64,000 bases of DNA from assembly GCA_026417175.1 (NCBI GenBank), contig JAOADT010000001.1, positions 38,918-102,917 of the forward strand, in the 5' to 3' direction. Of this stretch, positions 1 to 64,000 are shown in pieces. Positions within the stretch are counted from its first letter, which is position 1; every line of letters begins with the position of its first letter. The notes under the pieces were generated by a model, which was not told where the DNA came from, did no database searches, and was given only the letters and a program-made list of their open reading frames with translations. Source of the stretch: Deltaproteobacteria bacterium. GTDB taxonomy: Bacteria; Desulfobacterota; Syntrophorhabdia; Syntrophorhabdales; JANXAF01. A program made the translations under genes and the position numbers.

Positions 1-2447
1 GCTTCACGGTAGTAATCCTCTTTGAATCCGTAAGTCCTCATATCCCTGAACAGGATGTAGATATCCACATTAGGGTTTATTTCTTTTAACTTCAGTGCAT
101 TTTTTACGGACTCGGAGCAACATACCCTCGAACAATAATTCCTCTCTTCTGTCCTTGATCCCACACACTGTATCATCACCACTGCACCTGCTGAAATTAC
201 CCTTTCATCTCTTTTTGCAATCAATTCTTCAAGCTCAAGGCCCGTTAACACTTTATCGCTTTGCCCGTATAGGTACTCATTAGGTTTAAATTCCTGAGCT
301 CCTGTGGCTATTACAGTGGCACCATGTCTAATCTCAAATACACCTCTTTCTGATTCTATTTTAGTTAGAAAGTTTCCCACGTATCCAGTGGCTGACAGGA
401 TTTTTGCACCCAGAAAGACATGGATACGGGGCTCACTATATACCCTTTTGACTAAATCCCTAAGATAGGATTGTACATCTTTGCCTTCTATTGTGTAGTA
501 GATCCTTCTGGCCAATCCTCCCAGCTCTCTCTCTTTTTCTATTAAATAAACGTCAAAACCTTGTGAGGCTATAGATAAAGCACAGGTCATTCCGGAAATC
601 CCACCACCTATAACTAAAACCCGTTTGTCTACAGGAAGTTCAAATTCTTGGAGTGGCTCCAAAAGAAGAGCCCTTGCTAAAGACATGCGAAGGAGTTCTT
701 TCGATTTATCAGTTGCCTCTTCTTTCTCTTTTGAATGTACCCATGAGCAATGTTCCCGAATGTTTGCAAATTCGAAAAAGTATTGGTTTAGACCACCCTC
801 TTTTAAAGAATCCCTAAATGTGGGCTCGTGGGTTCTCGGAGTACAAGCCGCCACAATAACCCTGTTTAACCCGTGTTCCTTTATGGCCTCCATTATCTGC
901 TTTGTCGATTCAGTGGAGCACGAGAAAAGCTGACCCTGAGCATGAACTACATTTGGTAACCTCCATGCGTATTCTATGACCGAAGGCACGTCCACGACGC
1001 GCCCAATATTGGCCCCTCAGTAACAGACAAATATACCGACCTTAGGTTCTTCACCTCTAACATCCCGTTCTTCTGGATATACTCTCTGTGTTGCCAACTT
1101 TCCCCTTCTGTAATTCAAAAGTTCACCGCATTTTGTGGCAGCTCCGCTCGATCCGAATACCGATTCGGGTATGTCTATTGGGCCAGAGAAGGCTCCGCTC
1201 ACAAAAATCCCTTTTTTGGAGGTTGTTACTGGAACAAAGCTATCTACTTTACAGAAGCGGTGTTCATTCAATTCTATACCAAACTTCTCTGCTACAAGGC
1301 TAGCTCCCTTGGGTGGACATAATCCCACTGACAAAACAACCATTTCAAATTCTTCATCTTTTACACCCCCATCGGGAGTCGAGTATCTTATCGTTATGTT
1401 ATTGGTAACCGGGTCCTCTTTAAGAATGTTCACATAACTTCTTATAAATCTTACATTTGGAAGAACTTCCGCTCTTTGGAAAAATCTCTCGAAATCCTTC
1501 CCGTAGGACCTTATGTCATTGTGAAAAACTACACATTCCGCCTCAGGATCATGATCTTTAGTTAGAATCACTTGCTTTTGGGTATATGTACAACAGACGG
1601 TAGAACAGTAGCTATTTCCACCTTCAATAACTTGTCTTGACCCTACGCACTGCACCCATGCTATCTTATGCGGATGCCTCAAATCCGAAGATCTTCTTAT
1701 CTCACCCTCGTATGGTCCAGTAGAACTCAATATTCTCTCGTAATCCATACTTGTGACCACGTTTTTAAATTTTCCGTACTTGTACTCATCTCTTAATCTG
1801 GGATCGTAAGGTTCAAAACCTAACGAAAGGATTATTGCTCCAACATTTATCTCTACCTTTTCTGGCTTTGCTGAGAAGTCTATCGCTTCATGCTTACATA
1901 CAGCCTCGCATATTTTACATTTCTTCTCTTTGAGATACAGACAGTTTTCGTCAATGTATGTTATTAGGGGTATGGCCTGAGAAAAGTAGATATGTACGGC
2001 TTTGTTCTTTGAGATCTCCTGATTAAAAGGATCTGGGATTTTCACAGGACAATATTCTACGCAAGTTGTGCAACCAGTACATTTATCTTCCCGGATGTAA
2101 CGGGGTTTCTTAACGAGCGTTACGCGAAAGTCTCCTGCTTCTCCTTCCACGTCGGACACTTCAGTGTAAGTTAAAACCTTTATATTAGGGTGCCGGCCGA
2201 CCTCGACCAGTTTAGGTGAAAGTATTCAGATGGAACATTCATTAGTTGGAAAAGTTTTGTCCAATTGAGCCATGTGACCACCGATAGAGGGGGCACTATC
2301 TACAAGAATTACTCTGAATCCGGAGTTTGCGAGATCAAGGGATGCCTGAATTCCACTTATTCCTCCCCCTACAACGAGAACATCTCCATAATTTTCTCTA
2401 TTTATCATTGTCCTGAACTTAGGAACTTCTAATATCTTCCTTTCCAT
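1..2447 (-). CDS. HdrA-like FAD/Fe-S oxidoreductase (BamE-like). Selenoprotein with two in-frame UGA codons. The 3' end runs off the window start.
   Basis: ORFs 2226..2447 and 1017..2159, plus the frame 3..1016, form one reading frame. I checked 3..1016 codon by codon and found no stop. The only interruptions are TGA at 2226..2228 and 1017..1019. The frame is colinear with the uninterrupted 1036-aa paralogue at 28536..31646 ([25 protein letters not shown](E/D)CS, KPRYI..CTGC). Both TGAs align with Cys in the paralogue: CSMC -> CSI-U and VCHCG -> VCY-U-G. Confidence 0.85.
986..1002 (-). promoter_or_regulatory. SECIS-like stem-loop downstream of UGA 1017..1019
   Basis: On the minus strand, GCGCGTC-GTG-GACGTGC forms a 7-bp stem (one G.U pair) with loop GUG. 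It starts 14 nt after the UGA. Confidence 0.45.
2193..2210 (-). promoter_or_regulatory. SECIS-like stem-loop downstream of UGA 2226..2228
   Basis: On the minus strand, CTGGTC-GAGGTC-GGCCGG forms a 6-bp stem (two G.U pairs) with loop GAGGUC. It starts 15 nt after the UGA. Confidence 0.4.
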
Positions 2448-2468
2448 GGGTACCTCCCCAATGTTTCA

Positions 2469-3278
2469 TTAGTTAGACATTACTTCACGAAATCCTATCT
2501 TTTCAGGATAGGAAAAGATACTAAAACTATTCTTACGAGCCCGACCGACAAGTGTTATCCCGATCTTTTTCGCATAGGATATGGCTCCTTCTGTCGGTGA
2601 ACGCCTCGTTACAAGAATAGCTACCTTTAGTCTTGCAGCTTTGAAAACCATCTCTGATGATATCCTTCCCGTCGTTAGAAGAATCTTATCCTTGGTTTCA
2701 ACGCCCTGAAGAAGACATTCTCCAGCGATCTTATCTATAGTGTTGTGCCTTCCTATATCGTCTGCTATGATAAGCAAATCTGTGGGATCCGCAAGTGCTG
2801 ATGTATGTATTCCCTTTGCATCTCTTTCCGATTCAACGTAATGGTTGAATTTGGCGATGAGATTTAGAAGTTCACTTTCTGAAATACTGAACATTGAATC
2901 AATTTTCTCCTTTTCTCTTCTAAAAACCGCTCCCCCCCCTAAACCTACGGGAATGGTTTTCGTTTCTTTAGGTATTGGGGTATCCTCTGGAATACTCACA
3001 TCAACTTCTTTACCATCCTTTGTCCATTTAATATCCTTTAAATCGTGGAGTTTCAAAATCAAACCTTCAAGATAAAGATAGCCACAAATCAAAGAATCCA
3101 ATTTCTCTGGAGTACAAAGCACATTTACAAGCTCCGTGCCGTTAACCTTTACCTTGATTTCTTTCTCTTTAGGAACGCTTGCGGTTCCTAAAGTAAATCC
3201 TTCTTCAGAATATGAGACACATGGCACATGAGCGACCATCTTTTCTTTGTTCGGAGCATTAAGCGCACTTTTTTTCAT
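2469..3278 (-). CDS. fdhD: FdhD/NarQ-family sulfurtransferase (formate dehydrogenase accessory protein FdhD-like)
   Basis: 269-aa ORF with the family-typical DDIGRHNTIDK ... TGRISSEMV region. Its ATG (3276..3278) overlaps the TGA (3275..3277) of the upstream HdrD-like gene (ATGA coupling). Confidence 0.8.
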   Translation of the reverse strand: MKKSALNAPNKEKMVAHVPCVSYSEEGFTLGTASVPKEKEIKVKVNGTELVNVLCTPEKLDSLICGYLYLEGLILKLHDLKDIKWTKDGKEVDVSIPEDTPIPKETKTIPVGLGGGAVFRREKEKIDSMFSISESELLNLIAKFNHYVESERDAKGIHTSALADPTDLLIIADDIGRHNTIDKIAGECLLQGVETKDKILLTTGRISSEMVFKAARLKVAILVTRRSPTEGAISYAKKIGITLVGRARKNSFSIFSYPEKIGFREVMSN

Positions 3279-4426
3279 ACAACTTCCTCAAGGACCTCGG
3301 TTAAATCTTTTATTCCGATCTTTTCGCCAAGACCGAGCACGAGGCGACTATCTTCAAACGCAGTTATACAGTATGGGCAGGATGTTACAAGTTCTTCCGC
3401 TCCCATATTCAGGGCCTGTTCAACCTTTTTGTTTGAAAATCTTTCCTCTTTTGGGGTCTCCATCCACACCCTTCCCCCACCCATACCGCAGCATAAGCTT
3501 TCCATCTTTGACTCTTCGAACTCTATCAATTCAAGACCAGGGATAGCTTTTAAAATTTCTCTTGGCTCATCAAATACCTTGTTATGCCTACCTAGATAAC
3601 AAGGATCATGATACGCGATCCTCTTTCGGTAATGACCATTTATCCTGAGCTTACCTTCTTTAAGAAGTTTGTAAAAAAACTGGGTCACATGGATAACCTC
3701 AAAGTTAACCATGAATTGAGGATATTCATTCTTGAACGTATGAAAACAATGAGGAGACGAGGTAATTATCCTTTTAACCCCATTCTCTATGAAAGTCTTT
3801 ATGTTCTCTTTTGCAAGACGTACATAAAGATCCTCATTTCCAGTCTTTCTTATACTTTCTCCGCAGCAGTTTTCCTTTTCTCCTAGCAAGCCGAAATCGA
3901 CTCTGGCTTTATCTAAAATTTTTACTACTGCCATCGCAACCCTTTTAAGTCTCGGATCGTAAGAAAGGTAACAGCAGGGAAAATAGAGGTATTCGGTTTT
4001 ATCATCAAAATCCTTAACAGGAAGACCTTCAGCCCATTCTTTCCTTTTTTGTCTCTCCTCGTTAAAAGGGTTTCCGCGAGACTGAAGACCTGCATTTATG
4101 GTCCTTATGGGCTTTACTGGTCCGGGGTACACATTATATCTTGTGGCAATTCTTCTTAAAGCCACCATATCATCTATTTGTTTAACATCCCTTGGACATA
4201 AGGTAGGACATCTTCCGCAAGTGGTACATCTCCATATTTCTTCCTTCTCTATCTCGCTCAATCCAAAAAGAGCTTCACGAACTATCCTTCTTACACTGAA
4301 TCTAGTTACATCATTCCAGGGGCATAAAGTATCGCATTTTCCACACTGAAAACAGTTTTGAACAGCCTCACCACCTGACTCTCTAATCTCATCTATTACT
4401 TCTTTAAAAGGTGCAACTACTTCCAT
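3275..4426 (-). CDS. HdrD-like Fe-S / CCG-domain protein (BamD-like)
   Basis: 383 aa. Two ferredoxin motifs (CFQCGKCDTLCP, CTTCGRCPTLCP) are followed by two Cys-rich CCG motifs (NCCGESIRK, LCCGMGGG). Paralogue of 31668..32819. Confidence 0.8.
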   Translation of the reverse strand: MEVVAPFKEVIDEIRESGGEAVQNCFQCGKCDTLCPWNDVTRFSVRRIVREALFGLSEIEKEEIWRCTTCGRCPTLCPRDVKQIDDMVALRRIATRYNVYPGPVKPIRTINAGLQSRGNPFNEERQKRKEWAEGLPVKDFDDKTEYLYFPCCYLSYDPRLKRVAMAVVKILDKARVDFGLLGEKENCCGESIRKTGNEDLYVRLAKENIKTFIENGVKRIITSSPHCFHTFKNEYPQFMVNFEVIHVTQFFYKLLKEGKLRINGHYRKRIAYHDPCYLGRHNKVFDEPREILKAIPGLELIEFEESKMESLCCGMGGGRVWMETPKEERFSNKKVEQALNMGAEELVTSCPYCITAFEDSRLVLGLGEKIGIKDLTEVLEEVV

Positions 4427-4429
4427 GAC

Positions 4430-4981
4430 TTATCCTTTCTTTGAAAGTCTATAGACCGCATCAAGGACTTTATCCCAACCGTATCTATCTATTAGCGACT
4501 GAACTCCTGTATCCATTTCCTCAGGTGTAGCCTCTTCTTCGACTTCTTCTTCTCTTTCCTCGTATGTAATGGCGTCCACGAGACACCACTTGGCACACAT
4601 GGGTTTATCCAAAGGAGGGTCGTCCTCGCACATATCACACTTGAGCGGAAGTCCAGAGTCAGGTTCTTTAAAGATGTCCCTAGAAGGACAGGAAGCACCA
4701 CAAAAACTGCAAACACTTATGCCATCTCCATAATTGCTCTGAGGTCTTTCATCAAGGAAGTAGACCGGTCTTCCCGCGCACTCAGCACTAGTGTAGAAAC
4801 TCGATTTTACGGGCACGAACACATTCTTTAGCTCATTTCTGAAAACGTGTATCCTCGCTCTGGCCGGGTTGACGTTACTATATTTGGGATTGGCATGAAA
4901 GGCAGCACATGCGACTTCGCATGCCCTGCAACCCATGCATTTGTTGAGATCTATTTTTAATACCTTTACCTTCCTCTTCAT
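4430..4981 (-). CDS. 4Fe-4S dicluster protein (BamC-like small subunit of the AOR-family enzyme)
   Basis: 183 aa with CMGCRACEVAC, CSFCGASCP and CDMCEDD..CAKWC cysteine clusters. Paralogue of 32832..33371. Lies immediately downstream of the AOR gene. Confidence 0.75.
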   Translation of the reverse strand: MKRKVKVLKIDLNKCMGCRACEVACAAFHANPKYSNVNPARARIHVFRNELKNVFVPVKSSFYTSAECAGRPVYFLDERPQSNYGDGISVCSFCGASCPSRDIFKEPDSGLPLKCDMCEDDPPLDKPMCAKWCLVDAITYEEREEEVEEEATPEEMDTGVQSLIDRYGWDKVLDAVYRLSKKG

Positions 4982-4993
4982 GGCACCGCTCCT

Positions 4994-6961
4994 CTATTCA
5001 TCCTTTAATATTCCTCTATTTACAAAATCATCGTAGACATAATCGAGGTCAAGGTTTTTCAAGGTTTCTTTGGTTGGGATCCCATCCTGATTCCACCCTC
5101 TGTATTTATAATACTCGTCCATTAACTTCTGTTCATAATCGGGAAATCTCTTTTTCCAATGATCTTCCGGCGGCTTCTCATCCTTTCTTCTCAAGCCTCT
5201 TCTTATATTATTTGCCCTAACCAAGTTTCTGACTCTAGTTGCAATCTTCCACAGTTCATTTTCATCTACATCCAACCCTGCACCGTAAGACACAAATAGA
5301 GGAAGATTGTGAATATGGTAAGGAGGCTTTATAGGAAATGAAGAAACACCAGCACACAAACCTAAAGAATCATCAATATAATGCATTGTTTCCTGCCATT
5401 CTACAAGTTCACAAACAAGATCAGGTGGGGGCCAGAAAGGAAAAACCTTACCCTCTTCTCCCCATTCCAGAACAAACTGTTTGAACCTTTCTTCTTTCCC
5501 AGTGGGAATCTGTATCCAGTCACTCACAAATTGCTCTCTTATTTCCCTTGGTAGGGGTGCTTGGGGAATCTGTCCCTCGATCTGGGTGATATTTATTTTC
5601 TCTCCTGTGGACCACATTATGTAATAAATGGGGTTTAACATTCCCAATTTTATTGGTACCTGCTCGTGTTTTTTTATTGTGTTGTGATCAAAAGCCTCTG
5701 CTCCCCTTCCTATTCTTCTTGCCGCCCAGTAAACTCCGTCTGCCAAAACATCTCCTATACCTTCCCTTCTAACTATACGCTCCAAAAGCCAGAAGAATCT
5801 CTCCTTCTTATCTCTTGGGAAGCCCTCCATGTCACTGTCTGTGAGTATTCCATTTTCGTACAATTCTATCGCAAAAGCCATTACCTGTGGTGCGGTGAAA
5901 CCATCTACCCCGTAATGTTGAGCGCGGGAAAGGATCTGAAAACCAAAGTCCAAATCGTCTACCTCTGCGGCCATTACGTATGTCAACTTTGTGAAACACT
6001 TGAGTATATAAGTGGGGTATCCTGGAACCTCTATTATACCGGCGCATCTCACAGGGCAGTTATAACAACTAATAAGTCTCTTCTTTACACTTTCCATAGT
6101 ATCGGCCCATCTTTTTTCCACTTCTTTGTTCCAGAAACCTTTTCTTCTTTGTCTGGCGTGACCCCATGCAAAGCTATCAAGATGCCATTCCTCGTCATGA
6201 AGGGCCATTTCTTGGGGTGAACCTATATAAGCAAGTATTGGAGGCACACCAGGAATTGGATTATTAAGCCGATATTGGATATAATCGAGAACCTTGTTGC
6301 ACTCATTAATAAACTCATAAGGTTTAGCGACGTTTATATCCTTCGTTCCCCTAACAGCTATAGCTTTTAACTTTTTGTCTCCCATCACTGCACCAAGTCC
6401 AAGCCTGCTCGCACTTCCTCTATGCGTCTCAATTGAAGCAAAAAAGACTCTGTTTTCTCCAGCTAGTCCTATAGATATAACTTGTGCTCTGGGTTCATTG
6501 AGCTCCTCTCTTATGGCCTCTGCTGTCTCATAAGTGCTTTTCCCTTGGAGATGTCTCGCATCCCTTATTTCAACCTTATCATTATTGACCCAAATGTACA
6601 CCCAGTCTGGGGCCTTACCCTTTACTATAATTTTGTCATAACCAGCAAATTTCAACTCTGGTGCCCAATAACCACCCATAATTGAGAAACCAAAAAGAGA
6701 ATTCTGCGGTGATAGTGATGTTATAATAGTCCGGTTAGCGGCAGGTGCTGGTGTACTAACTAAAAGGCCTCCACTAAAAATAAGTATGTTTTCGGAAGAG
6801 AATGGTTGAACTTCAGGAGAAACTCTATCCCACAGTATTTTTGCATTTGTACCAAGTCCTCCAAGATACATTTCAGTCATCTGAGGGTCGGTTTGAATTT
6901 TTTCTATGTTTCCCGTAGAAAGGTCTATTTCCAGAAAATACCCTGTTTCCGCATATCTCAT
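4994..6961 (-). CDS. Aldehyde:ferredoxin oxidoreductase (AOR)-family tungsto/molybdopterin enzyme (BamB-like)
   Basis: 655 aa. The N-terminus MRYAETGYFLEIDLSTGNIEK...GGLGTNAKILWD and the GENRV / GAVMGDK motifs are typical of the AOR family. Paralogue of 33389..35353. Confidence 0.85.
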   Translation of the reverse strand: MRYAETGYFLEIDLSTGNIEKIQTDPQMTEMYLGGLGTNAKILWDRVSPEVQPFSSENILIFSGGLLVSTPAPAANRTIITSLSPQNSLFGFSIMGGYWAPELKFAGYDKIIVKGKAPDWVYIWVNNDKVEIRDARHLQGKSTYETAEAIREELNEPRAQVISIGLAGENRVFFASIETHRGSASRLGLGAVMGDKKLKAIAVRGTKDINVAKPYEFINECNKVLDYIQYRLNNPIPGVPPILAYIGSPQEMALHDEEWHLDSFAWGHARQRRKGFWNKEVEKRWADTMESVKKRLISCYNCPVRCAGIIEVPGYPTYILKCFTKLTYVMAAEVDDLDFGFQILSRAQHYGVDGFTAPQVMAFAIELYENGILTDSDMEGFPRDKKERFFWLLERIVRREGIGDVLADGVYWAARRIGRGAEAFDHNTIKKHEQVPIKLGMLNPIYYIMWSTGEKINITQIEGQIPQAPLPREIREQFVSDWIQIPTGKEERFKQFVLEWGEEGKVFPFWPPPDLVCELVEWQETMHYIDDSLGLCAGVSSFPIKPPYHIHNLPLFVSYGAGLDVDENELWKIATRVRNLVRANNIRRGLRRKDEKPPEDHWKKRFPDYEQKLMDEYYKYRGWNQDGIPTKETLKNLDLDYVYDDFVNRGILKDE

Positions 6962-7097
6962 TGTGATTCTCCTTTTTTATTGAATCGTTTTTGAAAAATT
7001 TTTCACCTTAATTTGATTATCACACATTCTTCTACCAGTCAAGATAAAAAATGAAATAATTCACAAGCTCTCGACGAAAGGATTACATATTTTTGTC

Positions 7098-7125
7098 TTG
7101 ACACTTTAAAAAGTGCTGGTAGAAT
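7098..7125 (+). promoter_or_regulatory. Sigma-70-type promoter for the dodecin gene
   Basis: TTGACA (7098..7103), 16-nt spacer, TAGAAT (7120..7125), preceded by a TGg extended -10. RBS AAGGGAGG lies before the ATG at 7149. Confidence 0.5.
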
Positions 7126-7148
7126 TTTGGTAAAAAAGGGAGGTTTTT

Positions 7149-7364
7149 ATGAGTGACAGCGTATACAAAATAATCGAGGTCGTAGGTACCAGTACAACGT
7201 CATGGGAAGATGCTGCAAAAAACGCGGTAGAGATGGCAGCAAGAACTTTGGAGGATCTACGAATAGCTGAAGTAGTCAGACAGGATGTTACAATCGAAGA
7301 TGGAAAAGTGAAACTTTACCGCGTAAGACTTAACCTTTCATTCAAGTATCATCCAGAATTGTAA
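7149..7364 (+). CDS. Dodecin-family flavin-binding protein
   Basis: 71 aa. YKIIEVVGTSTTSWEDAAKNAVEMAARTLEDLRIAEVV is the dodecin (DUF1458) signature region. Confidence 0.7.
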   Translation: MSDSVYKIIEVVGTSTTSWEDAAKNAVEMAARTLEDLRIAEVVRQDVTIEDGKVKLYRVRLNLSFKYHPEL

Positions 7365-7392
7365 AAAAGGGGAGGTATCCCTCCCCTTTTTT
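7363..7392. terminator. Bidirectional intrinsic terminator between the convergent dodecin and groEL genes
   Basis: A-run, GGGGAGG (7369..7375), loop TATC, CCTCCCC (7380..7386), T-run. It reads as a hairpin followed by a U-tract on both strands. Confidence 0.75.
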
Positions 7393-7395
7393 ATA

Positions 7396-9027
<1,632 letters not shown>

Positions 9028-9042
9028 TTATCCCTCCTTTTT

Positions 9043-9333
9043 CTAATCTTCTACTATTGCAAGAATATCATCTTCTCTCAAAATGAGATGCTCTTCTCCT
9101 TCGATCTTTATCTCTGTTCCTGCGTACTTGCCAAAAAGTACTTTGTCACCCACCTTTACACTGAGAGGTATCTTTGTGCCGTTATCCAAATATTTTCCAT
9201 CACCTACAGCCACAACCTTGCCTTCTTGAGGCTTCTCTTTGGCGGAATCCGGGATTATGATTCCACCTTTTGTCTTTTCTTCTTCTTCAATTCTCACTAC
9301 AAGCACTCTGTCATGTAATGGCTTAACCTTCAT
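9043..9333 (-). CDS. groES: Co-chaperonin GroES (10 kDa)
   Basis: 96 aa. [12 protein letters not shown]...[22 protein letters not shown]. Confidence 0.97.
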
Positions 9334-9360
9334 CTTACCACTCTCCTTTCTTGATTTTTA

Positions 9361-9387
9361 TTAGCAATCAAGGTTAATAATTGCTAA
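9361..9387 (-). promoter_or_regulatory. CIRCE-like operator (HrcA binding site) upstream of groES
   Basis: TTAGCAATC-N9-AATTGCTAA, compared with the consensus TTAGCACTC-N9-GAGTGCTAA. It lies between the predicted promoter and the groES RBS. Confidence 0.7.
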
Positions 9388-9391
9388 CACA

Positions 9392-9420
9392 AATATAATG
9401 ACGGTCTAATTTTTTGTCAA
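9392..9420 (-). promoter_or_regulatory. Sigma-70-type promoter of groES-groEL
   Basis: On the minus strand: TTGACA (9420..9415), 17-nt spacer, TATATT (9397..9392). Confidence 0.6.
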
Positions 9421-9429
9421 GGGGCCGAC

Positions 9430-10209
9430 TTAAATATTAAATAGTAACTTTATACCTTGAGAATACCATCTACTGAAATTTTCATTTTCAAGTCTGTTCT
9501 TGTTTTTATCCCATATAATGGATTCAAAAGTTTCGTTTTTATTTATTGTGATGCCCAAGTCTCTTTGGGCCTGCTCGCAAAGCCTATCAACCATCCCGTT
9601 TAGGATTCGTTCCTTTTCATTTCCCACCTTCCAAAGGGCCCACCATCTTTCATAGGCAGAAGGTATTTCATCTATTTCTTTAAAGTAAAATCTTGTAAAA
9701 ACGCTTACCCATTCCCTTATCGTACGTTTTGATTCATGGAACACCTCTTCCACCTTGGGATACCTTTCTATTATATCCATCTCCACTCTTATCTTTTTTA
9801 TAAAGCCCTCAACTATGCTTAAAGGCCCGTGCTTTTTTTTGTATATCTTGTCTTTCAGCTTATTCCAAATTTCAACCAATGGGTAAGTTTCCACATCCTT
9901 TTTTGAATAATCAATCGTTTCCAAACTTTCAAGCTCTTTTTTACTTTTTTTTGGAACGCCATAAGCCAAAAGTCCAATAAGGTCAGATACTATATGCAAA
10001 AGAAGGGCCCTGTTTTTTGGCCTCATGTGCGGGAACATGTAACATATAAAATCATTTAATTCCAGAGCCTGAACAAAATGATTATTCTTTTTATTTAAAC
10101 TTAAATACTTAAGTGCATCGATGGCAAGACTTAAGGTGGCCATAGAAAAAATTTCGTCTTTCTTTTTCGTGTAAATAAGTACATCAAGTATATGCCGCCT
10201 AGGAAGCAA
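9430..10209 (-). CDS. Hypothetical protein (no family recognised), abutting the DnaJ-like gene
   Basis: 259-aa ORF. A TTG start at 10209 abuts the dnaJ-like stop and has a GAAGG SD-like element 7 nt upstream. An alternative ATG lies at 10143. I could recognise no motif. Confidence 0.5.
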   Translation of the reverse strand: MLPRRHILDVLIYTKKKDEIFSMATLSLAIDALKYLSLNKKNNHFVQALELNDFICYMFPHMRPKNRALLLHIVSDLIGLLAYGVPKKSKKELESLETIDYSKKDVETYPLVEIWNKLKDKIYKKKHGPLSIVEGFIKKIRVEMDIIERYPKVEEVFHESKRTIREWVSVFTRFYFKEIDEIPSAYERWWALWKVGNEKERILNGMVDRLCEQAQRDLGITINKNETFESIIWDKNKNRLENENFSRWYSQGIKLLFNI

Positions 10210-11142
10210 TTAAAGACCTTCTTTCCTTAATTCCTCGATTAGTCTTTTTTGTCTATCGGTGAGCTTTTTAGGTATATCTACGATCACCTCTACATACTGA
10301 TCACCGTTTATGTTTCTTTTGGGATCCGAAATTCCTAATCCTTTTAGCCTCATCTTTGAGTGACTCCTTATTCCCGGCGGAATCTTAACCTGTTTCGGTC
10401 CAAAGATACTTGGGACTTCAACGGTTGCTCCCAAAATGGCATCGGTTAGCTTTATATTTTTTGTTACGTAGATATCATACCCTTCTCTTTTGAATACCGG
10501 ATGTTCTCCAACTTTTATGGTGAGATACAGATCCCCCACCTCTCCTGTGTAAGGATCTCTGTTCCCTTTTCCCTGTAATCTGAGCTTTGTACCTGTGGAT
10601 ACACCAACGGGTATTTTAACGTTCACTTCCTCTGTCCTTCCGTTTCTGACAAAGGAAATTCTTTTTTCGGCGCCCTTAACAGCATCCATAAACGGGATCT
10701 CAAGTTCATAATGAACATCCAGACCACCTTCCGGTCTCTGCTCTCTAGTTATAAAGTCTCCGAAGTTAAAATCGTAAAATTTCCTTTTTCCATGCTGTCT
10801 TCCGCTTTCCCTACCAAATATGATACTAAATATGTCAGTTCCCCCAAATCCAAGATCTCTGAACAGATCCCCAATGTTGAATCCTCTAAATATATCCTCC
10901 TCCGTGTAATGTTTATGGAAGTCACTCATCCCATACATGTCGTAATGTTTTCTTTTTTCCTTGTCGCTTAAGACCGCGTAAGCCTCGTTTATTTCTTTGA
11001 ATTTTTCTTCCGCTTCCTTATTACCAGGGTTACGGTCTGGATGGTATTTTAGTGCCAATCTTCTGTATGCTTTCTTTATCTCTTCCTCTGTCGCGTCCTT
11101 ATTAACTCCAAGAATCTCATAATAATCCTTTTTTGTAGCCAT
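10210..11142 (-). CDS. DnaJ-class co-chaperone without a zinc finger (class II, CbpA-like)
   Basis: 310 aa. J domain (DYYEILGV...[14 protein letters not shown]), then a G/F-like region and C-terminal substrate-binding domains. No CxxCxGxG repeats. Confidence 0.85.
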
Positions 11143-11144
11143 TT

Positions 11145-11963
11145 TTATCCTTCCTTGTACGAAGCAAGATAGGTACCCATTGGATACCCTGTGGATCTAC
11201 TTACCTCTTCACACTTTACCTTCATCACGTAAGTGATCGGTCTTTTTGCAAATTCTGTAAGCGTCTCATAGTTACCCATACCTTTTGCGATAATGAAAGA
11301 ATTTCCTTCCCAAAACTCCTTTAGTGGCCCATTTATGTCCTCTTTTTTAAGACCCACCTCATCAGTTCCTGTAGAAAGGAAGTTTTTGAAAAATCTTGTA
11401 AGCTGATATTTTTTAACATCAACCATTGACAAGTCATTTTGAACAGGCTTCTCTCTGATGAGATAGTGAACTTTTTTGTCATTATTTTCCAGATAATCAA
11501 TAAGGATCAAATCGAATATGAAGTCCGAGATATTGTCTCCTATGATAAGCACGCTTCTGCTTTGGCTAAGCCCAGCTTCTATTTTTTCCATGTCCGCGAA
11601 AAAATGGATACCATCGGAACTAAATTCTCCATTTAGGAAGAAATCAGAACCATTTCCGATTGCCGAAAATTTGAGAGCTTCGGTAAGACCATCTGGAGTT
11701 TTATCCTTGATCTTTTCATACGCTTCCATTGCTCTTTTCAACTCGAGAAATTTTACTGACTCAAAGGGGTCTTCTATTTTCAATCTTTCTTTAATTGCTC
11801 GTAGCAGTCTATTCGCAACAGCAGGCGGTGTTACATCGGGTTTTAGGTTTCTGTCAATGAGCTCTTCAAATTCAGCGATATATTCTTCCGAAACCCGTAA
11901 AAGGTCAGACACTCTGTAAAGCAACCTTTTTAGGCATGAAGGACATGATTTACCGATTTTCAT
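11145..11963 (-). CDS. DUF89 / ARMT1-like damage-control phosphatase family protein
   Basis: 272 aa. N-terminal [16 protein letters not shown] and [10 protein letters not shown] motifs are characteristic of DUF89. Confidence 0.65.
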
Positions 11964-12135
11964 AATCTATTTTAAAAATAAGACCAATTTTCTTCTATTT
12001 CAATCCAATTTTCTTGTTCCTTTTCTTTTAGCAGAAAAGCATAAGTTGGGATTCATGGAAATTTTATAAATATAAATCAGCTCAAGAAACGCTTGGTAAC
12101 TAGAAGTAAGTGAAAAAGTTTTGCTGCAGAGCATC

Positions 12136-12411
12136 TCAACCGAACCTGTATTGGACTCCAAACTCTCCACCCGGGTACCCCCAAGATATTGCTCCTCGTA
12201 CACATGCAATCATGCATGTACCACACTCTAAGCATCCCGCATACTCAACAGTCATTTCATTTGTCTCCTCTATCAGCTTGTACAGATTTCCTGGACACAC
12301 GTTAAGGCAAAACCTCATTTTGCATGTTTTGCATATGGTATTGTTTATTGTTATATGACTTACTTTGTCATTTTTGATTATATTCTTTGCAAGCTTTTCT
12401 TCGGTTTTCAT
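12136..12411 (-). CDS. FixX-type ferredoxin-like protein
   Basis: The ATG at 12411 overlaps the fixC stop (ATGA). C-terminus CKTCKMRFCLNVCP...CLECGTCMIAC...WGYP. The longer ORF-track start at 12471 lies inside fixC. Confidence 0.8.
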   Translation of the reverse strand: MKTEEKLAKNIIKNDKVSHITINNTICKTCKMRFCLNVCPGNLYKLIEETNEMTVEYAGCLECGTCMIACVRGAISWGYPGGEFGVQYRFG

Positions 12412-13694
12412 ATCTTCCTTACCCTCAACAAGGTCTTTATGTTGCGCAGTCTTAAGAAGTCCTTCCCCCAATCCTTAAGGGTTTTCCAAATCCTTTCCTT
12501 TGGTTCCTCCCCAAAATAGACAAGCCTACCGAAAATCTCGGTCATTTTCGAGGGATAGAAACCGAAAAAGTCTTTATTGTCTAAAAAAGATGGCATCTCT
12601 TCAAAGGATTTAAGATCCTTAAGGACAAAGCTTCCACTCAATCTTTCCATGTAACCTGAGAGAACCCTTTCCGAAAAATCGCCACGACGGAAGGCCTCCT
12701 TTATTGTGTCTGCAGCCAAAAATCCTGAAGCAATCGCGAAGTCCATACCCCTCACTGTTATACCCATATTGAGAGCAAAACCTGCTGCGTCACCAGTGAT
12801 CAGAAACCCATTTCCGTATAGTTTTTCCACCCCTTTTAATCCAGACTCGGGGATTATATGCGCTGAATATTCGACTGTGTTGCCACCAGCAATAAGGTTT
12901 TTAACTTCATCTTTATCCTTGAATCTTTCTAGTAGTTCGTAAATTTTCATACTGGGATACATGTCCATAAGGGAGCTTATCTTCACAACAACACCTATCG
13001 AAATACTTTCCTTATTCGTATAAAGAAAACCACCGCCAAATACCCCTCCTGTCACATCCCCTACGAAAAGATGAGCAACTCCTTCTCCGCTTCCCACATT
13101 AAATCTCTCATTTATCCTATGTTCTGGCAATTCTATTATCTCTTTCACCCCAACTGCATAAGAATCAGCGGACAGCTCTTTTTTCATTCCCAACTTTCGC
13201 GTAAGCTGAGAAAGAACCCCTTCTGCGATTACTACAACCCTGGCGTATAGTCTTTCCCCACCAACATATACGCCTTCTACCCTTCCGTTGTCCTTTAGTA
13301 TGCCATCAACCCTGTATTTTGGAATAACGAATATACCCGAGTTTGACACCTTTTCAGACAGATATTTATCAAATTTTGCTCTCAGTACGGTATAGCTATG
13401 TTCCTCTTCTTTTAATTTTTTAGAAATGAAATCTAAAGTAAGGGACTCATTGTCTTTCCCTAGAAATGACCATCTCTCTCTTACAACCTTCCTCTCGAAC
13501 GGTGCGCCTTCTAACATATCGCCAATTAGGGGTTTTATCGGTTTTAGGTAAAGTCTTCCCCCAGTCATGTTTTTGCTCCCGGGAAATTCGCCCCTTTCAA
13601 GTACAAGGACGTTAAGTCCTTCATTTTTCAGTCCATAGGCACAGGATAGTCCAGCTAAACCCCCACCGACGATTATGACATCTAATTTTTCCAT
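12408..13694 (-). CDS. FixC-type FAD-dependent oxidoreductase (ETF:quinone oxidoreductase-like)
   Basis: 428 aa. N-terminal dinucleotide fold DVIIVGGGLAGLSCAY. Lies between etfA and fixX. Confidence 0.85.
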   Translation of the reverse strand: MEKLDVIIVGGGLAGLSCAYGLKNEGLNVLVLERGEFPGSKNMTGGRLYLKPIKPLIGDMLEGAPFERKVVRERWSFLGKDNESLTLDFISKKLKEEEHSYTVLRAKFDKYLSEKVSNSGIFVIPKYRVDGILKDNGRVEGVYVGGERLYARVVVIAEGVLSQLTRKLGMKKELSADSYAVGVKEIIELPEHRINERFNVGSGEGVAHLFVGDVTGGVFGGGFLYTNKESISIGVVVKISSLMDMYPSMKIYELLERFKDKDEVKNLIAGGNTVEYSAHIIPESGLKGVEKLYGNGFLITGDAAGFALNMGITVRGMDFAIASGFLAADTIKEAFRRGDFSERVLSGYMERLSGSFVLKDLKSFEEMPSFLDNKDFFGFYPSKMTEIFGRLVYFGEEPKERIWKTLKDWGKDFLRLRNIKTLLRVRKI

Positions 13695-14674
13695 TAGACT
13701 TCTTCCTTAGCCTTTTTTAGTTCCTCTTTAAGGACTGGGAGAATCGCAAATATATCGTCCACTATTCCGTAATCTGCAATGTTGAATATAGGTGCGTTAG
13801 GGTCCGAGTTTATAGCAACTATCGTCTTAGATGTATCTATTCCCATCGTATGATGGATTGCTCCTGAAACACCGCAACCTATATACAAAACTGGAGAAAC
13901 GGTTTTTCCGCTCTTTCCTATTTGTTCCTCATATTCTCGCCAATTCGCATCAACAACAGAGCGTGAAGCACCAACTCTCCCTCCCATAATATCTGCTATC
14001 TCTTCTAATATCTTGAAGTTCTCAGGAGCTTTCATACCTCTTCCACCGCATATGATGAAGTCCGCTTCCTGCAAATCTACTTTTTTTTCCTCTTTTCTCT
14101 CCGCTCTCAAAAATCTTATTTTTTTGTCTTTCTTTGTTTCAATTTTTTCCCTTATCACTTCTCCGGATAAACTAGGTTCGCTTACGGAAAAACTGTTTGG
14201 TCTAAGTGTTGTAACCACTTTGTTTCCTTCCTTAACCTCTACGTAGGAAAGTACCCTGCCTCCGAACAATGGTTTTTTGAATAGAAGCCTTCCGTTTTCT
14301 AATTCAAATCCAGTCACATCTGCAAGAATAGCCCAGTCAAGCATTCCTGAAAGCTTAGGAAGTATAAATCTTCCATAACCCGCGTGGGACCCTATGACGA
14401 AGGAGGAACTTGTTTTCTCAACTAGCATATGAAGTATCTCAGCGTAATTATCTATCGTAAAATCCGTGAGATACTCTTCGTCTACTACGTGTACGTAATC
14501 AGCGTGACCTTTCACATACTCAGCTAGAATTTCTACTTGAAATCCTATAATAGCCACATGAAGCTTCGATGAAAAAAATTTTCTTAATCTTTTCCCCGCT
14601 TCAATAGCTTCATAAGAGACCTTTCTTACAGATCTGTCCTTTAATTCTATGTAGACCAATACATCCTTTGCCAT
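13694..14674 (-). CDS. etfA: Electron transfer flavoprotein alpha subunit (EtfA/FixB)
   Basis: 326 aa. C-terminal FAD-binding region GASRSVVDANW...QIGKSGKTVSPVLYIGCGVSGAIHH. Confidence 0.9.
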   Translation of the reverse strand: MAKDVLVYIELKDRSVRKVSYEAIEAGKRLRKFFSSKLHVAIIGFQVEILAEYVKGHADYVHVVDEEYLTDFTIDNYAEILHMLVEKTSSSFVIGSHAGYGRFILPKLSGMLDWAILADVTGFELENGRLLFKKPLFGGRVLSYVEVKEGNKVVTTLRPNSFSVSEPSLSGEVIREKIETKKDKKIRFLRAERKEEKKVDLQEADFIICGGRGMKAPENFKILEEIADIMGGRVGASRSVVDANWREYEEQIGKSGKTVSPVLYIGCGVSGAIHHTMGIDTSKTIVAINSDPNAPIFNIADYGIVDDIFAILPVLKEELKKAKEEV

Positions 14675-14688
14675 CTTTCCACCTCTCT

Positions 14689-15465
14689 TTATATGACCTT
14701 AGCTTCCTGTTTGAGAAGGGATATCAATTTTTTAACTTTCTCTTCTGGGCTTTGTCCCTCAATTATTTTAACGGCTGGCCTTTTTCCTGGAAACTCAAAC
14801 CGAACTATCTCAGTTTTTTGAGTTAAGGGAATAGATAAAAGAGAATAAGGGTCTACGAAAGCTATTTGAGCCCTCATAGCCTTCATAACGCCCGTAATTG
14901 CAGGAACTCTCGGTTCATTTATCCCCTTTCTAAGAGAGAAAAGGGCGGGGAGTTCCACTTCATAGCCGAAAAAACTACCATCTATCTCAGAATCAACAAC
15001 GACTTTATTCGTGTCCATGACTTCTATTTTTACAACCGAACCAACGTATGGAATCTTAAGATTTTCTGCTATGAGCACTCCTACCACACCATTTTCGTCA
15101 TCCATAGCTCTTTCACCGCAAAAAATCAAATTAAAACCTTCTTTTTCGGCGAAGCCAGATAATACCTTTGCAGTAAAGTAAGGATCCCAAATGTTGTATT
15201 TTTCCGTTTCAATAAGTACAGCTCTGTCTACTCCCATTGCGATTGATGTCCTAAGCACCTCCTGAGCTTTCCTAGATCCTAAACTTACAGCCACAACTTC
15301 ACAGTTCTTGACTTTTTCCTTTACTCTTATTGCTTCTTCTATTGCAAATTCGTCAAAAAAATTGAGGCTAAATCGTTCTTCAAAATCCAGAGATTTTTTA
15401 TCGTCCTGTATGTTAATCTTTGCTTCGGAATCTAGCACTTGTTTCACAAACACAAGGATCTTCAA
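14689..15465 (-). CDS. etfB: Electron transfer flavoprotein beta subunit (EtfB/FixA)
   Basis: MKILVFVKQV... Start is the second TTG (15465), 6 nt after AAGGAGG. The track start at 15471 is too close to the SD. Confidence 0.88.
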   Translation of the reverse strand: MKILVFVKQVLDSEAKINIQDDKKSLDFEERFSLNFFDEFAIEEAIRVKEKVKNCEVVAVSLGSRKAQEVLRTSIAMGVDRAVLIETEKYNIWDPYFTAKVLSGFAEKEGFNLIFCGERAMDDENGVVGVLIAENLKIPYVGSVVKIEVMDTNKVVVDSEIDGSFFGYEVELPALFSLRKGINEPRVPAITGVMKAMRAQIAFVDPYSLLSIPLTQKTEIVRFEFPGKRPAVKIIEGQSPEEKVKKLISLLKQEAKVI

Positions 15466-15481
15466 TTTCAACCTCCTTACC

Positions 15482-16630
15482 TTAAAGTTTTCCGATTATA
15501 CTCCTTCCGATAAAATCCTTCAACACCTCATGTGTACCGCCTCCGTAAAGGAGGAATCTCGCATCTCTGAAGTATCTTTGAGGATTATATTCGTAAGCAA
15601 AAGCGTTAGCTCCGTAAATCCTTGTTACCTCATCTACTACTTTTAAACATACCTCAGTCGCGAACATCTTCGCTTCAGCTGCTATTGTTCTTGCGTCCAT
15701 TCTGTTTTCAAGAAGCCACGCTCCGTAATATACCATAAGTTTTGCTGCGTTCATTAATGTATCCATCTCTGCGAACTTCTCCCTTATGAGCTGAAAGTTC
15801 CCGATAGGTTGACCAAAAGCTATTCTTTTGCGGGCGAATTCCAGACCTTCTTCATAAGCGGCTCTGGCCAACCCTAACGCCATTGCACCTGTCATAAGTC
15901 TCACTTCATCAAGTATCTCACCCACATACTGTACCCCTTTTCCAAGTTCCTCACCCAGAAAGTTTTCATCAGGTACCCATACATTGTCGAAAATGAGCTC
16001 ACCTGTCACTGTACCTCTACAGCCCAGTTTACGTATAATCTGTCCGCTCGAAAACCCTGGAGTACCTTTTTCAACCAAGAAGAAGTTTAATCCTTTGAGA
16101 CCCAATGATGGATCAACAGTTGCGAGCACTGTACAAAAATCACATATAGGTCCGTTTGTTATCCACATTTTTGTACCGTTTATTCTCCATCCATCGCCGT
16201 CTTTGACTGCCCTAGTTCTTGTTGAACCGAGGTCAGATCCTGATTGGTCTTCAGTAAAACAGATAGTTGCTATCTTCTCACCTCTCATTGCCGGATATAG
16301 ACATCTCTCTTTTATAGCATCATTCCCAAATCTATAGATAAAATAAGTTCCCATTAAAATGTTCATTATTACACTTTGGGCAAAACCGACAGAGCCTCTA
16401 GTAATCTCCTCATAGAATATCATACACATTACCTTGTCCGCATTCATGCCGCCTATCTCTTCAGGGTATCTTAGTCCCAAATACCCAAGCTTAGAAAACT
16501 CTCGCCATAGGTCCCAGGGAAATTCGTCTTTTTCATCTATATCTTTGGCCTTTGGTATTATCATTTTGTTAACAGTGTCTCTTATGGTTTTTCTAAAAAA
16601 TTCTTGCTCCTCTGTTAACTTGAAGTCCAT
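15482..16630 (-). CDS. Acyl-CoA dehydrogenase
   Basis: 382 aa. LTEEQ..., ...GSDLGS..., WITNG and a C-terminal ..LYGGGTHEV.. typical of the ACAD family. Confidence 0.9.
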   Translation of the reverse strand: MDFKLTEEQEFFRKTIRDTVNKMIIPKAKDIDEKDEFPWDLWREFSKLGYLGLRYPEEIGGMNADKVMCMIFYEEITRGSVGFAQSVIMNILMGTYFIYRFGNDAIKERCLYPAMRGEKIATICFTEDQSGSDLGSTRTRAVKDGDGWRINGTKMWITNGPICDFCTVLATVDPSLGLKGLNFFLVEKGTPGFSSGQIIRKLGCRGTVTGELIFDNVWVPDENFLGEELGKGVQYVGEILDEVRLMTGAMALGLARAAYEEGLEFARKRIAFGQPIGNFQLIREKFAEMDTLMNAAKLMVYYGAWLLENRMDARTIAAEAKMFATEVCLKVVDEVTRIYGANAFAYEYNPQRYFRDARFLLYGGGTHEVLKDFIGRSIIGKL

Positions 16631-16655
16631 GGCGTACTCCTATCTGATGGTAATT

Positions 16656-16665
16656 TTGTATACAA
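16656..16665. promoter_or_regulatory. Perfect 10-bp palindrome TTGTATACAA overlapping the ACAD promoter -10 (candidate operator)
   Basis: Core of an 18-bp imperfect palindrome AATTTTGTATACAATATT (16652..16669). Confidence 0.35.
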
Positions 16666-16690
16666 TATTTTAACAGGCTCGGATTGTCAA
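16662..16690 (-). promoter_or_regulatory. Sigma-70-type promoter of the ACAD-etfBA-fixCX cluster
   Basis: On the minus strand: TTGACA (16690..16685), 17 nt, TATTGT (16667..16662). Confidence 0.45.
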
Positions 16691-16710
16691 GAAAAACGAA
16701 AAAGGCCTTT

Positions 16711-18240
16711 TTATGCTTCCAGAAAGGGGTATATCTTCTTTGCCCTAGTAGGATGCTTCAGTTTTTTTAATGCCTTGGCCTCTATCTGTCTTATCCTTTC
16801 CCTCGTAACTTCAAAAATCTGACCAACTTCTTCAAGAGTGTAATCCCGTTTTTCTCCTATTCCAAATCTCATCCTTATAACTTTTTCCTCTCGCGGGCTT
16901 AAAGTAGCAAGAACTTTTTCTAGCTGTTCCCTTAAATCGTTGAAAATGACCGAGTCTTGCGGGGAAGGCGTTCTCTTATCTTCTATAAAATCGCTCAGAT
17001 GAGTATCTTCCTCATCATTTATCGGGGTTTCCAAAGATATGGGTTCTTTTGTGATTCTAAGCACCTTTCTGACTTTCTCTGGTGGGAGACCAATCCGCGT
17101 AGCGATCTCTTCGGGTGTAGGTTCTCGCCCTACTTCCTGAACAAGTTCTCTGGAAATTTTTATTATTTTATTTATAGTCTCTATCATGTGAACTGGTATC
17201 CTAATTGTTCGAGCTTGGTCAGCAATAGCCCTGGTGATTGCCTGTCTCACCCACCAAGTCGCGTAAGTACTGAACTTGTAGCCTCGTTTATATTCAAAGC
17301 CCTCTACGGCCTTCATAAGACCTAAATTTCCCTCTTGAACTAAATCAAGAAAAGATAGACCTCTATTCAGATACCTTTTTGCTATACTTACGACCAGTCG
17401 TAAATTCGCTTTAACGAGTGCGTTTTTTGCTTCGGTATATTTCTTCTCTGCTTCTGTTATTCTTGATACGTATTTTTTCAGTCTTCCTGATGGAACACCA
17501 ACAATTTTCTCTACATTTCTTAACTCTTCTCTTAAGACCTTTACTTCCTTACTGTGTTTTTTCGCAGCCTCCATTTTCTTTTCCAAATCCTCTATCTTCT
17601 CAACGAACCTTTTCATCTCATTTACAATCGAATCCTGAATTTTTCTACCAAGGTGTATCTCTCTTATTATGTTTTTTATAGTGTCCTTGGCGGTTTTTCT
17701 TTCATGTTTGTTTTTTGCCTCATCCATTTTTTCTTTTGCCTTTTTCAACTTTTCAAGTAAGGTTACAACTCTGTGCATTTCATCTTCTATTTCAGTTTCT
17801 GTTGTTTCTTCATCCATATCTAACATGATTTCCTTTATTAGAGAGCCAGACTTCTTAAGTTTGGGCAAAATATTTAATAATTCCCGTATGGTGCCAGGAT
17901 ATTCACTAATTACGTTACTTATCTCTTTTCTGGTTTCTTCGATCTGTTTTGCGAACTTTACTTCCTCTTCTCTTGATAAAAGTTTAAGGTTACCCATTTC
18001 TCTGATATAGTGTCTTATTGGGTTTGTAATGTCATCTTCATACCCGTGGGTTAAATGCTCATCGAGTATGCCCTCTATGTCCTCATTTTCAATGGAAAAA
18101 GAATTGGTATCATCCAAATCAAATGTATCTATCTCCTCAAAAATAGCGCCCGATTCTTCTGTCTTTGTTATTAGACTGTATATTTCCCCATTTTCCTGTG
18201 AATCGTCATATGGTAGATAAACTCGAATTTCCTCATCCAT
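16711..18240 (-). CDS. rpoD: RNA polymerase primary sigma factor RpoD
   Basis: 509 aa. Acidic N-terminus, region 2 ([38 protein letters not shown]) and region 4 ([24 protein letters not shown]). Confidence 0.97.
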
Positions 18241-18253
18241 ATTAACCCCCCTT

Positions 18254-19951
18254 TTAACTTGATTTAAGTGCTTTCAAAACCTCCTTTTTCTCAATTAAAA
18301 TCTCTGAAATCTTTTTTTCATCCTTCTCTCTTTCAGCAAATGCCAGTCTTTCAGTAAGCATTTTAAGCTTTTCTTTCATAGCACTTTTTTTTGTGTATTT
18401 TATGAAATCTTCTATAATCTTTCTTTTTGCGTCTTTTTCTAATCTCTGTGCTTCAAAGACACCGGAAACTACAAACTCTCTTATATCTTCATTTTCCAGT
18501 CTAAACAGATATCCATTTAAATCAAAAACATCTCTCTCCATCTTCGTCGCAAAGAACTCTTCCATCAGTCTTTTTAAAGTACCATCTTTTATGTAATCAA
18601 CGACTTCGCGTAACCCGGAACCATATGCGAGTTCTGGATCGTCAAGAATTGTCCCTATTAACATTTTATTCACAGGAGGCAAAATTCTTTCTTCTTCCTT
18701 AAATTCAATATTTTTTGATTTTCCCTCAATCTCATCCCAGAATATATGTTCTTCTACCCCAGTCAATTCAGAAATTCTTTTTACATATAACCTTTTGTGC
18801 ACATTATCCCTCATTTGCTCTATGTACGGCATAACTGTCCTGATAAAAGATAGTTTCTTTTGAACAGTTTCCATACCGTACTTTTCTTTATGGTACTCAA
18901 AATAGTACTCAATGATGGGCATCCTTTTCTGGATAAGAGCAGAAATACCTGAATAGCCGTTTTTTCTCGCAAATGTATCTGGGTCTTCATTTTGAGGTAA
19001 AAGAACAATCTCCCCATTCACGCCATTTGCGGAAAATGTATCTATGGCTCTCAATGCACTCTTTATTCCAGCTTCATCAGAATCGAGCATAAGTGTGATA
19101 TTCTCGGTGTAATTTTTAAGTTTCTTAATTTGCTCTTCCGTAATGGCTGTCCCAAGGGATGCAACAACGTTCTTTATCCCGCAATTGTAAAGGGAGATCA
19201 TGTCAAAGTATCCTTCTACAATTATGGCAAGATTTTTGTCCACTATATCTCTTTTTGCCTTTTCCAGCCCAAAAAGTACGCTCCGCTTTGAAAAAACCTG
19301 CGATTCTGGAGAATTTATGTACTTTGGTAGCCTATCCTTTTCTATGCTTCTACCGCCGAATCCTATTACCCTTCCATTTACATCATAGATGGGAATTACA
19401 ATCCTTCCTCTAAAAATATCCTGTATCTCCGTACCCGTTATTTTTAAGATCCCCGTTGAAAAAAATACGTCTTTAGGGATTTTACAGCTTGAAAAAAACT
19501 CACTTATGTTCTTCCCACTAAAACCTAGTTTAAACTTGTCTATTGTTTCGTTATCAATGTCCCTTTCTCTCAAATACCTTAAGGCAATCTGACTCTGTTT
19601 TAAGTTTTTATGATAAAACTCTGCAAGTTCAGATAGCGCATCATAGATCGCAAAAGTTTTTACTTTCCACTCCTGTACGGGAATCCCATACTCCTTAGAC
19701 AAACTTTCGATAGCATCATGAAAATCCATGTTTTCATACTTCATTACAAAGCTTATAACGTTACCGCCTGTTTGGCAGCCGAAACAGTAAAATAACTGTT
19801 TTTCAGGACTCACGGTAAATGATGGTGTCTTTTCTTTATGAAAAGGACACAATCCTACAAAGTTCCGACCGGTCTTTTTTAGCCTCACATATCTCGATAT
19901 GAACTCCACTATATCGACCTTCTCTAAAATCGTATCGACTGCTGTTTTCAT
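18254..19951 (-). CDS. dnaG: DNA primase DnaG
   Basis: 565 aa. Zinc-ribbon [30 protein letters not shown] and a TOPRIM region ([11 protein letters not shown]). Confidence 0.95.
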
Positions 19952-22260
19952 GTGAGTTCAACTACAGTTATCCCCGGATTTTTTTCATCTAGTTTAAAAT
20001 TTGAAACATATTTAGACTGGGAGAGATACTCTCTAACCTTTAACATGAGCTTTCCGGTACCAATGCCGTGTAAAATCGTAACCTTGTTTACGCCGTTTAA
20101 GACTGCTCTGTCCATGAATCTATCCAAACACTCAATAGCTTCTTCTACCTTCATGCCCCTTAGATTCAATTTCCACACATCCACCTTCTCTGATGTTACT
20201 TTCACCCCTGTAGTTTCATTTGTTACTCTTTCTTCAACCCGGTCTATCTTTATAAGTTTCTCCTTACCTATTCTTGTTCTTATATTTCCTATAACAACTT
20301 CACATTCTCCGGATGAATCTTCTAAATCTGAAATATAGCCCACGCTTCCTAAGTTTTTAATCTTTACAAAATCCCCGACTTTAAGCGGTTTGTCTTCTTG
20401 TTCTTTTTTATCAATACCTGATTCCCTCTTTACCTCATTCAAGATCTCCTTGGCCCTTTTTACTGAAACTTTTTCTTTTTTGGAAACTTCTCTTTCTATC
20501 TCCCTTATCCTTTCGTCCAGTATTTCGATTTTATTTTTATACCTTTCTTCGAATCTTTTTATTATCTCTTCCTTTTTTTCTTCAATTCTTCTGAGTTTGT
20601 TTTTTAGACTCAATTTTACCTGAAGAATCTCTTCCCTTTCTCTTGCCAGTTCCTCTTCCTTTTTTCTTAACGCGTCAAATATACTATACATCATATACTC
20701 CTGCTCACCCAAATATCTGATACTTTTCTCCAATATGGAATCAGGAAAACCTACGTTCTTTGCAACATTCAGTGCATTACTCATGCCAACCGTGCCATAT
20801 GTGAGTTTATAGAGAGGAACCATCCTTACCGGATCATATTCACATGCTGCATTTTTTGCGAATTCTTTGGTAAACCCATAGCCTTTGAGATGGCCTAAGT
20901 GTGTAGTAACTACTAGCTTGCATCCTTTCTCTGCAAAAGCGTCCATTATACCCATGGAAAGTGCTGATGCTTCCTGAGGGTCAGTTCCTCCTCCGATCTC
21001 ATCTATCAAAATCAGTTCACCGCCGCTCGATTCTTGGTAAATATTTTTGATGGTGATCACATGAGAGGTAAAGCTACTTAGATCCTTGGAAAAGTCCTGC
21101 TCATCACCAACGAGAGCGTAGATTCTCTTATAAAGAGGGATCTTAGGATTTATACTTGCGGGGATAAACATACCTGAGTACGCCATGAGCAAAAGTAACC
21201 CAATTGTTTTCAGTGCAACTGTCTTACCGCCGGCATTTGGTCCACTAATTATGAGAACTTTTTTTTCTTCTTCTAAAATTATGTCTATAGGAACGGTAGC
21301 ATCACCTTTGTATGTCCTCAAAAGAGGATTAACTGCATTTTTGATGTACAAATCACCATTTTCTGTCACTTCTGGCCTTACACAGCCGAAGTCTATTGAA
21401 AAGAGCGAGAGACCACAAAAGAAATCTACTTCTTTCACGACTTCCAAGTGTCTATGTAATGAACCGAGATAGGTATTAACGTATGAAGTTAATTCTCTGA
21501 GAATCCTTTCTTCCTCCTCCTTTTCCCTCTTTTCCAAAACATTTATCTCGTTGTTCAGACTTACACATTCAATAGGTTCAACAAAGGAAGTCTTTAAAGT
21601 ATGTGAGTAATCGTGAACAATTCCGTCTATAGCCTGATTGAAGTTGGGTTTCATGGGAAGAACGTATCTTCCATTCCGTATAGTAATGTAAGTATCCTGA
21701 AGTAGACTTCTAAATCTATCGCTCTCCATGAGCTTTTCGAGATATTTTTTTATTTTTGTTCTTTTTACATGGAGCTCTCTCCTTATTTCCAAAAGTTCGT
21801 AAGAAGCACTGTCTTCAACAAAGCCTTCCCGGTTTATCGTTTTTTTTATTTTTCTTTCAACCTCTGTGAGAGGATTAATAATTCCCAATATGTATGTCAA
21901 ATACCTACCTTTTTTAGGAAGCTTTTTTAGATAAGAGATTAAACCCTGAACATAGCTTAAAAAATCTTGAAGTAGCAAAAATTCTTTTGGGTCTAATACA
22001 GAATTTCCAACAGAAAGTCTTTTAAGGACGTCTCGTATATCCGGAATACCAGCTAAGGGTGGTTTTCCAAACTGAGTTATAACATCGTAAAATTCTTGCA
22101 AGATATCCTGTCTCTCTTTTATCTTCTCGAGATCGTAAAAAGGTCTAAGGTTAACGAGATCATCATCCGCATAAGAAGTCAGTAAGTATGGTTTTACAAG
22201 ATTTAAAAGCTTAAAAAAATCTAAATGATGTAAGGTATTATCAGGCATATTGTGCTTCAA
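19948..22260 (-). CDS. mutS2: MutS2 endonuclease (MutS-related protein with Smr domain)
   Basis: 770 aa. Walker A GPNAGGKT and a C-terminal Smr domain (LNLRGMKVEEAI...ILHGIGTGKL). Confidence 0.92.
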   Translation of the reverse strand: MKHNMPDNTLHHLDFFKLLNLVKPYLLTSYADDDLVNLRPFYDLEKIKERQDILQEFYDVITQFGKPPLAGIPDIRDVLKRLSVGNSVLDPKEFLLLQDFLSYVQGLISYLKKLPKKGRYLTYILGIINPLTEVERKIKKTINREGFVEDSASYELLEIRRELHVKRTKIKKYLEKLMESDRFRSLLQDTYITIRNGRYVLPMKPNFNQAIDGIVHDYSHTLKTSFVEPIECVSLNNEINVLEKREKEEEERILRELTSYVNTYLGSLHRHLEVVKEVDFFCGLSLFSIDFGCVRPEVTENGDLYIKNAVNPLLRTYKGDATVPIDIILEEEKKVLIISGPNAGGKTVALKTIGLLLLMAYSGMFIPASINPKIPLYKRIYALVGDEQDFSKDLSSFTSHVITIKNIYQESSGGELILIDEIGGGTDPQEASALSMGIMDAFAEKGCKLVVTTHLGHLKGYGFTKEFAKNAACEYDPVRMVPLYKLTYGTVGMSNALNVAKNVGFPDSILEKSIRYLGEQEYMMYSIFDALRKKEEELAREREEILQVKLSLKNKLRRIEEKKEEIIKRFEERYKNKIEILDERIREIEREVSKKEKVSVKRAKEILNEVKRESGIDKKEQEDKPLKVGDFVKIKNLGSVGYISDLEDSSGECEVVIGNIRTRIGKEKLIKIDRVEERVTNETTGVKVTSEKVDVWKLNLRGMKVEEAIECLDRFMDRAVLNGVNKVTILHGIGTGKLMLKVREYLSQSKYVSNFKLDEKNPGITVVELT

Positions 22261-22273
22261 AAGCTACCTTTTA

Positions 22274-22720
22274 TCATCCAGATAGCCTCTTTAGCACCAT
22301 TTCACTTAGCTTCTTTCCATCGATTCTTCCAGGATATTTTTCCATGATGAATTTTATGACCTTGCCAGCCTCTTTTCTGTCTTTAGCGCCCACCTCTTTG
22401 ATCCCTTCGAGAACAGCATTTTCAATTTCTTCCTCACTAAGAGGGCGAGGGAGTAAATCTTCGAGGATTTTGAGTTCTTTTTCTTCAGCTTCTACAAGGT
22501 CTGTTCTTCCCCCTTTTTTAAAACTCTCTATAGATTCATGGTGCTGTCTTATGAGAGTTCTTACAACGCTATAGAATTCCTCTTCGGTGAGGAGCCTTTT
22601 CTTCTCAACCTCTTTGTTTTTGATGTTCGTGATAAGTAACCTATAGACTGAAATTTTTTCCTTTTCTTTATTCTTTATTGCCTCTTTGAGCTTTTCTTCT
22701 ATTTCGGCCCTTAAGTTCAT
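22274..22720 (-). CDS. GatB/YqeY domain-containing protein
   Basis: 148 aa. Typical YqeY layout and the classical position directly after rpsU. Confidence 0.8.
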   Translation of the reverse strand: MNLRAEIEEKLKEAIKNKEKEKISVYRLLITNIKNKEVEKKRLLTEEEFYSVVRTLIRQHHESIESFKKGGRTDLVEAEEKELKILEDLLPRPLSEEEIENAVLEGIKEVGAKDRKEAGKVIKFIMEKYPGRIDGKKLSEMVLKRLSG

Positions 22721-22930
22721 TTAGTAAAGGCCTTTCTCCATTATCTTCCTCAACTTCTTCAAGGCTCTTTTCTTTGCCGCGAGTATTTTTTTCTTTCTTC
22801 TCACACTTGGTTTCTCATAATGTTCTCTCTTCTTGATTTCAGAAAGTATCCCGGTCTTTTCACACTGTTTTTTAAATCTCCGTAGAGCACTTTCCAATGA
22901 TTCTCCTTCTTTCACGATAACTGCTGGCAT
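22721..22930 (-). CDS. rpsU: 30S ribosomal protein S21
   Basis: [27 protein letters not shown]... The ATG at 22930 is preceded by GGAGGGAGGG. The track start at 22948 is upstream of the SD. Confidence 0.93.
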
Positions 22931-22968
22931 CCATTTCCCTCCCTCCATCTTTGATTTTTAAGGTTTAT

Positions 22969-22998
22969 ATTTAAACTCAAAAAAATAAACCGTGTCAA
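22969..22998 (-). promoter_or_regulatory. Candidate promoter of the rpsU operon
   Basis: On the minus strand: TTGACA (22998..22993), 17-18 nt, TTTAAA/TTAAAT. Confidence 0.35.
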
Positions 22999-23078
22999 TA
23001 AATTTCCCTTAACTCCGATCTGATAGGGCAATAAACTTGTAAAAAACTAAAACGGATTATTGCAAGCCTTTAGACCAA

Positions 23079-25100
23079 ATGATAACATCTATTATGGTCC
23101 AGGATTTTCTCGAGTCTATTCTTGTAGTATTTGGAATATCTGCTTCCATAATTTACTTACTCGGAAAAATAAAACTTCCCTCCATAGTTGGTTTCCTCTT
23201 AGCCGGAACCATTATAGGACCTTATGGGATGGGGCTTATTCAAAGCTTAAAAGACGTTGAGATGATCGCAGAAATTGGAATTATCCTTCTTATGTTCACA
23301 ATAGGTGTTGAATTCTCACTGACTAAACTTTACGGGCTGAAGAAAGAAGTGTTCTTGTTTGGTCCCTTACAAATACTGCTTACAACAACTATCTCTGCCG
23401 TTTTGGCACACATCATTTTAGATATCCATTTGAGAAACGCCACTTTCTATGGGTTTGTCGTGAGTCTAAGTAGCACTGCTATTGTCATGAAACTTTTAGC
23501 TGAGAAAGGCGAGCTCAATACAAGACACGGGAAGATATGTGTGGGCATTTTATTATTTCAAGACATATGCGTAATTCCTTTGATGTTGTTGACTAGGCTT
23601 ATTTCAACTCATAACGAACAACCTTTAGGAGATTATCTGGTGGTTCTTCTTAAGTCTTTTTTGATACTCTTTGTAGTTTTTCTATTCTCTAGGACGGCCA
23701 TTCCCTATTTTCTTCATGAAATTGTCAAAACAAAAATTAGGGAGCTTTTTATCCTCGTAACAATCTTTGTTTGTCTTGGTACAGCCTATGTAACCTCCAA
23801 GTTGGGTCTTTCTTTAGCCCTTGGAGCCTTTCTTGCAGGAGTTATAATATCAGAATCGGAATACTCATCTCAGGCGCTCTCCGATATTTTGCCTTTTAAA
23901 GAAATATTTTCGGGCATATTCTTCATTTCTATTGGCATGTTACTGGATCTTGAGTTTTTAAAACTAAGGATCACAGATGAATTCGTGCTTATCTTGACAG
24001 TTATTTTTATTAAGATTCTGTCAGTTGTTTTTGCAGTTTACCCCTTTGTAAAATCCTTAAAAATTTCTCTTAAGACAGGTTTTTCTCTCGCTCAGATAGG
24101 AGAATTTTCATTCATCCTTTCTTTTGCCGGAAGGGCGCTAGGTCTTATAGATTCACAAGAATACCAGAGCTTTATTGCAATCACCGTTGCTTCCATGTTT
24201 ATAACACCTGCAATATTGAGATACTCTCCTAAAATAGTTGATGAACTGGTAAAATTGAAGCTTTTCCACCATTTTGAAAAGGTGACCAGAATAAAGGACA
24301 GTGAAATCTCTGTGAGAAAAATGAATCACGTCATAATAATCGGATTCGGGCTAAATGGTAGAAATCTTGCCAGGGTACTTAAAGATTCCGGAATAAGTTA
24401 TGTAATCCTGGATCTAAATCCGGACACTGTTAGAAAATCAAAAAGAAAAGGGGAACCTATATACTATGGAGATGGAACAAGTTCAGAAATCCTTCGCAAG
24501 CTTGGAATCCTTTGGGCAAAGATACTTGTCGTAGCCATCTCTGATCCCACATCCACAAAAAGGATTGTGGAAATGGCTAGGACCGAAAATCCCAGAATTC
24601 ACATAATTGTTAGAACCCGTTACGTCTCAGATATAGACGAGCTTTTGAATGTTGGTGCGAACGAGGTAATCCCTGAAGAATTCGAAACATCTCTTGAGAT
24701 ATTTGGACGGGTTTTACATCATTTTGGAGTTCCGAGAAACAAGATACTGGAAACAATAGACCGTATAAGACAAGAGGGATACAAAACTCTACTTTTAGAT
24801 ACACCCCTAAAAACAAGGGTCGGCTTGGAGTGCACAATGGTGGAAGGTCTTGAAATGGATAGCTACATTGTGGAAAAGGATTCCTGGTTAAAGGGAAAAT
24901 CGATAAAGGCCATAAATCTCAGGGCAAAAACAGGAGCAACAATTATCGCCGTAAAAAGGGGTGAAGAAAACATTCTAAATCCAGACCCAGACCTTGTTTT
25001 GAATGAGGGTGACATAGTCGTTTATTTAGGTACAAAAGAACAAGTTACACTAACCTTCCATTTTTTAAGTGGAAGGCCCTCCGGACAGAGCCTGAGTTAA
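23079..25100 (+). CDS. CPA2-family monovalent cation:proton antiporter (Kef-type) with C-terminal RCK (TrkA-N / TrkA-C) domains
   Basis: 673 aa. About 12 hydrophobic segments, then VIIIGFGLNGRNLARVL (a GxGxxG NAD fold) and a TrkA-C-like C-terminus. Confidence 0.85.
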   Translation: MITSIMVQDFLESILVVFGISASIIYLLGKIKLPSIVGFLLAGTIIGPYGMGLIQSLKDVEMIAEIGIILLMFTIGVEFSLTKLYGLKKEVFLFGPLQILLTTTISAVLAHIILDIHLRNATFYGFVVSLSSTAIVMKLLAEKGELNTRHGKICVGILLFQDICVIPLMLLTRLISTHNEQPLGDYLVVLLKSFLILFVVFLFSRTAIPYFLHEIVKTKIRELFILVTIFVCLGTAYVTSKLGLSLALGAFLAGVIISESEYSSQALSDILPFKEIFSGIFFISIGMLLDLEFLKLRITDEFVLILTVIFIKILSVVFAVYPFVKSLKISLKTGFSLAQIGEFSFILSFAGRALGLIDSQEYQSFIAITVASMFITPAILRYSPKIVDELVKLKLFHHFEKVTRIKDSEISVRKMNHVIIIGFGLNGRNLARVLKDSGISYVILDLNPDTVRKSKRKGEPIYYGDGTSSEILRKLGILWAKILVVAISDPTSTKRIVEMARTENPRIHIIVRTRYVSDIDELLNVGANEVIPEEFETSLEIFGRVLHHFGVPRNKILETIDRIRQEGYKTLLLDTPLKTRVGLECTMVEGLEMDSYIVEKDSWLKGKSIKAINLRAKTGATIIAVKRGEENILNPDPDLVLNEGDIVVYLGTKEQVTLTFHFLSGRPSGQSLS

Positions 25101-25661
25101 GAGGTATAGCGCCTGGGCGTAAGAAGTCGGACAGAGCGGGAAGCATTCTTTACACTTATCACATTCTTTTAAAGCGATCTCAGGGATAAAACTTATCTCT
25201 CTTTTCACCCCGCTTTGAACAAACGATATGGCATATTTTTTCTTGACTTCAGAGCAGTATCTAACACATAGACCACACAGGATGCAGAATATAGGTTCCT
25301 TCCCAAATTTTTCTTCTTTTGCACCATATTCTTCTTTTAGTTTGATAAGTTCGGGAGATCCTGGCGCACGTGCAAGAAGAAGCTCCACTATAATCCGCCT
25401 TATTTTTTCAACCTCTGGACTCCTTGTTTTCACAACAAGCCCTTCTTCAACTGGGTAAAGACAAGAGACAACATAATTTTTTCTTCCCCTACTTTCAATT
25501 TCTACTGTGCATAGTCTGCAACCGCCATAGGGCTCAAGATCTTTATGGTAGCAAAGTGTGGGAATATCTATACCTTCCCTTAAAGCTACCTGAAGGATGG
25601 TCATACCTTTTTCTGCCTTACATTCCTTCCCGTCTATGGTTATATTCACTACATCTGACAT
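25065..25661 (-). CDS. [2Fe-2S]/[4Fe-4S] protein resembling the NuoG N-terminus (BamI-like)
   Basis: Start MSDVVNITIDGKE at 25661, 2 nt after the NuoF-like stop. Motifs CYHKDLEPYGGCRLCTVEI, CILCGLCVRYC and CDKCKECFPLCP. Confidence 0.8.
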   Translation of the reverse strand: MSDVVNITIDGKECKAEKGMTILQVALREGIDIPTLCYHKDLEPYGGCRLCTVEIESRGRKNYVVSCLYPVEEGLVVKTRSPEVEKIRRIIVELLLARAPGSPELIKLKEEYGAKEEKFGKEPIFCILCGLCVRYCSEVKKKYAISFVQSGVKREISFIPEIALKECDKCKECFPLCPTSYAQALYLLTQALSGGPST

Positions 25662-25663
25662 CT

Positions 25664-27313
25664 TTACTTCTCCTTGACTAATCGTGATTCGAACTCTTTC
25701 CAAAAGTATTTCAAAGCACTCTCCAAGGGAGATGAAGCTGTTCTTCCCAATGCGCACAGAGAAGCCTCTTTTTGAACATCGCAGATTTCTCTTATCGTTT
25801 CCACATCCTGATACGTGCCGGAACCGTCCTTTATCTTTTTGAGGAGTTTTCTTATCTGTCTTATACCCTCCCTACAAGGGACACACTTACCACATGATTC
25901 TGTTGATAGAAAATCCAGAAAATAAGAGACTAGTTCAAGCATATCATCTTTTTCGTCAAGAACAAGTAACCCACCAGCGCCAATAGGTGCTCCTAATTTG
26001 GCACATGCGTCAAAATCTAAAGGGGTATCTATTAGTTCCTTCGGAATTGATCCACCCATGGCAGACCCAAAATGAACAGCCTTTAAATCATTTCCGTTTC
26101 CAGTTCCTCCACCTAAGTCGAATACAATCTCCCTCAGACTCATCCCAAAAGGTACCTCAATCACTCCGGCATTTTTTATTCTTCCCGAAAGCGATATAAG
26201 CTTTGTCCCCTTGCTCCTCTCGGTGCCTATTTTCGAGTACCATTCAGCCCCATTTTCTATAATGAGGGGTACATTGGCCCATGTTTCCACGTTATTTAAA
26301 TTACTAGGTTTTTCGTAGATCCCGCTTACCGATGTCCTTATGTATTTGGGTCTAGGCTCAGGAATCTTTCCTTCGATCGACCTCATTAAAGCACTAGATT
26401 CACCGCTAACGAATATGCCTATATCCAGGTGAATCTCCACATCGAAGTCGAACCCGCTTCCCAATATGTTCTTTCCAATAAAACCATATTCTCTCGCTTT
26501 GCTAATAGCTGTTTCTATATTTTTTAATAAGTCTGGTGCATCATGCCTGGTATAGATAAATCCTTGTCTGGCCCCTATGGCATAAGCCCCAATTATTAGA
26601 CCTTCGAGAACTATGTGGGGATTGCCCCCGAGGATTGCTCTATCCATGTATGCACCAGGTTCACCCTCATGTCCATTAACGATCACATATTTGATGTCAC
26701 TTTTTGCGTTTCTTGTAGTCTCCCACTTCTGACCAGCAGGAAAGCCGCCACCTCCTCTCCCTCTTAAATTGGACTTCTTGATCTCCTCTAAAACATCAGT
26801 TGGAGACATTTGGGTTAGCGCCTTTACTAAAGCAGAATAACCTCCAAGTGCTATGTAATCGTCAATACTTTGGGGATCAATCTTTGTGTTATATCCGAGG
26901 ATAAGCCTAGTCTGTCTATTATAGAACGGTATATCCTTAAGGTGAGGGGTCTTCCCTACTTTTTCATCTTCGTAGACAAGTCTGTCAACAATTCTATTTC
27001 TCAATATGGTTTCCTCAATTATTTCTGTTGCATCTTTTTCTTTCACTTTAAGGTAACATATCTCTTCAGGATAAATGATTATACTTGGCCCCCAGGAACA
27101 CATCCCATGACATCCCGTGAGTTTGACCTTGATTTTTTCTTCAAGACCCTTTTTACCAAGCTCATCCTTTAGTGCGCTTGCAATCTTTTTTCCATCTTTA
27201 CTTGAACATCCTCCCCCGCCACAAACTGATATTATCCGTTCCGAAGAAGCCATTATAGACTGTACCCTATTTTTCAATTTTAAAAAGTCTTCATATGAGC
27301 TTATTCTCTGCAT
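25664..27313 (-). CDS. NuoF-like NAD(P)H-binding FMN/Fe-S flavoprotein with an N-terminal thioredoxin-like [2Fe-2S] domain (BamH-like)
   Basis: 549 aa. GRGGGGFPAGQKW (FMN site) and ESCGKCVPCREG ([4Fe-4S]). N-terminal CGGGGCSS...CHGMCSWGP. Confidence 0.9.
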   Translation of the reverse strand: MQRISSYEDFLKLKNRVQSIMASSERIISVCGGGGCSSKDGKKIASALKDELGKKGLEEKIKVKLTGCHGMCSWGPSIIIYPEEICYLKVKEKDATEIIEETILRNRIVDRLVYEDEKVGKTPHLKDIPFYNRQTRLILGYNTKIDPQSIDDYIALGGYSALVKALTQMSPTDVLEEIKKSNLRGRGGGGFPAGQKWETTRNAKSDIKYVIVNGHEGEPGAYMDRAILGGNPHIVLEGLIIGAYAIGARQGFIYTRHDAPDLLKNIETAISKAREYGFIGKNILGSGFDFDVEIHLDIGIFVSGESSALMRSIEGKIPEPRPKYIRTSVSGIYEKPSNLNNVETWANVPLIIENGAEWYSKIGTERSKGTKLISLSGRIKNAGVIEVPFGMSLREIVFDLGGGTGNGNDLKAVHFGSAMGGSIPKELIDTPLDFDACAKLGAPIGAGGLLVLDEKDDMLELVSYFLDFLSTESCGKCVPCREGIRQIRKLLKKIKDGSGTYQDVETIREICDVQKEASLCALGRTASSPLESALKYFWKEFESRLVKEK

Positions 27314-27324
27314 AGCCTTTCCTT

Positions 27325-27771
27325 TTATCCAATTTTCTTAAGTATTCCTTCTATATCATCAGGTTTTACATTTCCATATACTTCACCATCTATCTCTATT
27401 TCCGGCCCAGAAGCACAGCGTCCGGAACAGGAGGATAATTCTAAGCTAAACTTCATGTCAGGAGTTGAATCACCTACTTTAATCCCAAGGAGGTTTTCAA
27501 GTTTTTCTACAACTTCCCTTCCACCCCTTATATAGCAGGACACCCCCGAACAAACTTTTATCACATGCTCAGCTTTGGGTTTCAGGCTAAACGTTTTGTA
27601 AAAAGTTGCTATTCGCATCACTTCATTCACTGGAACAGACAATCTCTTACTGAGATAAAAAATAGATTCTCTAGGTATATACCCCTTTTCGTGTTGAACG
27701 TCCATTAACATCTCGATGAGAAAATTTCTTCTTCTGGAATACTTCTCTATGATGCTTTCCAAATAATCCAT
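27325..27771 (-). CDS. NuoE-like thioredoxin-fold [2Fe-2S] protein (BamG-like)
   Basis: 148 aa. CSGVSCYIRGG ... CSGRCASGPEIEIDG. Confidence 0.88.
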   Translation of the reverse strand: MDYLESIIEKYSRRRNFLIEMLMDVQHEKGYIPRESIFYLSKRLSVPVNEVMRIATFYKTFSLKPKAEHVIKVCSGVSCYIRGGREVVEKLENLLGIKVGDSTPDMKFSLELSSCSGRCASGPEIEIDGEVYGNVKPDDIEGILKKIG

Positions 27772-27774
27772 AGA

Positions 27775-28527
27775 TCAACTCCCTACTTGTGTCTCTAGTT
27801 TCACAAATCCTTCTAATTCAAGATTTTTTAATGCTTTAAGAATCTCCTTTTCGTCAATGCCTACCCTTTTTGACAATTCTCCGTATTCTGAAATTCCTTT
27901 TCTTTTAGCATCAACTATAAGCCCCATAGTTATTTTATCGAAAATCATTTTTTCGATAATACTATTTATCTCAGGGCTTTCAAAATATTCGTCAATTTTT
28001 CCGATATTATTCCCTTGGAACCTGAGTCTCCCTCTTTCTACTAGTTTGATGTACGGAAGGAGATTCAGTACCACACCTAGCCTCTCATTCATAACTTCAT
28101 CTGGTAAACCTTCTTTCTTTCCTATGGGTCCAAGCTCTTTTATCTGCCGTATGAAATCTTGCATCACTTCTGCAAATCTAACACCTTCTGCAGATGAGAG
28201 AAATTCCATTCTGATTCTCTTTTTATCAATACCAATAAATCCGAAAATCTTTTTTAAAAGAATAATCATTCCATATGCGTGAATATTACCTTCCGTTGTG
28301 TAATGGCATTCTCCTGGAAGACATCCCACTACTATTATTCCATCCACTTTTTCTTTAAATGAATTAATCACGAAGGCAGGATCAACTCGTCCCGTACACA
28401 TAACACGAATCAGTCTTATATCTGGGGGGTATTGCAGTCTGGAAACTCCAGCCAGGTCAGCCGCTCCGTACCCTCACCAAAAACAAACAAAACCGATAAT
28501 CTTTGGCATATACTCAAAGGTATTCAT
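27775..28527 (-). CDS. MvhD-like (methyl-viologen-reducing hydrogenase delta subunit family) selenoprotein (BamF-like), with a C-terminal extension
   Basis: The track ORF starts at 28401 (MCTGRVDP), but the frame stays open upstream through a single TGA (28474..28476) to the ATG at 28527, which has AGGAGG 4 nt upstream. The result is [48 protein letters not shown], matching the MvhD N-terminal consensus C-x-W-C-x-Y-x-G-A-D-L-A-G with Sec at the second Cys. Confidence 0.85.
28439..28451 (-). promoter_or_regulatory. SECIS-like stem-loop downstream of UGA 28474..28476
   Basis: On the minus strand, CTGGA-GTT-TCCAG is 22 nt after the UGA. It is flanked by a possible outer helix GGGTA (28473..28469) / TACCC (28431..28427). 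Confidence 0.4.
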
Positions 28528-28535
28528 AGATCCTC

Positions 28536-31500
28536 CTAATCTTTTTCTCTTAAAGCTTCAATACCTTCTCTTATCTGAGTGTAAAGCTGGGTATCTGTAA
28601 AGTGCTTAAGCTGTATCGCATTTGTCGGGCATTTAGCGTTGCAAAGTCCATCTCCTTTACAGAGCACTGGATTAACTCTAGCTTTTTTTCCTCTTTCAGT
28701 TTCGTAAAACTCGATAGCGTCATATTTACAGACCGAAATACATGCGCGACAAGATACGCACTTTTCTTCATCGACTTCACATATGGCTCCCGAAGCCAAA
28801 ACGTAGTCTTTAGAAAGAAGTGTTAAAGCTCTACCTGCCGCTCCGTAAGCTTGATTTATCGCTTCATTTACATGTTTTGGATAGTGTGCCATTCCGCACA
28901 GAAACACTCCTTCTGCAGAAAAGTCTACAGGACGTAATTTCACATGGGCTTCTTGGAAGAAACCGTCAGGGTTGATCGGAACTTTGAAGAACTTTGAAAT
29001 CTGGGTATTATTTCTATGAGGAATCACAGCTGAGGCCAATACTAACATGTCAGCTTCGATTTCTAGTTCCTTCTTTATAACTCTGTCTACCACTTTTACG
29101 ATAAAACTTTCCTTTCCCTTGGACCCTTTAAATTCTACAGTAGGAGGAATGTCTAGGTCGTAACGGATGAAACGTACTTCTTTGTCCTGGGCTTTAAAAT
29201 AATAATCTTCGTTGAAACCATAGGTCCTCATGTCTCTGAAAAGTATGTATATATCCTTCTCAGGGTATTTCTCTTTTAGCTTCAGGGCATTTTTTACTGA
29301 ATGGTTGCAACATATTCTACTGCAGTAATTTCTTTCCTCGTTTCTTGATCCAACGCATTGGATCATTACAATGGTCCCTACATTTTTGATCCTTTCATCT
29401 TCCCTAGCTAGAAGTTCTTCGAATTCAAAATTTGTTACAACAAAATTGTTCTTTCCATACATATATTCTTTCGGTTTATATTCTTCTGCTCCTACCGCTA
29501 CTATTGCAACTCCGTGCTTAATTGTACTAATTCCGTCCCTTGTTCTTATCCTTGTGGAAAAGTTCCCCACGTATCCTGTGACATCGAGTATCTCCGAATT
29601 TGTCCTCACATGGATGTTAGGATGCGAAAGCACCTGGCCTATAAGTTCGTCTGTAAAAGAGCGAACATCAAACCCATCAAGAGTGAAATAAAGTTTCTTG
29701 GCATTTCCTCCAAGAGTCTCCTCTTTTTCCACAAGGTATACCTCGTAACCTTGTCTTGCTATACTTAAGGCAGAGACCATACCGGCTATTCCACCGCCAA
29801 CAACGAGTACTCTTTTATCTATGGGAAGTCTCAATTCCTCAAGAGGGGCTAGATACACAGCTCTAGCTACAGCCATTCTGACTAAATCCTTTGCTTTCTT
29901 CGTTGCACGCTCCTTTTCCCTTGGATGCACCCAAGAGCAATGTTCCCTTATATTTGCCATTTCAAAGTAATACTGGTTAATTCCGCCTTCTCTTAGGGTA
30001 TCTCTGAAAAGCGGTTCATGGGTCCTTGGAGTGCAGGCCGCAACAACAACTCTATTCAATCTTTTCTCCTTTATCGCATCTGCTATCTGTTTTGCCGCAT
30101 CTGTAGAGCATGCAAATATTGACTCCTGTGCATGTACCACGTATTTAAGTCTTGAAGCAAATCTTACCACCTCTGGTACGTTTACAACCCTTCCTATGTT
30201 TGCTCCGCAATGACATACAAATACTCCCACACGAGGTTCTTCTTGAGTTGTATCCCTTTCTTCTGGGTAAAGTCTCTCCTTAGTCAGTAGATTTCTACGT
30301 GTGCCGAGTATTTCCCCGCACTGACTTGCTGCACCGCTTGCAGATACAACAGATTCAGGTATATCCATGGGACCTTGAAACGCACCACTCACAAATATTC
30401 CGGGTCTTGAAGTTTTTATAGGATTGGAAGGAGAAAATTTTGAAAACCCGTACCCATTTAATTCGATGCCAAATTTCTGAGCAAGTTCTGTATATCCACT
30501 TGGTGGCTTGAGCCCAACAGAAAGTACCACCATATCAAAATCCTCTTCTTTTACCCCGTCCTCTGTAGCATATCTTATCCTAAGATTCTTGGTGTCTGGA
30601 ATCTCACCCTCCAACGAGACATAACTTCTTATGAATCTTACCCCTTTTAAATTCGATGCTCTTTGGTAAAACCTTTCAAAGTCTTTTCCAAATGACCTTA
30701 TATCGTTGTGGAATACCACACATTCGCAGTCAGGTTCATGCTCCTTTGTAAGAATCACTTGCTTCTGTGTATAGGCGCAACACACGGAGGAACAATAGGG
30801 AGAGCCAGGTTCTTTTAATGTTCTAGATCCTACACACTGAATCCATGCCACTTTCTTTGGATGCCTTTTGTCAGACTTTCTTAGGATCTCTCCTTCGTAT
30901 GGACCGGTAGAGCAGAGTAATCTTTCGTAGTCAAGGCTTGTCACGACGTTATCGTAAACCCCGTAGCCAAATTCAGTTGTAAGTGAAGGATCAAACACTT
31001 CAAAACCAGGAGCTAGAATAATGGCTCCAACTTCTATCTCTTCCCTTTTCGGTTTTTGAAAAAGATCTATAGCCTTGTTCTTGCAAACACCCGCGCATAT
31101 GGAGCACTTCTCTCCACTTAGATACAGACAGTTATCCCTGTTTATGTAAGCAACAAGTGGAACGGCTTGAGAAAAATACACATGAATAGCCTTATTCTTT
31201 GAAAGCTTCTGATTGTATTCGTCCTCAACTTTTATTGGGCAGAACTCGGTACACATACCGCATCCGGTACATCTTTCCTCATCAATGTATCGCGGTTTTC
31301 TTATAAGGCTCACTCTGAACTCGGGAAATTCGCCATCAACCTTCTCTACTTCCGTATATGTGAGAATCTTAATGTTTGGGTGTCTACTACACTCGACCAG
31401 TTTCGGTGACTCTATACACATGGAACAGTCATTTGTGGGAAAGGTCTTATCAAGCTGTGCCATGTGACCACCTATGCCTGGAGCACGGTCAACAAGATAA

Positions 31501-31646
31501 ACTTTGAAACCAGAAGAGGCAAGATCTAAAGACGCTTGTATACCACTTATTCCTCCACCGACGACCATTATGTCGCCAACTTCTTTTTTTTCGAAATCCC
31601 TTATAAGTTGCAAAATTTTTTCTTTAGTGATTACCTCTCCGTTCAC
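28536..31646 (-). CDS. Double HdrA-like FAD/Fe-S oxidoreductase (BamE-like), all-Cys version
   Basis: 1036 aa. Two dinucleotide folds ([32 protein letters not shown]), several ferredoxin-type Cys clusters and a C-terminal 2x[4Fe-4S] motif (CVSCRACISVC, CKGDGLCNAKCP). Confidence 0.9.
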   Translation of the reverse strand: MNGEVITKEKILQLIRDFEKKEVGDIMVVGGGISGIQASLDLASSGFKVYLVDRAPGIGGHMAQLDKTFPTNDCSMCIESPKLVECSRHPNIKILTYTEVEKVDGEFPEFRVSLIRKPRYIDEERCTGCGMCTEFCPIKVEDEYNQKLSKNKAIHVYFSQAVPLVAYINRDNCLYLSGEKCSICAGVCKNKAIDLFQKPKREEIEVGAIILAPGFEVFDPSLTTEFGYGVYDNVVTSLDYERLLCSTGPYEGEILRKSDKRHPKKVAWIQCVGSRTLKEPGSPYCSSVCCAYTQKQVILTKEHEPDCECVVFHNDIRSFGKDFERFYQRASNLKGVRFIRSYVSLEGEIPDTKNLRIRYATEDGVKEEDFDMVVLSVGLKPPSGYTELAQKFGIELNGYGFSKFSPSNPIKTSRPGIFVSGAFQGPMDIPESVVSASGAASQCGEILGTRRNLLTKERLYPEERDTTQEEPRVGVFVCHCGANIGRVVNVPEVVRFASRLKYVVHAQESIFACSTDAAKQIADAIKEKRLNRVVVAACTPRTHEPLFRDTLREGGINQYYFEMANIREHCSWVHPREKERATKKAKDLVRMAVARAVYLAPLEELRLPIDKRVLVVGGGIAGMVSALSIARQGYEVYLVEKEETLGGNAKKLYFTLDGFDVRSFTDELIGQVLSHPNIHVRTNSEILDVTGYVGNFSTRIRTRDGISTIKHGVAIVAVGAEEYKPKEYMYGKNNFVVTNFEFEELLAREDERIKNVGTIVMIQCVGSRNEERNYCSRICCNHSVKNALKLKEKYPEKDIYILFRDMRTYGFNEDYYFKAQDKEVRFIRYDLDIPPTVEFKGSKGKESFIVKVVDRVIKKELEIEADMLVLASAVIPHRNNTQISKFFKVPINPDGFFQEAHVKLRPVDFSAEGVFLCGMAHYPKHVNEAINQAYGAAGRALTLLSKDYVLASGAICEVDEEKCVSCRACISVCKYDAIEFYETERGKKARVNPVLCKGDGLCNAKCPTNAIQLKHFTDTQLYTQIREGIEALREKD

Positions 31647-31667
31647 GTCTCTTTCCTCTTTTCTTTT

Positions 31668-32819
31668 TTAAGTTACTTCGTTTATTAACTCTGCCAAGTC
31701 CTTTATACGAAGCTTATCTTCGTAACCCATGATTAGCTTACTGTCTTCCAGCGCTGTTATGCAGTAAGGACAACTAGTCACAAGTTCCATAGCACCCAAT
31801 TTCACCGCGTCTTCAACTCTTATGTTAGAAAACCTTTCGTGTTTCTCGGTTTCGGCCCAAACTCTACCCCCTCCCATTCCACAACACAAGCTTGCGAGTC
31901 TATTCTCTGGAAGCTCCAGCATATTGACCCCATTTATTGACCTGAGTACCTCTCTAGGTTTTTCAAATATGTTACTGTGTCTTCCAAGGTAACAGGGATC
32001 GTGATAAGCGATATTTGCCACATAGTCTCTGCTGAGTTTTAATCTCTTGGACTCTATGAGTTCTTTCAAATACTCGGATATGTGTACAACCTCAAAATTT
32101 GCACCGAAATTAGGATATTCATTTTTGAAAGTGTAATAGCAATGTGGTGATGAGACGACTATTTTTCTTACCCCGAAGTCAATAAACTTTTTTAGATTTT
32201 CTTTGGCAAGCTTCTTAAAAACTTCTTCATTTCCCGTTTTCCTTATGCTTTCCCCACAACAACTTTCAGCCTCACCGAGAATCCCAAAATTCACCTGTGC
32301 CTTTTGTAACAGCTGTACAGTTGCTCTCGCAACGTTTCTGAGTCTCGGATCGTAGCACATATAACAGCATGTGAAATAGAGAACCTCCATCTTCTCCTCA
32401 AAAATCTTAACGTTTAGTCCTTCTGCCCACTTCGCTCTCTCCTTTGGGTCCTCATTAAATGGATTACCTTTAGAGATGAGGTAAGTAGCTATCTGTCTGT
32501 AAGTTTTTGTAGAGCTTGGAAATACATTGTAAGCAGTTGCCATTCTTCTTATGGCCACTATGTCATCAATCTGTCTCACATCCCTCGGACACAAAAGGAC
32601 GCATCTCCCACACGTGGTACATCTCCAAATGTCCTCTTTTTCAATCTCTGTGAGACCAAATACCGCATCTCTTATCAATCTTCTCATACTAAATACCCTA
32701 ACGCGATTCCAAGGACATACCGCATCACATTTACCGCACTGATAACAGTACTTTACCCTTTCCCCACCGTACTGTTTTATCTCATCAATTACCTCTTTAA
32801 AAGGCGCCACAATTTCCAT
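31668..32819 (-). CDS. HdrD-like Fe-S / CCG-domain protein (BamD-like)
   Basis: 383 aa. CYQCGKCDAVCP and CTTCGRCVLLCP, then the CCG motifs SCCGESIRK and LCCGMGGG. Confidence 0.85.
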   Translation of the reverse strand: MEIVAPFKEVIDEIKQYGGERVKYCYQCGKCDAVCPWNRVRVFSMRRLIRDAVFGLTEIEKEDIWRCTTCGRCVLLCPRDVRQIDDIVAIRRMATAYNVFPSSTKTYRQIATYLISKGNPFNEDPKERAKWAEGLNVKIFEEKMEVLYFTCCYMCYDPRLRNVARATVQLLQKAQVNFGILGEAESCCGESIRKTGNEEVFKKLAKENLKKFIDFGVRKIVVSSPHCYYTFKNEYPNFGANFEVVHISEYLKELIESKRLKLSRDYVANIAYHDPCYLGRHSNIFEKPREVLRSINGVNMLELPENRLASLCCGMGGGRVWAETEKHERFSNIRVEDAVKLGAMELVTSCPYCITALEDSKLIMGYEDKLRIKDLAELINEVT

Positions 32820-32831
32820 GTCTAACCCTCA

Positions 32832-33371
32832 TTACAACTCTTTCGCTACTTTTGCAATTGTATCCACGACTTTCTCAAGACCATGTCTTTTTAACAGAGT
32901 AGCTACAGATACTTGGAGTTCGTCGGTCGTATGTGGTTCCACCTCTACTTCCCTCTCGATGTATGTAAGGGCTCCCGAATGACATTCCTTTACACACATC
33001 GGAATGTCCGAATCTTCTCCTTCACATGCATCGCATTTAAATGGAAGACCAGACTCCGGATCTTTGAACGCATCCCTTGAGGGACAGGCTGCTGGACAGA
33101 ATTCGCATGTACCAAATTCTCGACCCCGGATAGTAAAAGAGTTTCTGGCGTTGCATTCAGCTTCAGTGTACTGACCTGCTCTGATCGCCACGTAGTTGTC
33201 CGCAAACTCATCGATTATCACCCGAATCCTCGATTTTGCAGGGTTCACACTTGAATATTTGGGGTTCGCGTGGACCTGTGAACATACAATCTCGCAGCAT
33301 CTACAACCATTGCACTTGTCCATATCAAATCTTATTTCCTTTATCTTCTTTTTTACTTTTTGTCCTTCCAT
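32832..33371 (-). CDS. 4Fe-4S dicluster protein (BamC-like)
   Basis: 179 aa. CNGCRCCEIVC, CEFCPAACP and CDACEGE..CVKEC. Confidence 0.8.
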   Translation of the reverse strand: MEGQKVKKKIKEIRFDMDKCNGCRCCEIVCSQVHANPKYSSVNPAKSRIRVIIDEFADNYVAIRAGQYTEAECNARNSFTIRGREFGTCEFCPAACPSRDAFKDPESGLPFKCDACEGEDSDIPMCVKECHSGALTYIEREVEVEPHTTDELQVSVATLLKRHGLEKVVDTIAKVAKEL

Positions 33372-33388
33372 GTCTTACGCTCCTTTAC

Positions 33389-35353
33389 CTATATTCCCCA
33401 AGGATACTTGTCTTTGTATTTTTCGTAGACATTTGGGACCTCGTCATTACCAGTCAAAATTCCCCTTTTCAAGAAATCTTCTGCCACGAAATCCAGATCC
33501 AGTTTTTTTAAAGTCTCAACCGTGGGAATGCCTTGCTTTGTCCATCCTTGATACTCGTAATAGCAGTCAAGAAGGATTTGTTCGTACTCGTGGTTTCTCA
33601 CTGCCCAATGGTCTTCCGGCGGTTTCTCATCCTCTCTCCTCATACCTCTTCGCACATTCAGTGCCCGAACGAGATTTCTATTTCTCTTATAAACTGTCCA
33701 AAGTTTTTCTTCATCGAACTCCACTCCTGTGATCACAGTTATAAACTCTGGGATGTTATGTATGTGGTATACGGTTCTTCCTCCGAATTGGCCCCTAAAT
33801 GAGGAGACAAAACCGCACAACCCGGTTGCATCATCAATGTAATGCATAGCCTCATTCCACTCTGTAATTGCACATGCCATTTCGATTGTAACCATTTCTC
33901 TTTTTTCCCACTCCAAGAACCATTTCTTAAATCTCTCATCCTTTGCAGCGATCCATCCCCTTACGAATTCTTCCCTCTCCTCTCTGGTAGGAAGGGGATC
34001 CTGAGGAAAAGATCCCTCTATCTGGGTTATATTCATCTTCTCCCCTGTGGCTATCATTAAGAAGTACGGAGGATTAAGTTTCCCTAGTTTTATCGGAACC
34101 TGTTCAAACTTCTTTGTTGTGTTATGATCGAAAGCCTCGGCTCCTTTTCCTATCTTACGGGCAGCCCAGTATACGCCATCTGCAAGAATATCCCCAATAC
34201 CTTCTCTTTTCACAATCTTGTCCAAGAAGTAAAAAAATCGACCTTTAATATCGTTTGGCATGCCGGGCAGATCGTTGTCTGTGAGTATCCCTGCTTCGTA
34301 AAGTTCCAGCGCAAACGCTATAACTTGAGGTGTTGTGTAAGAATCGAGGCCTAGATTTTGGGCTACACCTAAGATATCGTAACTGAAATCAAGTTCCTGA
34401 AAGGCTGCCATATGGTAAGTATCTTTGCCAAAACATTTGTAAGAAAATCTCTTTCTTCCCGGCCAAGATATAACATTATGACATCTCTTTGGACAATTAA
34501 AACAACCTGTTTGTCTATCTAAGTGATCGTATTTTATACGTGTAAATCTTTCTTCAATTTCAGGTGTCCAGTAACCTTTCCTTCTCACTCTTGCATTTCC
34601 CCAAGCAAAATTGTCATGATGAAAGCTATCGTCTTCGTCTACCGCCATCCAGTCACCAACGTGTGGGTTTTCAGCGATTTCTTTCCTGAGTCTATTTCCT
34701 AGTTCAAATGCTTTTTGAGGGTTTGCTACGTACAAATCCTTAGTTCCCTTTATGGCTATTGCCTTTACCCTCTTGTCACCCATTACAGCACCTGCCCCAC
34801 GCGCTGCACTCGCATGGCTGTGATCTATAGAAGCATAAAATACTCGGTTCTCCCCAGCAGGTCCGATTGCTGCAATTTGGAATCTATGCCCGAGTTCTTT
34901 TTTTAGTACTTCCTGTGTGTCATATGTGCCAAGACCTTTTAGATGACTCGCATCTCTTATCTCAACCTTATCGTCGCAGATATAGATGTACACTAACTTG
35001 TCAGCCTTTCCTTTTATTATGATCTTATCATAACCTGCGAATTTCATCTCCGGAGCGAAATAACTTCCCATCATAGTGTGTGCGTGGAGATTAGTTTGCG
35101 GGGAGAATGTATTTACTATCGTTCTATTGGCTCCTGGGATAGGAGTCCCACAGAAAAGACCTGCGCTGAATATAAGTAAATTATCTGGGGAAAAGGGTTC
35201 CACCTCTGGAGGAACTCTGTCCCATAGAATTCTATCCGCAGATCCCTGACCCCCAACGTAAAGCTCGAGCCATCTAGGATCAGATTCCACCTTTTCTATA
35301 TTTCCTGTCGAGAGATCAATCTCTAAAAAATATCCAGTTTCTCCGTATCTCAT
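33389..35353 (-). CDS. AOR-family tungsto/molybdopterin enzyme (BamB-like)
   Basis: 654 aa. MRYGETGYFLEIDLSTGNIEK..., GENRV, GAVMGDK. The AAGGAG RBS lies in the 13-nt gap after the IclR gene. Confidence 0.88.
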   Translation of the reverse strand: MRYGETGYFLEIDLSTGNIEKVESDPRWLELYVGGQGSADRILWDRVPPEVEPFSPDNLLIFSAGLFCGTPIPGANRTIVNTFSPQTNLHAHTMMGSYFAPEMKFAGYDKIIIKGKADKLVYIYICDDKVEIRDASHLKGLGTYDTQEVLKKELGHRFQIAAIGPAGENRVFYASIDHSHASAARGAGAVMGDKRVKAIAIKGTKDLYVANPQKAFELGNRLRKEIAENPHVGDWMAVDEDDSFHHDNFAWGNARVRRKGYWTPEIEERFTRIKYDHLDRQTGCFNCPKRCHNVISWPGRKRFSYKCFGKDTYHMAAFQELDFSYDILGVAQNLGLDSYTTPQVIAFALELYEAGILTDNDLPGMPNDIKGRFFYFLDKIVKREGIGDILADGVYWAARKIGKGAEAFDHNTTKKFEQVPIKLGKLNPPYFLMIATGEKMNITQIEGSFPQDPLPTREEREEFVRGWIAAKDERFKKWFLEWEKREMVTIEMACAITEWNEAMHYIDDATGLCGFVSSFRGQFGGRTVYHIHNIPEFITVITGVEFDEEKLWTVYKRNRNLVRALNVRRGMRREDEKPPEDHWAVRNHEYEQILLDCYYEYQGWTKQGIPTVETLKKLDLDFVAEDFLKRGILTGNDEVPNVYEKYKDKYPWGI

Positions 35354-35366
35354 ACTTTCACTCCTT

Positions 35367-36134
35367 TTAAACTTTTTGCGTATTTACTGCATTTATTTCT
35401 TTTGCAACTGATAAAAGCATTTTAACAATCTCATCTATCTTCTCATTTGGTAGCTGGCTTTTCAATCCGACAACCCATATAGCCGACTGAACATTTTTAC
35501 TTCCGGTCTCTATAGGTACCGAAAGTCCTATCATACCTTCGATGTATTCTTCAAAGTCGTAAGCGATGCCTTCTTTTTTTATCCGGAGTAGTTCGCTTTT
35601 GAACTTGTCCTTATCGATTATGGTTTTCTCCGTGTACTTTCTCAATTCTGTTTTTTCTAAGAGTTCCTCTATCTTATCTTCCGACAACTGGGAAAGCATA
35701 GCTTTTATCCCTGCACCTGCAAAAGGTGGCATAGTCAGCCCTATATCTGAACTGAGCTTGATACCATGATCCGCCTCAACCTTATCCACCAGTATGGCCT
35801 GGGCCCCTGACCGGACACCTAAAAATACCGAAAGACCACTCTCATTTTTTATGAACTCTAGGTATGGATGGGCAAGCTGAATCAGGTTTGACTTTCTGCT
35901 TGCCATATTAGCTAGCGTGTAAAAAAGTGTTCCCAGTGAGAATCTTCCAGAAGGTAAACAATTAAGTACGTGAAGTGCAGCTAATGTGTAAATTATGTTA
36001 TATACTGTGCTTTTATTAATACCGAGTTTCTTTGAAATATCAGATATACCTAAAGGTTCCTCACTTTTAGCTAGCGCTTCAAGGATCTTGAAACATTTTT
36101 CAATTGCTGGAACTTTTTTGAATTTGTTCTCCAT
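35367..36134 (-). CDS. IclR-family transcriptional regulator
   Basis: 255 aa. N-terminal wHTH (IEKCFKILEALAKSEEPLGISDISKKLGINKSTVYNIIYTL) and a C-terminal IclR effector domain. Confidence 0.88.
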   Translation of the reverse strand: MENKFKKVPAIEKCFKILEALAKSEEPLGISDISKKLGINKSTVYNIIYTLAALHVLNCLPSGRFSLGTLFYTLANMASRKSNLIQLAHPYLEFIKNESGLSVFLGVRSGAQAILVDKVEADHGIKLSSDIGLTMPPFAGAGIKAMLSQLSEDKIEELLEKTELRKYTEKTIIDKDKFKSELLRIKKEGIAYDFEEYIEGMIGLSVPIETGSKNVQSAIWVVGLKSQLPNEKIDEIVKMLLSVAKEINAVNTQKV

Positions 36135-36148
36135 ATGGAACAGTATGT

Positions 36149-36177
36149 TTTATATAATAAACCAAAGGCATTGTCAA
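36149..36177 (-). promoter_or_regulatory. Sigma-70-type promoter of the IclR gene (very short, SD-less leader)
   Basis: On the minus strand: TTGACA (36177..36172), 17 nt, TATAAA (36154..36149). Only 14 nt separate the -10 from the ATG at 36134, and there is no purine-rich SD. Confidence 0.45.
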
Positions 36178-36212
36178 GGAATTTTTTAAATTAGAGAGAT
36201 GTTTCAAAAGAT

Positions 36213-37985
36213 TCAGAGGCTTTTCAAAACTTCCTCTAACATCCTTTCGAGTTTTGCCTCCTCCGTCTCATCCGCATATTTAGGAGGTAAAACATCTGGA
36301 AAAAACTGGAATATTCCTTTTAGGATCACCTCTGCATGAGGAGGACACCCGGGAAGATGAATACCTTTATCTTTATTATGAAGCTGACACATCCCCATAA
36401 ATATGTTAGTTTCATTGGGATTTATCCCTTTTCCCTCGTACGGACCGAGATATATATTTATCGGTTTTTCAAAGGGTCTATCTATGAGGAGTTTTTCAGG
36501 TTCTTTTGGATCTGGTCTTCTTAATTTATGAACCACAAAATGGAGATATCCTCTACATCCGGAACATGCCCCGTCGTAGTGAATCTTAAGGTTCATACCT
36601 CCTGAGAGATTAATCTCGGGCAATTTGAAGGGGCTTCTCACTTCTTCAACAGAAGCTCCGACAATCTTTATTTTTTCAGACTCTATCGGACCAAAACCCT
36701 GAATGTAAGCCAAAAGCACAGGCGGAGAATCCTTTGGATCAAGTCCCATTATCCTCATACAAGTCGCGTCCACAGCTACAGGGTTTTCCCCGGCTATTAA
36801 AAGATTCATGACTTTAGGTATACCGGAGACCGGTCCAAAGTCCTCCTGTCCTACAAGGCCATCGATAATAGTGAGTTTTGGTTTAACAAGATGATGAATA
36901 TTTACCAAATTCTGCCAAAGACCAAAGAAATGGGTCATGTATTTTTCAAGTGGTGGCATAGTGCCCTGTAGGTTTTTTACTGCCAGAGACACAACAGCGG
37001 CAAAGTGAAGCTTCATCACAGGAAGGCTAATTATCACATCAGCATCCAACAACGTTTTTGGAACTTTTCGAGAGGCCATACGTTTTTTGTAAGGAACGGG
37101 TAGCTCTACTGTTTCATCCGTGTTAAGATCGACTAGTTTAACTTTTCCGGGGAAAAGCTCCTCCAATTTATCGTACCCATAGATTTTGAACATTTTTGTC
37201 GTGGCGCTTCTATTTATGGAAGATCCTTCTGCCACTATTATCTTTGAAGCCGTGGGAAGAAGAAATGTTATCAAAGCTTTAACGAGTTTCAAGTCAGTCA
37301 CAACGCCACCTTTGTATTGACCCTCTAGCATTCCATGATCAGCAACAATATTAGGTTTTAAAACAACAGTTTGGCCTTTTTTTACATACTTTCTTATCCC
37401 ACCGAGTTTTTCAAAAAGATCTTTAACTGCCTCGTATATATCTTCCTCGGACTGCGCCGGGTTTACCTTCTGGATAACTACTGTTTCTGTCTTTCTGTAT
37501 GGCCTTATCTGTTTAAATTCTTTCAATCGGTCGAAATAGACCACGGTACTTAATTCAAGTTTATCTCTTTTTAACTCACCATCGATTATTTTCCTAAATG
37601 GGCGAAATCCGTATTCTAAAAGTAAGTTGTTTTTTTTAACGTCATTCTCATGTATGGTTGCGGACAGGAGACTATGTTCAGCAATTAGTCTATCAAAAGC
37701 ACTAAAAATTAAGTTTTTAGGATCATTACTTTCTGATACCCATATCTCCTCAATGTTGCTATTTCCCACATCAAGTATGATGAAACCAAAATCATCTTTC
37801 CCTTTCTTTATCTTGTAAACGGTAATGTCTTTACTTTTCGTCCACTTTGCCCATAGATAGTCAACGTAGTCCTCAGATATTTCTGGGATTTTAGAGTAAT
37901 AATCGAAAAGTGCTTTTTTAATTCTGCCTGTTAAATTTGTCTTTTTTAATGAAAGGTCTTGCATGCTCGAATCTCCTTCACTCAT
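36213..37985 (-). CDS. DUF362 domain protein with an N-terminal GNAT-like domain and a C-terminal Cys cluster
   Basis: 590 aa. The central GQTVVLKPNIVADHG...VAEGSS...VMKLH region is typical of DUF362. The first roughly 150 aa have a GNAT-like pattern (weak call). C-terminal CSGCRGY...GMCQ...GCPPH. Confidence 0.6.
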   Translation of the reverse strand: MSEGDSSMQDLSLKKTNLTGRIKKALFDYYSKIPEISEDYVDYLWAKWTKSKDITVYKIKKGKDDFGFIILDVGNSNIEEIWVSESNDPKNLIFSAFDRLIAEHSLLSATIHENDVKKNNLLLEYGFRPFRKIIDGELKRDKLELSTVVYFDRLKEFKQIRPYRKTETVVIQKVNPAQSEEDIYEAVKDLFEKLGGIRKYVKKGQTVVLKPNIVADHGMLEGQYKGGVVTDLKLVKALITFLLPTASKIIVAEGSSINRSATTKMFKIYGYDKLEELFPGKVKLVDLNTDETVELPVPYKKRMASRKVPKTLLDADVIISLPVMKLHFAAVVSLAVKNLQGTMPPLEKYMTHFFGLWQNLVNIHHLVKPKLTIIDGLVGQEDFGPVSGIPKVMNLLIAGENPVAVDATCMRIMGLDPKDSPPVLLAYIQGFGPIESEKIKIVGASVEEVRSPFKLPEINLSGGMNLKIHYDGACSGCRGYLHFVVHKLRRPDPKEPEKLLIDRPFEKPINIYLGPYEGKGINPNETNIFMGMCQLHNKDKGIHLPGCPPHAEVILKGIFQFFPDVLPPKYADETEEAKLERMLEEVLKSL

Positions 37986-38581
37986 TTTTTATTCTTTTCT
38001 GCTCTAAAACTGCTCATTAGTTCATACTCTGATGAGATATATGGCATGGGGTCGACAAGTTTGATTATAGCATCCTCATTAATCAAATTCCAGTCAAGCC
38101 GCTGCGTAGCTTTACCAATTACTCTACCAATTGAAATATGGATGTGAGGGAAAATACCATTTTTTACATTTTGAGAGATGACGCCTAGAATTTGACCTTC
38201 TTTTAATTCCTTTCCTTCCTTTATATCTACATCTAAATCCAGATGGCCATATGCCCACAAAAGATCGGGGTGCGAAAAAACGAATAATGACTTTCCGAGG
38301 TAGTCGTCCACAACCGAAACGACGTATCCAGAAAACAGCGAAGGCACAAACATCCCTGGCTTTATCCTATCTACTTTCTTTACTTCTGTCCTGTAAAAGC
38401 AGAGGTCAACACCTTGATGAGGTTTTGTTCTTTGCTTTCCTTCATTCCACCATTTTTTTTGACTTTCAAAAAGCATTCCTGGATAAAAAACCCAGTTCCT
38501 AAATGAACTAAATTTGATCCCGTTCGACTCAAAAAAAAGTCTGGTAAAATCACTTTCAGCCTTTTTCATGGATACTATCAT
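37982..38581 (-). CDS. M23 (LytM)-family metallopeptidase-like protein without a signal peptide
   Basis: 199 aa. HQGVD (HxxxD) and PHIHISIG (HxH) motifs. No N-terminal hydrophobic segment. Its TGA overlaps the ATG of the downstream DUF362 gene (ATGA at 37982..37985). Confidence 0.6.
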   Translation of the reverse strand: MIVSMKKAESDFTRLFFESNGIKFSSFRNWVFYPGMLFESQKKWWNEGKQRTKPHQGVDLCFYRTEVKKVDRIKPGMFVPSLFSGYVVSVVDDYLGKSLFVFSHPDLLWAYGHLDLDVDIKEGKELKEGQILGVISQNVKNGIFPHIHISIGRVIGKATQRLDWNLINEDAIIKLVDPMPYISSEYELMSSFRAEKNKK

Positions 38582-38649
38582 AATCTGAAAATAAAAAAAA
38601 TTTCAAAGAATTAATTGACGGGAAATTACACCCGAACCAACTTATTTTC

Positions 38650-38677
38650 TTGATTCTTGCCAAGAAAGTTATAAAAT
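38650..38677 (+). promoter_or_regulatory. Candidate promoter of xerC (near-leaderless)
   Basis: TTGATT (38650..38655), 16 nt, TAAAAT (38672..38677). The ATG at 38688 is only 10 nt downstream and has no SD. Confidence 0.4.
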
Positions 38678-38687
38678 AATATTTTCT

Positions 38688-39575
38688 ATGAATTGCGAAA
38701 AAATAGGGAAGATAAAAGAAGAATTTTTATCCTACCTACAGTACGAAAGGAATTATTCAGAAAATACCTTGCGAGCTTATAAAATTGACATAGAGGAATT
38801 TATATCATTTGTGATCAATAAGGGTTACAGTTTTCTCGATCACCACGGAATTAGAGCATATGTTGTGGAAAAATACAAAGTTTTGAGAAAGACATCTCTT
38901 TCCCGAAAAATATCATCTGTAAAGTCCTTTTACAGGTTTATGAAAAAAAGGGGATACGTGGAGAGAGACCCGACACAAATTATAAAAAGTCCAAAGTCTG
39001 AAAAACGTTTGCCTAAATTCTTCACCGTGGATGAGATGTTCCATTTCCTAGAATCAATTCCAACTAATGGCTTACTAAATAAGAGAAACAAGGCGATATT
39101 TGAACTCATCTATTCCACTGGAATAAGAGCCCAAGAAGCTTTAAACATGAATATAGAGGATATCCATATCGAGGGGATGTGGGTAAAAGTGAAGGGTAAA
39201 GGAGGAAAGGAAAGGATAGTTCCATTCGGCAAAAAGGCGAAAGAGGCAATAATTGATTATCTTGAGGAAAGGGGTAAAAAATTCAAATTCGGGGAAAAAG
39301 ATCCCCTCTTTGTAAATAAAAAAGGAAAACGTCTTTCTTATAGAGGATTACATACCTTGATGCGGAACGTGAAATTCCGCGCCGGCATTCATAAGAATCT
39401 TGCCCTCCACGGCATAAGGCACTCCTTTGCTACTCACATGCTGGATGGAGGTGCAGACCTAAGGTTCATTCAGGAACTTTTAGGTCATTCTAAGCTTTCT
39501 ACAACCCAAAGATATACACATGTTTCAATAGATAAGCTTATGGAAATCTATGATAAAGCACATCCGAGAAAGTAG
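38688..39575 (+). CDS. xerC: Tyrosine recombinase XerC/XerD
   Basis: 295 aa. N-terminal SAM-like core-binding domain and a C-terminal catalytic region ...[39 protein letters not shown]. Classical synteny with hslVU. Confidence 0.88.
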
Positions 39576-40107
39576 GATAAAAAGCACAACGGTAATATGT
39601 GTAAGACACAAAGGTGCCGTTGCTATGGGCGGAGATGGCCAAGTAACGTTAAGTAGCTATATCATGAAAAAAGAAGCAAGAAAGATTAGAAGACTTTATA
39701 AAGACAGGTGTCTGGCAGGATTTGCTGGAGCCTCAGCGGATGCTTTTACTCTGCTTGAAAGATTTGAAAAGAAGTTGGAAGAATACAGTGGTAACATAGT
39801 AAGAGCCTCAGTGGAGCTAGCTAAAGATTGGAGGACTGACAGGTTGCTAAGAAGGTTGGAAGCTTTTCTCGTAGTGGCAGATAAAGAACACACTTATATT
39901 CTATCAGGAACAGGAGATGTGATCGAACCAGATGACGGGATAGCCGCCATAGGATCGGGCGGACCGTATGCCCTTGCAGCGGCAAAGGCACTCATTAGAC
40001 ATACTGATCTTACCGCCCAAGAAATAGTAAAAGAGGCGATGAAAATCGCCTCTGAAATATGTATATACACTAACGAAAACATAGTCATTGAGGAACTACC
40101 TACATGA
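39550..40107 (+). CDS. hslV: ATP-dependent protease subunit HslV
   Basis: [21 protein letters not shown]...[14 protein letters not shown]. The only in-frame start upstream of the catalytic Thr-Thr is the ATG at 39550, giving a 12-residue leader. Confidence 0.9.
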
Positions 40108-41432
40108 AAACGTTGACGCCGAGAGAGATAATGGAAGAACTTAATAGATACATTGTGGGCCAGGAAAAGGCAAAAAAAGCAGTGTCTATTGCTTTACGTA
40201 ATAGATGGCGAAGACAAATGATACCTAAAGAACTGAGGGATGAGGTTGCACCGAAAAACATTATTATGATAGGTCCAACAGGGGTTGGAAAAACAGAGAT
40301 AGCGAGAAGATTAGCTAAGTTGGCAAATGCCCCCTTTCTAAAAGTTGAAGCCACGAAGTTTACAGAGGTTGGATACGTGGGAAGGGATGTGGAATCAATG
40401 ATAAGAGATCTGACCGAACTTGCGGTAAATATGGTCAAAAAGGAGGAACAGGAGAAGGTAATAGAAAAGGCAAAACAAATGGCTGAAGAACGTATTCTAG
40501 ACTTACTTCTACCCCTGAAGAAGTCTGATAATCCTGAAGATTATTCCTCAAGAGTGGCCACACGGGATAAGATAAAACAGAAATTCCTATCGGGACAGCT
40601 TAATGACCGATTCGTTGAGATTGATGTACCAGAAAGAACTATCCCAGTTGTAGAAATTTTTGCAGGCCAGGGATTGGAAGAATTCGATGCGCAACTTAGA
40701 GATCTTTTCAGCAATATATTACCAAAAAAAACCAAAAAGAGGAGGATGAAAGTCAAAGAGGCTTATGAGTACCTTATTCAGGAGGAGTCAAAAAAACTCG
40801 TAGATATGGATAAGGTAATAAGGGAGGCAATAGAGAGAGTTGAACAATCGGGTATTATATTCATTGACGAAATAGATAAGATAGCCAGCAGAGATAAAAC
40901 TTATGGGCCGGATGTTTCTCGAGAAGGTGTGCAAAGAGATATATTGCCCATAGTTGAAGGAACAACAGTAACGACTAAATACGGTATGGTAAGAACTGAC
41001 CATATTCTCTTTATTGCGGCTGGTGCATTCCACATGTCAAAACCGTCTGACCTTATACCTGAATTGCAAGGAAGATTTCCCATTAGGGTGAATTTGGATC
41101 CCCTTACGAAGGATGATTTTTTTAGGATTCTTACAGAGCCCGAGAATGCTCTTATTAAACAGTACAAGGAACTTCTGAAAACTGAGGAAGTTGAACTCGA
41201 TTTCGAAAAAGACGCAATATACGAGATAGCAGAGATTGCTCAGAAGATAAATGAGATGACGGAAAATATAGGGGCTAGAAGGCTATACACTGTAATGGAA
41301 AAGCTTCTGGAAGACATTTCGTTCTACGCGCCGGAAATGAGAGGTCAAAAGGTAGTTATAACAAAGGCATACGTTAGGGAAAAACTTTCGGAATATTTAG
41401 AAAAAGAAGACTTAAGTAGATACATCCTTTAG
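40104..41432 (+). CDS. hslU: ATP-dependent protease ATPase subunit HslU
   Basis: 442 aa. [21 protein letters not shown] and Walker [16 protein letters not shown]. Confidence 0.97.
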
Positions 41433-41434
41433 TC

Positions 41435-42274
41435 ATGGAAGAAAAGATAAATGTTTTACTTGAAGCTCTTCCTTACATAATAAAGTTTCACGGGAAGACC
41501 TTCGTAATAAAGTACGGTGGCGCAGCTATGGAAGAGGAGAGATTAAGGAGAGATTTTGCTAGGGATGTCGTTCTTTTAAAACACGTAGGCATAAATACGG
41601 TTGTGGTACATGGTGGAGGAAAAAAGATAGGAAAGCTGCTAGACGATTTGAAGATCCAGAGTCATTTTATAAATGGTTTGAGAGTCACAGACGAAGAAAC
41701 CCTTGGGGTAGTTGAAATGGTTCTTTCGGGTAGCATAAACAAAGAGATAGTAAAGTATATAAATGAAATGGGTGGTAAAGCCATAGGCCTGTCCGGTAAG
41801 GATGGGAGACTTCTTCTCGCCCAGAGAGTCTCCAATGAAAATCTTGGCCTGGTAGGTGAAGTGGTCTCAGTGAATGTAGACATAATTGAGAGCATAAGCA
41901 AAATGGGATATATCCCAGTCATAGCCCCTGTTGCAGATGGGGCAGATGGCAAAACATACAACATAAATGCAGATACAGCTGCAGGTGCAATAGCGGGAGC
42001 TCTTAAAGCAGAAAAGCTAATCCTTCTCACGGACGTAGATGGTGTTTTGAATTCAAAGGGAGAGCTTTTGTCCATTATAGACGGACGTGACATAGACAAA
42101 CTAATAAATGAAGAAGTGGTAAAGGGGGGCATGATTCCTAAAATCGAATGTGCCAGAGAAGCCCTTAAAAAAGGAGTTGGGAAGGTGCATATAATAAACG
42201 GTAATGTCCCGCACGCACTTCTCCTCGAGATATTCACTGATTCAGGGATAGGAACTCAAATCCAAGGGGTTTAA
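41435..42274 (+). CDS. argB: Acetylglutamate kinase
   Basis: 279 aa. FVIKYGGAAM...VVVHGGG...NINADTAAGAIA. Confidence 0.95.
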   Translation: MEEKINVLLEALPYIIKFHGKTFVIKYGGAAMEEERLRRDFARDVVLLKHVGINTVVVHGGGKKIGKLLDDLKIQSHFINGLRVTDEETLGVVEMVLSGSINKEIVKYINEMGGKAIGLSGKDGRLLLAQRVSNENLGLVGEVVSVNVDIIESISKMGYIPVIAPVADGADGKTYNINADTAAGAIAGALKAEKLILLTDVDGVLNSKGELLSIIDGRDIDKLINEEVVKGGMIPKIECAREALKKGVGKVHIINGNVPHALLLEIFTDSGIGTQIQGV

Positions 42275-42279
42275 AAGAT

Positions 42280-43467
42280 ATGCAGGATGAGGTGATTAGA
42301 AAGGCAAATAGTATAATTGCCAATACATACAAGAGATTTCCGATAGTCATCACAAGAGGTGAGGGATGTTGGGTCTGGGATTTAAACGGAAGAAGGTACC
42401 TTGACTTTATATGTGGTATCGCGGTTTGTAATCTCGGCCACACAAATAGAAATGTGGTAAACGGAATTGTTGCACAAATGGAGAAACTTTCTCACATCTC
42501 AAATCTCTTTTACAATGACATGCAGGTAAAGGCAGCCGATATTCTGGTTCAGAAATCATTTGGGGATAAGGTCTTTTTTTGCAATAGTGGGGCAGAGGCC
42601 AATGAGGCTGCTATAAAGTTGGCCAGAAGATACTCTTACAAAAAATATGGAAGTAAGAGGTTCCACATAATCAGTATGGAAAATTCATTCCATGGGAGAA
42701 CATTAGGAACCCTTTCGGCAACAGGTCAAAAAAGGTTTTGGGAAGGATTTGAGCCCGTACTTCAAGGTTTCATCCATGTTCCATTCAATTCTAGAAAGGT
42801 GGTCGAAGAAAAAATAAAAGAAGGTGTTTGTGCAGTTATTATCGAGCTAATACAAGGAGAAGGAGGGGTTCGCGTTGCGGATCCTGATTTTGTGCGGTTT
42901 CTCCGAAAAATTACCGAAGAAAACGATGTTATCCTCATCATAGACGAAGTTCAAACTGGCATAGGAAGAACGGGAAAGCTTTTCGCTTACGAGCATTTTG
43001 GTATAGAACCGGACCTCATGACCCTCGCAAAAGCTTTAGGAAATGGCTTCCCTTGTGGTGCATTAATAGGTAAGGAAAAATTTATGAATGCGTTTGATAT
43101 TGGAAGTCATGCTTCCACATTCGGTGGAAATCCTTTGGCATCTAGTGCAATTTTAGCGACTCTAAACACTATTTTCGATGAAGATTTGCTCACTAAAGCT
43201 CAGAAAATGGGGGATTACCTTTGGCAAGGATTAAAGAAATTAAAGGAAAATTTTTCCGTAATAAAAGACCTCCGCGGCATGGGGTTAATGTGGGGAATAG
43301 AGGTATCAGCGGATGCTGAAAAAATGGTCCAGGATTTTTTCGAAGAAGGGATACTGATAAATGTAACACAGGGGACAGTTTTGAGGCTCCTTCCGCCTCT
43401 TACCGTCACAAAGGAAGAGATAGATATATTTCTCGAGACGGCAGAGAGAGTTCTAAGAAAATACTAA
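42280..43467 (+). CDS. argD: Acetylornithine aminotransferase
   Basis: 395 aa. Class III aminotransferase: FFCNSGAEANEAAIKLAR, DEVQTGIGRTGK, TLAKALGNG. Confidence 0.92.
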   Translation: MQDEVIRKANSIIANTYKRFPIVITRGEGCWVWDLNGRRYLDFICGIAVCNLGHTNRNVVNGIVAQMEKLSHISNLFYNDMQVKAADILVQKSFGDKVFFCNSGAEANEAAIKLARRYSYKKYGSKRFHIISMENSFHGRTLGTLSATGQKRFWEGFEPVLQGFIHVPFNSRKVVEEKIKEGVCAVIIELIQGEGGVRVADPDFVRFLRKITEENDVILIIDEVQTGIGRTGKLFAYEHFGIEPDLMTLAKALGNGFPCGALIGKEKFMNAFDIGSHASTFGGNPLASSAILATLNTIFDEDLLTKAQKMGDYLWQGLKKLKENFSVIKDLRGMGLMWGIEVSADAEKMVQDFFEEGILINVTQGTVLRLLPPLTVTKEEIDIFLETAERVLRKY

Positions 43468-43490
43468 TTAGACAAGGAGAATTTGTGTAA

Positions 43491-44396
43491 ATGGTAAGAC
43501 ATTTTACGAAGCTTACGGATATAGAGGAGAAAGAGGCCAGGCTTATCTTTCAGAGGGCAAAAGAACTAAAAAACATGAGAAAAGAAAAGATACCCTGTAA
43601 AACCCTTGAAAACAAGATTCTGGCGATGATATTTGAAAAAGCTTCAACTAGAACGAGAATTTCTTTTGAGGTTGGGATTAAAGAGCTTGGAGGAGAAGCG
43701 ATTGTTATGAATGCTTCAGACATGCAATTGAGCCGGGGTGAACCGGTAAAGGATACAGCAAGGGTTTTGAGTAGATACGTACATGCCATAATGATAAGAA
43801 CATTCAGTCAGGATACAGTTGAGGAACTAGCTAGATGGTCAACTATTCCAGTTATAAATGGTCTCTCAGACAAGTATCATCCGTGTCAGATTCTTTCAGA
43901 CATATTTACTATTGAGGAACTTATGGGAAACATTGAAGGAATTCATGTGGCCTACATAGGAGACGGTAACAATGTAGCCAATTCTCTCATAGAAGCATCC
44001 ATGGTGTTCAGGTTCAGATTAACTATGGCAAGTCCTGCGGGATACACACCCGACATTGAGATAGTCGAAAAAGCAAAGAAAGGAGGTTTTTTCGAGCTAA
44101 CCTCTGACCCCCGTGATGCCGTTAAAGGTGCTGATGTTGTTTACACGGATGTTTGGGTCTCTATGGGGCAGGAAAAAGATGCGGAGAGAAAAAGAGAGAT
44201 TTTCAAGCCTTACAAGGTAGACGATCTTCTTCTAAATAAGGCAAAAAAACAAACCATAGTATTACATTGCCTTCCGGCTCATAGGGGTGAGGAGATAACA
44301 GAAGAGGTGTTTGAGAGATTTCAGGATGTGATATTTACACAGGCTGAAAACAGGCTTCACGTACAGAAGTCGCTTCTAGAGTGGCTTATGTTGTAA
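43491..44396 (+). CDS. argF: Ornithine carbamoyltransferase
   Basis: 301 aa. FEKASTRTRISFE, HPCQ, HCLPAHRGEE. Confidence 0.95.
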   Translation: MVRHFTKLTDIEEKEARLIFQRAKELKNMRKEKIPCKTLENKILAMIFEKASTRTRISFEVGIKELGGEAIVMNASDMQLSRGEPVKDTARVLSRYVHAIMIRTFSQDTVEELARWSTIPVINGLSDKYHPCQILSDIFTIEELMGNIEGIHVAYIGDGNNVANSLIEASMVFRFRLTMASPAGYTPDIEIVEKAKKGGFFELTSDPRDAVKGADVVYTDVWVSMGQEKDAERKREIFKPYKVDDLLLNKAKKQTIVLHCLPAHRGEEITEEVFERFQDVIFTQAENRLHVQKSLLEWLML

Positions 44397-44422
44397 GTTT
44401 ATAGCTATTTTGGAGGTCTCAG

Positions 44423-45637
44423 ATGAAAAAAATAAAAAAGGTGGTTCTTGCCTATTCTGGAGGCCTGGATACTTCTGTAATATTACACTGGTTAAAGGAG
44501 AAATACGGATGCGAGGTAATAGCTTATGTGGCTGACATCGGACAGGAGGAAGAACTGGAGGGAATAAAGGAGAAGGCTTACAAAACAGGTGCATCAAAAG
44601 TATACGTAGAAGACCTAAAAGAAGAATTCGCAAGAGACTACATATTCTTTGCGATCAAAGCCTCTGCTGTTTACGAGGGAGCTTATCTAATGGGTACCTC
44701 AATCGCGAGACCCTTAATCGCAAAAAGACAGATAGAAATAGCAAAAATGGAAAATGCAGATGCCGTCGCCCATGGAGCAACAGGCAAAGGAAACGACCAG
44801 GTAAGATTCGAACTAACCTATTATGCGTTTGAACCGAATATTAAAATCATAGCACCTTGGAGAGAATGGGAGTTTACCTCCCGCGAGGAACTTATTGAGT
44901 ACGCAAGAAAAAATCGGATACCCATAGTTGCAACTAAAAAGAAACCGTATAGTATGGATAGAAATCTCATGCATATAAGTTATGAAGGCGGTATCTTGGA
45001 AGACCCCTGGGTAGAACCCAAAGAAGATATGTTCATACTTACAAAGTCTCCGGAAAACGCTCCCGATAAACCCACCTACTTGGAGATCGCCTTCGAAGAC
45101 GGGGCTCCCATAAGTGTGAATGGAAAAAGAATGTCACCATTTGAGCTTATTTCTTTTCTGAATAAGGTAGGTGGAGAGAATGGAATTGGAAGAATAGATA
45201 TAGTTGAGAATCGATTTGTGGGGATGAAATCGAGAGGGGTTTACGAGACACCAGGTTGCACAATTCTACATGTCGCCCATAGGGCTGTAGAATCCATAAC
45301 CATGGATAGGGAAGTCATGCATATAAGAGACAGTCTAATTCCAAAGATTTCAGAACTTATATATTACGGATTTTGGTTTTCTCCCGAAATGAAATGTTTG
45401 AAAGAATTCATAGAAAGTTCGCAGAAAGGTGTGACAGGTGTAGCAAAGGTAAAACTTTATAAGGGTGGCTGTTATATTGTTGGAAGAAGATCTGAAAAAT
45501 CTCTTTACATGAAGGACCTGGCCACATTTGAGAAAGGAAAGATGTATGAACAGAAAGATGCCACCGGATTCATAAAATTGAACGCACTTAGACTCAGGGT
45601 TAAAACCTTGGTAGACAAGGAGGAGAAATTTAAATGA
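44423..45637 (+). CDS. argG: Argininosuccinate synthase
   Basis: 404 aa. [13 protein letters not shown]...[13 protein letters not shown]. Confidence 0.97.
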
Positions 45638-48111
45638 ACGTCTACGATCCTTCCACGATAGAGTTGAAATGGCAGAAAATCTGGGAGGAAAAAAAACTCT
45701 TCAAAGCATATGAACAAAGTAAAAAACCGAAATACTACCTTCTCGAGATGTTTCCGTATCCTTCGGGAAGGATCCATATGGGTCATGTGAGAAATTACTC
45801 AATCGGAGATGTGATAGCGAGATATAAATGGATGAGAGGTTACAATGTGCTTCATCCAATGGGGTGGGATGCCTTTGGGATGCCCGCTGAGAATGCAGCA
45901 ATGGAACATGGAATACATCCTGCAAAGTGGACTAATCAAAACATAGAGTACATGAAAAATCAGTTGAAAAGACTGGGTTTCAGCTATGACTGGGATAGGG
46001 AAATAGCAACATGCGATGTTGAATACTACAAGTGGGAACAATGGATGTTCTTAAAAATGTATGAAAGGGGTCTTGCGTATAGAAAGAAAGCTCCTGTGAA
46101 TTACTGTGAGAGGTGTACAACTGTTCTTGCAAATGAACAGGTGATCAATGGAAAGTGCTGGAGATGTGGTCAGGACGTAGTGCAGAAAGAGCTTACCCAA
46201 TGGTTCTTTGCGATTACAAAATACGCAGATGAACTTTACGAGTTTTGCGATAAACTTGAAGGTTGGCCAGAAAAAGTGAGACAGATGCAAAAAAACTGGA
46301 TAGGAAAAAGCGAGGGTGCTGAGGTCGATTTTATTATTGAGGACGGAACCCCGCTCCGTATATTTACTACTAGGCCTGACACTCTGTTTGGGGTTACATT
46401 TATGGTCTTGGCCCCTGAACACCCGTTAGCCGAGACTCTCTCTAAAGGGACTAAGTACGAAACTGAGGTTAAGGCATTCATAGAAAGAGTAAAATCCCAA
46501 GACAGGAGCTTCAGAACAGAAATTTCAGCTGAAAAGGATGGCGTCTTTACAGGTCGATACGCCATCAATCCTTTAACAGGACTTAAGGTTCCTATATATG
46601 TTGGCAATTTCGTTCTCATGGAGTACGGAACTGGAGCAATAATGTCTGTCCCTGCCCATGACCAGAGAGATTTCGAATTTGCAAAAAAATATGGGCTTCC
46701 CATAGTTATCACAATAATGCCTTATAATAACACTATTGACCCTCAAACTATGGAGTCAGCTTACGAGGGAGACGGATATCTTGTTAATTCTATGGATTTT
46801 AACGGGATGGATAACCGGGAAGCGATTCCAAAGATAATTGATTATTTAGAAGAAAAAAAAATAGGCAAGAGGGCAACTTATTACAGACTTAGAGACTGGG
46901 GTATTTCGAGACAGAGGTACTGGGGTGCACCTATCCCCATAATTTATTGCGATGAATGTGGCATTGTGCCTGTTCCCTATGAGGATCTTCCAGTGGTTTT
47001 ACCGCTTAATCTTGAAGTTAAGATCGTCGGAAAATCTCCCCTTATGGAAAGCAAAGAATTTTATGAAGCAGCTTGTCCTAAATGCGGAAAACCTGCAAAG
47101 AGAGAAACAGACACAATGGACACGTTTGTAGAGTCCTCCTGGTATTTCTTAAAATTCACATGCCCCGAATACAAAGCCGGTGCCCTTGATAAAACGCTTG
47201 TGGATTATTGGATGCCTGTGGATCAATATATCGGGGGGATCGAACACGCTATCCTACATTTACTCTATTCAAGGTTTTTCAACAGGGTGCTAAATGAAAT
47301 CGGCCTTGTAAGCGTACGGGAACCCTTTAAAAACTTACTCACCCAGGGCATGGTCATCAAAGATGGGGCAAAGATGAGTAAATCGAAAGGTAATGTGGTT
47401 GACCCGGACTATCTAATCGAAAAGTACGGTGCCGATACAACGAGGCTTTACTGCCTGTTTGCAGCCCCGCCTGAGAAAGATTTAGACTGGTCCGATAGGG
47501 GCGTGGAAGGTTGCTATCGTTTTCTTCAGAGGCTTTGGAGATTCATCGTGGAAAAGAAGGAAAGATTGACACAAATAGATTCAAGCGTAATTGTATCTGA
47601 AAAAAATGAAAAAGATCTCGAACTAACATATAAGTTACACAAAACTATAAAAAAAGTGACCGAGGATATTGAAAGATTCCATCTTAACACGGCGATTGCC
47701 GCATCGATGGAATTTTTAAACTTTCTTTACAAACTTCAGGAGGAAAAATCGATTGACCAAGTTTCCCCAGAATTACTTAAAGGATCAATAAAGGTTATAA
47801 TCAAGTTATTGCATCCCTTTGTACCTCATATAACTTCTGAACTGTTTGAGTTAATAGGGGAAAATTTTCAAGATTTAATGGAAGGTTGGCCCATTTACGA
47901 CGAAAAATATATAGAAGAGGAAAAAATTACAATTCCTATACAAATAAATGGAAAATTGAGGGATACTGTTGTGACAAAAAGAGGATTAGAAGAGGAAGAG
48001 CTAAAAAAGCTCGCCCTATCGTCTAATAAGGTAAAAAAATATATTGAAGGGAGGGAGGTAAAGAAAGTTATAGTTTTGCCGGATAAGCTGGTGAATATAG
48101 TATGTCTTTGA
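45634..48111 (+). CDS. leuS: Leucine--tRNA ligase
   Basis: 825 aa. [15 protein letters not shown] (HIGH) and KMSKSKGN (KMSKS). Confidence 0.98.
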
Positions 48112-48605
48112 GATTCTTAATCGTTTTATGTCTTTTTGCTTTGTTGGTTCAATCTTGCGGATATCAAATTGTTCGTGAAAAAGGAATTTACGAGGGCAAA
48201 ATAAAATCCATATATTTATCCGGCTTTAAAAATGCTACATTCGAACCTCATATTTCTATGTATGTTACAGATGTTTTCGGAGCAGAGCTTCTATCCCTCG
48301 GACTTTTTGAAATAAATAAACCCTCTTCAGAGGCATCTTTAGAAGGACTTATACGGAGAGTCACGATAGGTCCTCAGACTGTAGACAAGAAGGGCATAGC
48401 GGTTGAAAAAAACATCGAGCTGGAGATCGAACTTTCCCTAATATCAAAGGAGGGGATGCTGATAAAAAAGTGGATCTTGACTGAAAGAGAAACATTCAGA
48501 GTTGATGATCCTAACTCTGAAGATTACAACAGGAGGGAGGCAATAAAAAGGGCCGCGGCGAAGATCGCGAGGCGTTTTACATCATTAATTTTTATGGAAT
48601 ACTGA
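48102..48605 (+). CDS. lptE: LptE-like LPS-assembly lipoprotein
   Basis: 167 aa. Signal peptide with lipobox LVQS-C-G. Conserved position directly after leuS, overlapping it by 10 nt. Confidence 0.6.
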
Positions 48606-48608
48606 CGA

Positions 48609-48887
48609 CTAACCGCTTCCTTGAATTAGCTTATTTATCCTTTTGGTGAACCTAGAAATCTTTCGAGACGCAGTTCTTTTATGAATCACACCTTTGGAGG
48701 CAGCCTTGTTGATCACTGAGATAGCCTTCCTTATAGAATTATCTATAGTTTGAGCATCCTTCTTCTCTTCAATAGCCAAAAGCGCTTTCTTTATGTAAGT
48801 TTTCATCATTGACTTTACACTTGAATTTCTTATTCGCCTTGCCTCCGCCTGTCTCGCCCTTTTTATTGCAGATTTATTTTTTTTCAA
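48609..48887 (-). CDS. rpsT: 30S ribosomal protein S20
   Basis: 92 aa. KSAIKRARQAEARRIRN... TTG start preceded by GGGAGGG. Confidence 0.93.
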   Translation of the reverse strand: MKKNKSAIKRARQAEARRIRNSSVKSMMKTYIKKALLAIEEKKDAQTIDNSIRKAISVINKAASKGVIHKRTASRKISRFTKRINKLIQGSG

Positions 48888-48910
48888 CTAACCCTCCCAA
48901 TTTTTGTGAG

Positions 48911-48939
48911 TATGTATCATGATCTACACTTTTTGTCAA
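48911..48939 (-). promoter_or_regulatory. Candidate promoter of rpsT
   Basis: On the minus strand: TTGACA (48939..48934), 17 nt, TACATA (48916..48911). Confidence 0.4.
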
Positions 48940-49224
48940 TTATTTCCTACCCGCACTTCTCTTTGAAGCCTTAAGAGGATTTATCTTCTGTTCTTCTTGT
49001 TTTACAACCTTCTTTACATGTGTAGCCATAGGACATAAGCCGGACTGCCACTTCTGAGCCGGATACGGGAAGCTTAGACAGTACTTTCCGGTCTCAAACT
49101 CCTTCACCCGACCACAACCATCACACTTGTCTATCACAGGATAACAGCTACCTCCATTGTATGAACACCCGGTCTTTTTCATAAAAACGCATTCTACTCC
49201 TTTCTTTATGGTTTCACAAACCAT
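48940..49224 (-). CDS. PxxKW-family cysteine-rich small protein
   Basis: MVCETIKKGVEC...CSYNGGSCYPVIDKCDGCG...YPAQKWQSGLCPMATH contains the P-x-x-K-W motif and 9 Cys. The ATG at 49224 lies 5 nt after AGGAGG. Confidence 0.6.
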   Translation of the reverse strand: MVCETIKKGVECVFMKKTGCSYNGGSCYPVIDKCDGCGRVKEFETGKYCLSFPYPAQKWQSGLCPMATHVKKVVKQEEQKINPLKASKRSAGRK

Positions 49225-49287
49225 AAGCACCTCCTACTATTCAATTTTCTGTGCGAATTTTAAACCAAGCTAAAAAACCGGCCCGTT

Positions 49288-49316
49288 ATTAAACAAAATT
49301 TTTTAAAAAATGTCAA
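49288..49316 (-). promoter_or_regulatory. Candidate promoter of the PxxKW gene
   Basis: On the minus strand: TTGACA (49316..49311), 17 nt, TTTAAT (49293..49288). Confidence 0.4.
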
Positions 49317-49327
49317 ATTCTGAAAAT

Positions 49328-49828
49328 CTACATCTGGGAAATAGTTAGCAATAAAGGCCAGGGGTACTCGCCAGGCTTTATTTCATCTAGTATAAACTTG
49401 TAATCCAGCTTTAACGAAAATCTTCTTTCTCCTTTCAAAATTATAACACCCCCGTCTGGTCCCATCTTTGTCTCGCCAAATTGACCTCGCACAAGTACTT
49501 CTTTAAAAATCCCTTTTTCAACTGTGTCAAAGGCAAGCACACAACCCATCCTAGAGTTTGTCGTAAGCTCTACTATTGTCGCAGCCTGAATCTCTACATA
49601 ACCCCTGCTTACATCTTCCTCAGTAATCTTCACCTTTTTCTCCTGGTGTACAATATTTGTTTTTATATAATCTTTAACAAATGCACTGACTGTCAAAGTG
49701 GTGCTCTCTCTTCTACCCTCGGCAAGTACATCATTTACTAAAAAAAATGAAGACAGAAGTAAAAAAGAGATACACAAAGCTAGCCTCCTCTGTATCATCA
49801 GCACTTTTTCTATGGCTTGGGGCTCCAC
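49328..49828 (-). CDS. Hypothetical secreted protein at the distal end of the pilus operon
   Basis: 166-aa ORF. Probable start at MIQRRLALCISFLLLSSFFLVNDVLA (49798), which gives a signal peptide. The remainder is beta-rich, with no recognised family. Confidence 0.5.
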   Translation of the reverse strand: MEPQAIEKVLMIQRRLALCISFLLLSSFFLVNDVLAEGRRESTTLTVSAFVKDYIKTNIVHQEKKVKITEEDVSRGYVEIQAATIVELTTNSRMGCVLAFDTVEKGIFKEVLVRGQFGETKMGPDGGVIILKGERRFSLKLDYKFILDEIKPGEYPWPLLLTISQM

Positions 49829-49854
49829 TAAACCAAGATCTACAAGTATTTCTC

Positions 49855-50130
49855 CTAGCTTTTTGTGAGGTCTTTTTTCTGTTCCATAAGGGCCTTCTTA
49901 ACCTTTTCCTCACTTATGAAGCCTGACCATGCGAGTAACTCCCCTACTCTAAACCCACTAAGACCCAACATGCCTTTTCCTGCTTTCTCTTCTTTCACGA
50001 GAGGGTGTTCTATGGTAAGAGGAACGGGGAGATGTACACTTTCTCCTTTCAGCAAACTAAAGATCTTAAGAATATCCATCTCGTCTTTTTGCCAGTCAAC
50101 TACTATATATTTCGACTTATTGTTCTTCAT
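49855..50130 (-). CDS. Hypothetical small protein with a C-terminal GspE/MshE-N-terminal-like helix motif
   Basis: 91 aa. RVGELLAWSGFISEEKVKKALMEQKK resembles the lGelLv..g.it.eql..AL..Qk motif of T2SS-E N-terminal domains. Confidence 0.4.
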   Translation of the reverse strand: MKNNKSKYIVVDWQKDEMDILKIFSLLKGESVHLPVPLTIEHPLVKEEKAGKGMLGLSGFRVGELLAWSGFISEEKVKKALMEQKKDLTKS

Positions 50131-50147
50131 TTCTCTTTTCTGTTAAT

Positions 50148-50597
50148 TCAGTAACTAATGGTAACAGCCAATTGATCTGTGTAAAATCCCGTGCCCACCT
50201 CTTGGGTTGCAAATACTCTTCCGTAAACTTTTAAAAGAACACTGGAATTCTTTTTTACGTTTGCACGGACAGTATAAGTACCCGATGTGCCATCTCCCCA
50301 TATTCGTGTTCTTGCCGCATCAGTGTAAATGTTGTAATTTAGCATCTCTCCATACTCAACATTTCTTAATCTTCTCGGATTAAATCCGGAGTTAGAACTT
50401 GGTCCAATCGATACCTGCACGTTAGAAGTTTTATCACAATATATCGTTAAAATACCAGTATAATCTGTATGGGAAGAGGAAAGTGGATTATATTCTGAAA
50501 ACGTAAGATTCGAAGCAGTTATTGTACAGAAGCCAATGGCTTTTTCACAAATAAAAAGGAAAATAGATATAGCTAGAAAACTATTTCTCCCAAACAA
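50148..50597 (-). CDS. Spore-coat-U (SCPU) domain pilin-like protein (Csu-type minor subunit)
   Basis: 149 aa. Signal peptide. NYNIYTDAARTRIWGDG and the C-terminal ..YTDQLAVTISY are typical of SCPU/CsuA-B proteins. Confidence 0.65.
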   Translation of the reverse strand: MFGRNSFLAISIFLFICEKAIGFCTITASNLTFSEYNPLSSSHTDYTGILTIYCDKTSNVQVSIGPSSNSGFNPRRLRNVEYGEMLNYNIYTDAARTRIWGDGTSGTYTVRANVKKNSSVLLKVYGRVFATQEVGTGFYTDQLAVTISY

Positions 50598-52796
50598 TTA
50601 TTTCCCCTATATCTATGAAAGGTTCAGAATTATCTGGTATAGAAAGGTGGAAAATGTAGAGCTTTTCTCCGATTATTACTTCCCCCCTGTAGGTACCCGG
50701 ATTAAGGTCTTCTATATAAAATTCTCCTCCCCTTCCGATCAAAAACTTTACCTCTTTTTCCCCATGGCCAAGGATGGCTTCAGAAAGCTCGATAGGTTCT
50801 CCTCCTATTTTTCGCATCCTACCGGTCACCGCACATACCCTTTTCGGGATAAAATCAACGAGGGATCCACCCTTTCGTGGTACGGATAGCTCCTTTTTGT
50901 AATAGGAAAGGCTATAGTCTAAGGGTATATCCTTATCATTTACCTTTATCTCACTTATCAATCTCGATGGAAATGAAGCGATGGCTATCTTACCGTCTTT
51001 TTCAGTTTTTCCAATTTCATTATTTTCTTTGTAGATTCTTACCCCTTCCATATTGGGTACTCGAACTATCAAAAAACCATCATATACTGGTCTGGAAAGG
51101 GCAAACTCTCCTCCCGCGTAAAGTAAGCTTCCCGAACTGCTAATAGTAAGAGCCTTATTTTCATGAACAAGCGAATAAATTCCGTATCTCGAATCGTACT
51201 GTAGACGCGGTTTAATTACTGTATCTCTTTTTTCTGAGTTTACTTCTAAATAGTAACTTAATCCTTCCGCTTGAGGTGGCTTTTTTTGAATTTTAAATCT
51301 CACGTTATCTTCTCGAACACCTAATGTCAAAAAATGTTCTCCAAATTTGTAACTTAAAGAGAGAAAAGCAGTTTTCTTTTCTTTGGAGCTCAGCCCATTG
51401 ATATACAGGACAACATTTTTACTGAGGTTCCTTGAGTAGGAGCCGGAAAGTGTAGCTATTTTTCTAATCTCGTCTCTTATGTAACCCAAAGAAAAAGATC
51501 CAATCTCTGATTTACCGAAACTCAAAGATGATGCTGCAAAAATTCCACGTTTGTCCCACTGTTGTACAACCGTAGCATAATTCTTTTCTATCCAGGCTAT
51601 ATTGAGATCTATCCCGAAATTCTTCGTAAAAAACGAGTAACTTGTCGATAAGCCATAACTTTGATTCCTTCCCCATAAACTAAATGAGGTGTTTATATCG
51701 AAAGAACCGTATAAAGTTGAGATAGTGATTCCTGGACCGAGATTTCCTAACTTGTGTTTCCACTCGCCTCTTAGCCCTGCCGTTAAATTTTTATTGATTC
51801 CGTATCTGTGGATAAATGAAAACACTGGATCTGAGTATTTCTCGCCTTTTTTTAGAAAACCCAAATTATAGCTAAAATCATGTAGTCCCTTTTGTAAGTT
51901 GGATTCACAAACATAAAATGGAAGATAAATGGTCTCTTCTCTTCCAAAAACATCTTTTAAGGTGATCTCAACGTTATGCCTTCCCGTAGACCCTATGATG
52001 TCAGTTAGGCTGAAAGTTCCTGGAGAAAGTTTTTCTTTTTTAACCAAGTATCCGTCTAGAGATACTATCACTTCTGAAGGATATTTAGCGTATCCTTCAT
52101 AGCTAAAAGGCGTTGTCTTAATAAAATACGGATCAAAAGAGTAGTCTTTTGCGTAACTTATTCCTAGAAATGGAAAGCTCGAGGATAGAGCTTTACCAAT
52201 GAAATACCCATCGCCTATTGCTAGGGTTTCATATTTTTTGGGGTTTTCAAGATAAAACGTAGTATAAGTTCTTTTGAAACTTTTAACACCTTCAGAATTT
52301 TCATATACCGAACTACAAAGAAAAAGAAAGTCTCGAAATCTGATACCCAATTCCTGAGGAAACACCAGCTTCTCAACCTGGTTTCCCCTTGTAACATTTG
52401 CTCCATAATTAAAAAAGAAGCTTTTCGAATCTTCCGGTGGGAGTTTTTTTCTTTTAGGTGACACTTCGATTGTTTTTTTTGAAAGTAGACCTGGTGGAAA
52501 CTCAATATGAAGCATGGAGGTTTTTTCGTTTATATGCCATACTACACCTTCGATCTCTCTTAGTGAAACGTACTCTTCAAAAAATTTATTCTTTTTCGGT
52601 TCGTTTACACCCATTTTATAGAGATCCTCAGTCCTTATGTAAAATTCTTCATTTCTTTTCAAAATAAAGAAGTCCCCTTTTTTTTCCCATTCACTTCAAC
52701 CCCTAGAACAAGAACTTCTTCCGCAAAGCTTCGAGCTACCGCCAATAAGAAGAGAACGACCAGAAGTTTAATTCTCCAAGTGAATCCATCTTTCAA
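50581..52796 (-). CDS. Fimbrial outer-membrane usher (CsuD-like), interrupted by a -1 frameshift at an A8 tract
   Basis: The large ORF 50581..52662 has no signal peptide, and its 'M' is a TTG artefact. A 45-codon ORF begins at TTG 52796, with GAGGA 8 nt upstream. It encodes MKDGFTWRIKLLVVLFLLAVARSFA|EEVLVLGVEVNGKKKG and stops at 52659..52661. A shift of -1 within GGGAAAAAAAAGGGG (52674..52688) joins it to ...DFFILKRNEEFYIRTEDL... Confidence 0.65.
52678..52685 (-). other. A8 homopolymer / A_AAA_AAG slippery heptamer at the usher frameshift site
   Basis: The plus strand has T8 at 52678..52685. In the upstream frame the minus strand reads GGG AAA AAA AAG GGG. Confidence 0.7.
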
Positions 52797-53511
52797 TTTT
52801 GAAGTCCTCATCAGACCGGACCACAACTTGTACCTTTGAAAGCTCGCGAGCTTTAATATGATCTATCCCAAAGGAAAAATGTTTTCGTTTTCCAGGCAGT
52901 ATATACCAGCCGTTCTCACGTGAAGATATGATTTCTTCCCCGGATTTATTTAAACCCCGTATTTTTACTTCATTCGCTATAAAATGAGTATTACCCGTAT
53001 TAGAGACAGCTATAACAAGTTTATTGTCTATTATTTCTGCAATCTCTACATTGCCTGATCTCTTTTTGTAATAAGGTGACAAGAATACGGGGATGGATAC
53101 TCTAAGGAGGATACTTACGGTAGCTCCATGTTTTATGTCAGATTTTATCGGAGGTAATTCCTCTACCATTATCCTGTATGTACCCTCTTTTTCAAAGGTA
53201 CTCTTTTGGCAACCAATTCTTATTACTTTTTCCTCGGAAGGTTTTAGTTGGACAATCTTTGGAAAGATAACGATATCGTTTGTTTCCTCATAAATATCAT
53301 TTCCGTTGTCATCCTGTTCCCAAGAATATACTCTAATTTGTATACTGAGATCTTTGGTGTCTACATTCTTTATAGTAAGTTTGTCAGTTAGATTTTTAGA
53401 ATCTAGAAAAATCTTGACAGGATATATATCAAAAACTGCGCATTTCACATCAAAGCAGATCACAAAGTTAATGAGAATTAGGAAAATAAATAAGGTACGT
53501 TTTTTTACCAT
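52768..53511 (-). CDS. Periplasmic pilus chaperone (PapD-like / CsuC-like)
   Basis: 247 aa. Signal peptide, then an Ig-like fold pattern (VFDIYPVKIFL...LTIKN...IRVYSW...FPKIVQLKPSEEKVIRI). Confidence 0.7.
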   Translation of the reverse strand: MVKKRTLFIFLILINFVICFDVKCAVFDIYPVKIFLDSKNLTDKLTIKNVDTKDLSIQIRVYSWEQDDNGNDIYEETNDIVIFPKIVQLKPSEEKVIRIGCQKSTFEKEGTYRIMVEELPPIKSDIKHGATVSILLRVSIPVFLSPYYKKRSGNVEIAEIIDNKLVIAVSNTGNTHFIANEVKIRGLNKSGEEIISSRENGWYILPGKRKHFSFGIDHIKARELSKVQVVVRSDEDFKIERWIHLEN

Positions 53512-53560
53512 AGATTATCCTCCTTTGATAATAAGAAGAAAGGGGGTGTTTACCCCCTTT

Positions 53561-54025
53561 TTAGTATGAAACGGTCGCTGTGAGCGTCCTTGTGTAGTTT
53601 CCCGTCCCCACATCTTGCTGGGCAGGGATCCTACCGTAGGCCCCTATTTGGATTGGAGAAGAATTCTGAGCCTGTCCCGTAATTCCAGGGGAGTTGTTTG
53701 GAAAAGCCTGGGTACGAGCTGCATCTCTGTATATCTCGAAACTTAGCTGCTCGTTCTCCGGCCCGATCATAGTTCTCGTCCCGGAGATGTAAACGTCATA
53801 ATTAGTTCTTTTGACACACTGAATGGTAATGTTCCCATCACCATCTTTCGGGTTGGAACTCGTAGGGTCATATTCTCCAAAATTGATATCTCCTACGCTA
53901 GATATTCTGCATTTTGCCGAGACACTCGCAGTAACTTGCATGTTTGCAGTGTCAGTCGCTGCAAGGGCGAAATAAGGAGTCAAAACGATCCCGACTAAAA
54001 AGATTACCATTAGATGCTTTTTCAT
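53561..54025 (-). CDS. SCPU-domain major pilin-like protein (CsuA/B-like)
   Basis: MKKHLMVIFLVGIVLTPYFALA signal peptide. FEIYRDAARTQAF and the C-terminal YTRTLTATVSY. The ATG at 54025 is preceded by GGGAGGG. Confidence 0.65.
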   Translation of the reverse strand: MKKHLMVIFLVGIVLTPYFALAATDTANMQVTASVSAKCRISSVGDINFGEYDPTSSNPKDGDGNITIQCVKRTNYDVYISGTRTMIGPENEQLSFEIYRDAARTQAFPNNSPGITGQAQNSSPIQIGAYGRIPAQQDVGTGNYTRTLTATVSY

Positions 54026-54285
54026 ATTACCCTCCCTTAGCAATTTTTTTATAATTTTTTGAGCCCTTACTGACTTCCTTTACCTCCTTTCTGGGCCTTT
54101 ATCTGTCCAATATTAGTCGAAAAGTGTCTTAGGGCAATAATATGTGTCCGATACCTGATAGAGATAGCCTTATACCTTATAAATTTTTAGGGTATATAGC
54201 TTGATGAAAAAGTGAAAAATTTCTTTTTTTACAATTTGTATTGACACAGAATAATATTGAAGGTTACTCTTTACTTAAGTTAACT

Positions 54286-54705
54286 ATGCCTATTCTGGAA
54301 AAGGATAACGATATACGTAAAATATTAGCTGAGAGTAAAAATGTAGCTGTGTATGGGATCACGAAGGATGCTCAGAAACCAGCTTATTACGTACCTAAGG
54401 TTTTGAAAGATAAAGGGTTTAAATTGATTGGAGTGAACCCTAAATACGCAGGAGAGGAGATTTTGGGTGCAAAAGTTTTAAAATCGCTTGCTGAAATACC
54501 TGATGAGATAGACGTTATTTTAATTTTCAGACCTCCAAGCGAGGTACCTCAAATACTAAAAGAAGCTTACATTAAGGGGTTTAAAACCTTCTGGATGCAA
54601 CCGGGAACCGTAAACGACGAAGTAAAAAGGGAACTTAATGAGAAAGGATATAATGTGGTTGCGGGAAAATGCATGAAAATAGAAAGCGAGAAGCTTTTAA
54701 AATGA
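54286..54705 (+). CDS. CoA-binding domain protein (YccU/YneT-like)
   Basis: IRKILAESKNVAVYGITKDAQKPAYYVPKVLKDKGFKLIGVNPKY...VDVILIFRP. The start at ATG 54286 fits the family N-terminus; the track start is TTG 54241. Confidence 0.75.
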   Translation: MPILEKDNDIRKILAESKNVAVYGITKDAQKPAYYVPKVLKDKGFKLIGVNPKYAGEEILGAKVLKSLAEIPDEIDVILIFRPPSEVPQILKEAYIKGFKTFWMQPGTVNDEVKRELNEKGYNVVAGKCMKIESEKLLK

Positions 54706-54974
54706 AGGAGATAAGAGTTTTTACTACAAAAACTTGACCATTCTGTCATAAAGTGAAAGAGTTCCTTTCACTAAAAGGATTTACATTCCAAGAGATCGAT
54801 GTCTCTTATGATCCAGAAGCCTTGGAAGAACTCAGGAAACTCGCTCATAGACTAGTGGTACCGGCAACAGTGATAAATAATGAAGTGAAAGTAGACTTCG
54901 ACCAAAAAAACTTTAGAGGAAAAGCTAAAGTAAAGTTAAATGTCTATCATACTCTCTTTGGTGGGAAGCCCTAG
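54702..54974 (+). CDS. Glutaredoxin-like selenoprotein (U-P-F-C redox motif)
   Basis: The ATG at 54702 overlaps the upstream TGA (ATGA). The frame reads MKEIRVFTTKT-U-PFCHKVKEFLSLKGFTFQEIDV..., with TGA at 54735..54737 at the first Cys of a CPxC glutaredoxin motif. The track ORF 54753..54974 is the in-frame 3' part. Confidence 0.8.
54753..54771 (+). promoter_or_regulatory. SECIS-like stem-loop downstream of UGA 54735..54737
   Basis: GTGAAAG-AGTTC-CTTTCAC: a perfect 7-bp stem with a 5-nt loop, starting 15 nt after the UGA. Confidence 0.55.
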
Positions 54975-55923
54975 AAAAGAAGGTTCATCCGAAAGACTTC
55001 TTCGCCTACTTTTAGAAGAAATCGAAGGCAGGCCTTTCTTGAATAGAATTGTGCACGTTTCCGATTTTAACATATCTCCCTGTCAGGGTTGCCGTTTCTG
55101 CGAGGAAAAAGGGTACTGTCGCATAAAAGACGACATGGAACAACTTTATTTCTTGTTTGGGGAGTCTGATCTGATTTTGATCGCTACCCCTATATTTTTT
55201 TACAATTTTCCTGCTCAGTTTAAAGCGCTGATAGACAGAATGCAGACGCTCTGGGCCCGGAAGTATCGTTTGGGTCTGAATGATCCTAAACGTGACAAAA
55301 GGTATGCATTTATCGTTGCAGTAGGGGCCACAAAAGGGAAAAACCTTTTTCTGGGTCTGGAGCTAACAGCAAAATATTTTCTCGATGCGGTCGGTGCTAA
55401 ACTTTTCGGGCTCTGGGGTTTGAGAGGCGTGGATAAACCACAAGATATTTTTAATTTTCCAGAATCATTAGAAGAGCTCAGAGATAGAGCAAAAGGGTTA
55501 ATTGAAACCCTGTCAAAGAAAAAGAGGATCCTTTTTCTTTGTCGGGAGAACGCCTGTAGAAGCCAGATGGCAGAGGCCTTTTTTCAGTTATACGGAGGCG
55601 ACCAATTCGAAGCCTTAAGCGCGGGAGACAAACCTGCATCACAGGTGAATCCTAAAGCAATTGAGGTCATGGCCGAACAAGGTTTAGACATTTTCTATCG
55701 TAAACCTAAGAACTTGAACAATTTACTCGGTCTTGCCCCTTTTGATTGGATTGTAACTATGGGGTGCGAGATTAATTGTCCGGTTGTGCCCGCAAAAAAA
55801 AGGGTTGAATGGCAGATTGAAGACCCGTCGCACGGATCCCTACAAAAATTTAGGGAGGTGAGAGACAAGATTCACGAGAAAGTAAAAGAGCTTATGGAGG
55901 TGGTAAAAAATGAAAGAGCTTAA
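54940..55923 (+). CDS. Fusion protein: N-terminal iron-sulfur-flavoprotein (Isf)-like NADPH-dependent FMN reductase domain + C-terminal LMW-PTP/ArsC-type arsenate reductase domain
   Basis: N-terminus: [15 protein letters not shown]... with the compact Cys motif [13 protein letters not shown] (CX2CX2CX5C). C-terminus: [19 protein letters not shown] (CX5R-S P-loop), as in thioredoxin-coupled ArsC. Confidence 0.75.
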
Positions 55924-56011
55924 GGACGGATGCGTTAAACCTGCAAGAGGTCCCATTATCAAGAAAGATGGGGTAGAAGAAAGGCAAACCAATATTGATA
56001 AGGGGGTCCCT

Positions 56012-56605
56012 ATGAGAGCACGAGTCGGAAAGGAAGCTATAGATTTTGAGGCAAACGGTTTTGTGAGGGACGAAGGCTTCAAACAGATCAGACTTTCCGA
56101 TTATAAAGGTAAGTGGATAGTACTATGTTTTTATCCTGGAGATTTCACCTTTGTTTGACCAACAGAACTTGCGGCAGTTGCCGCACTATACAGCGAGTTT
56201 CAGAAGCTCAATTGCGAAGTATTATCTGTGAGCACAGACAGTCGTTTCGTACACAAGGTATGGCATGATGAAGAGCTCTCAAGGATGGTCAAAAATGGGA
56301 TTCCTTTCCCGATGCTCTCTGATCCCGGAGGAAAAATTGGAGAGCTCTACGGTGTATATGACGAAGATGCTGGTGTAGATATCCGGGGAAGATTCATAAT
56401 AGACCCAGACTTTATAATAAGGGCTGTGGAGATACTTACCCCAGAGGTCGGTAGAAACCCTGATGAGTTATTAAGACAGTTAAAGGCCTTCCAGCATGTT
56501 AGAGAAACAGGAGAGGTAACACCCTCTGGTTGGCAACCAGGCAAAGTAACACTTAAGCCCAGTCCAAATCTTGTGGGAAAGGTATGGGAGATTTGGAAGC
56601 CATAG
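56012..56605 (+). CDS. Peroxiredoxin (AhpC/Prx1 type) selenoprotein, with Sec at the peroxidatic position
   Basis: ORFs 55910..56158 and 56228..56605 are in one frame, joined by TGA 56156..56158: ...[22 protein letters not shown]..., against the canonical FYPLDFTFVCPTE. Probable start [14 protein letters not shown] at 56012, with AGGGGG 5 nt upstream. An alternative upstream ATG lies at 55910. Confidence 0.85.
56170..56185 (+). promoter_or_regulatory. SECIS-like stem-loop downstream of UGA 56156..56158
   Basis: TGCGGC-AGTT-GCCGCA: a perfect 6-bp GC-rich stem with a 4-nt loop, starting 11 nt after the UGA. Confidence 0.55.
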
Positions 56606-56660
56606 GTAAAACACCTTTTAAGTTTTTGAACCAAGTTCAGGTATTTTTAACTGAATTTTC

Positions 56661-56689
56661 TTGACAAGCGGTCGCTACTGGTGTAAAAG
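56661..56689 (+). promoter_or_regulatory. Candidate promoter of the TRAP transporter operon
   Basis: TTGACA (56661..56666), 17 nt, TAAAAG (56684..56689). Confidence 0.35.
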
Positions 56690-56758
56690 AGGATGGAAGG
56701 CTGTATACAAAATAATAATAAAAAAACCGAAATATATCACTGAAAGGGGGGGAATAAA

Positions 56759-57787
56759 ATGAAGAAGCTTTTGATCATACTAATCATAGCGAACTTACCT
56801 CTTTTGCTTTTGAAACTAGGTTTTCCGGGGAGCGCCTCAGCTCAGCAGATAACTCTAACCTATGCGAATTTTCCACCTGCCACTACATTTCCTTGCGTAC
56901 AAATGGAAAGGTGGGCCCGGGAAGTTGAAAAAAGAACAAACAACAAGGTGAAGGTTCAAACATTTCCTGGAGGAACGCTTCTCGGTGCTAGGAATATGTT
57001 TGAAGGTGTAATAGCAGGAACTGCAGACATAGGAAATTTTGCAATGAGTTACCACCCTGGAAGATTTCCTGTGACCGAAGCTATTGATTTACCTATTGGA
57101 TTCACAAGTGCAAGAGCTGCTAGCATGGCTTTACTTGAGCTTATTGAAAAATATAACCCTAAGGAATTCGAACAAGTAAAAGTAGTAACAGCTTTCACCT
57201 GCCCCCCGGCAGACTTTATGACAAAAACCCCCGTTAGATCATTAAAAGACATAAAGGGCATGGAACTAAGAGCCTCTGGAACAGGTGCAGAGGTCTTGAA
57301 AAGACTTGGCGCAGTGCCCGTCGGGATGCCCCAGTCCGAGGCACCGGAAGCAATCCAAAAAGGTGTAGTTAAAGGAAACGTTTCCTCTATGGAAATTCTT
57401 AAGGATTTTAACTTTGCCGCGTATTTACCCTATGCTACTGAGGCAAACCTCTTTGTAGTTAGCTTCGCAGTTGTTATGAACATGAAGAAGTGGAATTCCC
57501 TACCAGAGGACGTAAAGAAGGTTATAGATGATTTAAAAAAGGAACAGGCGGAATGGACAGCTACATACGTAGACAACCACGTAAAAGAAGCATTGAAATG
57601 GTCAAAAGAGCAATACAATCATCAACTTTTTAAACTGCCTCCTGAAGACATAGAGGAAATAAGAAGACTCACCAGACCTATGATTGATGACTACATAAAG
57701 AAGGTCACTGCTCAAGGGTTGCCAGGACGACAGATAATAGAGGATGTGTACAAATTAAAAGAAAAATACGAAAGGATCTATAAGTAA
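56759..57787 (+). CDS. TRAP transporter substrate-binding protein (DctP family)
   Basis: 342 aa. Signal peptide, then ITLTYANFPPATTFPCVQMERWAREVEKRTNNKVKVQTFPGGTL, typical of the DctP family. Confidence 0.88.
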   Translation: MKKLLIILIIANLPLLLLKLGFPGSASAQQITLTYANFPPATTFPCVQMERWAREVEKRTNNKVKVQTFPGGTLLGARNMFEGVIAGTADIGNFAMSYHPGRFPVTEAIDLPIGFTSARAASMALLELIEKYNPKEFEQVKVVTAFTCPPADFMTKTPVRSLKDIKGMELRASGTGAEVLKRLGAVPVGMPQSEAPEAIQKGVVKGNVSSMEILKDFNFAAYLPYATEANLFVVSFAVVMNMKKWNSLPEDVKKVIDDLKKEQAEWTATYVDNHVKEALKWSKEQYNHQLFKLPPEDIEEIRRLTRPMIDDYIKKVTAQGLPGRQIIEDVYKLKEKYERIYK

Positions 57788-57796
57788 TCTTTTCAT

Positions 57797-57823
57797 GCCC
57801 GCGGATAAAAGCATTCCGCGGGC
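57797..57823 (+). terminator. Intercistronic stem-loop between dctP-like and dctQ-like genes (partial terminator / mRNA stabiliser)
   Basis: GCCCGCGGA-taaaagcat-TCCGCGGGC: a perfect 9-bp GC-rich stem, followed by only a weak T-tract (GTCCCTTTATT). Confidence 0.55.
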
Positions 57824-57845
57824 GTCCCTTTATTCAGGAGGATAA

Positions 57846-58325
57846 ATGGATTCACTCAAAACAGTAGTTCACACTATAAACCGAATCTGTGCTTTCCTTG
57901 GTGGAATCTTTATAATTATCCTTACAACAATTGCCGCGGGTAATATGCTTTTGAGGATCATATATAGACCTATACATGGTTCTTACGAACTCATAGGGTT
58001 TTTTGGCGCAGCCTCTATCGGACTTGCTTTGGGGTACACACAGCTAAGAAAAGACCACATAATAGTTACAATCGTAAGCGACAGGTTTGGTAAAAAGACA
58101 AAGAAAATTATCGATCTTTTTTCAAACATGGTGAGTTCGCTTTTTTTTATTGTATGCGGTACAGAAACTTTGAAATGGGGATCAAGGCTTGCCAAATCTG
58201 GGGAACTTTCTGAAACCCTAAAAATACCGTACTATCCCTTCGTTTACTTGCTGGGGACGGGTTTTCTTATCATTGCTATTACACTCATCCTCGATTTCAT
58301 AATTGCGTTTGAGAGGAAAAAGTAG
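57846..58325 (+). CDS. TRAP transporter small permease (DctQ family)
   Basis: 159 aa with four hydrophobic segments. Lies between the DctP-like and DctM-like genes. Confidence 0.85.
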   Translation: MDSLKTVVHTINRICAFLGGIFIIILTTIAAGNMLLRIIYRPIHGSYELIGFFGAASIGLALGYTQLRKDHIIVTIVSDRFGKKTKKIIDLFSNMVSSLFFIVCGTETLKWGSRLAKSGELSETLKIPYYPFVYLLGTGFLIIAITLILDFIIAFERKK

Positions 58326-58326
58326 C

Positions 58327-59631
58327 GTGACACCTATAGACGGTCTCACATGGACTCTTTTAATGCTCTGCTCCATGCTTTTTTTGCGAATTCCAGTGGG
58401 CTTTGTACTCGGCATATTTGGATTCTTCGGCATTATCTACGGAGTCTCATTAAAGGCAGCTCTCAATATGGTGGGAACTGATCTTTGGCAGACCTTTTCA
58501 GCTTATGGCTTGACAGTAATACCAATGTTCATTTTGATGGGCCAGATATGTTTTTATTCGCAAGTAAACGAGAGGCTTTACAAAACTGCTTACAGTTGGT
58601 TTGGGAGTGTACGCGGAGGCCTTGCCATAACAACGATAATGGCATGTGCTGGATTTTCTGCGATATGCGGATCAAATACAGCAACAGCTGCAACCATGAC
58701 TGCTGTAGCCTTACCTGAAATGAAAAGATATAGGTACGATCCGCTTCTAATCTCAGGTTCTATAGCAGCAGGATCAACACTTGGAGTAGTAATCCCGCCG
58801 AGTGTTGTTCTTGTTGTTTACGGGATTTACACAGGTGTCTCTATAGGAAAACTGTTCTTCGGGAGTTTCATGCCAGGATTAATACTTGCAGGAATTATGG
58901 CTGGCACGGCATTTTTAATGTGTCTTTCTAGACCGAAACTTGGCCCTGGGGGTCCAAAAACATCCCTTTTAGGTAAGATAAAAGCCATTCCAGACGCGAT
59001 TGATATGGTTTTGCTTTTTGGAATCATAATGGTAAGTCTTTATGCGGGAATATTCACCCCCTCTGAAGCCGGTGCGGCAGGTTCTGTAGTTGCCATACTA
59101 ATAGGGATTTTTAGGAGAAAGTTGACGTGTGGTGCGTTCTTTAAAGCGATCGTTGATACACTGAGGGTGTCCTGTATGATATTTATGCTAATTGCGGGAG
59201 CTACACTATTTGGAAGATTTCTCGCCGTTACCAGGCTCCCTTACGTTGTAGCAGAGTGGGTAGCTTCTCTTCCATATCCTGCATGGGTCATCCTTTGGTC
59301 TATGTTAGTAATTTACATCATAGGTGGTTGTGTAATGGACGCTCTCGCATTTCTTCTCATCACTATTCCTATATTTTTTCCCGTTGCTCAAAAACTTGGC
59401 TATGATCCTATATGGTTCGGGGTGGTTCTCACAGTTGTGACAACTATGGGGGCGGTGACTCCACCCGTAGGAATATCTGCTTACATAGTATCGGGTATGT
59501 CAAAAGAAATCCCGCTGTCAGTAGTCTTTAAAGGGGTTCTTTTTTTTCTTCCTTCTTATATTCTAACCTTATTGATATTGAACTTATTTCCGTCTCTAGT
59601 TACTTTTTTTTCAGGGCTTGTAAAATACTGA
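58327..59631 (+). CDS. TRAP transporter large permease (DctM family)
   Basis: Polytopic membrane protein. Probable GTG start at 58327, 1 nt after the dctQ stop. The track start at 58303 lies inside dctQ. Confidence 0.88.
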   Translation: MTPIDGLTWTLLMLCSMLFLRIPVGFVLGIFGFFGIIYGVSLKAALNMVGTDLWQTFSAYGLTVIPMFILMGQICFYSQVNERLYKTAYSWFGSVRGGLAITTIMACAGFSAICGSNTATAATMTAVALPEMKRYRYDPLLISGSIAAGSTLGVVIPPSVVLVVYGIYTGVSIGKLFFGSFMPGLILAGIMAGTAFLMCLSRPKLGPGGPKTSLLGKIKAIPDAIDMVLLFGIIMVSLYAGIFTPSEAGAAGSVVAILIGIFRRKLTCGAFFKAIVDTLRVSCMIFMLIAGATLFGRFLAVTRLPYVVAEWVASLPYPAWVILWSMLVIYIIGGCVMDALAFLLITIPIFFPVAQKLGYDPIWFGVVLTVVTTMGAVTPPVGISAYIVSGMSKEIPLSVVFKGVLFFLPSYILTLLILNLFPSLVTFFSGLVKY

Positions 59632-60138
59632 TTAAGTTTTTATGAAAGTAGGTGCCCTTTCCTGCGTTTTTCCACCTTTGATTTTATGGTAATAATCATA
59701 GGTCATAGGGTCTGCCTCTGATATTATCTCTGCTTCCCGAACCCTTCCAAAAAATACCGTATGCGTTATAACATCTATTTCTTTTTCAAGTTCGCACTCG
59801 AAGTAGCCAACTGCGTAATCTAGAACAATGGGGCTTCCTATTACCCCAATTCGGTATTGTACTTTTTCAAATTTTTTAACCTCCCTCCCAGTTCTGAACC
59901 CCAGCCATCCTATAAACTCAAGAGGCGTATCCTTCGAAAGTATGGATATCGAAAATATCTTACTTGTTTCGATACACTCATGGGTCAAATTTTTCTTATT
60001 TATGCTTACTGCAATTATGGGCGGATCAGAAGCTACTTGAAAGACCGTGTTAGCTATTTGGCCATTTAAGAATTCCGGTTTTTTTGAAGCTACTACGTAA
60101 AGACCATAACTTATTTTTTGAAAAGTTTTAGTATTCAT
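59632..60138 (-). CDS. Flavin reductase-like domain protein
   Basis: 168 aa. ISYGLYVVASKKPEFLNGQIANTVFQVASDPPIIAVSINKKNLTHECI fits the flavin_reduct family. Confidence 0.75.
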   Translation of the reverse strand: MNTKTFQKISYGLYVVASKKPEFLNGQIANTVFQVASDPPIIAVSINKKNLTHECIETSKIFSISILSKDTPLEFIGWLGFRTGREVKKFEKVQYRIGVIGSPIVLDYAVGYFECELEKEIDVITHTVFFGRVREAEIISEADPMTYDYYHKIKGGKTQERAPTFIKT

Positions 60139-60167
60139 ATTATCCCCTTTCTAATTTAAATTCCTAT

Positions 60168-61796
60168 TTAAATTCCTAAAATGTCCCTTATTAATAAGTA
60201 TACAAATTCTTCTCCCAATTCTTCTTTTAGAACTGGAGAAACAATTACCCCGTGTACATTTTCTGGAATATGATTACACGATTTCTGAAAAAAACCGTAC
60301 CAAGTTCTTCCTTTTTTATCTCTTATTTTTAATCTCCCGTTTGATTCGAAAACAGCGTCTGGATAAAGTAAAAGCCGTGGATAGGGATTGCCTAAGCCAA
60401 ACGGTCCAAAAAGATCCAGCGCACGAATAGCTTCCCCCGTTAATTCATCAAATTCAGCCTCCGTATCAAAGAAAATTTTGGCTTTTTCACAAGAAAAAGA
60501 ACTTACAGCGTTCTCAAAAGCTTCAGAAAAACATTCCAGATTTTTTGGTGCTAGAGACAAACCACAGGCGTATCTGTGACCACCGTACTTGATCAAAAGA
60601 TGTGACATCGAAGATAGTGAACCATAAAGGTCGAATCCGTCAACACCCCTTCCAGAACCTTTAAGTATCCCATCAACTAACGTCAAAATGATAGTGGGCT
60701 TATTGTACATTTCAGCAACTTTTTGAGCAACTATCCCTATGACCCCGATATGCCAACCCTCGTCATAAAGAACAAGACTTTTATTTTTGTGCAGTTCTTT
60801 CTCATTAATAATGGTACTTACATCTTGAAGAATGTCTTCTTCTACTGTCTGCCTTATTCTGTTGGCCTCATTCAATTCATCAAGCAAAAGAAGCGACAAT
60901 TCGGCATCTTCCTGAATTAAGAATTCTACTGACTTTGCCGCATGGGAAATTCTTCCCGGCGCATTTATTCTTGGAATCACGATGAAACTCATCTGAAACT
61001 CATCTAGTCTTCTGTCTGGAAGGATTTTTGATTTGTAGAATGACTTTAGCCATTGTCTTGGCTTTTTTTTCATCATTTCCAGGCCAAATTTGGTTATTAT
61101 TCTGTTATCACCTGAAAGGGGTACCATATCTGCGATAGTTCCTAACGCAACAAGATCTAGTTCCTTCCTTAGATTTATTTTGTGATTAATAATACCTTTT
61201 TTCATAAGCTCCCTTCTTAAAGCGATGAGAAAGAAAAAAGTCACACCACAAGCTGCTAGATCTTTAGTAGGGAAAAGGGAGTCTCTTCTTTTAGGATTTA
61301 CAAAAGCACGTGCAGATGGATAACATTCTTTTACTTCATGGTGGTCGATAACAATCGTATCTATCCCAAGATTTTTAGCAAAATCTATTTCCTCAAAATT
61401 TGAGGATCCCAAATCTACCGCTATTAATAGCCTTATGCCTCTCTGTTTTAGCTCACTTAATGCATTTACATTAAGTCCGTATCCTTCATTTCTGGTAGGA
61501 ATGTAGAACTCTACAGGAAAACCTAGTTCCTTAAAGAAGTTAATACAGATCGCAACAGAAGTAACTCCGTCAGCATCATAATCACCGTAGATGCATATCT
61601 TCTCCCTATTGGTTATGGCTTTGACAACTCTTTCCACCGCTCGCTCTATGTCTGGAAGAAGGTAAGGATCCGACAGGTCTTTTAACTCAGGATAAAGAAA
61701 CTTCTTAACTTCTTCGATTGTCGTTATCCCTCTTGACAAAAGAATCCTAGTAACAAGTGGGGGAAGGTTTAGCCTTTCTTTAAGGTCTTCGCTCAA
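60168..61796 (-). CDS. recJ: Single-stranded-DNA-specific exonuclease RecJ
   Basis: 542 aa. DHH-family motifs (IYGDYDADGVTS, VIDHH) and DHHA1 (GGHRYACG). Confidence 0.92.
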   Translation of the reverse strand: MSEDLKERLNLPPLVTRILLSRGITTIEEVKKFLYPELKDLSDPYLLPDIERAVERVVKAITNREKICIYGDYDADGVTSVAICINFFKELGFPVEFYIPTRNEGYGLNVNALSELKQRGIRLLIAVDLGSSNFEEIDFAKNLGIDTIVIDHHEVKECYPSARAFVNPKRRDSLFPTKDLAACGVTFFFLIALRRELMKKGIINHKINLRKELDLVALGTIADMVPLSGDNRIITKFGLEMMKKKPRQWLKSFYKSKILPDRRLDEFQMSFIVIPRINAPGRISHAAKSVEFLIQEDAELSLLLLDELNEANRIRQTVEEDILQDVSTIINEKELHKNKSLVLYDEGWHIGVIGIVAQKVAEMYNKPTIILTLVDGILKGSGRGVDGFDLYGSLSSMSHLLIKYGGHRYACGLSLAPKNLECFSEAFENAVSSFSCEKAKIFFDTEAEFDELTGEAIRALDLFGPFGLGNPYPRLLLYPDAVFESNGRLKIRDKKGRTWYGFFQKSCNHIPENVHGVIVSPVLKEELGEEFVYLLIRDILGI

Positions 61797-62644
61797 TCAA
61801 AACTCCTTCTTTTTTTTAGTTCTTTAACTATTTTCGGAATAGTATTTGGGTAAACAAAAGTTGCTGTGCCTATTTGAACTGCCTTTGCTCCTGCCCGTAG
61901 AAAGGAAATAACATCTTCTGTGTTCATGATACCCCCAACCCCGATGATAGGGATTGGTACTGCTTTGGAACAGTCGTACACGGCCTTGAGTGCGATTGAT
62001 TTCAAAAAAGGGCCGGAGAGTCCACCTCTTATCACTCTGTTTTCTTCCAAAACAACGCCCGGAATTGTGTTGATAAGAGTTAAACCATCGGCACCAGCCT
62101 CAAAAGCGGCTTTAGCTAATTCTACAATATCTGTCACTTCCTGTGAGAGCTTTGCAATTACGGGAAAATTTGTCGCCGATTTTACACCTCTAATAATCCT
62201 AAATACCGTCTCAGGCTTTTTTCCAAAAAGGATTCCACCCGTTTTAACGTTTGGACAAGATAAGTTCACCTCAATAGCAAGAACAACAGGATTATCGCCA
62301 ATTGCCAGTGCACACTCAATGTATTCCTCTTCTGTAAATCCGAAAATGTTCACTACCACCGGAGTTTTTCTTTCTAAAAAAAACTCGGTGTACTCTTCTA
62401 AATACCTTTTTATTCCAATGTTTTGAAGGCCAATTGAGTTTAACATCCCACATCCTAAGTCAAAAATTCTCGGTTGGGGATTCCCCTGGCACGGGAGAAT
62501 GGAAAGTCCCTTCGTAACGAACGCCCCGAGTACTTTTATACTCCAAAGCCTCTCTATTTCCCTGCCATAACCCAGCGTTCCCGAAGCATTCATTACAGGA
62601 TTTCTTAGCTTTTTTCCGAAGATTTCTATAGCGATAGATCCCAT
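61793..62644 (-). CDS. pyrD: Dihydroorotate dehydrogenase, catalytic subunit (class 1B)
   Basis: 283 aa. NPVMNASGT..., NLSCPNV, and the GGI...GA..VQIGTA C-terminus. Confidence 0.9.
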   Translation of the reverse strand: MGSIAIEIFGKKLRNPVMNASGTLGYGREIERLWSIKVLGAFVTKGLSILPCQGNPQPRIFDLGCGMLNSIGLQNIGIKRYLEEYTEFFLERKTPVVVNIFGFTEEEYIECALAIGDNPVVLAIEVNLSCPNVKTGGILFGKKPETVFRIIRGVKSATNFPVIAKLSQEVTDIVELAKAAFEAGADGLTLINTIPGVVLEENRVIRGGLSGPFLKSIALKAVYDCSKAVPIPIIGVGGIMNTEDVISFLRAGAKAVQIGTATFVYPNTIPKIVKELKKRRSFD

Positions 62645-63384
62645 AGGTCGAATACGGGTCCTTCCAAACAGACCCTTTTCATAGGATGTTCTGCATTTTC
62701 AGTCTTAACCGCACATCCGAAACAGAGTCCCATTCCACACCCCATTTTTTCTTCCCAAAGGACCTGACACGGAACTCTGTAAGTCACCAGTACATTTTTC
62801 AAGCTAACATACATATCTTTTGGTCCACAGGCTAATATCTCGAAGTCTACCCCAGAAAAATAGTGAATATGTTGGGATAGACAGGATATTATATCTCCTT
62901 TATATCCAAAGCTTCCATCCATTGTTGCAATGATCGGATCATGACTTATAAGATTCCGAATTAAAGCGAGCCCTTTAGATGAGGACGTTCCGTAAAATAT
63001 TTGAAACCGACCTTTCATTCTTTCGATCAGGAGATTAACGCCGGCAATCCCGATTCCTCCAGCGACAATTACATAAAGATCTCTGTTTCTTAGGGCGAAA
63101 CCCCTCCCGAGGGGGCCAAGAAGTGAAATCTCTCTTCCTTTTTTCATTCTACTTAATAGATTTGTACCAAAACCTCTGACCTTATACATTATGGAAATAG
63201 TATCTTCACCCACCTTATAGAGTGTGAAGGGTCTTCTTAAGAAAACCTTCTTATCATCGATCATAACCATAACAAATTGCCCGGGAACCACATCGGGAAT
63301 TTTGGCTTTAACCTTCACCGTAAGTAAGAAATGTTTTTCCGTTAGCTCAATGTTTTCAAGTATTTTACCTAGTATGTGTTTCAT
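62626..63384 (-). CDS. pyrK: Dihydroorotate dehydrogenase electron-transfer subunit
   Basis: 252 aa. FAD/NAD ferredoxin-reductase fold and a C-terminal [2Fe-2S] motif MGCGMGLCFGCAV. Lies upstream of pyrD. Confidence 0.88.
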   Translation of the reverse strand: MKHILGKILENIELTEKHFLLTVKVKAKIPDVVPGQFVMVMIDDKKVFLRRPFTLYKVGEDTISIMYKVRGFGTNLLSRMKKGREISLLGPLGRGFALRNRDLYVIVAGGIGIAGVNLLIERMKGRFQIFYGTSSSKGLALIRNLISHDPIIATMDGSFGYKGDIISCLSQHIHYFSGVDFEILACGPKDMYVSLKNVLVTYRVPCQVLWEEKMGCGMGLCFGCAVKTENAEHPMKRVCLEGPVFDLWDLSL

Positions 63385-63866
63385 CCTTCCGCCGAAAAAG
63401 TAAGATACATAACTAACGCATCCTCACCGCTGTCCTCGTAATATCTTTTCCTTTTGCCCACTATTTTAAAGCCAGATTTTATGTAAAGTCGCAAAGCGAC
63501 CAAATTTTTCTCGCGCACCTCGAGAAATACATGTCTTATTCCTTTCTTTTGTAATGTATCCAAAGCGATAGATAAGAGCTCCGAACCATACCCTCGTCCT
63601 CTAAACCTTGGGTCCACAGCGAAGTTTAGAATATGACACTCGTCAGAAGCCAAAAGACACATTATGTATCCGATAAGCTCACCATCCACTTCTAGTCCTA
63701 GGTTGAAACCTAAAGGAGAGTTAATCTGAGTTTTGAGTGCCTCCTTGGTCCAGGGAGACGGAAAAGATGCTTTTTCTATCTGAAAAACTCTATTAAGATC
63801 GCTTAATGATACCACTTTTGTCCTTTTTGTTTTTTTTCTTTCCTCGATCTTATGGGTATTACCCAT
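63381..63866 (-). CDS. rimI: GNAT acetyltransferase, RimI-like (ribosomal-protein-alanine N-acetyltransferase)
   Basis: 161 aa. IEKASFPSPWTKEAL...ILNFAVDPRFRGRGYGSELL...LEVREKNLVALRLYIKSGF. Confidence 0.85.
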   Translation of the reverse strand: MGNTHKIEERKKTKRTKVVSLSDLNRVFQIEKASFPSPWTKEALKTQINSPLGFNLGLEVDGELIGYIMCLLASDECHILNFAVDPRFRGRGYGSELLSIALDTLQKKGIRHVFLEVREKNLVALRLYIKSGFKIVGKRKRYYEDSGEDALVMYLTFSAEG

Positions 63867-64000
63867 TATAGATGCTCTGATTTGGAAAATCTTATCAAAT
63901 CTTCCTTTGTATTTATATTTGTAAAGACAGAAATCGATCCATTGTAAAACCGTAAATTATTTTCCAAGATCCTAACCTGAAGATATGGGAAGATCGACTG
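63866..64000 (-). CDS. 3' end of an unidentified gene (5' part outside the window); position is compatible with tsaB but not demonstrable
   Basis: The minus-strand frame is open from 64000 and ends at TAA 63868..63866, overlapping the rimI ATG (TAATG). Only 44 codons are visible. Confidence 0.35.
   Translation of the reverse strand, partial: QSIFPYLQVRILENNLRFYNGSISVFTNINTKEDLIRFSKSEHL

Follow-up and report, generated by a model that had tools for sequence, protein, structure and literature searches.

The genes at the start of the window, the 64,000-nucleotide stretch analysed here (C11:38918-102917), probably form the 5' portion of an intact operon encoding a class II benzoyl-CoA reductase (tungsten, ATP-independent) of a short form, an explanation to which, its mechanism included, we assign a probability of about 0.7. 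In strictly anoxic sediments and aquifers, class II reductases of this kind are the key enzymes by which aromatic rings are broken down. The operon (cluster 1) has the order bamB-bamC-bamD-fdhD-like-bamE-bamF on the minus strand and ends 1.5 kb past the window edge. A second minus-strand cluster (cluster 2; 25065..36134) has the order iclR-bamBCDEFGHI, and each of the two encodes a Bam enzyme, the class II (tungsten) type of benzoyl-CoA reductase. The original prediction had described cluster 1 as an AOR/ferredoxin/HdrD/HdrA module and had not recognised the system that these genes make up. Duplication of the bam set within one genome is already known; the distinctive features here are the make-up without BamGHI and the ferredoxin domain on BamF.

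Gene content of cluster 1 and the BamB active site

All four minus-strand open reading frames assigned to this copy were confirmed at their coordinates. The bamB1 gene (4994..6961) encodes the 655-aa tungsten bis-metallopterin catalytic subunit of the AOR family (1007 bits against PDB 4Z3W_A), bamC1 (4430..4981) its 183-aa polyferredoxin partner (195 bits against BamC, PDB 4Z3W_E), and bamD1 (3275..4426) a 383-aa HdrD-like protein with two CCG domains (PF02754, 3.9e-36) and a 2[4Fe-4S] domain (Fer4_8). The bamE1 gene (1..2447), whose first 815 codons lie in the window, encodes a fused double-HdrA electron-bifurcating flavoprotein with three HdrA-matching stretches. BamB1 is accordingly accompanied by the neighbours that characterise Bam, namely an adjacent BamC polyferredoxin, an HdrD-like BamD with CCG domains and a fused double-HdrA BamE of about 1000 aa. 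Extension of the contig yielded the entire bamE1 (C11:38242-41364), a 1040-aa gene with no stops besides two TGA codons and no frameshifts; the truncation or decay that had been envisaged for it was not found, and only the window edge cuts the gene. It is followed by a Sec-containing bamF1 and then by genes for a NagA-like amidohydrolase, a Zn-ADH and trpD, and no BamGHI genes were found after bamF1 in the extended contig. Thus, where it had been asked whether MvhD/NuoEFG-like genes continue the cluster, the MvhD-like gene (BamF, with Sec) is present and the NuoEFG-like genes are absent. A search of the genome placed its single BamGHI set in cluster 2.

BamB1 is 65% identical to the crystallised BamB of Geobacter metallireducens, and in an alignment with the 4Z3W sequence it keeps Cys299/302/306, the tungsten-ligand Cys322 and Glu251/His255/Glu257/His260. 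The protein cysteine ligand to tungsten (Cys322) occurs in all BamB proteins and is missing from aldehyde oxidoreductases; together with Glu251, His255, Glu257 and His260, which form a Zn site and proton conduit and of which His260 and Glu251 line the substrate pocket, it defines BamB (PMC12096430). By this alignment, none of the residues that define the benzoyl-CoA-reducing tungsten site is missing from BamB1. As to the pathway context, the genome has a Dch-like gene and a Had that exceeded its score cut-off. No canonical ring-opening hydrolase BamA/Oah was found in the genome (best match 134 bits against a cut-off of 464), and its gene is missing from an otherwise syntenic dch-had block on contig C66, which leaves the downstream pathway either incomplete or non-canonical.

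The predicted insertion of an fdhD gene between the HdrD-like and HdrA-like genes is real. The FdhD-like gene (2469..3278, minus strand), the first 4 nt of which overlap the end of bamD1, gave a PF02634 match of 6.5e-61 and a whole-protein TIGR00129 match of 154.6 bits, above the curated cut-off of 140.9 bits, and relatives, too, carry it between bamD and bamE. The persulfide-carrying cysteine of FdhD lies in a GCG(G/V) loop (Cys121/Cys124 in E. coli). In the window protein and its five closest relatives this loop is PVGLGGG, and the other ten aligned sequences have G-C-G-G-G, among them the second FdhD of the genome (on contig C12), which has the SGCGGG of typical FdhDs. As judged from these aligned loops, the FdhD-like protein has lost the catalytic cysteine, and it would most likely act as a cofactor-binding chaperone for BamB rather than as a sulfurtransferase. 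The BamB cofactor consists of non-nucleotide metallopterins with an aqua ligand, a type that offers no ready explanation for an FdhD-like protein here.

Cluster 1 also has the upstream region of its own that had been predicted. Between it and groESL lie the groEL terminator hairpin and a divergent dodecin gene, and bamB1 is preceded by a putative promoter-like element (TTGACT, 15 nt, TGtGATAAT; 7016..7042, minus strand). This element was recognised as a consensus match by reading the sequence; its 15-nt spacer kept it out of the list from the consensus scan. ETF/ETF-oxidoreductase genes are located 5-9 kb upstream of cluster 1, and relatives likewise show ETF/ETF-QO genes in synteny with the cluster.

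The BamF fusion, the selenocysteine sites and a proposed mechanism

BamF1 belongs to the MvhD-like adaptors and has a single Sec beside the [2Fe-2S] site (FlpD domain, 5.6e-45; motif CHW-U-GYGAAD); its C-terminus is a 2[4Fe-4S] ferredoxin domain. Compared with the C-terminal domain of BamH proteins of 641-649 aa, this domain shows 58-62% identity (E 1e-27 to 1e-31), as against only 27-40% with other ferredoxin domains, and these values mark it as the specific homologue of the BamH domain. The BamI-docking winged-helix is absent from the BamF1 C-terminus, weak wHTH signals being confined to BamF2. In Geobacter, the C-terminal domain of BamH accepts electrons from reduced ferredoxin, and the C-terminal winged-helix of BamF docks BamI (bioRxiv 10.64898/2026.04.10.717634). 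Of the 40 related loci surveyed (cluster 2 of the window not counted), 25 have this GHI-less BamBCD(FdhD)EF layout, and in G119, a 98% complete genome of the same family, the GHI-less cluster is the only BamE locus. HydB/NuoF-like proteins are encoded elsewhere in every genome checked, so that an unlinked NADH module is possible. Our literature search found no mention of a GHI-less bam set with a ferredoxin-fused BamF.

The two TGA codons of bamE1 occupy, as had been proposed, the positions of two cysteines in the paralogue. The UGA at 2226..2228 (minus strand) corresponds to Sec74 in the motif C71-S-I-U74 and aligns with Cys77 of BamE2; the position is part of a CxxC motif in Geobacter and in BamE2. 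This TGA is conserved in the 20 best-scoring orthologues of the phylum survey and in loci L014, L015 and L017. Starting 18 nt after the U of the UGA, a candidate SECIS hairpin (CUGGUCG-AGGU-CGGCCGG; 2193..2210, minus strand) shows complete (100%) invariance at the third positions of six consecutive codons across 22 Sec-bearing sequences (0.36-0.91 in the flanks), and no such hairpin occurs in the Cys paralogue. The UGA at 1017..1019 (minus strand) corresponds to Sec477 in the motif V-C-Y-U-G and aligns with Cys480 of BamE2 (VCHCG). It is shared only with the same-family relatives L021, L015 and L016, the other orthologues having TGT or TGC. The candidate hairpin for this site, GGGCGCGUC-GUG-GACGUGCCU (984..1004, minus strand), has a local fold of -14.3 kcal/mol in the window and -17.6 in L021, against -2.0 to -11.3 in 21 Cys sequences (20 orthologues and BamE2), and its stem is built by synonymous changes only where the UGA is present. 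In BamF, the hairpin CUGGA-GUU-UCCAG follows the TGA in all 30 motif-matched sequences (28 exact, two with substitutions).

Single-sequence SECIS folds were no better than shuffles and an Rfam search for SECIS gave no match; the SECIS case consequently rests on comparative conservation. The genome encodes selA, selB, selD and tRNA-Sec. In its UGA codons at cysteine positions, predicted downstream SECIS elements and available machinery, bamE1 has the features of a bacterial selenoprotein gene, and its orthologues in related genomes are 69-86% identical.

In the mechanism that we propose, reduced ferredoxin would donate electrons directly to the ferredoxin domain of BamF1, a point of entry that we infer from domain homology, and these would pass through the [2Fe-2S] cluster and Sec of BamF to the bifurcating FAD of BamE1. 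From there, the low-potential electron would travel via a selenenylsulfide between Cys71 and Sec74 and then along the BamE and BamC Fe-S chain, reaching the W-OH2 centre of BamB1, where benzoyl-CoA would be reduced to 1,5-dienoyl-CoA, and the high-potential electron would exit via BamD1, probably to the ETF/ETF-oxidoreductase encoded upstream. With ferredoxin entering at BamF1 and bifurcation occurring at BamE1, the NADH/ferredoxin-confurcating BamGHI module would be bypassed. A more far-reaching combination of proposals can be advanced only tentatively, at somewhat less than even odds for the whole: that BamBCDEF is self-sufficient with one bifurcation step, fed only by reduced ferredoxin via an H1/H2-type domain moved from BamH to BamF, and BamGHI is dispensable; and that selenium serves at two BamE relay points (CxxU and VCYU), with the Cys-less FdhD relative as a dedicated tungsten-cofactor chaperone. 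In the 2026 work on the Geobacter structure, BamGHI is presented as integral to reaching -620 mV (10.64898/2026.04.10.717634).

The paralogous cluster and alternative explanations

Cluster 2 consists, in minus-strand order, of iclR (35367-36134), bamB2 (33389-35353), bamC2 (32832-33371), bamD2 (31668-32819), bamE2 (28536-31646), bamF2 (27775-28527), bamG2 (27325-27771), bamH2 (25664-27313) and bamI2 (25065-25661). The claim that cluster 1 repeats the first four genes of the 28536..35353 stretch in the same order held for all four pairs, with identities of 56% over 657 aa for BamB (AOR), 45% for BamC (ferredoxin), 61% for BamD (HdrD-like) and 65% over 798 aa for BamE (HdrA-like). Over the first 200 residues of the AOR pair, 124 of 202 aligned positions are identical (61%), within the 55-65% estimated by eye. 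At the DNA level the clusters are 64-70% identical in blastn pieces and megablast found no match between them, and the exclusion of an assembly duplicate therefore stands. The supposed old paralogy is likewise borne out, BamB1 and BamB2 falling into separate, well-supported tree clades, each with orthologues in other families and orders.

Alignment of both AOR proteins with the Geobacter BamB showed which copy deviates at the active site. BamB2 keeps the tungsten-ligand Cys322 and the cofactor fold, but an 11-residue deletion removes the Glu251 loop, His255 is replaced by Glu and Glu257 by Asp, and of the four conduit residues only His260 is retained. Hence the description of cluster 1 as the diverged copy does not apply to the active site, where BamB1 is canonical and BamB2 the deviant. 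BamH2 (549 aa) is without the C-terminal 2[4Fe-4S] domain. Cluster 2 is thus an old paralogue whose BamB pocket is altered and whose BamH is devoid of the ferredoxin-accepting domain. Its enzyme probably uses a different electron donor from that of cluster 1 and may act on a different aryl-CoA substrate.

Cluster 1 could alternatively provide spare BamBCDEF parts that join the BamGHI of cluster 2, giving two alternative full-size complexes with one NADH/ferredoxin input module. The presence of only one BamGHI set in the genome, 25 kb away on the same strand, is consistent with such sharing, as is Desulfococcus multivorans, with two bamB-D copies and one bamE-I set (PMC5109826). We nevertheless consider it unlikely, because the ferredoxin domain of BamF1 replaces the region that docks BamI in Geobacter, the majority of surveyed loci are GHI-less with the same BamF fusion, G119 has a GHI-less cluster alone, and BamH2 is itself without the ferredoxin-accepting domain.

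Less probable still is a pair of isoenzymes matched to selenium or tungsten supply, one for plenty and the other for scarcity, in the manner of Vhu/Vhc in methanococci. The two Sec positions of BamE1 that are Cys in BamE2, and the IclR regulator belonging to cluster 2, would fit this idea. However, cluster 2 is not Sec-free as a Vhu/Vhc-type pair would demand, a point on which the original prediction is corrected: its MvhD-like gene bamF2 carries a UGA (28474-28476, minus strand) followed by the same invariant SECIS hairpin. Selenium-dependent switching is therefore unsupported and, with the tungsten-ligand Cys and cofactor fold kept in both BamBs, so is the suggested differential regulation by selenium or tungsten supply; moreover, the subunit set and the BamB pocket also differ, which a simple Sec/Cys backup would not need. 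The least credible alternative, and a very improbable one, is that cluster 1 is a decaying or silent duplicate whose TGA codons are ordinary stops. The standard ORF call does break the HdrA-like gene into three pieces, but with TGA read as Sec the sequence contradicts this account, giving a single open frame of 1040 codons without frameshifts or further stops. Furthermore, orthologues are 79-92% identical across the family in the same gene order, SECIS hairpins conserved at synonymous sites follow both UGAs, and the Sec machinery is complete.

Relation to known systems

To our knowledge, Bam is the only known flavin-bifurcating system working below the ferredoxin potential, and the Geobacter complex is the sole Bam complex with a structure. 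The G. metallireducens complex, Bam[(BC)2DEFGHI]2 (PDB 4Z3W-4Z40; 10.64898/2026.04.10.717634), resembles the predicted product of cluster 1 in its homologous BamB-F in the same order, identical BamB active-site residues, fused double-HdrA BamE and BamF with Sec in a CxWU motif. In contrast, the cluster 1 operon lacks BamGHI genes and contains the inserted FdhD-like gene, its BamF ends in the 2[4Fe-4S] domain borne by Geobacter BamH instead of the BamI-docking winged-helix, the redox-active Cys59-Cys62 CxxC of Geobacter BamE is CxxU in BamE1, and BamE1 has a second Sec at VCYUG. The Geobacter structure explains the sub-ferredoxin potential by two coupled modules, BamGHI and BamDEF (10.64898/2026.04.10.717634).

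The benzene-degrading Desulfobacterota member ORM2a also has FdhD among its bam genes, between BamD and BamE in the protein table, and the protein was detected in the proteome; there, however, a full bamEFGHI-bamR continuation exists, whereas cluster 1 ends at bamF (PMC13101534). At least two diverged bam sets per genome occur in G. metallireducens, Geotalea daltonii FRC-32, D. multivorans and Desulfotomaculum gibsoniae, with BamB paralogues about 64-66% identical, and the BamE of D. multivorans is a selenoprotein; unlike cluster 1, the copies there are bamB-D or whole bamB-I sets (PMC1924859, PMC5109826, PMC4148979). Methanogen HdrABC-MvhAGD (PDB 5ODC, 8RVU) shares the bifurcation logic: BamE1 has matches to HdrA in its three stretches (663 bits), BamF1 to MvhD in its N-terminal part (138 bits) and BamD to HdrBC/HdrD. 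Cluster 1 differs in having neither a hydrogenase nor a heterodisulfide substrate, and Bam delivers its low-potential electrons to a tungsten enzyme rather than to free ferredoxin.

The GHI-less form, in which BamF bears the ferredoxin-entry domain as a fusion, predominates in the surveyed genomes. If it is active alone, the minimal machinery for biological Birch-type reduction would be simpler than currently thought, and many degraders would be overlooked or wrongly scored by marker-gene surveys and pathway models that demand bamB-I. Smaller points, both easily testable, are the BamE with two Sec residues and the FdhD-like protein without the cysteine.

Gene content of cluster 1 and its paralogy with cluster 2

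Cluster 1 (window positions 1–6961) contains four minus-strand open reading frames in the same order as the first four genes of the 28536..35353 cluster, as the original prediction had described. BamB1 (AOR family; 4994–6961) matched chain A of PDB 4Z3W, the BamB of G. metallireducens class II benzoyl-CoA reductase (Bam), with 1007 bits, and the small ferredoxin BamC1 matched chain E, the BamC of the same organism, with 195 bits; BamB2 of cluster 2 matched chain A with 777 bits. Protein identity between the two clusters was 56% for the AOR pair (61% over the first 200 residues, within the 55–65% estimated by eye), 45% for the ferredoxins (BamC), 61% for the HdrD-like pair (BamD) and 65% for the HdrA-like pair (BamE). 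At the DNA level, the clusters shared 64–70% identity in blastn pieces and gave no match by megablast, confirming a real, diverged paralogy. In a maximum-likelihood BamB tree, BamB2 formed one clade (support 99/100) with four other loop-deleted BamBs, drawn from its own family, its own order and a further family, and BamB1 fell into a separate clade (support 100/100). Since these well-supported clades span families, the duplication is older than those splits.

The active sites were compared by aligning 35 BamB sequences with the crystallised G. metallireducens BamB. BamB1, 65% identical to it, retains the three N-terminal [4Fe-4S] cysteines, the tungsten ligand Cys322 and the complete quartet that forms the Zn site and proton conduit (Glu251, His255, Glu257 and His260), which a 2025 review lists as BamB hallmarks (PMC12096430). 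BamB2 (33389–35353), 58% identical, keeps Cys322 and His260 and has lost the Glu251 loop through an 11-residue deletion. By this residue comparison BamB1 is the canonical copy at the active site and BamB2 the deviant one, so that the description of cluster 1 as the "diverged copy" is not supported.

The window corresponds to positions 38918–102917 of contig JAOADT010000001.1 (C11), and the source genome (2.15 Mb, 96% complete) allowed cluster 1 to be followed past the window edge. BamE1 is not truncated: it spans C11:38242–41364 (1040 aa), its sole stops are two TGA codons, and reading these as selenocysteine (Sec) joins three HdrA-like fragments into a single frame. It is followed by bamF1 (C11:37366–38202 or –38214), whose MvhD/FlpD-like product has a CHW-U-GYGAAD motif and ends in a 2[4Fe-4S] domain. 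The MvhD-like part of the gene set suspected past position 1 is therefore present. The NuoEFG-like part is not: no NuoEFG/BamGHI genes follow bamF1 in the extended contig, the next genes encoding a truncated NagA-like amidohydrolase, a Zn-dependent dehydrogenase and TrpD. The amidohydrolase (295 aa; C11:36469–37356, equivalent to 10470–11357 of fetched locus L009, minus strand) starts 9 nt after bamF1, and a 287-aa amidohydrolase likewise follows bamF in locus L014; the G. metallireducens amidohydrolase gene bamU is induced on benzoate (PMC1924859). A downstream ABC transporter was considered as a phosphate, tungstate or molybdate link and rejected, as PhoB/PhoR-like genes and a phosphate porin give it the appearance of a Pst/Pho locus.

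The FdhD-like gene and selenocysteine sites

The fdhD gene proposed between the HdrD-like and HdrA-like genes is located at 2469–3278, has a 4-nt overlap with the bamD1 stop and scores above the FdhD model cut-off. An FdhD-protein search of the genome contigs found no relative; relatives were instead collected through a protein-homologue search followed by retrieval of their encoding contigs. The three closest on long contigs (64, 52 and 49% identity) all sit in the order bamD-FdhD-bamE. The survey revealed further FdhD-like genes in L041, L050 and L052, and in L061, a GHI-containing cluster whose contig stops before any bamD, one lies directly upstream of bamE. In the benzene degrader ORM2a, FdhD is encoded within the bam cluster and the protein has been detected (PMC13101534). 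In the loop that normally holds a conserved cysteine, the window protein, like the five sequences nearest to it, carries P-V/T-G-L-G-G-G; G-C-G-G-G occurs in the second FdhD of the genome (contig C12), in L017's more distant Bam-embedded FdhD and in the other aligned sequences. Outside the loop, the window protein is strongly conserved. The sixth tungsten ligand of BamB is water rather than sulfide (PMC12096430), leaving no obvious need for a sulfurtransferase, and the most economical reading is that the FdhD-like protein would act as a cofactor chaperone. The cysteine-less loop of a Bam-embedded FdhD seems unreported.

The genome encodes the Sec machinery, with selB (383 bits), selA (578 bits), selD (368 bits) and tRNA-Sec; selD (C88:9793–10701, locus L087) itself has one in-frame TGA, which makes selenophosphate synthetase a selenoprotein here. 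The two BamE1 TGA codons align exactly with Cys77 and Cys480 of BamE2, in agreement with the predicted replacement of two cysteines. At site 1 (C71-S-I-U74), TGA was found in the 20 best-scoring orthologues of a 301-genome phylum survey and in three further loci (L014, L015 and L017). A hairpin (CUGGUCG-AGGU-CGGCCGG) lies 18 nt downstream; the third positions of its six codons are 100% invariant across 22 sequences, versus 0.36–0.91 in the flanks, and it is lost in the Cys paralogue BamE2. Site 2 (V-C-Y-U477-G) is rare, with TGA only in the window and in the same-family loci L021, L015 and L016. A GC-rich hairpin of 9 bp (−14.3 and −17.6 kcal/mol) is present in exactly these sequences; where the site holds Cys (21 sequences: 20 orthologues and BamE2), fold energies ranged from −2.0 to −11.3 kcal/mol. 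In BamF, TGA was present in all 30 motif-search matches among the surveyed loci, covering both cluster types. The hairpin CUGGA-GUU-UCCAG comes after it in each; 28 sequences match this hairpin exactly, and two depart from it by one or two substitutions. Single-sequence folds downstream of each UGA were no better than shuffles (z −0.7 to +1.0), and Rfam returned no SECIS or other match over bamE1 and bamF1; support for SECIS elements accordingly comes from the comparative data.

BamF2 of cluster 2 is among the 30 BamFs with TGA and hairpin. Both clusters thus need Sec, and the proposed switching between them by selenium supply is unsupported.

In the closest cluster without an FdhD-like gene, L039 of the same-family genome G119, bamE directly follows bamD and encodes Cys (TGT) at site 2, so a single family shows variation both in the FdhD insertion and in the presence of the second Sec.

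According to a 2026 cryo-EM preprint (bioRxiv 10.64898/2026.04.10.717634), a Cys59-Cys62 disulfide in Geobacter BamE links the bifurcating FAD to cluster E3 in the transfer of the low-potential electron; Geobacter BamF carries Sec19. From its motif position, BamE1 site 1 would correspond to the second residue of the Geobacter CxxC; BamE and BamF residues were compared through the text of the preprint.

Short and long cluster layouts

To place cluster 1 among its relatives, window proteins were mapped onto approximately 20 kb around each of 40 BamE loci of the phylum. A short layout, BamB-C-D-(FdhD)-E-F with a ferredoxin-type BamF C-terminus and no GHI, was found at 25 loci; cluster 1 is one of these, and both same-family genomes and two metagenome contigs also contribute. 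The long layout, BamBCDEF-GHI, was found at 13 loci and in cluster 2 of the window; the other fetched loci have BamE and BamF with no adjacent BamB. Both layouts often occur together in one genome (G000, G085, G183 and G021) and are interleaved in the BamB tree, indicating that the input module was swapped repeatedly. BamB-type genes number exactly two in the window genome, and its single BamGHI set is located in cluster 2 on the minus strand: bamG2 (27325–27771), bamH2 (25664–27313) and bamI2 (25065–25661).

The C-terminal domain of BamF1 is 58–62% identical (E 1e-27 to 1e-31) to that of the 641–649-aa BamH proteins of long clusters, with which it shares a trailing PVPPP motif; its identity with other ferredoxin domains is only 27–40%. 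The Geobacter version of this BamH domain carries clusters H1/H2 and takes electrons from external reduced ferredoxin, and the BamF winged helix there docks BamI (bioRxiv 10.64898/2026.04.10.717634). BamH2 (549 aa) ends just after its NADH_4Fe-4S domain and lacks the C-terminal 2[4Fe-4S] ferredoxin-accepting domain, and BamF2 shows only weak winged-helix signals. In G119 (98% complete), the sole BamE locus is a short cluster, and the sole HydB-like protein, encoded elsewhere, is a fusion of 1023 aa with 45% identity. A BamH search of 15 genomes, in which HydB/NuoF-like proteins turned up everywhere and did not discriminate, hints at best faintly that the short form is autonomous. Many short-form clusters (L042, L043, L045, L046, L047, L049, L050 and L063) have a second HdrD-like gene, 32–37% identical to BamD1, about 1–2.5 kb beyond bamF; cluster 1 itself has none.

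Neighbourhood, proposed electron path and related loci

Upstream of bamB1, a 187-nt spacer is followed by a divergent dodecin gene (7149–7364, plus strand; 71 aa, PF07311, 3.4e-26) with a strong σ70-like promoter (TTGACA-16-TAGAAT, 7098–7125); beyond it lie a hairpin and T-run after groEL, and then groESL. With a promoter-like element (TTGACT-15-TGtGATAAT, 7042–7016) upstream of bamB1 and the groEL hairpin and T-run, a promoter region of its own for cluster 1, as originally suggested, is reasonable though unproven. The groEL-dodecin-bamB arrangement is kept in L014, L015 and L016. Dodecins store flavin, and the Bam complex is flavin-rich. An operon encoding an acyl-CoA dehydrogenase, EtfB, EtfA, an ETF-QO/FixC-like protein and a small ferredoxin (12136–16630, minus strand) lies 5–9 kb upstream of cluster 1, in the interval separating it from cluster 2. 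In L014–L016 the operon keeps its synteny with the short Bam cluster, and it is a candidate high-potential electron outlet.

The genes present, their conserved residues, the signals for Sec decoding and the domain homologies are observed, and an electron path may be proposed to go with them. Reduced ferredoxin would enter at the BamF1 ferredoxin domain, and electrons would pass through the BamF [2Fe-2S] cluster and Sec to the bifurcating FAD of BamE1. The low-potential electron would then travel via the Cys71-Sec74 pair and along the Fe-S chain as far as the BamB1 tungsten site, where benzoyl-CoA would be reduced, and the high-potential electron would exit to ETF by way of BamD1. Cluster 2 differs in its loop-deleted BamB, its IclR regulator and its BamH without a ferredoxin domain; its electron donor is probably different from that of cluster 1, and its substrate possibly so.

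Duplicate bam sets and Sec-containing BamE have been documented in Geobacter, Desulfococcus and Desulfotomaculum (PMC1924859, PMC5109826, PMC4148979), so that, together with the ORM2a FdhD, the core of the finding is of a known kind. The openly searchable literature, which excludes subscription journals, contained no mention of a GHI-less layout in which BamF carries the fused BamH ferredoxin domain, of a second Sec in BamE or of a cysteine-less FdhD relative. Cluster 1 is a variant of a known system, and an earlier description is possible.

Elsewhere in the genome, C66:76510–80630 (L085, 6508–10630) encodes an M24 peptidase, a Dch-like hydratase, Had (TIGR03201, 462 bits, above the model cut-off) and an SDR, 60–87% identical to the block adjoining the Bam cluster in L017. 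The 382-aa Oah/BamA situated between hydratase and Had in the L017 block is absent from the window genome, where the best Oah-like candidate is a 324-aa BadI/MenB-like crotonase (C16). A third Hdr-type locus (C77:68884–80302, L003–L008) encodes an HdrD-like protein that shares 40% identity with BamD1 and an MvhD-like protein, together with several HdrA-like pieces, one of which has a TGA in frame; it presumably represents a separate Hdr/Flox-type complex. A third AOR, 31% identical to BamB1 and adjoined by a BamC-like ferredoxin, and a NuoE/NuoF-like pair, the NuoF-like member of which includes a ferredoxin domain, lie approximately 33 kb apart at C97:28455–30815 and C97:63665–65961.

Follow-up and report, generated by a model that had tools for sequence, protein, structure and literature searches.

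Two in-frame UGA codons, each with its own SECIS-like hairpin, are probably decoded as selenocysteine in a bacterial BamE of a putative class II benzoyl-CoA reductase

BamE, the fused double-HdrA flavo-FeS subunit of class II benzoyl-CoA reductase, has been described in the Geobacter metallireducens Bam[(BC)2DEFGHI]2 complex, where a first thioredoxin-reductase-like domain (TrxR1) with an inserted ferredoxin domain is combined with an HdrA-N-like domain and a second thioredoxin-reductase-like domain (TrxR2) (cryo-EM preprint 10.64898/2026.04.10.717634). That protein, encoded behind bamB, bamC and bamD in this order, has a CxCG motif and, beside the shuttle cluster E3, a CxxC pair whose Cys59–Cys62 disulfide lies 3.4 Å from the cluster (bioRxiv 10.64898/2026.04.10.717634). 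In HdrA and G. metallireducens BamE, the CxxC pair cycles between dithiol and disulfide and touches or ligates this mobile [4Fe-4S] cluster (HA3/E3), through which the low-potential electron leaves the bifurcating FAD. In the HdrA crystal structure, the N-terminal-domain cluster has residue 197 among its ligands (PMC9012536); this residue comes from the other dimer half, ligating the cluster in one state and forming a Cys–Cys/Sec bridge in another. The residue is selenocysteine (Sec) in M. maripaludis HdrA, where Sec197 forms a selenenylsulfide (PMC13518236) and is the equivalent of Cys197 of M. thermolithotrophicus/M. wolfeii HdrA (PMC9012536). Sec-type BamE/HdrA are also found in sulfate reducers and syntrophs, as bacterial genes whose in-frame UGA is directly followed by a SECIS (PMC5109826; PMC1794560); Desulfococcus multivorans dmul_C24500/10 is one example (PMC5109826). 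HdrA of Lokiarchaeota carries Sec at as many as four of five possible positions, and HdrA with more than one Sec was stated never to have been seen outside Loki (PMC4989117).

The gene studied here lies at the start of a 64-kb window, the whole stretch of DNA that was analysed, and shares with G. metallireducens BamE the domain architecture, the bamB-C-D order upstream, the CxxC pair and the CxCG motif. Translation, Pfam and phmmer comparison with HdrA structures identified it as bamE copy 1 (3..2447, minus strand). The frame opens at an ATG at 2447 behind a ribosome-binding site (GGGGAGG) and runs off the window start, with 815 codons inside the window, spanning TrxR1, the ferredoxin insert, the N-like domain and part of TrxR2, and approximately 225 C-terminal codons beyond it; full-length orthologues have 1040 codons, and the orthologues together with a paralogue measure 1036–1040 aa. 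The initial annotation had described a single HdrA-like frame interrupted only by two TGAs, and translation of 3..2447 gave exactly two stops, both TGA, at codon 74 (2226..2228; site 1) and codon 477 (1017..1019; site 2), 403 codons downstream. The HdrA-like label held for the family and was refined to BamE. By phmmer, residues 23–440 match HdrA 154–568 and residues 459–638 match HdrA 3–182, with E values for both pieces of 1e-171 to 1.5e-176; Pfam detected Pyr_redox_2, FAD and Fer4; and the protein combines a TrxR-like FAD domain containing an inserted ferredoxin domain with an N-terminal cluster domain, as in the HdrA family. The fused double-HdrA organization (around 1000–1050 aa), the presence of bamB, bamC and bamD upstream and that of bamF downstream in syntenic relatives mark the predicted product as BamE specifically rather than a generic HdrA, within a putative reductase converting benzoyl-CoA to the cyclic dienoyl-CoA.

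The cluster runs in the order bamB–bamC–bamD–fdhD–bamE, all on the minus strand, and comprises the catalytic subunit BamB, an AOR-family tungsten enzyme (4994..6961; AFOR_N and AFOR_C); the FeS protein BamC (4430..4981); the HdrD/HdrBC-like BamD, with two CCG domains by Pfam (3275..4426); and, between bamD and bamE, an fdhD-like sulfurtransferase gene (2469..3278; PF02634, E 6.5e-61). The fdhD-like gene has the same synteny in L002 and L084–L097, and the bamF of this cluster, which falls past the window start, was found in the syntenic contigs L001, L002, L085 and L088. In these relatives the cluster differs from that of Geobacter by the fdhD-like gene before bamE, by a BamF with a ferredoxin domain and by having no bamGHI directly downstream. 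Geobacter-type BamE genes in our sample are 63–68% identical to the window BamE and differ in having Cys at both positions (C-S-M-C-I-E and V-C-Y/H-C-G), with Sec only in BamF (Sec19). The window also holds an internal control, a 1036-aa bamE paralogue (copy 2; 28536..31646, minus strand) with Cys at both sites. Copies 1 and 2 are 64% identical over 811 aligned positions, and the two TGAs fall, as first noted, on the motif cysteines of copy 2 (CSMC at site 1, VCHCG at site 2), with identity carrying on at both sides of each TGA.

Site 1 (minus strand; C-S-I-U) aligns to an invariant Cys and corresponds, in an ungapped alignment, to residue 197 of 5ODC_A, the canonical HdrA Cys/Sec position (around residue 200), and thus to HdrA Cys/Sec197 and G. 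metallireducens BamE Cys62. As in M. maripaludis HdrA (PMC13518236), it is the second residue of a redox-active Cys-x-x-Cys/Sec pair leading from FAD to the N-terminal-domain cluster; the archaeal protein differs in using a 3′-UTR SECIS, in being a single HdrA that dimerises where BamE is a fused pseudo-dimer, and in having no reported Sec in its N-terminal domain. Around 33 of the 80 BamE genes sampled across phyla have TGA at site 1 and the rest have Cys; the window gene belongs to this Sec-type class, all of whose members carry the hairpin CUGGUCG-AGGU-CGGCCGG. In the window this SECIS-like hairpin (2193..2210, minus strand) has 7 bp and an AGGU loop, begins 18 nt after the U of UGA and places the loop at +25..+28. 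Among Sec-type BamE of many phyla (29 distinct sequences), 99.5% of cells were paired, the in-stem third codon positions were invariant and a single compensatory change, C-G to A-U, occurred. The hairpin is missing in Cys forms (mean MFE −11.4 kcal/mol in Sec forms versus −4.25 kcal/mol in Cys forms). When the downstream peptide was recoded with window codon usage, 5.5% of 5000 trials folded as stably or more so, and the hairpin ranks in the top 4.9% of 15,619 codon positions across the genes of the window. Site 1 is already known as a Sec position; what is unusual in this gene is site 2 only.

Site 2 (minus strand; V-C-Y-U-G) aligns to the second, invariant Cys of the CxCG motif, where strand beta-1 of the HdrA-N-terminal-like domain ends. 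This domain models as an HdrA N-terminal domain (pLDDT 86.7; TM 0.88 to 5ODC_A), and in the model its five invariant Cys all lie along the parallel sheet's C-terminal edge. All 83 genes sampled, drawn from 80 reference genomes and with the three closest orthologues (84–87% identical) among them, have Cys at this position, and a search of metagenome_contigs (JGI) with a degenerate DNA pattern for the site-2 TGA (GTNTGYYAYTGAGGNGYNAAYRTNGG) returned one match, L083, an unrelated chance hit with no ORF; Sec at site 2 is therefore narrowly distributed. We found no earlier report of it in the literature. RNA folding placed a SECIS-like hairpin at 984..1004 (minus strand; GGGCGCGU-C GUG G-ACGUGCCU), the core of which is the stem-loop initially noted at 986..1002. 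Its start lies 15 nt beyond the U of UGA. It can form a 9-bp stem closing a 3-nt loop or an 8-bp stem closing a 5-nt loop, and presents the loop (C)GUG(G) at +23..+27.

The site-2 hairpin is built with rare codons (CGC accounts for 2% of Arg codons) and is absent in the orthologues with Cys at site 2 (L001–L003), which read GGA AGG GTA GTG GAT GTA CCA where the window reads GGG CGC GTC GTG GAC GTG CCT, so that at least six synonymous differences make up the stem. In relatives that share the second TGA (L084–L097 and L087), it is kept as GGGCGCGUCGUGAACGUGCCC. Three distinct hairpin sequences share GGGCGCGUCGUGRACGUGCCY, whereas synonymous sites alongside differ; the changes among them are one G·U to G-C and the loss of one loop-closing pair, and the covariation support is thin because only three distinct sequences are available. 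Raw fold stability at site 2 averaged −10.4 (sd 3.4) in Cys genes versus −14.3 in the window, and in high-G+C Cys-type genes the same peptide often gives stable folds, differently placed. As raw stability across homologues was not discriminating, codon-usage-aware and within-window controls were used: folds of equal or greater stability arose in 0.06% of 5000 trials in which the peptide was recoded with window codon usage (p about 6e-4), and the hairpin ranks in the top 0.4% of the 15,619 codon positions.

At both sites, then, an in-frame UGA aligns to Cys in the paralogue and among the 83 homologues, and a stem-loop with G or GU in a small apical loop follows directly, in keeping with the initial observation of a stem-loop after each TGA. 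The spacing from UGA to loop used by bSECISearch is reportedly in the range of roughly 16–37 nt. Conservation of the hairpin as RNA was found at site 1 (n = 29) and at site 2 (n = 3 sequences, a thin sample). A conserved loop G is a feature of bacterial SECIS elements (PMC1794560). Dinucleotide shuffles of the 60-nt hairpin segments gave z-scores of −0.6 and −0.9, which are not significant; these values are unremarkable because the shuffles retain the local G+C-rich composition, and the comparative evidence for the hairpins is stronger than the folding statistics. Rfam searches, with gathering thresholds across the whole window and with E up to 10 on 900..2300, detected no SECIS or other relevant family, a result that we did not count against the hairpins because bacterial SECIS elements are too short and diverse.

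Two further genes of the window have in-frame TGAs at classical Sec positions. bamF copy 2 (27775..28527, minus strand) would encode an MvhD/FlpD-type selenoprotein with its TGA at 28474..28476 (F-V-C-F-W-U-G; CxWU), and a predicted selenocysteine peroxiredoxin (56012..56605, plus strand) has a TGA at 56156..56158, at the peroxidatic Cys (F-T-F-V-U-P-T-E; FVUPTE). The latter is independent evidence for Sec decoding by this genome. TGA is also the stop of 15 of the 51 ordinary ORFs in the window, and a reassigned genetic code was therefore ruled out. None of selA, selB, selD and tRNA-Sec lies within the 64-kb window, and indirect support for such genes in this organism comes from bamF copy 2 and the peroxiredoxin gene. 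We infer Sec insertion at codons 74 and 477 from sequence, which leaves room for a reading in which an ordinary tRNA, either near-cognate (Trp or Cys) or a suppressor, decodes both UGAs and the hairpins are readthrough stimulators only. We give that reading a slim chance. Both positions are invariant redox or cluster cysteines, the signature of Cys/Sec exchange; site 1 has been seen experimentally as Sec in HdrA (PMC13518236), and D. multivorans BamE has been reported as a SECIS-bearing selenoprotein (PMC5109826); the classical motifs in BamF and the peroxiredoxin occur in the same window; and the hairpin spacing and G/GU loops agree with bacterial SECIS elements.

A protein search with the middle fragment of bamE copy 1 surfaced a second, independent lineage with TGA at both codons 74 and 477, comprising 15 Logan contigs with 7 distinct protein sequences from runs of three series (SRR277300xx, SRR216194xx and SRR32459162). 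Its genes are 79% identical to the window gene in amino acids and 71% in nucleotides and have the same site-2 hairpin at the nucleotide level, beside synonymous sites that differ. dN was 0.08–0.12 with saturated dS in all three bamE segments, including the one after the second TGA; codons 478–815 (dN 0.09–0.12, dS again saturated) behave as the other segments do. Coding constraint thus persists past each UGA of copy 1, the residues from each TGA to the next possible start codon are conserved, and purifying selection acts downstream of each TGA. In a neighbour-joining tree without bootstrap, Sec at site 2 appears either as one gain and one reversion or as two gains; the most parsimonious reading of this unbootstrapped tree is that Sec at site 2 later reverted to Cys in a sister lineage.

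These comparisons also bear on the proposal that the first UGA is Sec and the second is a genuine stop, with the gene split or decaying at codon 477 to yield an N-terminal truncated protein and perhaps also a C-terminal one initiated separately. Such a split would sit well with the Cys found at site 2 in every sampled homologue, the nearest included, and with the separate 556-aa ORF that gene callers predict from a GTG 22 nt downstream. We nevertheless judge it highly improbable: the same TGA and hairpin are retained in a lineage 79% identical, dN downstream of codon 477 is as low as in the rest of the gene, the family-invariant G-A-N-I-G-R-V between the TGA and the first possible start would vanish, and the rare-codon hairpin sits exactly at SECIS distance. 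Errors of sequencing or assembly, or nonsense mutations of very recent date in this metagenome-assembled genome, have a negligible chance of explaining one or both TGAs: one base change converts TGT or TGC to TGA, and exact look-ups of the 73-aa fragment and of FdhD found no other record, but the site-1 TGA is present in around 33 independent genomes, the site-2 TGA recurs across three run series in 15 independent Logan contigs, and the site-2 stem is constructed by six or more synonymous differences from the Cys orthologues.

All sequence-level statements of the initial annotation were borne out. Sec recoding rather than a pseudogene, as originally proposed, is the reading best supported by the Cys alignment, the conserved hairpins, their recurrence and the low dN, and the gene is very probably an intact, functional BamE of a W/Se class II benzoyl-CoA reductase with both UGAs decoded as Sec. 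Both codons would be read by the bacterial SelB/tRNA-Sec system, each Sec being directed by its own in-frame hairpin just downstream. Sec74 would replace the second Cys of the redox-active CxxC pair in the first thioredoxin-reductase-like domain. In the HdrA-N-terminal-like domain, the holder of the shuttle cluster, Sec477 would take the place of the second Cys in the invariant CxCG motif. Because the domain of Sec477 holds the cluster that Sec74 meets, two selenols may lie in or beside one cluster's coordination sphere, with residue 477 either ligating the cluster or just lying next to it; we infer their spatial proximity, as well as any functional benefit of the second Sec. Paired selenols would presumably speed or tune thiol/selenol and ligand-exchange chemistry in the low-potential branch. 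It is conceivable, though we lean against it, that the two Sec form a functional pair around the mobile E3/HA3 cluster rather than being independent upgrades. In such a pair, Sec477 could swap with Sec74 as ligand over the conformational cycle, or could make a transient Se–Se or Se–S bond with it. Were this true, this flavin-based electron-bifurcating enzyme would offer a natural FeS cluster with selenolate ligation or diselenide gating, and a natural double ‘mutant’ marking the N-domain cysteine that takes part in the thiol/selenol step of HdrA-type bifurcation.

A bacterial BamE with two Sec, each with its own SECIS and the second presumably beside the same iron–sulfur cluster, would be a new variation on a familiar type of selenoprotein. 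The Sec-type BamE/HdrA of sulfate reducers and syntrophs have been described or tabulated without mention of a second Sec (PMC5109826; PMC1794560), whereas the window gene would have one, with a second, unrelated hairpin. Like the multi-Sec HdrA of Lokiarchaeota (PMC4989117), it would carry more than one Sec, with the canonical position included and all at family-conserved Cys, but the Lokiarchaeota genes use one eukaryote-like 3′ SECIS for all UGAs and the window gene has its own in-frame bacterial hairpin for each. Bacterial UGA-Sec decoding needs a hairpin after each UGA, and a second Sec therefore requires a second SECIS within a highly conserved peptide; here one did arise, by the use of rare codons. 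Selection would thereby have placed the more reactive chalcogen on one N-terminal cluster-domain cysteine besides the canonical site. Three structural papers of 2026 describe as unresolved the thiol/selenol chemistry that links the CxxC/U pair with the bifurcating FAD and the shuttle cluster. A second Sec on the CxCG cysteine flags that residue as redox-relevant and makes it a concrete target when HdrA and BamE are mutagenised or studied structurally.

VhuD/FrhD/MvhD-type selenoproteins, with two Sec in archaeal VhuD and one in bacterial forms (PMC1976440), offer a further comparison. VhuD, MvhD and BamF (Sec19) are partner subunits of the electron path, and their Sec lies in a superficially similar C-x-W-U-G that, like site 2, follows the first beta strand beside an FeS cluster. 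Homology of site 2 to this Sec (C-x-U-G versus C-x-W-U-G) was considered and rejected, and in this respect the families differ: for the BamE N-like domain against FlpD/MvhD, BLASTP returned no more than two colinear matches, both short (E 0.16–0.22), and HHalign a probability of 1.5%, Pfam at E up to 10 found no FlpD match on the domain, and the top 50 Foldseek PDB matches to its model included no MvhD chain.

The gene structure also affects annotation. Fragmentation by Sec-blind ORF callers had been anticipated: our ORF lister cuts bamE copy 1 into 2226..2447 (73 aa) and 1017..2159 (380 aa), and public gene callers break the relatives' bamE into 73, 377/385 and 556 aa. A central enzyme of anaerobic aromatic degradation is thus called in this lineage as three fragments (73, about 380 and about 556 aa) or as a pseudogene, and pathway reconstructions of Syntrophorhabdia-like degraders therefore miss or miscount it. 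An archaeal origin of the DNA, prompted by a Cpn60_TCP1 match, was ruled out by bacterial GroES, GroEL, DnaJ, sigma-70 and DnaG, and the host's LeuRS is closest to that of Syntrophorhabdaceae (70–73%).

Translation of window:3-2447(-) gave an 815-codon frame interrupted by two stops only, each of them TGA (codon 74, 2226..2228, site 1; codon 477, 1017..1019, site 2), as in the initial annotation, which had read this HdrA-like gene as recoded by two in-frame UGA (selenocysteine, Sec) codons. The start is ATG 2447, with a GGGGAGG ribosome-binding site upstream. The predicted fragmentation by Sec-blind gene calling was evident in the mechanical ORF list, in which the gene appears as a 73-aa piece (2226..2447) and a 380-aa piece (1017..2159); a third piece runs past the window start and is absent from the list. 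The paralogue used for comparison (28536..31646, minus strand, 1036 aa) is 64% identical over 811 aligned positions. Similarity carries on both sides of each TGA, and alignment places both TGAs on cysteines of the paralogue motifs C-S-M-C and V-C-H-C-G. No hairpin comparable to those described below was found in this Cys-containing paralogue at either site.

Pfam searches identified FAD/NAD(P) Rossmann and 4Fe-4S domains in the product, and solved HdrA structures align to it as two separate stretches (E 1e-171 to 1.5e-176). Residues 23-440 correspond to the thioredoxin-reductase-like core of HdrA, including the ferredoxin domain inserted in it, and residues 459-638 correspond to the N-terminal cluster domain of HdrA and the beginning of a second core. 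BamE of the class II benzoyl-CoA reductase of G. metallireducens has the same fused 'HdrA dimer' architecture (bioRxiv 10.64898/2026.04.10.717634). The neighbouring genes agree with a BamE identity: the minus-strand genes upstream, judged from their Pfam domains, encode BamB (AOR family, 4994..6961), BamC (FeS protein, 4430..4981), BamD (double-CCG protein, 3275..4426) and an FdhD-like protein (2469..3278), and the window also contains ETF genes near the Bam genes and a second, complete bamBCDEFGHI set (25065..35353). Copy-1 bamE showed every testable hallmark of the HdrA family, of BamE and of a bacterial selenoprotein gene. GroES/GroEL, DnaJ, sigma-70 and DnaG genes identify the host as a bacterium (window G+C, 39.8%), and the nearest named sequences to its LeuRS (70-73%) are from Syntrophorhabdaceae/Syntrophorhabdales, which include syntrophic degraders of aromatic compounds.

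Site 1 is an already known Sec position, corresponding to HdrA residue 197 in an ungapped alignment. HdrA is a classical selenoprotein family (PMC1794560), D. multivorans BamE is listed as a SECIS-bearing selenoprotein (PMC5109826) and, in M. maripaludis HdrA, cryo-EM has shown Sec197 engaged in a selenenylsulfide (PMC13518236). Across 80 loci from species-representative genomes and two Logan loci, site 1 was TGA in around 33 BamE genes (from Syntrophorhabdales, Syntrophus, Desulfobacterales, Bacillota, Chloroflexota, Synergistaceae and others) and Cys in the remainder. All Sec-type genes at this site share one and the same hairpin, CUGGUCG-AGGU-CGGCCGG in the window (2193..2210, minus strand), located where it was initially annotated. 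Among 29 distinct sequences, 99.5% of stem cells were paired, with a compensatory C-G to A-U change at one pair and alternation of U.G, U-A and C-G at another, and third codon positions were invariant within the stem but variable outside it. Mean folding energy of the +9..+51 segment was -11.4 kcal/mol for Sec forms versus -4.25 for Cys forms. The following peptide differed systematically between Sec forms (U-I-L-x-P-K...V-G-R-H) and Cys forms (C-I-E-S-P-K-x-V-E-C-S-R-H; window 2193..2225, loci L003-L082), so that the SECIS appears to have reshaped the BamE peptide downstream of site 1; this peptide offers a simple signature with which to sort Sec-type from Cys-type BamE.

Site 2 was Cys in 83 of 83 BamE genes of the genome sample, a distribution that on its own would point to an error or to a nonsense mutation of recent date. 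The closest orthologues (L001-L003, 84-87% identical) have Cys at site 2 and TGA at site 1, and a degenerate DNA pattern for TGA at the site-2 motif yielded one chance match only in JGI metagenomes. Error or recent nonsense mutation was nevertheless excluded by the improbability of the accompanying hairpin, the recurrence of the gene and conservation at the RNA level. The hairpin, GGGCGCGUC-GUG-GACGUGCCU (984..1004, minus strand), has as its core the annotated 986..1002. It is encoded in the window by GGG CGC GTC GTG GAC GTG CCT, including rare codons (CGC is 2% of Arg codons), versus GGA AGG GTA GTG GAT GTA CCA in the Cys orthologues. Its stability was equalled in 0.06% of 5000 recodings of the peptide using window codon usage and ranked in the top 0.4% among 15,619 codon positions of the window.

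Used as a protein query, the middle fragment of 380 aa retrieved P0121, a 377-aa sequence (79% identical) that terminates exactly at ...V-G-V-F-V-C-H; its 90% cluster comprises 7 distinct sequences with the same end, on 17 Logan contigs. The 15 contigs examined (L084-L097; run series SRR277300xx, SRR216194xx and SRR32459162) are syntenic with the window (GroES-GroEL-dodecin-bamB-C-D-fdhD-bamE-bamF) and carry TGA at both codon 74 and codon 477. Their site-2 hairpin, GGGCGCGUCGUGAACGUGCCC, has two differences from that of the window: the basal stem pair is G-C in place of G.U, and the pair that closes the loop is lost (Asp to Asn codon). Flanking synonymous sites differ freely, a pattern indicating that the hairpin is conserved as RNA. 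Downstream of site 2, dN was 0.09-0.12, equal to other segments, with synonymous sites saturated. A neighbour-joining tree without bootstrap support grouped the window gene and L085/L087, all double-Sec, with the single-Sec L001-L003 in one clade, within which L085/L087 split first. Because the site-2 hairpins are identical, a single gain of site-2 Sec followed by Sec-to-Cys reversion would be the most economical history. These results support the annotated Sec recoding over a pseudogene: both UGAs very probably encode Sec in a functional BamE, the one at site 2 representing a second recoding event that is rare but has been maintained in evolution.

Good indirect evidence suggests that the host genome decodes Sec; selA, selB, selD and tRNA-Sec were not found within the 64-kb window. 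TGA is the ordinary stop of 15 of 51 window ORFs, so the genetic code is standard, and a scan for long TGA-interrupted frames revealed only two further credible cases, both classical selenoproteins. The first is the MvhD/FlpD-type BamF of copy 2 (27775..28527, minus strand; TGA 28474..28476 in F-V-C-F-W-U-G). Its C-x-W-U-G motif had TGA in 71 of 71 BamF genes of the fetched loci (L001-L097), even where BamE is all-Cys, and an invariant GGCUGGAGUUUCCAG mini-hairpin lies around 22 nt after the TGA (72 segments including the window copy; 56 distinct). The second, a 2-Cys-type peroxiredoxin (56012..56605, plus strand), is a member of a known selenoprotein family, with TGA 56156..56158 at the peroxidatic cysteine (F-T-F-V-U-P-T-E) and a 6-bp hairpin with loop AGUU beginning 14 nt after the U of UGA; only the C-terminal 125 aa of the protein are detected by ORF callers. 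The element loops (AGUU, AGUUU, AGGU and CGUGG) all present G then U at around +21 to +31 from the U of UGA, an arrangement similar to that of the E. coli fdhF element.

According to the Lokiarchaeota paper, multi-Sec HdrA had never been seen outside Lokiarchaeota, where a single 3' SECIS serves all UGAs (PMC4989117); the second Sec of the window BamE, in contrast, has its own putative in-frame SECIS. Open-access papers covering bacterial HdrA/BamE selenoproteins (PMC1794560, PMC1976440, PMC5109826, PMC13188914) make no mention of a second Sec. Within this literature, a second Sec placed at the N-domain CxCG motif and served by its own in-frame SECIS would thus make the window gene a new variant among bacterial BamE/HdrA.

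HdrA Cys197 is part of a conserved, dynamic Cys-x-x-Cys pair. In the crystal structure it serves as a ligand to the [4Fe-4S] cluster that the partner protomer holds in its N-terminal domain (PMC9012536), and in cryo-EM states residue 197 is in a Cys-Cys or Cys-Sec bridge or bound to an unidentified ligand (PMC13518236, PMC13580544). The equivalent Cys59-Cys62 disulfide of G. metallireducens BamE is 3.4 A from cluster E3, the mobile shuttle cluster (bioRxiv 10.64898/2026.04.10.717634). Site 2 sits in the domain carrying this cluster. When the corresponding domain of the paralogue was modelled with AlphaFold2 (pLDDT 86.7; TM 0.88 on the HdrA N-terminal domain), its five invariant cysteines all fell on the C-terminal edge of the parallel sheet: the two of C-x-C-G following strand 1, and a single one following each of strands 2, 3 and 4. 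Three of the five, with residue 197, are the crystal-state cluster ligands, suggesting that Sec477 would be a cluster ligand or immediate neighbour of the cluster. Convergence of both selenols on one shuttle cluster is plausible but unproven; a ligand swap or Se-Se/Se-S bond between residues 74 and 477 seems rather unlikely. Site 2 singles out one specific cysteine in a mechanism currently debated.

Two Bam cluster types were apparent (L001 13016..13714, L002 4443..5216 and L085 12946..13713 versus window 25065..28527). In the copy-1 type, double- or single-Sec, a terminal BamF includes a 2x[4Fe-4S] ferredoxin domain and bamGHI is missing after it; in the copy-2 type, BamF ends in a helix-turn-helix-like tail, and bamG, bamH and bamI come next. 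The copy-1 enzyme may therefore have a different electron input. The fdhD-like sulfurtransferase gene between bamD and bamE, whose product may function in maturation of the BamB tungsten cofactor, is also present in L002 and L084-L097 and is absent from the second Bam cluster and from L001. Genes for ETF alpha, ETF beta, an ETF-QO-like flavoprotein and acyl-CoA dehydrogenase (12408..16630, minus strand) lie a few kb from the Bam cluster, a neighbourhood conserved in L001, L085 and L088 that fits a role recently proposed for ETF, as high-potential acceptor for class II benzoyl-CoA reductase. Unrelated to bamE, the window encodes a chaperone-usher type set (50148..54043, minus strand) in which an usher and a PapD-like chaperone accompany two SCPU-domain proteins. 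Immediately upstream of the second Bam cluster lie genes for a 590-aa DUF362 protein (36213..37985, minus strand) and an IclR-type regulator (35367..36134), the latter a candidate controller of that cluster.

Follow-up and report, generated by a model that had tools for sequence, protein, structure and literature searches.

The question raised by this locus is whether a complete set of bam-like genes encodes a benzoyl-CoA reductase or a derived enzyme with another role. The window (the whole stretch of 64,000 nt that was analyzed) carries eight co-directional genes on the minus strand, at positions 25065-35353, whose products are BamB-, BamC-, BamD-, BamE-, BamF-, BamG-, BamH- and BamI-like (to be referred to as BamB' through BamI'). 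All eight subunit families are intact. A check of the open reading frames finds the genes where the initial annotation had placed them, with gaps of 17, 12, 21, 8, 3, 11 and 2 nt in the order from bamB' to bamI' (2-21 nt had been reported), and Pfam and NCBIfam matches agree with its bamBCDEFGHI gene order and domain inventory. The other genes in the window are for housekeeping functions, pili and a TRAP transporter. The earlier remark that downstream aromatic pathway genes are missing is also correct, as the 64 kb contain neither a benzoate-CoA ligase nor a dienoyl-CoA hydratase, a dehydrogenase or a ring hydrolase. Recent horizontal acquisition was ruled out, as the GC content of the cluster equals that of its surroundings and the housekeeping gene order is as in a related contig (L001).

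A complete bam cluster is not surprising by itself, because several bam clusters or BamB paralogs per genome have already been documented. This cluster is a variant of the known class II benzoyl-CoA reductase machinery, from a widespread side-branch, and is not new in kind. From the sequence comparisons described here, we consider it moderately likely that it encodes a paralogous aryl-CoA dearomatizing reductase of the class II type, which would contain tungsten, selenium, Fe-S clusters and flavin, draw on NADH only, and act on benzoyl-CoA or an analog. Strict anaerobes break the benzene ring with complexes of the class II type, and no other tungsten enzyme is known to reduce an aromatic ring.

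The tungsten-pterin catalytic subunit BamB' (33389..35353, minus strand) belongs to the AOR family, with the AFOR_N and AFOR_C domains of Pfam. It matches G. metallireducens BamB (4z3w_A) with a score of 776 bits (58% identity), and AOR with 225 bits. BamC' (32832..33371, minus strand), the electron-transfer subunit with three [4Fe-4S] clusters, matches BamC (4z3w_E) with 192 bits over residues 4-177, that is, over the full length of both 179-residue proteins. Its 13 Cys residues are sufficient for the three clusters. With these scores to the chains of PDB entry 4Z3W, the initial assignment of the two proteins as BamB and BamC homologs is unambiguous.

Compared with the BamBC crystal structure, a BamB-type active site is retained in part, with equivalents of Cys322 and His260 but not of Glu251, His255 and Glu257. 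The tungsten ligand Cys322 has its counterpart in BamB' (YKCF aligned with MKC322F) and in 121 of the 121 members of its clade. According to a review, a protein Cys as the fifth tungsten ligand blocks first-shell chemistry and is found only in the BamB and YdhV clades. Glu251, His255, Glu257 and His260 are the Zn-site and proton-relay residues, described as 'invariant' in BamB, and the catalytic His260 is the sole survivor among them in BamB'. His255 is replaced by Glu and Glu257 by Asp, while the Glu251 position has a hydrophobic residue, Trp in the MAFFT alignment, and Met or a deletion in other alignments. In addition, the active site is flanked by a deletion of 11-12 residues. An acidic run, DEDD, adjoins the deletion in a region of ambiguous alignment, and might take the place of Glu251.

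These loop changes were followed in 121 prime-type and 122 canonical-type BamB sequences. The loss of Glu251, the two replacements and the deletion are kept in all 121 members of the clade, whereas none of the 122 canonical-type sequences has lost Glu251 or has the shortened loop. His255 is not invariant among the latter, however (93 of 122). The alignments thus place BamB' in a large, conserved sub-clade of BamB with an altered active-site loop. This sub-clade was matched in 196 genome stretches, from Desulfobacterota, Bacillota, Chloroflexota and metagenome-assembled genomes (MAGs) labelled Betaproteobacteria; Desulforhabdus sp. TSK is a carrier in culture. The sequences closest to BamB' are from Thermodesulfobacteriota/Desulfobacterota MAGs, and the genome scan found no relative with more than 74% identity; a look-up of the exact BamB' protein gave no record. 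As the loop change is strictly conserved over a sub-clade that is often found beside canonical BamB, the shortened Glu251/His255 loop suggests a change in the proton path, in the preferred substrate (a substituted benzoyl-CoA or a related aryl-CoA), or in both. A more specific proposal, which we put forward only tentatively, is that the sub-clade may be a distinct tungsten dearomatizing reductase for a non-benzoyl aryl-CoA, and that its form with a short BamH (see below) would be NADH-only, with a single HdrA-type bifurcation.

A canonical-type BamB is present in the window as well. It belongs to a second bam cluster on the minus strand (1..6961), with bamB (4994-6961), bamC (4430-4981), bamD (3275-4426), fdhD (2469-3278) and bamE (2408 to the window edge). 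This BamB has a score of 1007 bits to 4z3w_A, compared to 776 bits for BamB', and keeps all four relay residues (Glu251, His255, Glu257 and His260), so that by alignment it is the closer ortholog of the characterized enzyme. The bamBCDEFGHI-like identity initially given to the eight-gene cluster therefore stands at the family level, but its BamB' is not the closest ortholog. In a related contig (L002), the left-type cluster continues with a BamF that is fused to a ferredoxin domain, and lacks bamGHI. Of the 80 genome loci in the scan, 23 have the full set of B' to I' genes. Moreover, in seven betaproteobacterial loci the canonical-type and prime-type BamB adjoin each other and have one common DEFGHI set. 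The co-occurrence of both BamB types, in these loci and in this window, fits distinct roles rather than redundancy.

The residues of BamD to BamI were compared through the structures of HdrA, MvhD and HydB and the residue numbering of a preprint (10.64898/2026.04.10.717634), the whole BCRII complex being absent from the PDB copy used. BamE' (28536..31646, minus strand) is a fused double HdrA-like flavoprotein of 1036 residues, identified by NCBIfam and HdrA matches; three of its stretches match HdrA, two FAD domains are present, and it is the putative carrier of the bifurcating FAD. Its Cys74, Cys77 and Lys295 correspond to Cys59, Cys62 and Lys280 of G. metallireducens BamE, the numbering being shifted by 15 throughout; in HdrA, the residue aligned with Lys295 is Lys409. 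The alignments show that BamE' keeps the Cys pair and the FAD-N5 Lys of the bifurcating FAD site.

BamF' (27775..28527, minus strand) is an MvhD-like adaptor of 250 residues with a C-terminal extension. Its FlpD/MvhD domain in Pfam covers residues 10-133, and its score to MvhD is 148 bits. An in-frame TGA codon (28474-28476) is located opposite a Cys of MvhD, and the MvhD-like reading frame is continuous only if this codon is decoded. Among 49 instances of the motif (48 related loci and the window), the codon is TGA in 25 and TGC or TGT in 24, with coding conserved on both flanks; this alternation supports the MvhD-like selenoprotein proposed initially. In a SECIS search, the 62 nt that follow the BamF' UGA showed no more stable fold than shuffled sequence (z = 0.88), and Rfam gave no matches over the whole window, so the call rests on the comparative TGA/TGC pattern. 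The pattern is good comparative evidence for a selenocysteine here, at the position of Sec19 in G. metallireducens BamF.

These features bear on another explanation, that the cluster encodes a second benzoyl-CoA reductase, redundant in its substrate but used under other conditions (such as low selenium, or a different electron-donor availability). The 58% identity of BamB' to its G. metallireducens counterpart, with the tungsten-ligand Cys and the catalytic His both conserved, would agree with a shared substrate, and Geobacter, Desulfococcus and Desulfotomaculum are known to have benzoate-induced pairs of BamB/BamC paralogues and duplicated bam clusters. A low-selenium role would also agree with the two in-frame TGA codons of the left-cluster bamE (2226-2228 and 1017-1019), translated as CSIU and VCYUG at conserved Cys positions, where BamE' has Cys at both positions. 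However, BamF' would still be selenium-dependent. Moreover, fixation of the Glu251 loss and the deletion throughout the clade, with no occurrence among canonical-type sequences, argues for a functional split and not drift. We consider a redundant isoenzyme rather unlikely, and favor a paralogous dearomatizing reductase.

The remaining three subunits would form the input module. BamG' (27325..27771, minus strand) is a NuoE/HydC-like [2Fe-2S] subunit (Pfam 2Fe-2S_thioredx, 153 bits), and BamI' (25065..25661, minus strand) resembles the N-terminal part of NuoG and HydA, with a [2Fe-2S] and two [4Fe-4S] clusters (Pfam Fer2_4 and Fer4_7; partial NCBIfam matches to HoxU and NuoG). BamH' (25664..27313, minus strand), identified by Pfam and by matches to HydB-type chains, is a short form of the NuoF/HydB-like NADH/FMN subunit. 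Both its N-terminal 2Fe-2S and its NuoF 4Fe-4S regions are present. It matches the HydB-type chains to its last residues, but those chains run roughly 70-80 residues longer; BamH' ends about 5 residues past the NuoF-type 4Fe-4S region, without a tail. In related loci, the BamH tail has 75-105 residues with two CxxCxxCxxxC motifs (12 loci), or 0-18 residues (13 loci, and also the window).

Judged from these alignments, BamH' lacks the C-terminal ferredoxin-input domain with two [4Fe-4S] clusters. In G. metallireducens BamH these clusters (H1/H2) are the entry site of reduced ferredoxin, and with the loss of the domain we predict NADH as the sole input, with no confurcation of ferredoxin and NADH. 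Schut et al. include the C-terminal two-[4Fe-4S] domain in the invariant bifurcating core, and it is missing from non-bifurcating homologs. That core has a BfuB with all the conserved clusters, including the C-terminal pair that BamH' is without. Alternatively, ferredoxin could bind at another site or come in through a different protein.

The initial annotation described only BamBC as characterized and BamDEFGHI as hypothetical, which is outdated. The whole complex, Bam[(BC)2DEFGHI]2, has been purified from two species and its cryo-EM structure is reported in a 2026 preprint, where the BCRII mechanism is described as ferredoxin/NADH confurcation that feeds an HdrA-type bifurcation (10.64898/2026.04.10.717634). 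By homology with the G. metallireducens structure, NADH would reduce the FMN of BamH' in the prime-type enzyme. Electrons would pass through BamI' to the ferredoxin domain of BamE' and the [2Fe-2S]/Sec site of BamF' before they reach the bifurcating FAD of BamE'. The low-potential electron would then reach the tungsten cofactor of BamB' by way of BamC', for ring reduction of an aryl-CoA thioester, and the high-potential electron would exit via BamD', probably to an electron-transferring flavoprotein (ETF).

BamD' (31668..32819, minus strand) is an HdrD/HdrBC-like subunit with two CCG domains and two 4Fe-4S motifs (dicluster) in Pfam. It is collinear with the left-cluster BamD and has an identical Cys pattern. 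Given an identity of only about 60% between BamD' and the L002 ortholog of the left-cluster BamD, we rejected the idea that bamD' arose from the left cluster by a recent duplication. The closest relative contig (L001) has no bamD', and as a result the exit route of the high-potential electron is not fixed. ETF is the acceptor of BamD in G. metallireducens, and BamD is not expected to bind heterodisulfide (10.64898/2026.04.10.717634). By inference only, the genes for an acyl-CoA dehydrogenase, EtfB, EtfA, FixC and FixX (12136..16630, minus strand) may supply the acceptor for BamD', the sole link here being their presence in the same window, 8.4 kb away.

An IclR-family regulator (35367..36134, minus strand; Pfam HTH_IclR and IclR_C) ends 13 nt before bamB' on the upstream side, as initially described. 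The link then drawn to PcaR, PcaU and PobR is not retained, as the score to the model of that subfamily (TIGR02431) is 114.9 bits, below the cut-off of 284.75 bits, and the protein is assigned to the generic IclR family only. The region upstream of the IclR gene spans 78 nt (36135-36212). In 11 related Desulfobacterota loci, BamB' likewise has an IclR gene immediately upstream (43-53% identical; 68% in L001). From their spacing, the nine genes probably form a single operon, which the regulator would control; scans for promoters and terminators gave no more sites than shuffled sequence. The 131 open reading frames that neighbor clade members include 12 IclR and 5 PaaX regulators and 5 CoA ligases, which fits an aromatic-acid or aryl-CoA substrate. 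The 25 Pfam families that occur most often in these neighbors include none of the benzoyl-CoA pathway. It is improbable that the cluster encodes a low-potential reductase or oxidase of a non-aromatic substrate, with an Hdr/Nuo-like module on a derived Bam scaffold: the window has no aromatic pathway genes, the CoA ligases next to the related clusters are of a generic acyl-CoA type and all score under the family cut-offs, and the BamBC core is paired elsewhere with quite different partner modules, but the clade-specific tungsten Cys ligand and the catalytic His260 are conserved, and aromatic-acid catabolism typically has regulators of the IclR and PaaX types.

If the sub-clade is a distinct, NADH-only dearomatizing reductase for an aryl-CoA other than benzoyl-CoA, ring reduction at about -620 mV would be possible without a strict need for reduced ferredoxin, and class II reductases would act on more substrates than is known. 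With a widespread natural variant that has no ferredoxin-entry domain and a rebuilt proton-relay loop, one can test directly which steps of the mechanism are indispensable, and whether BamB paralogs share out different aromatic substrates. Moreover, bamB is a survey marker for anaerobic aromatic degradation, and the prime-type sub-clade would be counted there as benzoyl-CoA reductase, a function that is only putative for it. A locus in a Desulfosarcina MAG (L059) has the same architecture, with a BamH of 547 residues, so the complex purified from D. cetonica could already be of the prime type.

The eight subunit families and their order are identical to those of the G. metallireducens Bam complex (BamBC, 4Z3W). 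The tungsten-ligand Cys, the catalytic His, the BamE Cys pair and Lys, and the BamF Sec position are shared, as is a C-terminal extension of about 110 residues in BamF. The differences are the absence of Glu251 and His255 and the shorter loop in BamB', the absence of the H1/H2 domain in BamH', and the benzoyl-CoA pathway genes, which are not adjacent here.

In comparison with HdrABC-MvhAGD, three stretches of BamE' align with HdrA (651 bits), BamF' corresponds to MvhD, and BamD' has HdrC-like and HdrB-like (CCG) parts. However, HdrA is duplicated and fused in BamE', and the hydrogenase is absent. BamG', BamH' and BamI' are homologous to HydC, HydB and the N-terminal part of HydA in the HydABC/Bfu modules. 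In BamH' the N-terminal [2Fe-2S] is preserved together with the PGA(F/Y)MD signature (for which residues A202 and M204 have been described), but not the C-terminal domain, and the non-bifurcating, NADH-only relatives of these modules include the Syntrophomonas wolfei hydrogenase and Nqo1/NuoF.

Documented BamB paralogues include Gmet_1802/1803 (BamB2C2), BamB1/BamB2 of D. multivorans, and the multiple copies in G. daltonii and D. gibsoniae. As in those cases, the window has two BamB proteins, each with its own BamC and BamD, and one of them is nearer to the characterized enzyme. Here, however, the complete GHI module accompanies the divergent paralogue and not the canonical one.

Nine co-directional open reading frames lie on the minus strand between positions 25065 and 36134. 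An IclR-family regulator gene (35367-36134) is followed, 13 nt past its end, by the first of eight structural genes (the prime cluster, 25065-35353, with products BamB′ to BamI′), which are separated by gaps of 17, 12, 21, 8, 3, 11 and 2 nt as calculated from the coordinates. BamB′ (33389-35353) contains the AFOR_N and AFOR_C domains, and BamC′ (32832-33371) has 179 residues, 13 of them Cys. BamD′ (31668-32819) is HdrD-like and carries two CCG domains beside a 4Fe-4S dicluster, and BamE′ (28536-31646; 1036 residues) matches HdrA over three stretches and contains two FAD-binding domains. BamF′ (27775-28527) is an FlpD/MvhD protein with one in-frame TGA codon, and BamG′ (27325-27771) a NuoE-like 2Fe-2S protein. 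BamH′ (25664-27313) resembles NuoF and has an additional 2Fe-2S domain at its N terminus, and BamI′ (25065-25661) combines Fer2_4 with two [4Fe-4S] sites. The parts are all present and intact, and Pfam and NCBIfam return the same set of eight proteins as the initial annotation.

At their 3′ ends, bamI′ and a convergent kefC-like K+ efflux gene (23079-25100) share 36 nt (25065-25100), and no terminator-like site was found between the two. Upstream of the IclR gene, on the same strand (36213-38581), are genes for a 590-residue DUF362 protein and a 199-residue, weakly M23-peptidase-like protein. The DUF362 gene is kept, at 74% identity, in the closest relative contig (L001) and is absent from the other 86 loci searched. 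A chaperone-usher pilus cluster (50148-54043; PapD-like chaperone, usher and SCPU-domain subunits) is unrelated to the bam clusters.

The initial reading of a bamBCDEFGHI-like cluster is borne out at the family level. BamB′ matches Geobacter metallireducens BamB (4z3w_A) with 776 bits, the next structure being Pyrococcus AOR with 225 bits, and BamC′ matches BamC (4z3w_E) with 192 bits across its whole length. The alignment of BamE′ with HdrA is permuted and duplicated, as described for BamE. Key residues are conserved: Cys74 and Cys77 of BamE′ correspond to the Cys59/Cys62 disulfide pair of G. metallireducens BamE with a constant offset of 15, and Lys295, at the same offset, corresponds to Lys280 of the bifurcating FAD and aligns with Lys409 of HdrA. 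Relative to MvhD, BamF′ has about 110 extra residues, a feature also reported for BamF.

The sole TGA in the MvhD-like frame (28474-28476; context CFW-U-GYGAAD) faces the second Cys of the MvhD motif CNWCTYGGAD and is at the position of Sec19 in G. metallireducens BamF. Of 49 instances of the motif (48 from related loci and one from the window), 25 carry TGA at this codon and the other 24 TGC or TGT, and the coding sequence on either side is conserved. The RNA downstream of the TGA folds no better than shuffled sequences and an Rfam search gave no match, so the selenocysteine call leans on this comparison of TGA with TGC/TGT codons, which supports it strongly.

BamB′ differs from BamB in the active site. 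Glu251, His255, Glu257 and His260 are the Zn-site/proton-relay residues, described as invariant in BamB; the benzoyl-CoA pocket has just two polar residues, of which Glu251 is one. Comparison with the BamBC structure (4Z3W) finds the tungsten ligand Cys322 and His260 kept in BamB′, whereas the other three residues are changed. The loop is shorter by 11-12 residues, with His255 replaced by Glu and Glu257 by Asp. The counterpart of Glu251 depends on the alignment, being Trp with MAFFT and Met in a gapless alignment; with phmmer, Glu251 falls in a target-only insertion and has no counterpart.

A second BamB (4994-6961, minus strand) is encoded in the left cluster (1-6961) of the window. It matches 4z3w_A with 1007 bits and keeps all four residues. 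The sequences retrieved as the top 120 database hits for each paralogue fall cleanly into two groups, with a between-group mean identity of 57%. The prime group (n=121; mean within-group identity 80%) has W/E/D/H at the four positions, each in at least 118 of 121 sequences. The canonical-type group has Glu at 251 in 120 of 122, His at 255 in 93 of 122, and Glu at 257 and His at 260 in all 122. Judged from these sequences, the active-site change is a property of the sub-clade and not a quirk of a single BamB′.

The left cluster continues on the minus strand with bamC, bamD, fdhD (2469-3278) and a bamE that extends past the window edge. Two TGA codons interrupt the reading frame of this bamE, at 2226-2228 (CSIU) and 1017-1019 (VCYUG); both fall at conserved Cys positions and are Cys in BamE′. 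In the relative L002, BamF comes next, fused to a 2×[4Fe-4S] domain, and bamGHI are absent. The sulfurtransferase gene fdhD is likewise located between bamD and bamE in several prime-clade loci (L022, L047, L070, L077 and L085); this placement hints at a part in tungsten-cofactor maturation. Canonical-type BamBC cores also occur elsewhere with BamDEF only, or with an Mvh-type NiFe hydrogenase. In L007 (10001-16296) a canonical-type BamBC pair is accompanied by an FlpD-ferredoxin fusion, both NiFe-hydrogenase subunits (small and large) and an MTHFR-like gene; an HdrA-like gene is absent from this arrangement, which may represent a hydrogen-linked form of the BamBC core.

A scan of species-representative genomes found relatives of BamB′ in 196 stretches, with a top identity of 74%. 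They come from Desulfobacterota, Bacillota, Dehalococcoidia and Binatia, and from many MAGs labelled Betaproteobacteria and Alphaproteobacteria. The full set from B′ to I′ is present within the fetched stretch in 23 of 80 loci taken from the scan, and in 11 loci, namely L001 and 10 from the scan, an IclR gene immediately precedes BamB′. In the first 131 of 340 neighbouring ORFs, the commonest families are IclR (12), cytoplasmic molybdopterin oxidoreductase (7), AMP-dependent CoA ligase (5) and PaaX (5); enoyl-CoA hydratases and ring hydrolases are not among the 25 commonest. The CoA ligases are generic, every one scoring under its family cut-off.

The BamB′ of L001 is 92% identical, and the flanks hslUV, xerC, DUF362, IclR and kefC are shared. 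In L001 (7634-11357) bamC′ is followed directly by bamE′, with no bamD′, and the predicted high-potential exit subunit therefore varies between close relatives.

A cytoplasmic molybdopterin oxidoreductase of about 684 residues, absent from the window, is encoded near BamB′ in 11 related loci (L013 7815-9905, L023 7638-9689, L066 100-2142, L086 7489-9543 and 7 others), directly upstream in several. This DMSO-reductase-family protein carries a 4Fe-4S motif at its N terminus, and its score falls short of the cut-off for every named family. In seven betaproteobacterial loci (L037, L038, L040, L050, L052, L056 and L075; MAGs labelled Burkholderiales, some mislabelled Enterobacteriaceae), a canonical-type BamB gene is divergent beside that for BamB′, with a single DEFGH(I) set and an HD-domain gene close by. 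Class-II-type reductase genes in Betaproteobacteria (also in Sterolibacterium and Sulfuritalea MAGs) are unexpected, the enzyme being ascribed to strict anaerobes.

BamH′ differs at its C terminus. HydB-type structures align to about its fifth-last residue and then run 70-80 residues further. In BamH the C-terminal domain houses clusters H1 and H2, the entry for reduced ferredoxin (2026 preprint, 10.64898/2026.04.10.717634), and according to Schut et al. it belongs to the invariant bifurcating core and is absent from non-bifurcating NADH-only homologues. Among loci related to the prime cluster, the tail has 75-105 residues with two CxxCxxCxxxC motifs in 12, and 0-18 residues in 13 and the window. 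In two more (L003 18214-21339 and L016 9937-13062), BamH and a GltD-like NAD(P)H-binding domain form a single protein of 1041 residues. BamH′ retains the N-terminal 2Fe-2S Cys pattern and a PGAYMD version of the Bfu signature, and with the tail absent it therefore looks like a Bfu-type subunit minus its ferredoxin domain.

From homology with the Geobacter structure we infer the most likely electron path, here with NADH as the only input. The FMN of BamH′ would be reduced by NADH, and electrons would travel by way of BamI′, the ferredoxin domain at the BamE′ C terminus and the [2Fe-2S]/Sec site of BamF′ to the bifurcating FAD of BamE′. One electron, at very low potential, would then reach the tungsten cofactor of BamB′ via BamC′ and reduce the bound aryl-CoA, and the other would leave through BamD′ to a high-potential acceptor, which in Geobacter is ETF (same preprint). 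A FixABCX-type ETF cluster (12136-16630; acyl-CoA dehydrogenase, etfB, etfA, fixC and a small fixX-like ferredoxin) stands between the two bam clusters, 8.4 kb from the prime cluster; its product is a possible BamD acceptor, proximity being the only link. With ETF near +16 mV and benzoyl-CoA near -620 mV, we estimate a mean acceptor potential of about -300 mV, so that NADH alone would be roughly isoenergetic with the acceptors.

The conserved Cys ligand and catalytic His and the IclR/PaaX/CoA-ligase neighbourhoods favour second-shell reduction, by BamB′, of the ring of a CoA thioester. Simple redundancy of the prime sub-clade is disfavoured by the loss of Glu251, which is fixed in it, and by its frequent co-occurrence with a canonical BamB. 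By our rough weighting, benzoyl-CoA itself stands at little short of an even chance of being the substrate. A substituted or otherwise different aryl-CoA is quite possible and ranks second. Something else is unlikely. A Desulfosarcina MAG (L059) has exactly the architecture of the prime cluster, and the complex purified from D. cetonica might thus already be of this type.

The prime cluster is a real, correctly recognised system of a known kind. The initial view of BamDEFGHI as only a hypothesis is out of date, given published work that includes the 2026 preprint (10.64898/2026.04.10.717634). Reports of genomes with several BamB paralogues, or several whole bam clusters, date back to 2007, and a 2026 classification already splits the BCR-like enzymes into two clades. 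Two features of the prime cluster have, as far as the literature searched shows, no earlier description: the strictly conserved active-site loop change of the sub-clade, and a BamH without its ferredoxin domain in a complete eight-gene cluster.

Follow-up and report, generated by a model that had tools for sequence, protein, structure and literature searches.

The gene on the minus strand at 27775..28527 of the window, by which we mean the whole stretch of 64,000 nucleotides that was analysed, is almost certainly bamF. It would encode the MvhD-like [2Fe-2S] adaptor of BamBCDEFGHI, with translation starting at 28527 and with the UGA at codon 18 read as selenocysteine (Sec) by means of a hairpin. 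The assignment was made by computation, and its basis is the reading frame, protein homology, the Sec/Cys pattern among relatives, RNA-level constraint on the hairpin, the Sec machinery of the host and the operon context. The host genome is a 2.15-Mb draft of 97 contigs with a GC content of 40%. For comparison we used 80 genomic loci that encode relatives, together with a syntenic metagenome contig (L095).

Selenocysteine is established in this protein family. A 2026 review places MvhD/VhuD (PF02662) among the prokaryotic selenoprotein families, gives the motif as CxxU, and lists VhuD with two Sec residues (PMC13188914). A 2026 cryo-EM preprint on the BCRII of Geobacter metallireducens reports Sec19 in BamF and describes the protein as an MvhD-type adaptor that is more than 100 residues longer than MvhD and has a winged helix (10.64898/2026.04.10.717634). 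The F1 [2Fe-2S] cluster of BamF connects BamGHI to the bifurcating FAD of BamE (10.64898/2026.04.10.717634). The genome paper of Desulfococcus multivorans describes a UGA plus a SECIS in mvhD and BamE (PMC5109826). A first-pass annotation of the window had pointed to Sec in MvhD-type proteins of Methanococcus (VhuD) and of the Geobacter Bam cluster, and the literature bears out both, the former through the CxxU family of the review (PMC13188914) and the latter through Sec19 of the preprint (10.64898/2026.04.10.717634).

Reading Frame and Gene Start

The minus strand reads ...GAT TAG GAGGATCT ATG AAT ACC TTT GAG TAT ATG CCA AAG ATT ATC GGT TTT GTT TGT TTT TGG TGA GGG TAC.... The only interruption of the frame opened by the ATG at 28527 is the TGA at 28476..28474. 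When TGA is translated as U, 28527..27775 yields 250 residues with U at position 18, and the second TGA is the stop (Table 1). The mechanical ORF list gives the gene as 27775..28401 with 208 aa, and the true start lies 42 codons upstream of that call. The 17 codons 5' of the UGA are open, have a Shine-Dalgarno sequence and an ATG at their start, and are homologous to MvhD N-termini. No Shine-Dalgarno sequence precedes Met43, the start of the called ORF. The next ATG within the restored N-terminus (Met7, 28509) also has none, and a product starting there would be shorter than every homologue. The first-pass annotation had proposed that an in-frame TGA at 28474..28476 hides the N-terminus and that the gene starts at 28527 with an AGGAGG over the stop of the HdrA-like gene. 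All of these coordinates are correct, and reading through the TGA restores the full MvhD/FlpD domain.

Table 1. Positions in the window of bamF, its decoding signals and the genes of the bam cluster.
Feature	Position	Strand	Remark
bamBCDEFGHI cluster	25065..35353	-	profile matches; eight co-directional genes, bamF fifth
bamB	33389-35353	-	AOR-family enzyme, 654 aa
bamC	32832-33371	-	small Fe-S protein
bamD	31668-32819	-	HdrD-like CCG protein
bamE	28536..31646	-	double HdrA-like, 1036 aa, no in-frame stop; directly upstream of bamF
AGGAGG Shine-Dalgarno	28532..28537	-	4 nt 5' of ATG; overlaps bamE TAG stop (28538..28536)
bamF CDS	27775..28527	-	250 codons + TGA stop, Sec at codon 18
bamF ATG start codon	28525..28527	-	N-terminus agrees with full-length homologues in length and sequence (MSTE.FKP.I.GF)
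In-frame UGA, codon 18 (U18)	28474..28476	-	motif C15-F-W-U18
Possible lower SECIS helix extension	28435..28455	-	C22-G42, G24-C40, U.U and G.A mismatches; weak
Candidate SECIS apical hairpin CUGGA-GUU-UCCAG	28439..28451	-	5 bp, GUU loop; stem begins 22 nt past UGA, in codons Ala26-Gly-Val-Ser-Arg30
Internal Met43 (MCTGRVDP), false start of ORF callers	28399..28401	-	mechanical ORF list
bamG	27325..27771	-	NuoE/HoxE-like [2Fe-2S] thioredoxin-like ferredoxin; starts 3 nt past bamF stop
bamH	25664-27313	-	NuoF-like
bamI	25065-25757	-	NuoG-N-terminal-like

Homology of the Restored Protein

The product read through the UGA matches the Pfam FlpD (MvhD, PF02662) profile over its entire length (1-123 of 123) with residues 10-133 and scores 151 bits against a cut-off of 22.3. 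The ORF called from Met43 covers only positions 34-123 of the profile, with 91.7 bits, which agrees with the earlier claim that a start at 28401 removes the conserved MvhD N-terminus. The alignment to MvhD of Methanothermococcus thermolithotrophicus (5odc_D) scores 148.6 bits and begins at residue 5 of the bamF product. In the solved MvhD chains (5odc_D, 7bkb_F, 8rvu_F) the second Cys of CNWC aligns with U18, and in Cys-type BamF the second Cys of the N-terminal CxxC does so. Alignment to MvhD/BamF sequences had been proposed as a check, and it thus finds the restored N-terminus homologous, with U18 on the second Cys of CxxC.

All five Cys/Sec positions (C15, U18, C44, C69, and C74) are conserved relative to the MvhD structures. 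Among homologues C44, C69, and C74 are invariant or nearly so, and the pair Met43-Cys44 is nearly invariant. Full-length database relatives begin with M..E..F.P.I.GF.CNWCC and have the same length in this region as the restored bamF N-terminus. The six closest database relatives, with 53-65% identity to the query, are all recorded as 204-212 aa. The internal Met (MC[TS]G[RK]VDP) is also the recorded start of five of them (P0002-P0005, P0020), and the sixth begins a little further in; hence, gene callers have truncated all six in the same manner. The C-terminal extension of BamF comprises about 110 aa (residues ~140-250) and aligns with homologues that carry HTH_5/PF01022 matches. The extension of the bamF product itself has only sub-threshold matches to TrmB and HTH_24 (E 0.004-0.007).

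Distribution of UGA and Cys Codons Among Relatives

At the codon aligned with U18, 66 related loci have TGA (36), TGT (21) or TGC (9), and TAA or TAG never occurs. This restriction is the signature of a Sec/Cys pair. In a search of 30 related genomes, most matches of BamF length carry exactly one in-frame TGA, and so does a BamF match of 66% identity in a genome of the same family. In the protein tree, the Cys-type genes form one group and are divided from the Sec-type genes by a single change (SH-aLRT 92), so the Sec/Cys contrast represents one evolutionary event and not many independent ones. BamF of the window shares a long branch (1.36 substitutions per site) with its one close relative, L095, and the two have only about 45-50% identity to other BamF. 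Path lengths in the protein tree put the gene of the window about 2 substitutions per site from the other Sec-type genes.

The residue after Sec (codon at 28471..28473 in the window) is always Gly, Ala or Val in Sec-type BamF (WU[G/A/V]). A second, vicinal Cys (WCC) is found in 29 of 30 Cys-type BamF, and methanogen MvhD has CNWC-T/S. The vicinal Cys may be a compensatory change tied to the loss of selenium. Near-identical Sec-type bamF genes are found in metagenome-assembled genomes labelled as different phyla, for example Desulfobacteraceae (L049), Anaerolineales (L077) and 'Myxococcota' (L079/L083), which suggests either mis-binning or a bam cluster that has recently moved by horizontal transfer.

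A broader evolutionary reading can be put forward tentatively, at somewhat below even chances. Sec may be ancestral in BamF, the whole cluster may have spread horizontally together with its unusually rigid SECIS within the coding sequence, and the extra Cys may be compensatory; the tree behind this reading is unrooted and the direction of the single change depends on the root. If Sec is indeed ancestral, the extra Cys would be informative on the chemistry of the Sec/Cys residue.

The Candidate SECIS Hairpin

The hairpin occupies +26..+38 counted from the U of the UGA and has G and U in its apical loop. The string CUGGAGUUUCCAG is present at the same register in all 38 Sec-type genes, with 5/5 pairs intact, as against only 3 of 30 Cys-type genes in which the hairpin is fully paired. 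The 15-nt core GCUGGAGUUUCCAGA is letter-for-letter identical in Sec-type bamF of at least six phyla, and the 21-nt RNA at the candidate SECIS, the putative target of SelB, reads CUGGCUGGAGUUUCCAGACUG. Codon usage within the hairpin of Sec-type genes is nearly fixed (GCU 34/34, GGA 37/37, GUU 35/37, UCC 37/37, and AGA/AGG 37/37), and the codon entropy over Ala-Gly-Val-Ser-Arg is 0, 0, 0.30, 0, and 0.41 bits. Entropy at all other conserved four- and six-fold degenerate positions in these genes is 1.3-2.4 bits. The Cys-type genes give 1.37, 1.47, 1.01, 0.85, and 1.97 bits for the five hairpin codons, with CGN coding for Arg in 29 of 30. Since synonymous sites should be saturated at a distance of about 2 substitutions per site, the invariance of the hairpin reflects selection at the RNA level.

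Thermodynamic and family-based searches gave negative results. Over the 66 nt that follow the UGA, predicted folding is no more stable than in shuffles (z = -0.01). An Rfam scan of 28350..28560 with E up to 10 returned only noise (psbNH, NRON) and no SECIS family. Taken alone, the hairpin does not exceed chance, as 24% of the TGA triplets of the window are followed by a Watson-Crick hairpin with 5 bp or more, and such a hairpin appears in 19% of shuffles. The 32 distinct Sec-type sequences contain no compensatory covariation in the hairpin because the inner pairs never vary, and the RNA evidence therefore rests on invariance at synonymous sites.

Additional pairing around the hairpin was also considered. 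A 9-bp extended helix was placed on the alignment and rejected: its inner pairs are invariant, its outer pairs are inconsistent, and the RNAalifold consensus contains the apical hairpin only. The possible outer helix of the first-pass annotation is not conserved, for G24-C40 holds in 29 of the 32 distinct Sec-type sequences and the remaining outer pairs are inconsistent. A GGGUA/UACCC helix in the minimum free energy fold of the window sequence is not kept in relatives. The CTGGA-GTT-TCCAG hairpin itself had been placed correctly at 28439..28451, and its reading as a SECIS is supported by the synonymous-site constraint and the invariance in Sec-type genes.

Among the Cys-type loci of alignment A3 (e.g., L030, L044, L058), 20 of 30 have four of the five hairpin pairs. 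GGA, GUU, and UCC are commoner in Cys-type genes than expected at degenerate sites, and these genes could also form an alternative hairpin, CCGG-AGUUUC-CCGG. The four-pair hairpin may be a 'fossil' SECIS in decay, or it may simply follow from the codons for AGVSR.

One competitor to decoding as Sec is that the UGA is a real stop, the gene being either a 5'-truncated or split MvhD-like gene that begins at Met43 and has neither the first beta-strand nor CxxC, or a pseudogene. ORF callers give this model, the database entries of the closest relatives are annotated alike, and even when truncated the ORF reaches 91.7 bits against FlpD. It is nevertheless very unlikely. It does not fit the 17 open codons before the UGA with their Shine-Dalgarno sequence, ATG and homology to MvhD N-termini, nor the lack of a Shine-Dalgarno sequence at Met43. 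The 'break' is conserved as TGA only, in 36 or more genomes of several phyla, which decay would not yield, and the hairpin is under RNA-level selection.

Sec Machinery and Other UGA-Containing Genes

The genome encodes SelA (578.4 bits), SelB (382.6 bits), and SelD (367.8 bits), all above the cut-offs. It also contains a tRNA-Sec that scores 70.5 bits, above the Rfam cut-off, and has the anticodon TCA by ARAGORN.

Some bacterial lineages reassign UGA, and selenium limitation permits near-cognate read-through. A near-cognate tRNA or a reassigned codon might then place Cys, Trp or Gly, rather than Sec, at the UGA of bamF. We consider this highly improbable. TGA is the stop of 11 of the 40 long frames in the window, bamF included, and UGA is thus not reassigned genome-wide; moreover, the full SelA/SelB/SelD/tRNA-Sec set is present, and the site is a Cys/Sec position of a listed selenoprotein family.

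On contig 11, shortly upstream of where the window begins, locus L099 (37627-38202) contains a second MvhD-like gene, placed at 37813-38184, whose UGA and hairpin (GCUGGAGUUUCCAGG) are the same as in bamF. Where bamF has the winged-helix-like tail, the C-terminal extension of this gene product consists of a 2x[4Fe-4S] ferredoxin domain. This gene belongs to a second Bam-like cluster whose HdrA gene extends into the window. The HdrA-like paralogue at the left edge of the window has in-frame TGA codons at 1019..1017 and 2228..2226 on the minus strand, after ...FPTNECSI and ...VGIFVCY. A hairpin of 7-9 bp with an AGGU or GUG loop lies 12-15 nt downstream of each, and both are therefore probably Sec codons. 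The bamE copy adjoining bamF has no in-frame TGA. The selD gene (L097; contig 88, 9793-10701) likewise has one in-frame TGA (GAG-U-ASK), and the hairpin after it has a CGGGU loop, so selenophosphate synthetase appears to be a selenoprotein here as well. At the SelD site and the two sites of the HdrA paralogue, the hairpins carry G-U in the apical loop and lie 10-15 nt downstream of the UGA. All three are longer than the bamF hairpin, which is also farther from its UGA (22 nt).

It is hardly credible, even for a draft of 97 contigs, that the TGA is a misread or misassembled TGT or TGC of an ordinary Cys-type BamF. Independently assembled sequences of the closest relatives (L095, G001) and 35 others share this TGA, as does the second MvhD-like gene of the genome, and the site bears the Sec-type signature (WU-G, AGA for Arg, a perfect hairpin) and not that of Cys-type genes (WCC, CGN).

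The bam Cluster

The genes around bamF were assigned by profile and structure matches. BamB matches BamB of G. metallireducens (4z3w_A) over its full length with 776.5 bits, whereas the next-best AOR scores 224.8 bits. BamC matches BamC of the same organism (4z3w_E) with 192.4 bits, likewise along its full length. Gene order is the same in the relative on the syntenic contig (L095). Judged by these matches, the cluster is bamBCDEFGHI of a class II (tungsten, ATP-independent) benzoyl-CoA reductase.

Two adjacent ORFs on the minus strand, 22274..22720 and 19948..22260, were considered as a formate dehydrogenase split at a Sec codon. This candidate was rejected, as they are separate genes for YqeY (148 aa) and MutS2. 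The MutS2 ORF contains Smr, encodes 770 aa and has a TTG start.

Predicted Decoding and Role of Selenocysteine

By sequence and homology, translation starts at the ATG at 28527 and is coupled to the end of bamE through the AGGAGG that overlaps the bamE stop. The ribosome would meet the UGA at codon 18, and the hairpin 22 nt downstream would expose its G-U-containing apical loop. Conservation and the machinery present suggest that SelB, carrying Sec-tRNA(Sec) made by SelA and SelD, binds this loop and delivers selenocysteine, so that termination does not take place. The predicted product has 250 residues and the motif C15-x-x-U18. By homology with BamF of G. metallireducens, the selenol would lie beside the [2Fe-2S] cluster, through which electrons from BamGHI (NADH/ferredoxin input) would pass to the bifurcating FAD of BamE. 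The selenol may cycle via a selenenylsulfide and in this way join one-electron and two-electron chemistry.

The first-pass annotation had described Sec as replacing a cluster-ligand-type Cys. In the preprint, Sec19 of G. metallireducens BamF is located beside the [2Fe-2S] cluster and is not among its ligands (10.64898/2026.04.10.717634). The wording therefore probably overstates the role of U18, which by this homology would neighbour the cluster. We found no explicit identity for the four [2Fe-2S] ligands of MvhD in the open literature, so the question of ligand or neighbour depends on one sentence of the preprint.

Significance of the Corrected Annotation

Standard gene callers cut bamF to Met43 both here and in its closest relatives. 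The CxxU motif is thereby lost, and the selenium requirement of an enzyme that reduces aromatic rings anaerobically is hidden. Correct annotation of bamF matters for predicting the dependence of anaerobic aromatic degradation on Se and W in uncultured lineages, and for the use of bam genes as environmental markers. The case of bamF is an annotation correction and not a discovery, because both the complex and the selenoprotein to which the gene is orthologous were already known, and nothing in it is conceptually new because Sec in BamF and MvhD/VhuD is established. Modestly new are the invariance of the 15-nt SECIS core across phyla, the possible fossil hairpin with four of five pairs in Cys-type genes, and the strict coupling by which Sec-type genes have WU[G/A/V] and 29 of 30 Cys-type genes have WCC.

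Comparison With Known Systems

BamF of the window resembles that of G. metallireducens in several respects. The genes are in the order B-C-D-E-F-G-H-I, the protein has an MvhD domain followed by a C-terminal extension of about 110 aa, and the Sec of CxxU is at the equivalent position (U18 here, Sec19 there). It differs from the Geobacter-like group in the residue after Sec, which is Gly in the window and Ala in that group (L085). Unlike the G. metallireducens system, that of the window resides in a small genome (2.15 Mb, 40% GC) with a second Bam-like cluster.

Methanogen VhuD/MvhD belongs to the same fold family, with an alignment over residues 5-141, and BamF, like it, would act as a [2Fe-2S] adaptor that docks onto an HdrA-type bifurcating flavoprotein. 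Methanogen MvhD/VhuD, however, has only about 140 aa and docks hydrogenase or formate dehydrogenase, and VhuD is listed with two Sec residues whereas BamF of the window has one. Additionally, archaeal Sec decoding uses a SECIS in the 3'-UTR, while the candidate SECIS of bamF lies inside the coding sequence just past the UGA, as in bacteria.

Like bacterial SECIS elements of the E. coli fdhF type, the bamF element is a stem-loop in the ORF past the UGA with G and U in the apical loop. The bSECISearch model of Zhang and Gladyshev (2005) reportedly places the apical loop 16-37 nt after the UGA, and the bamF loop, about 27 nt after it, falls inside this range. The bamF element departs from other bacterial SECIS elements in its very short stem of five invariant bp with a 3-nt loop, and in being conserved not only in structure but also in sequence, which is invariant across phyla.
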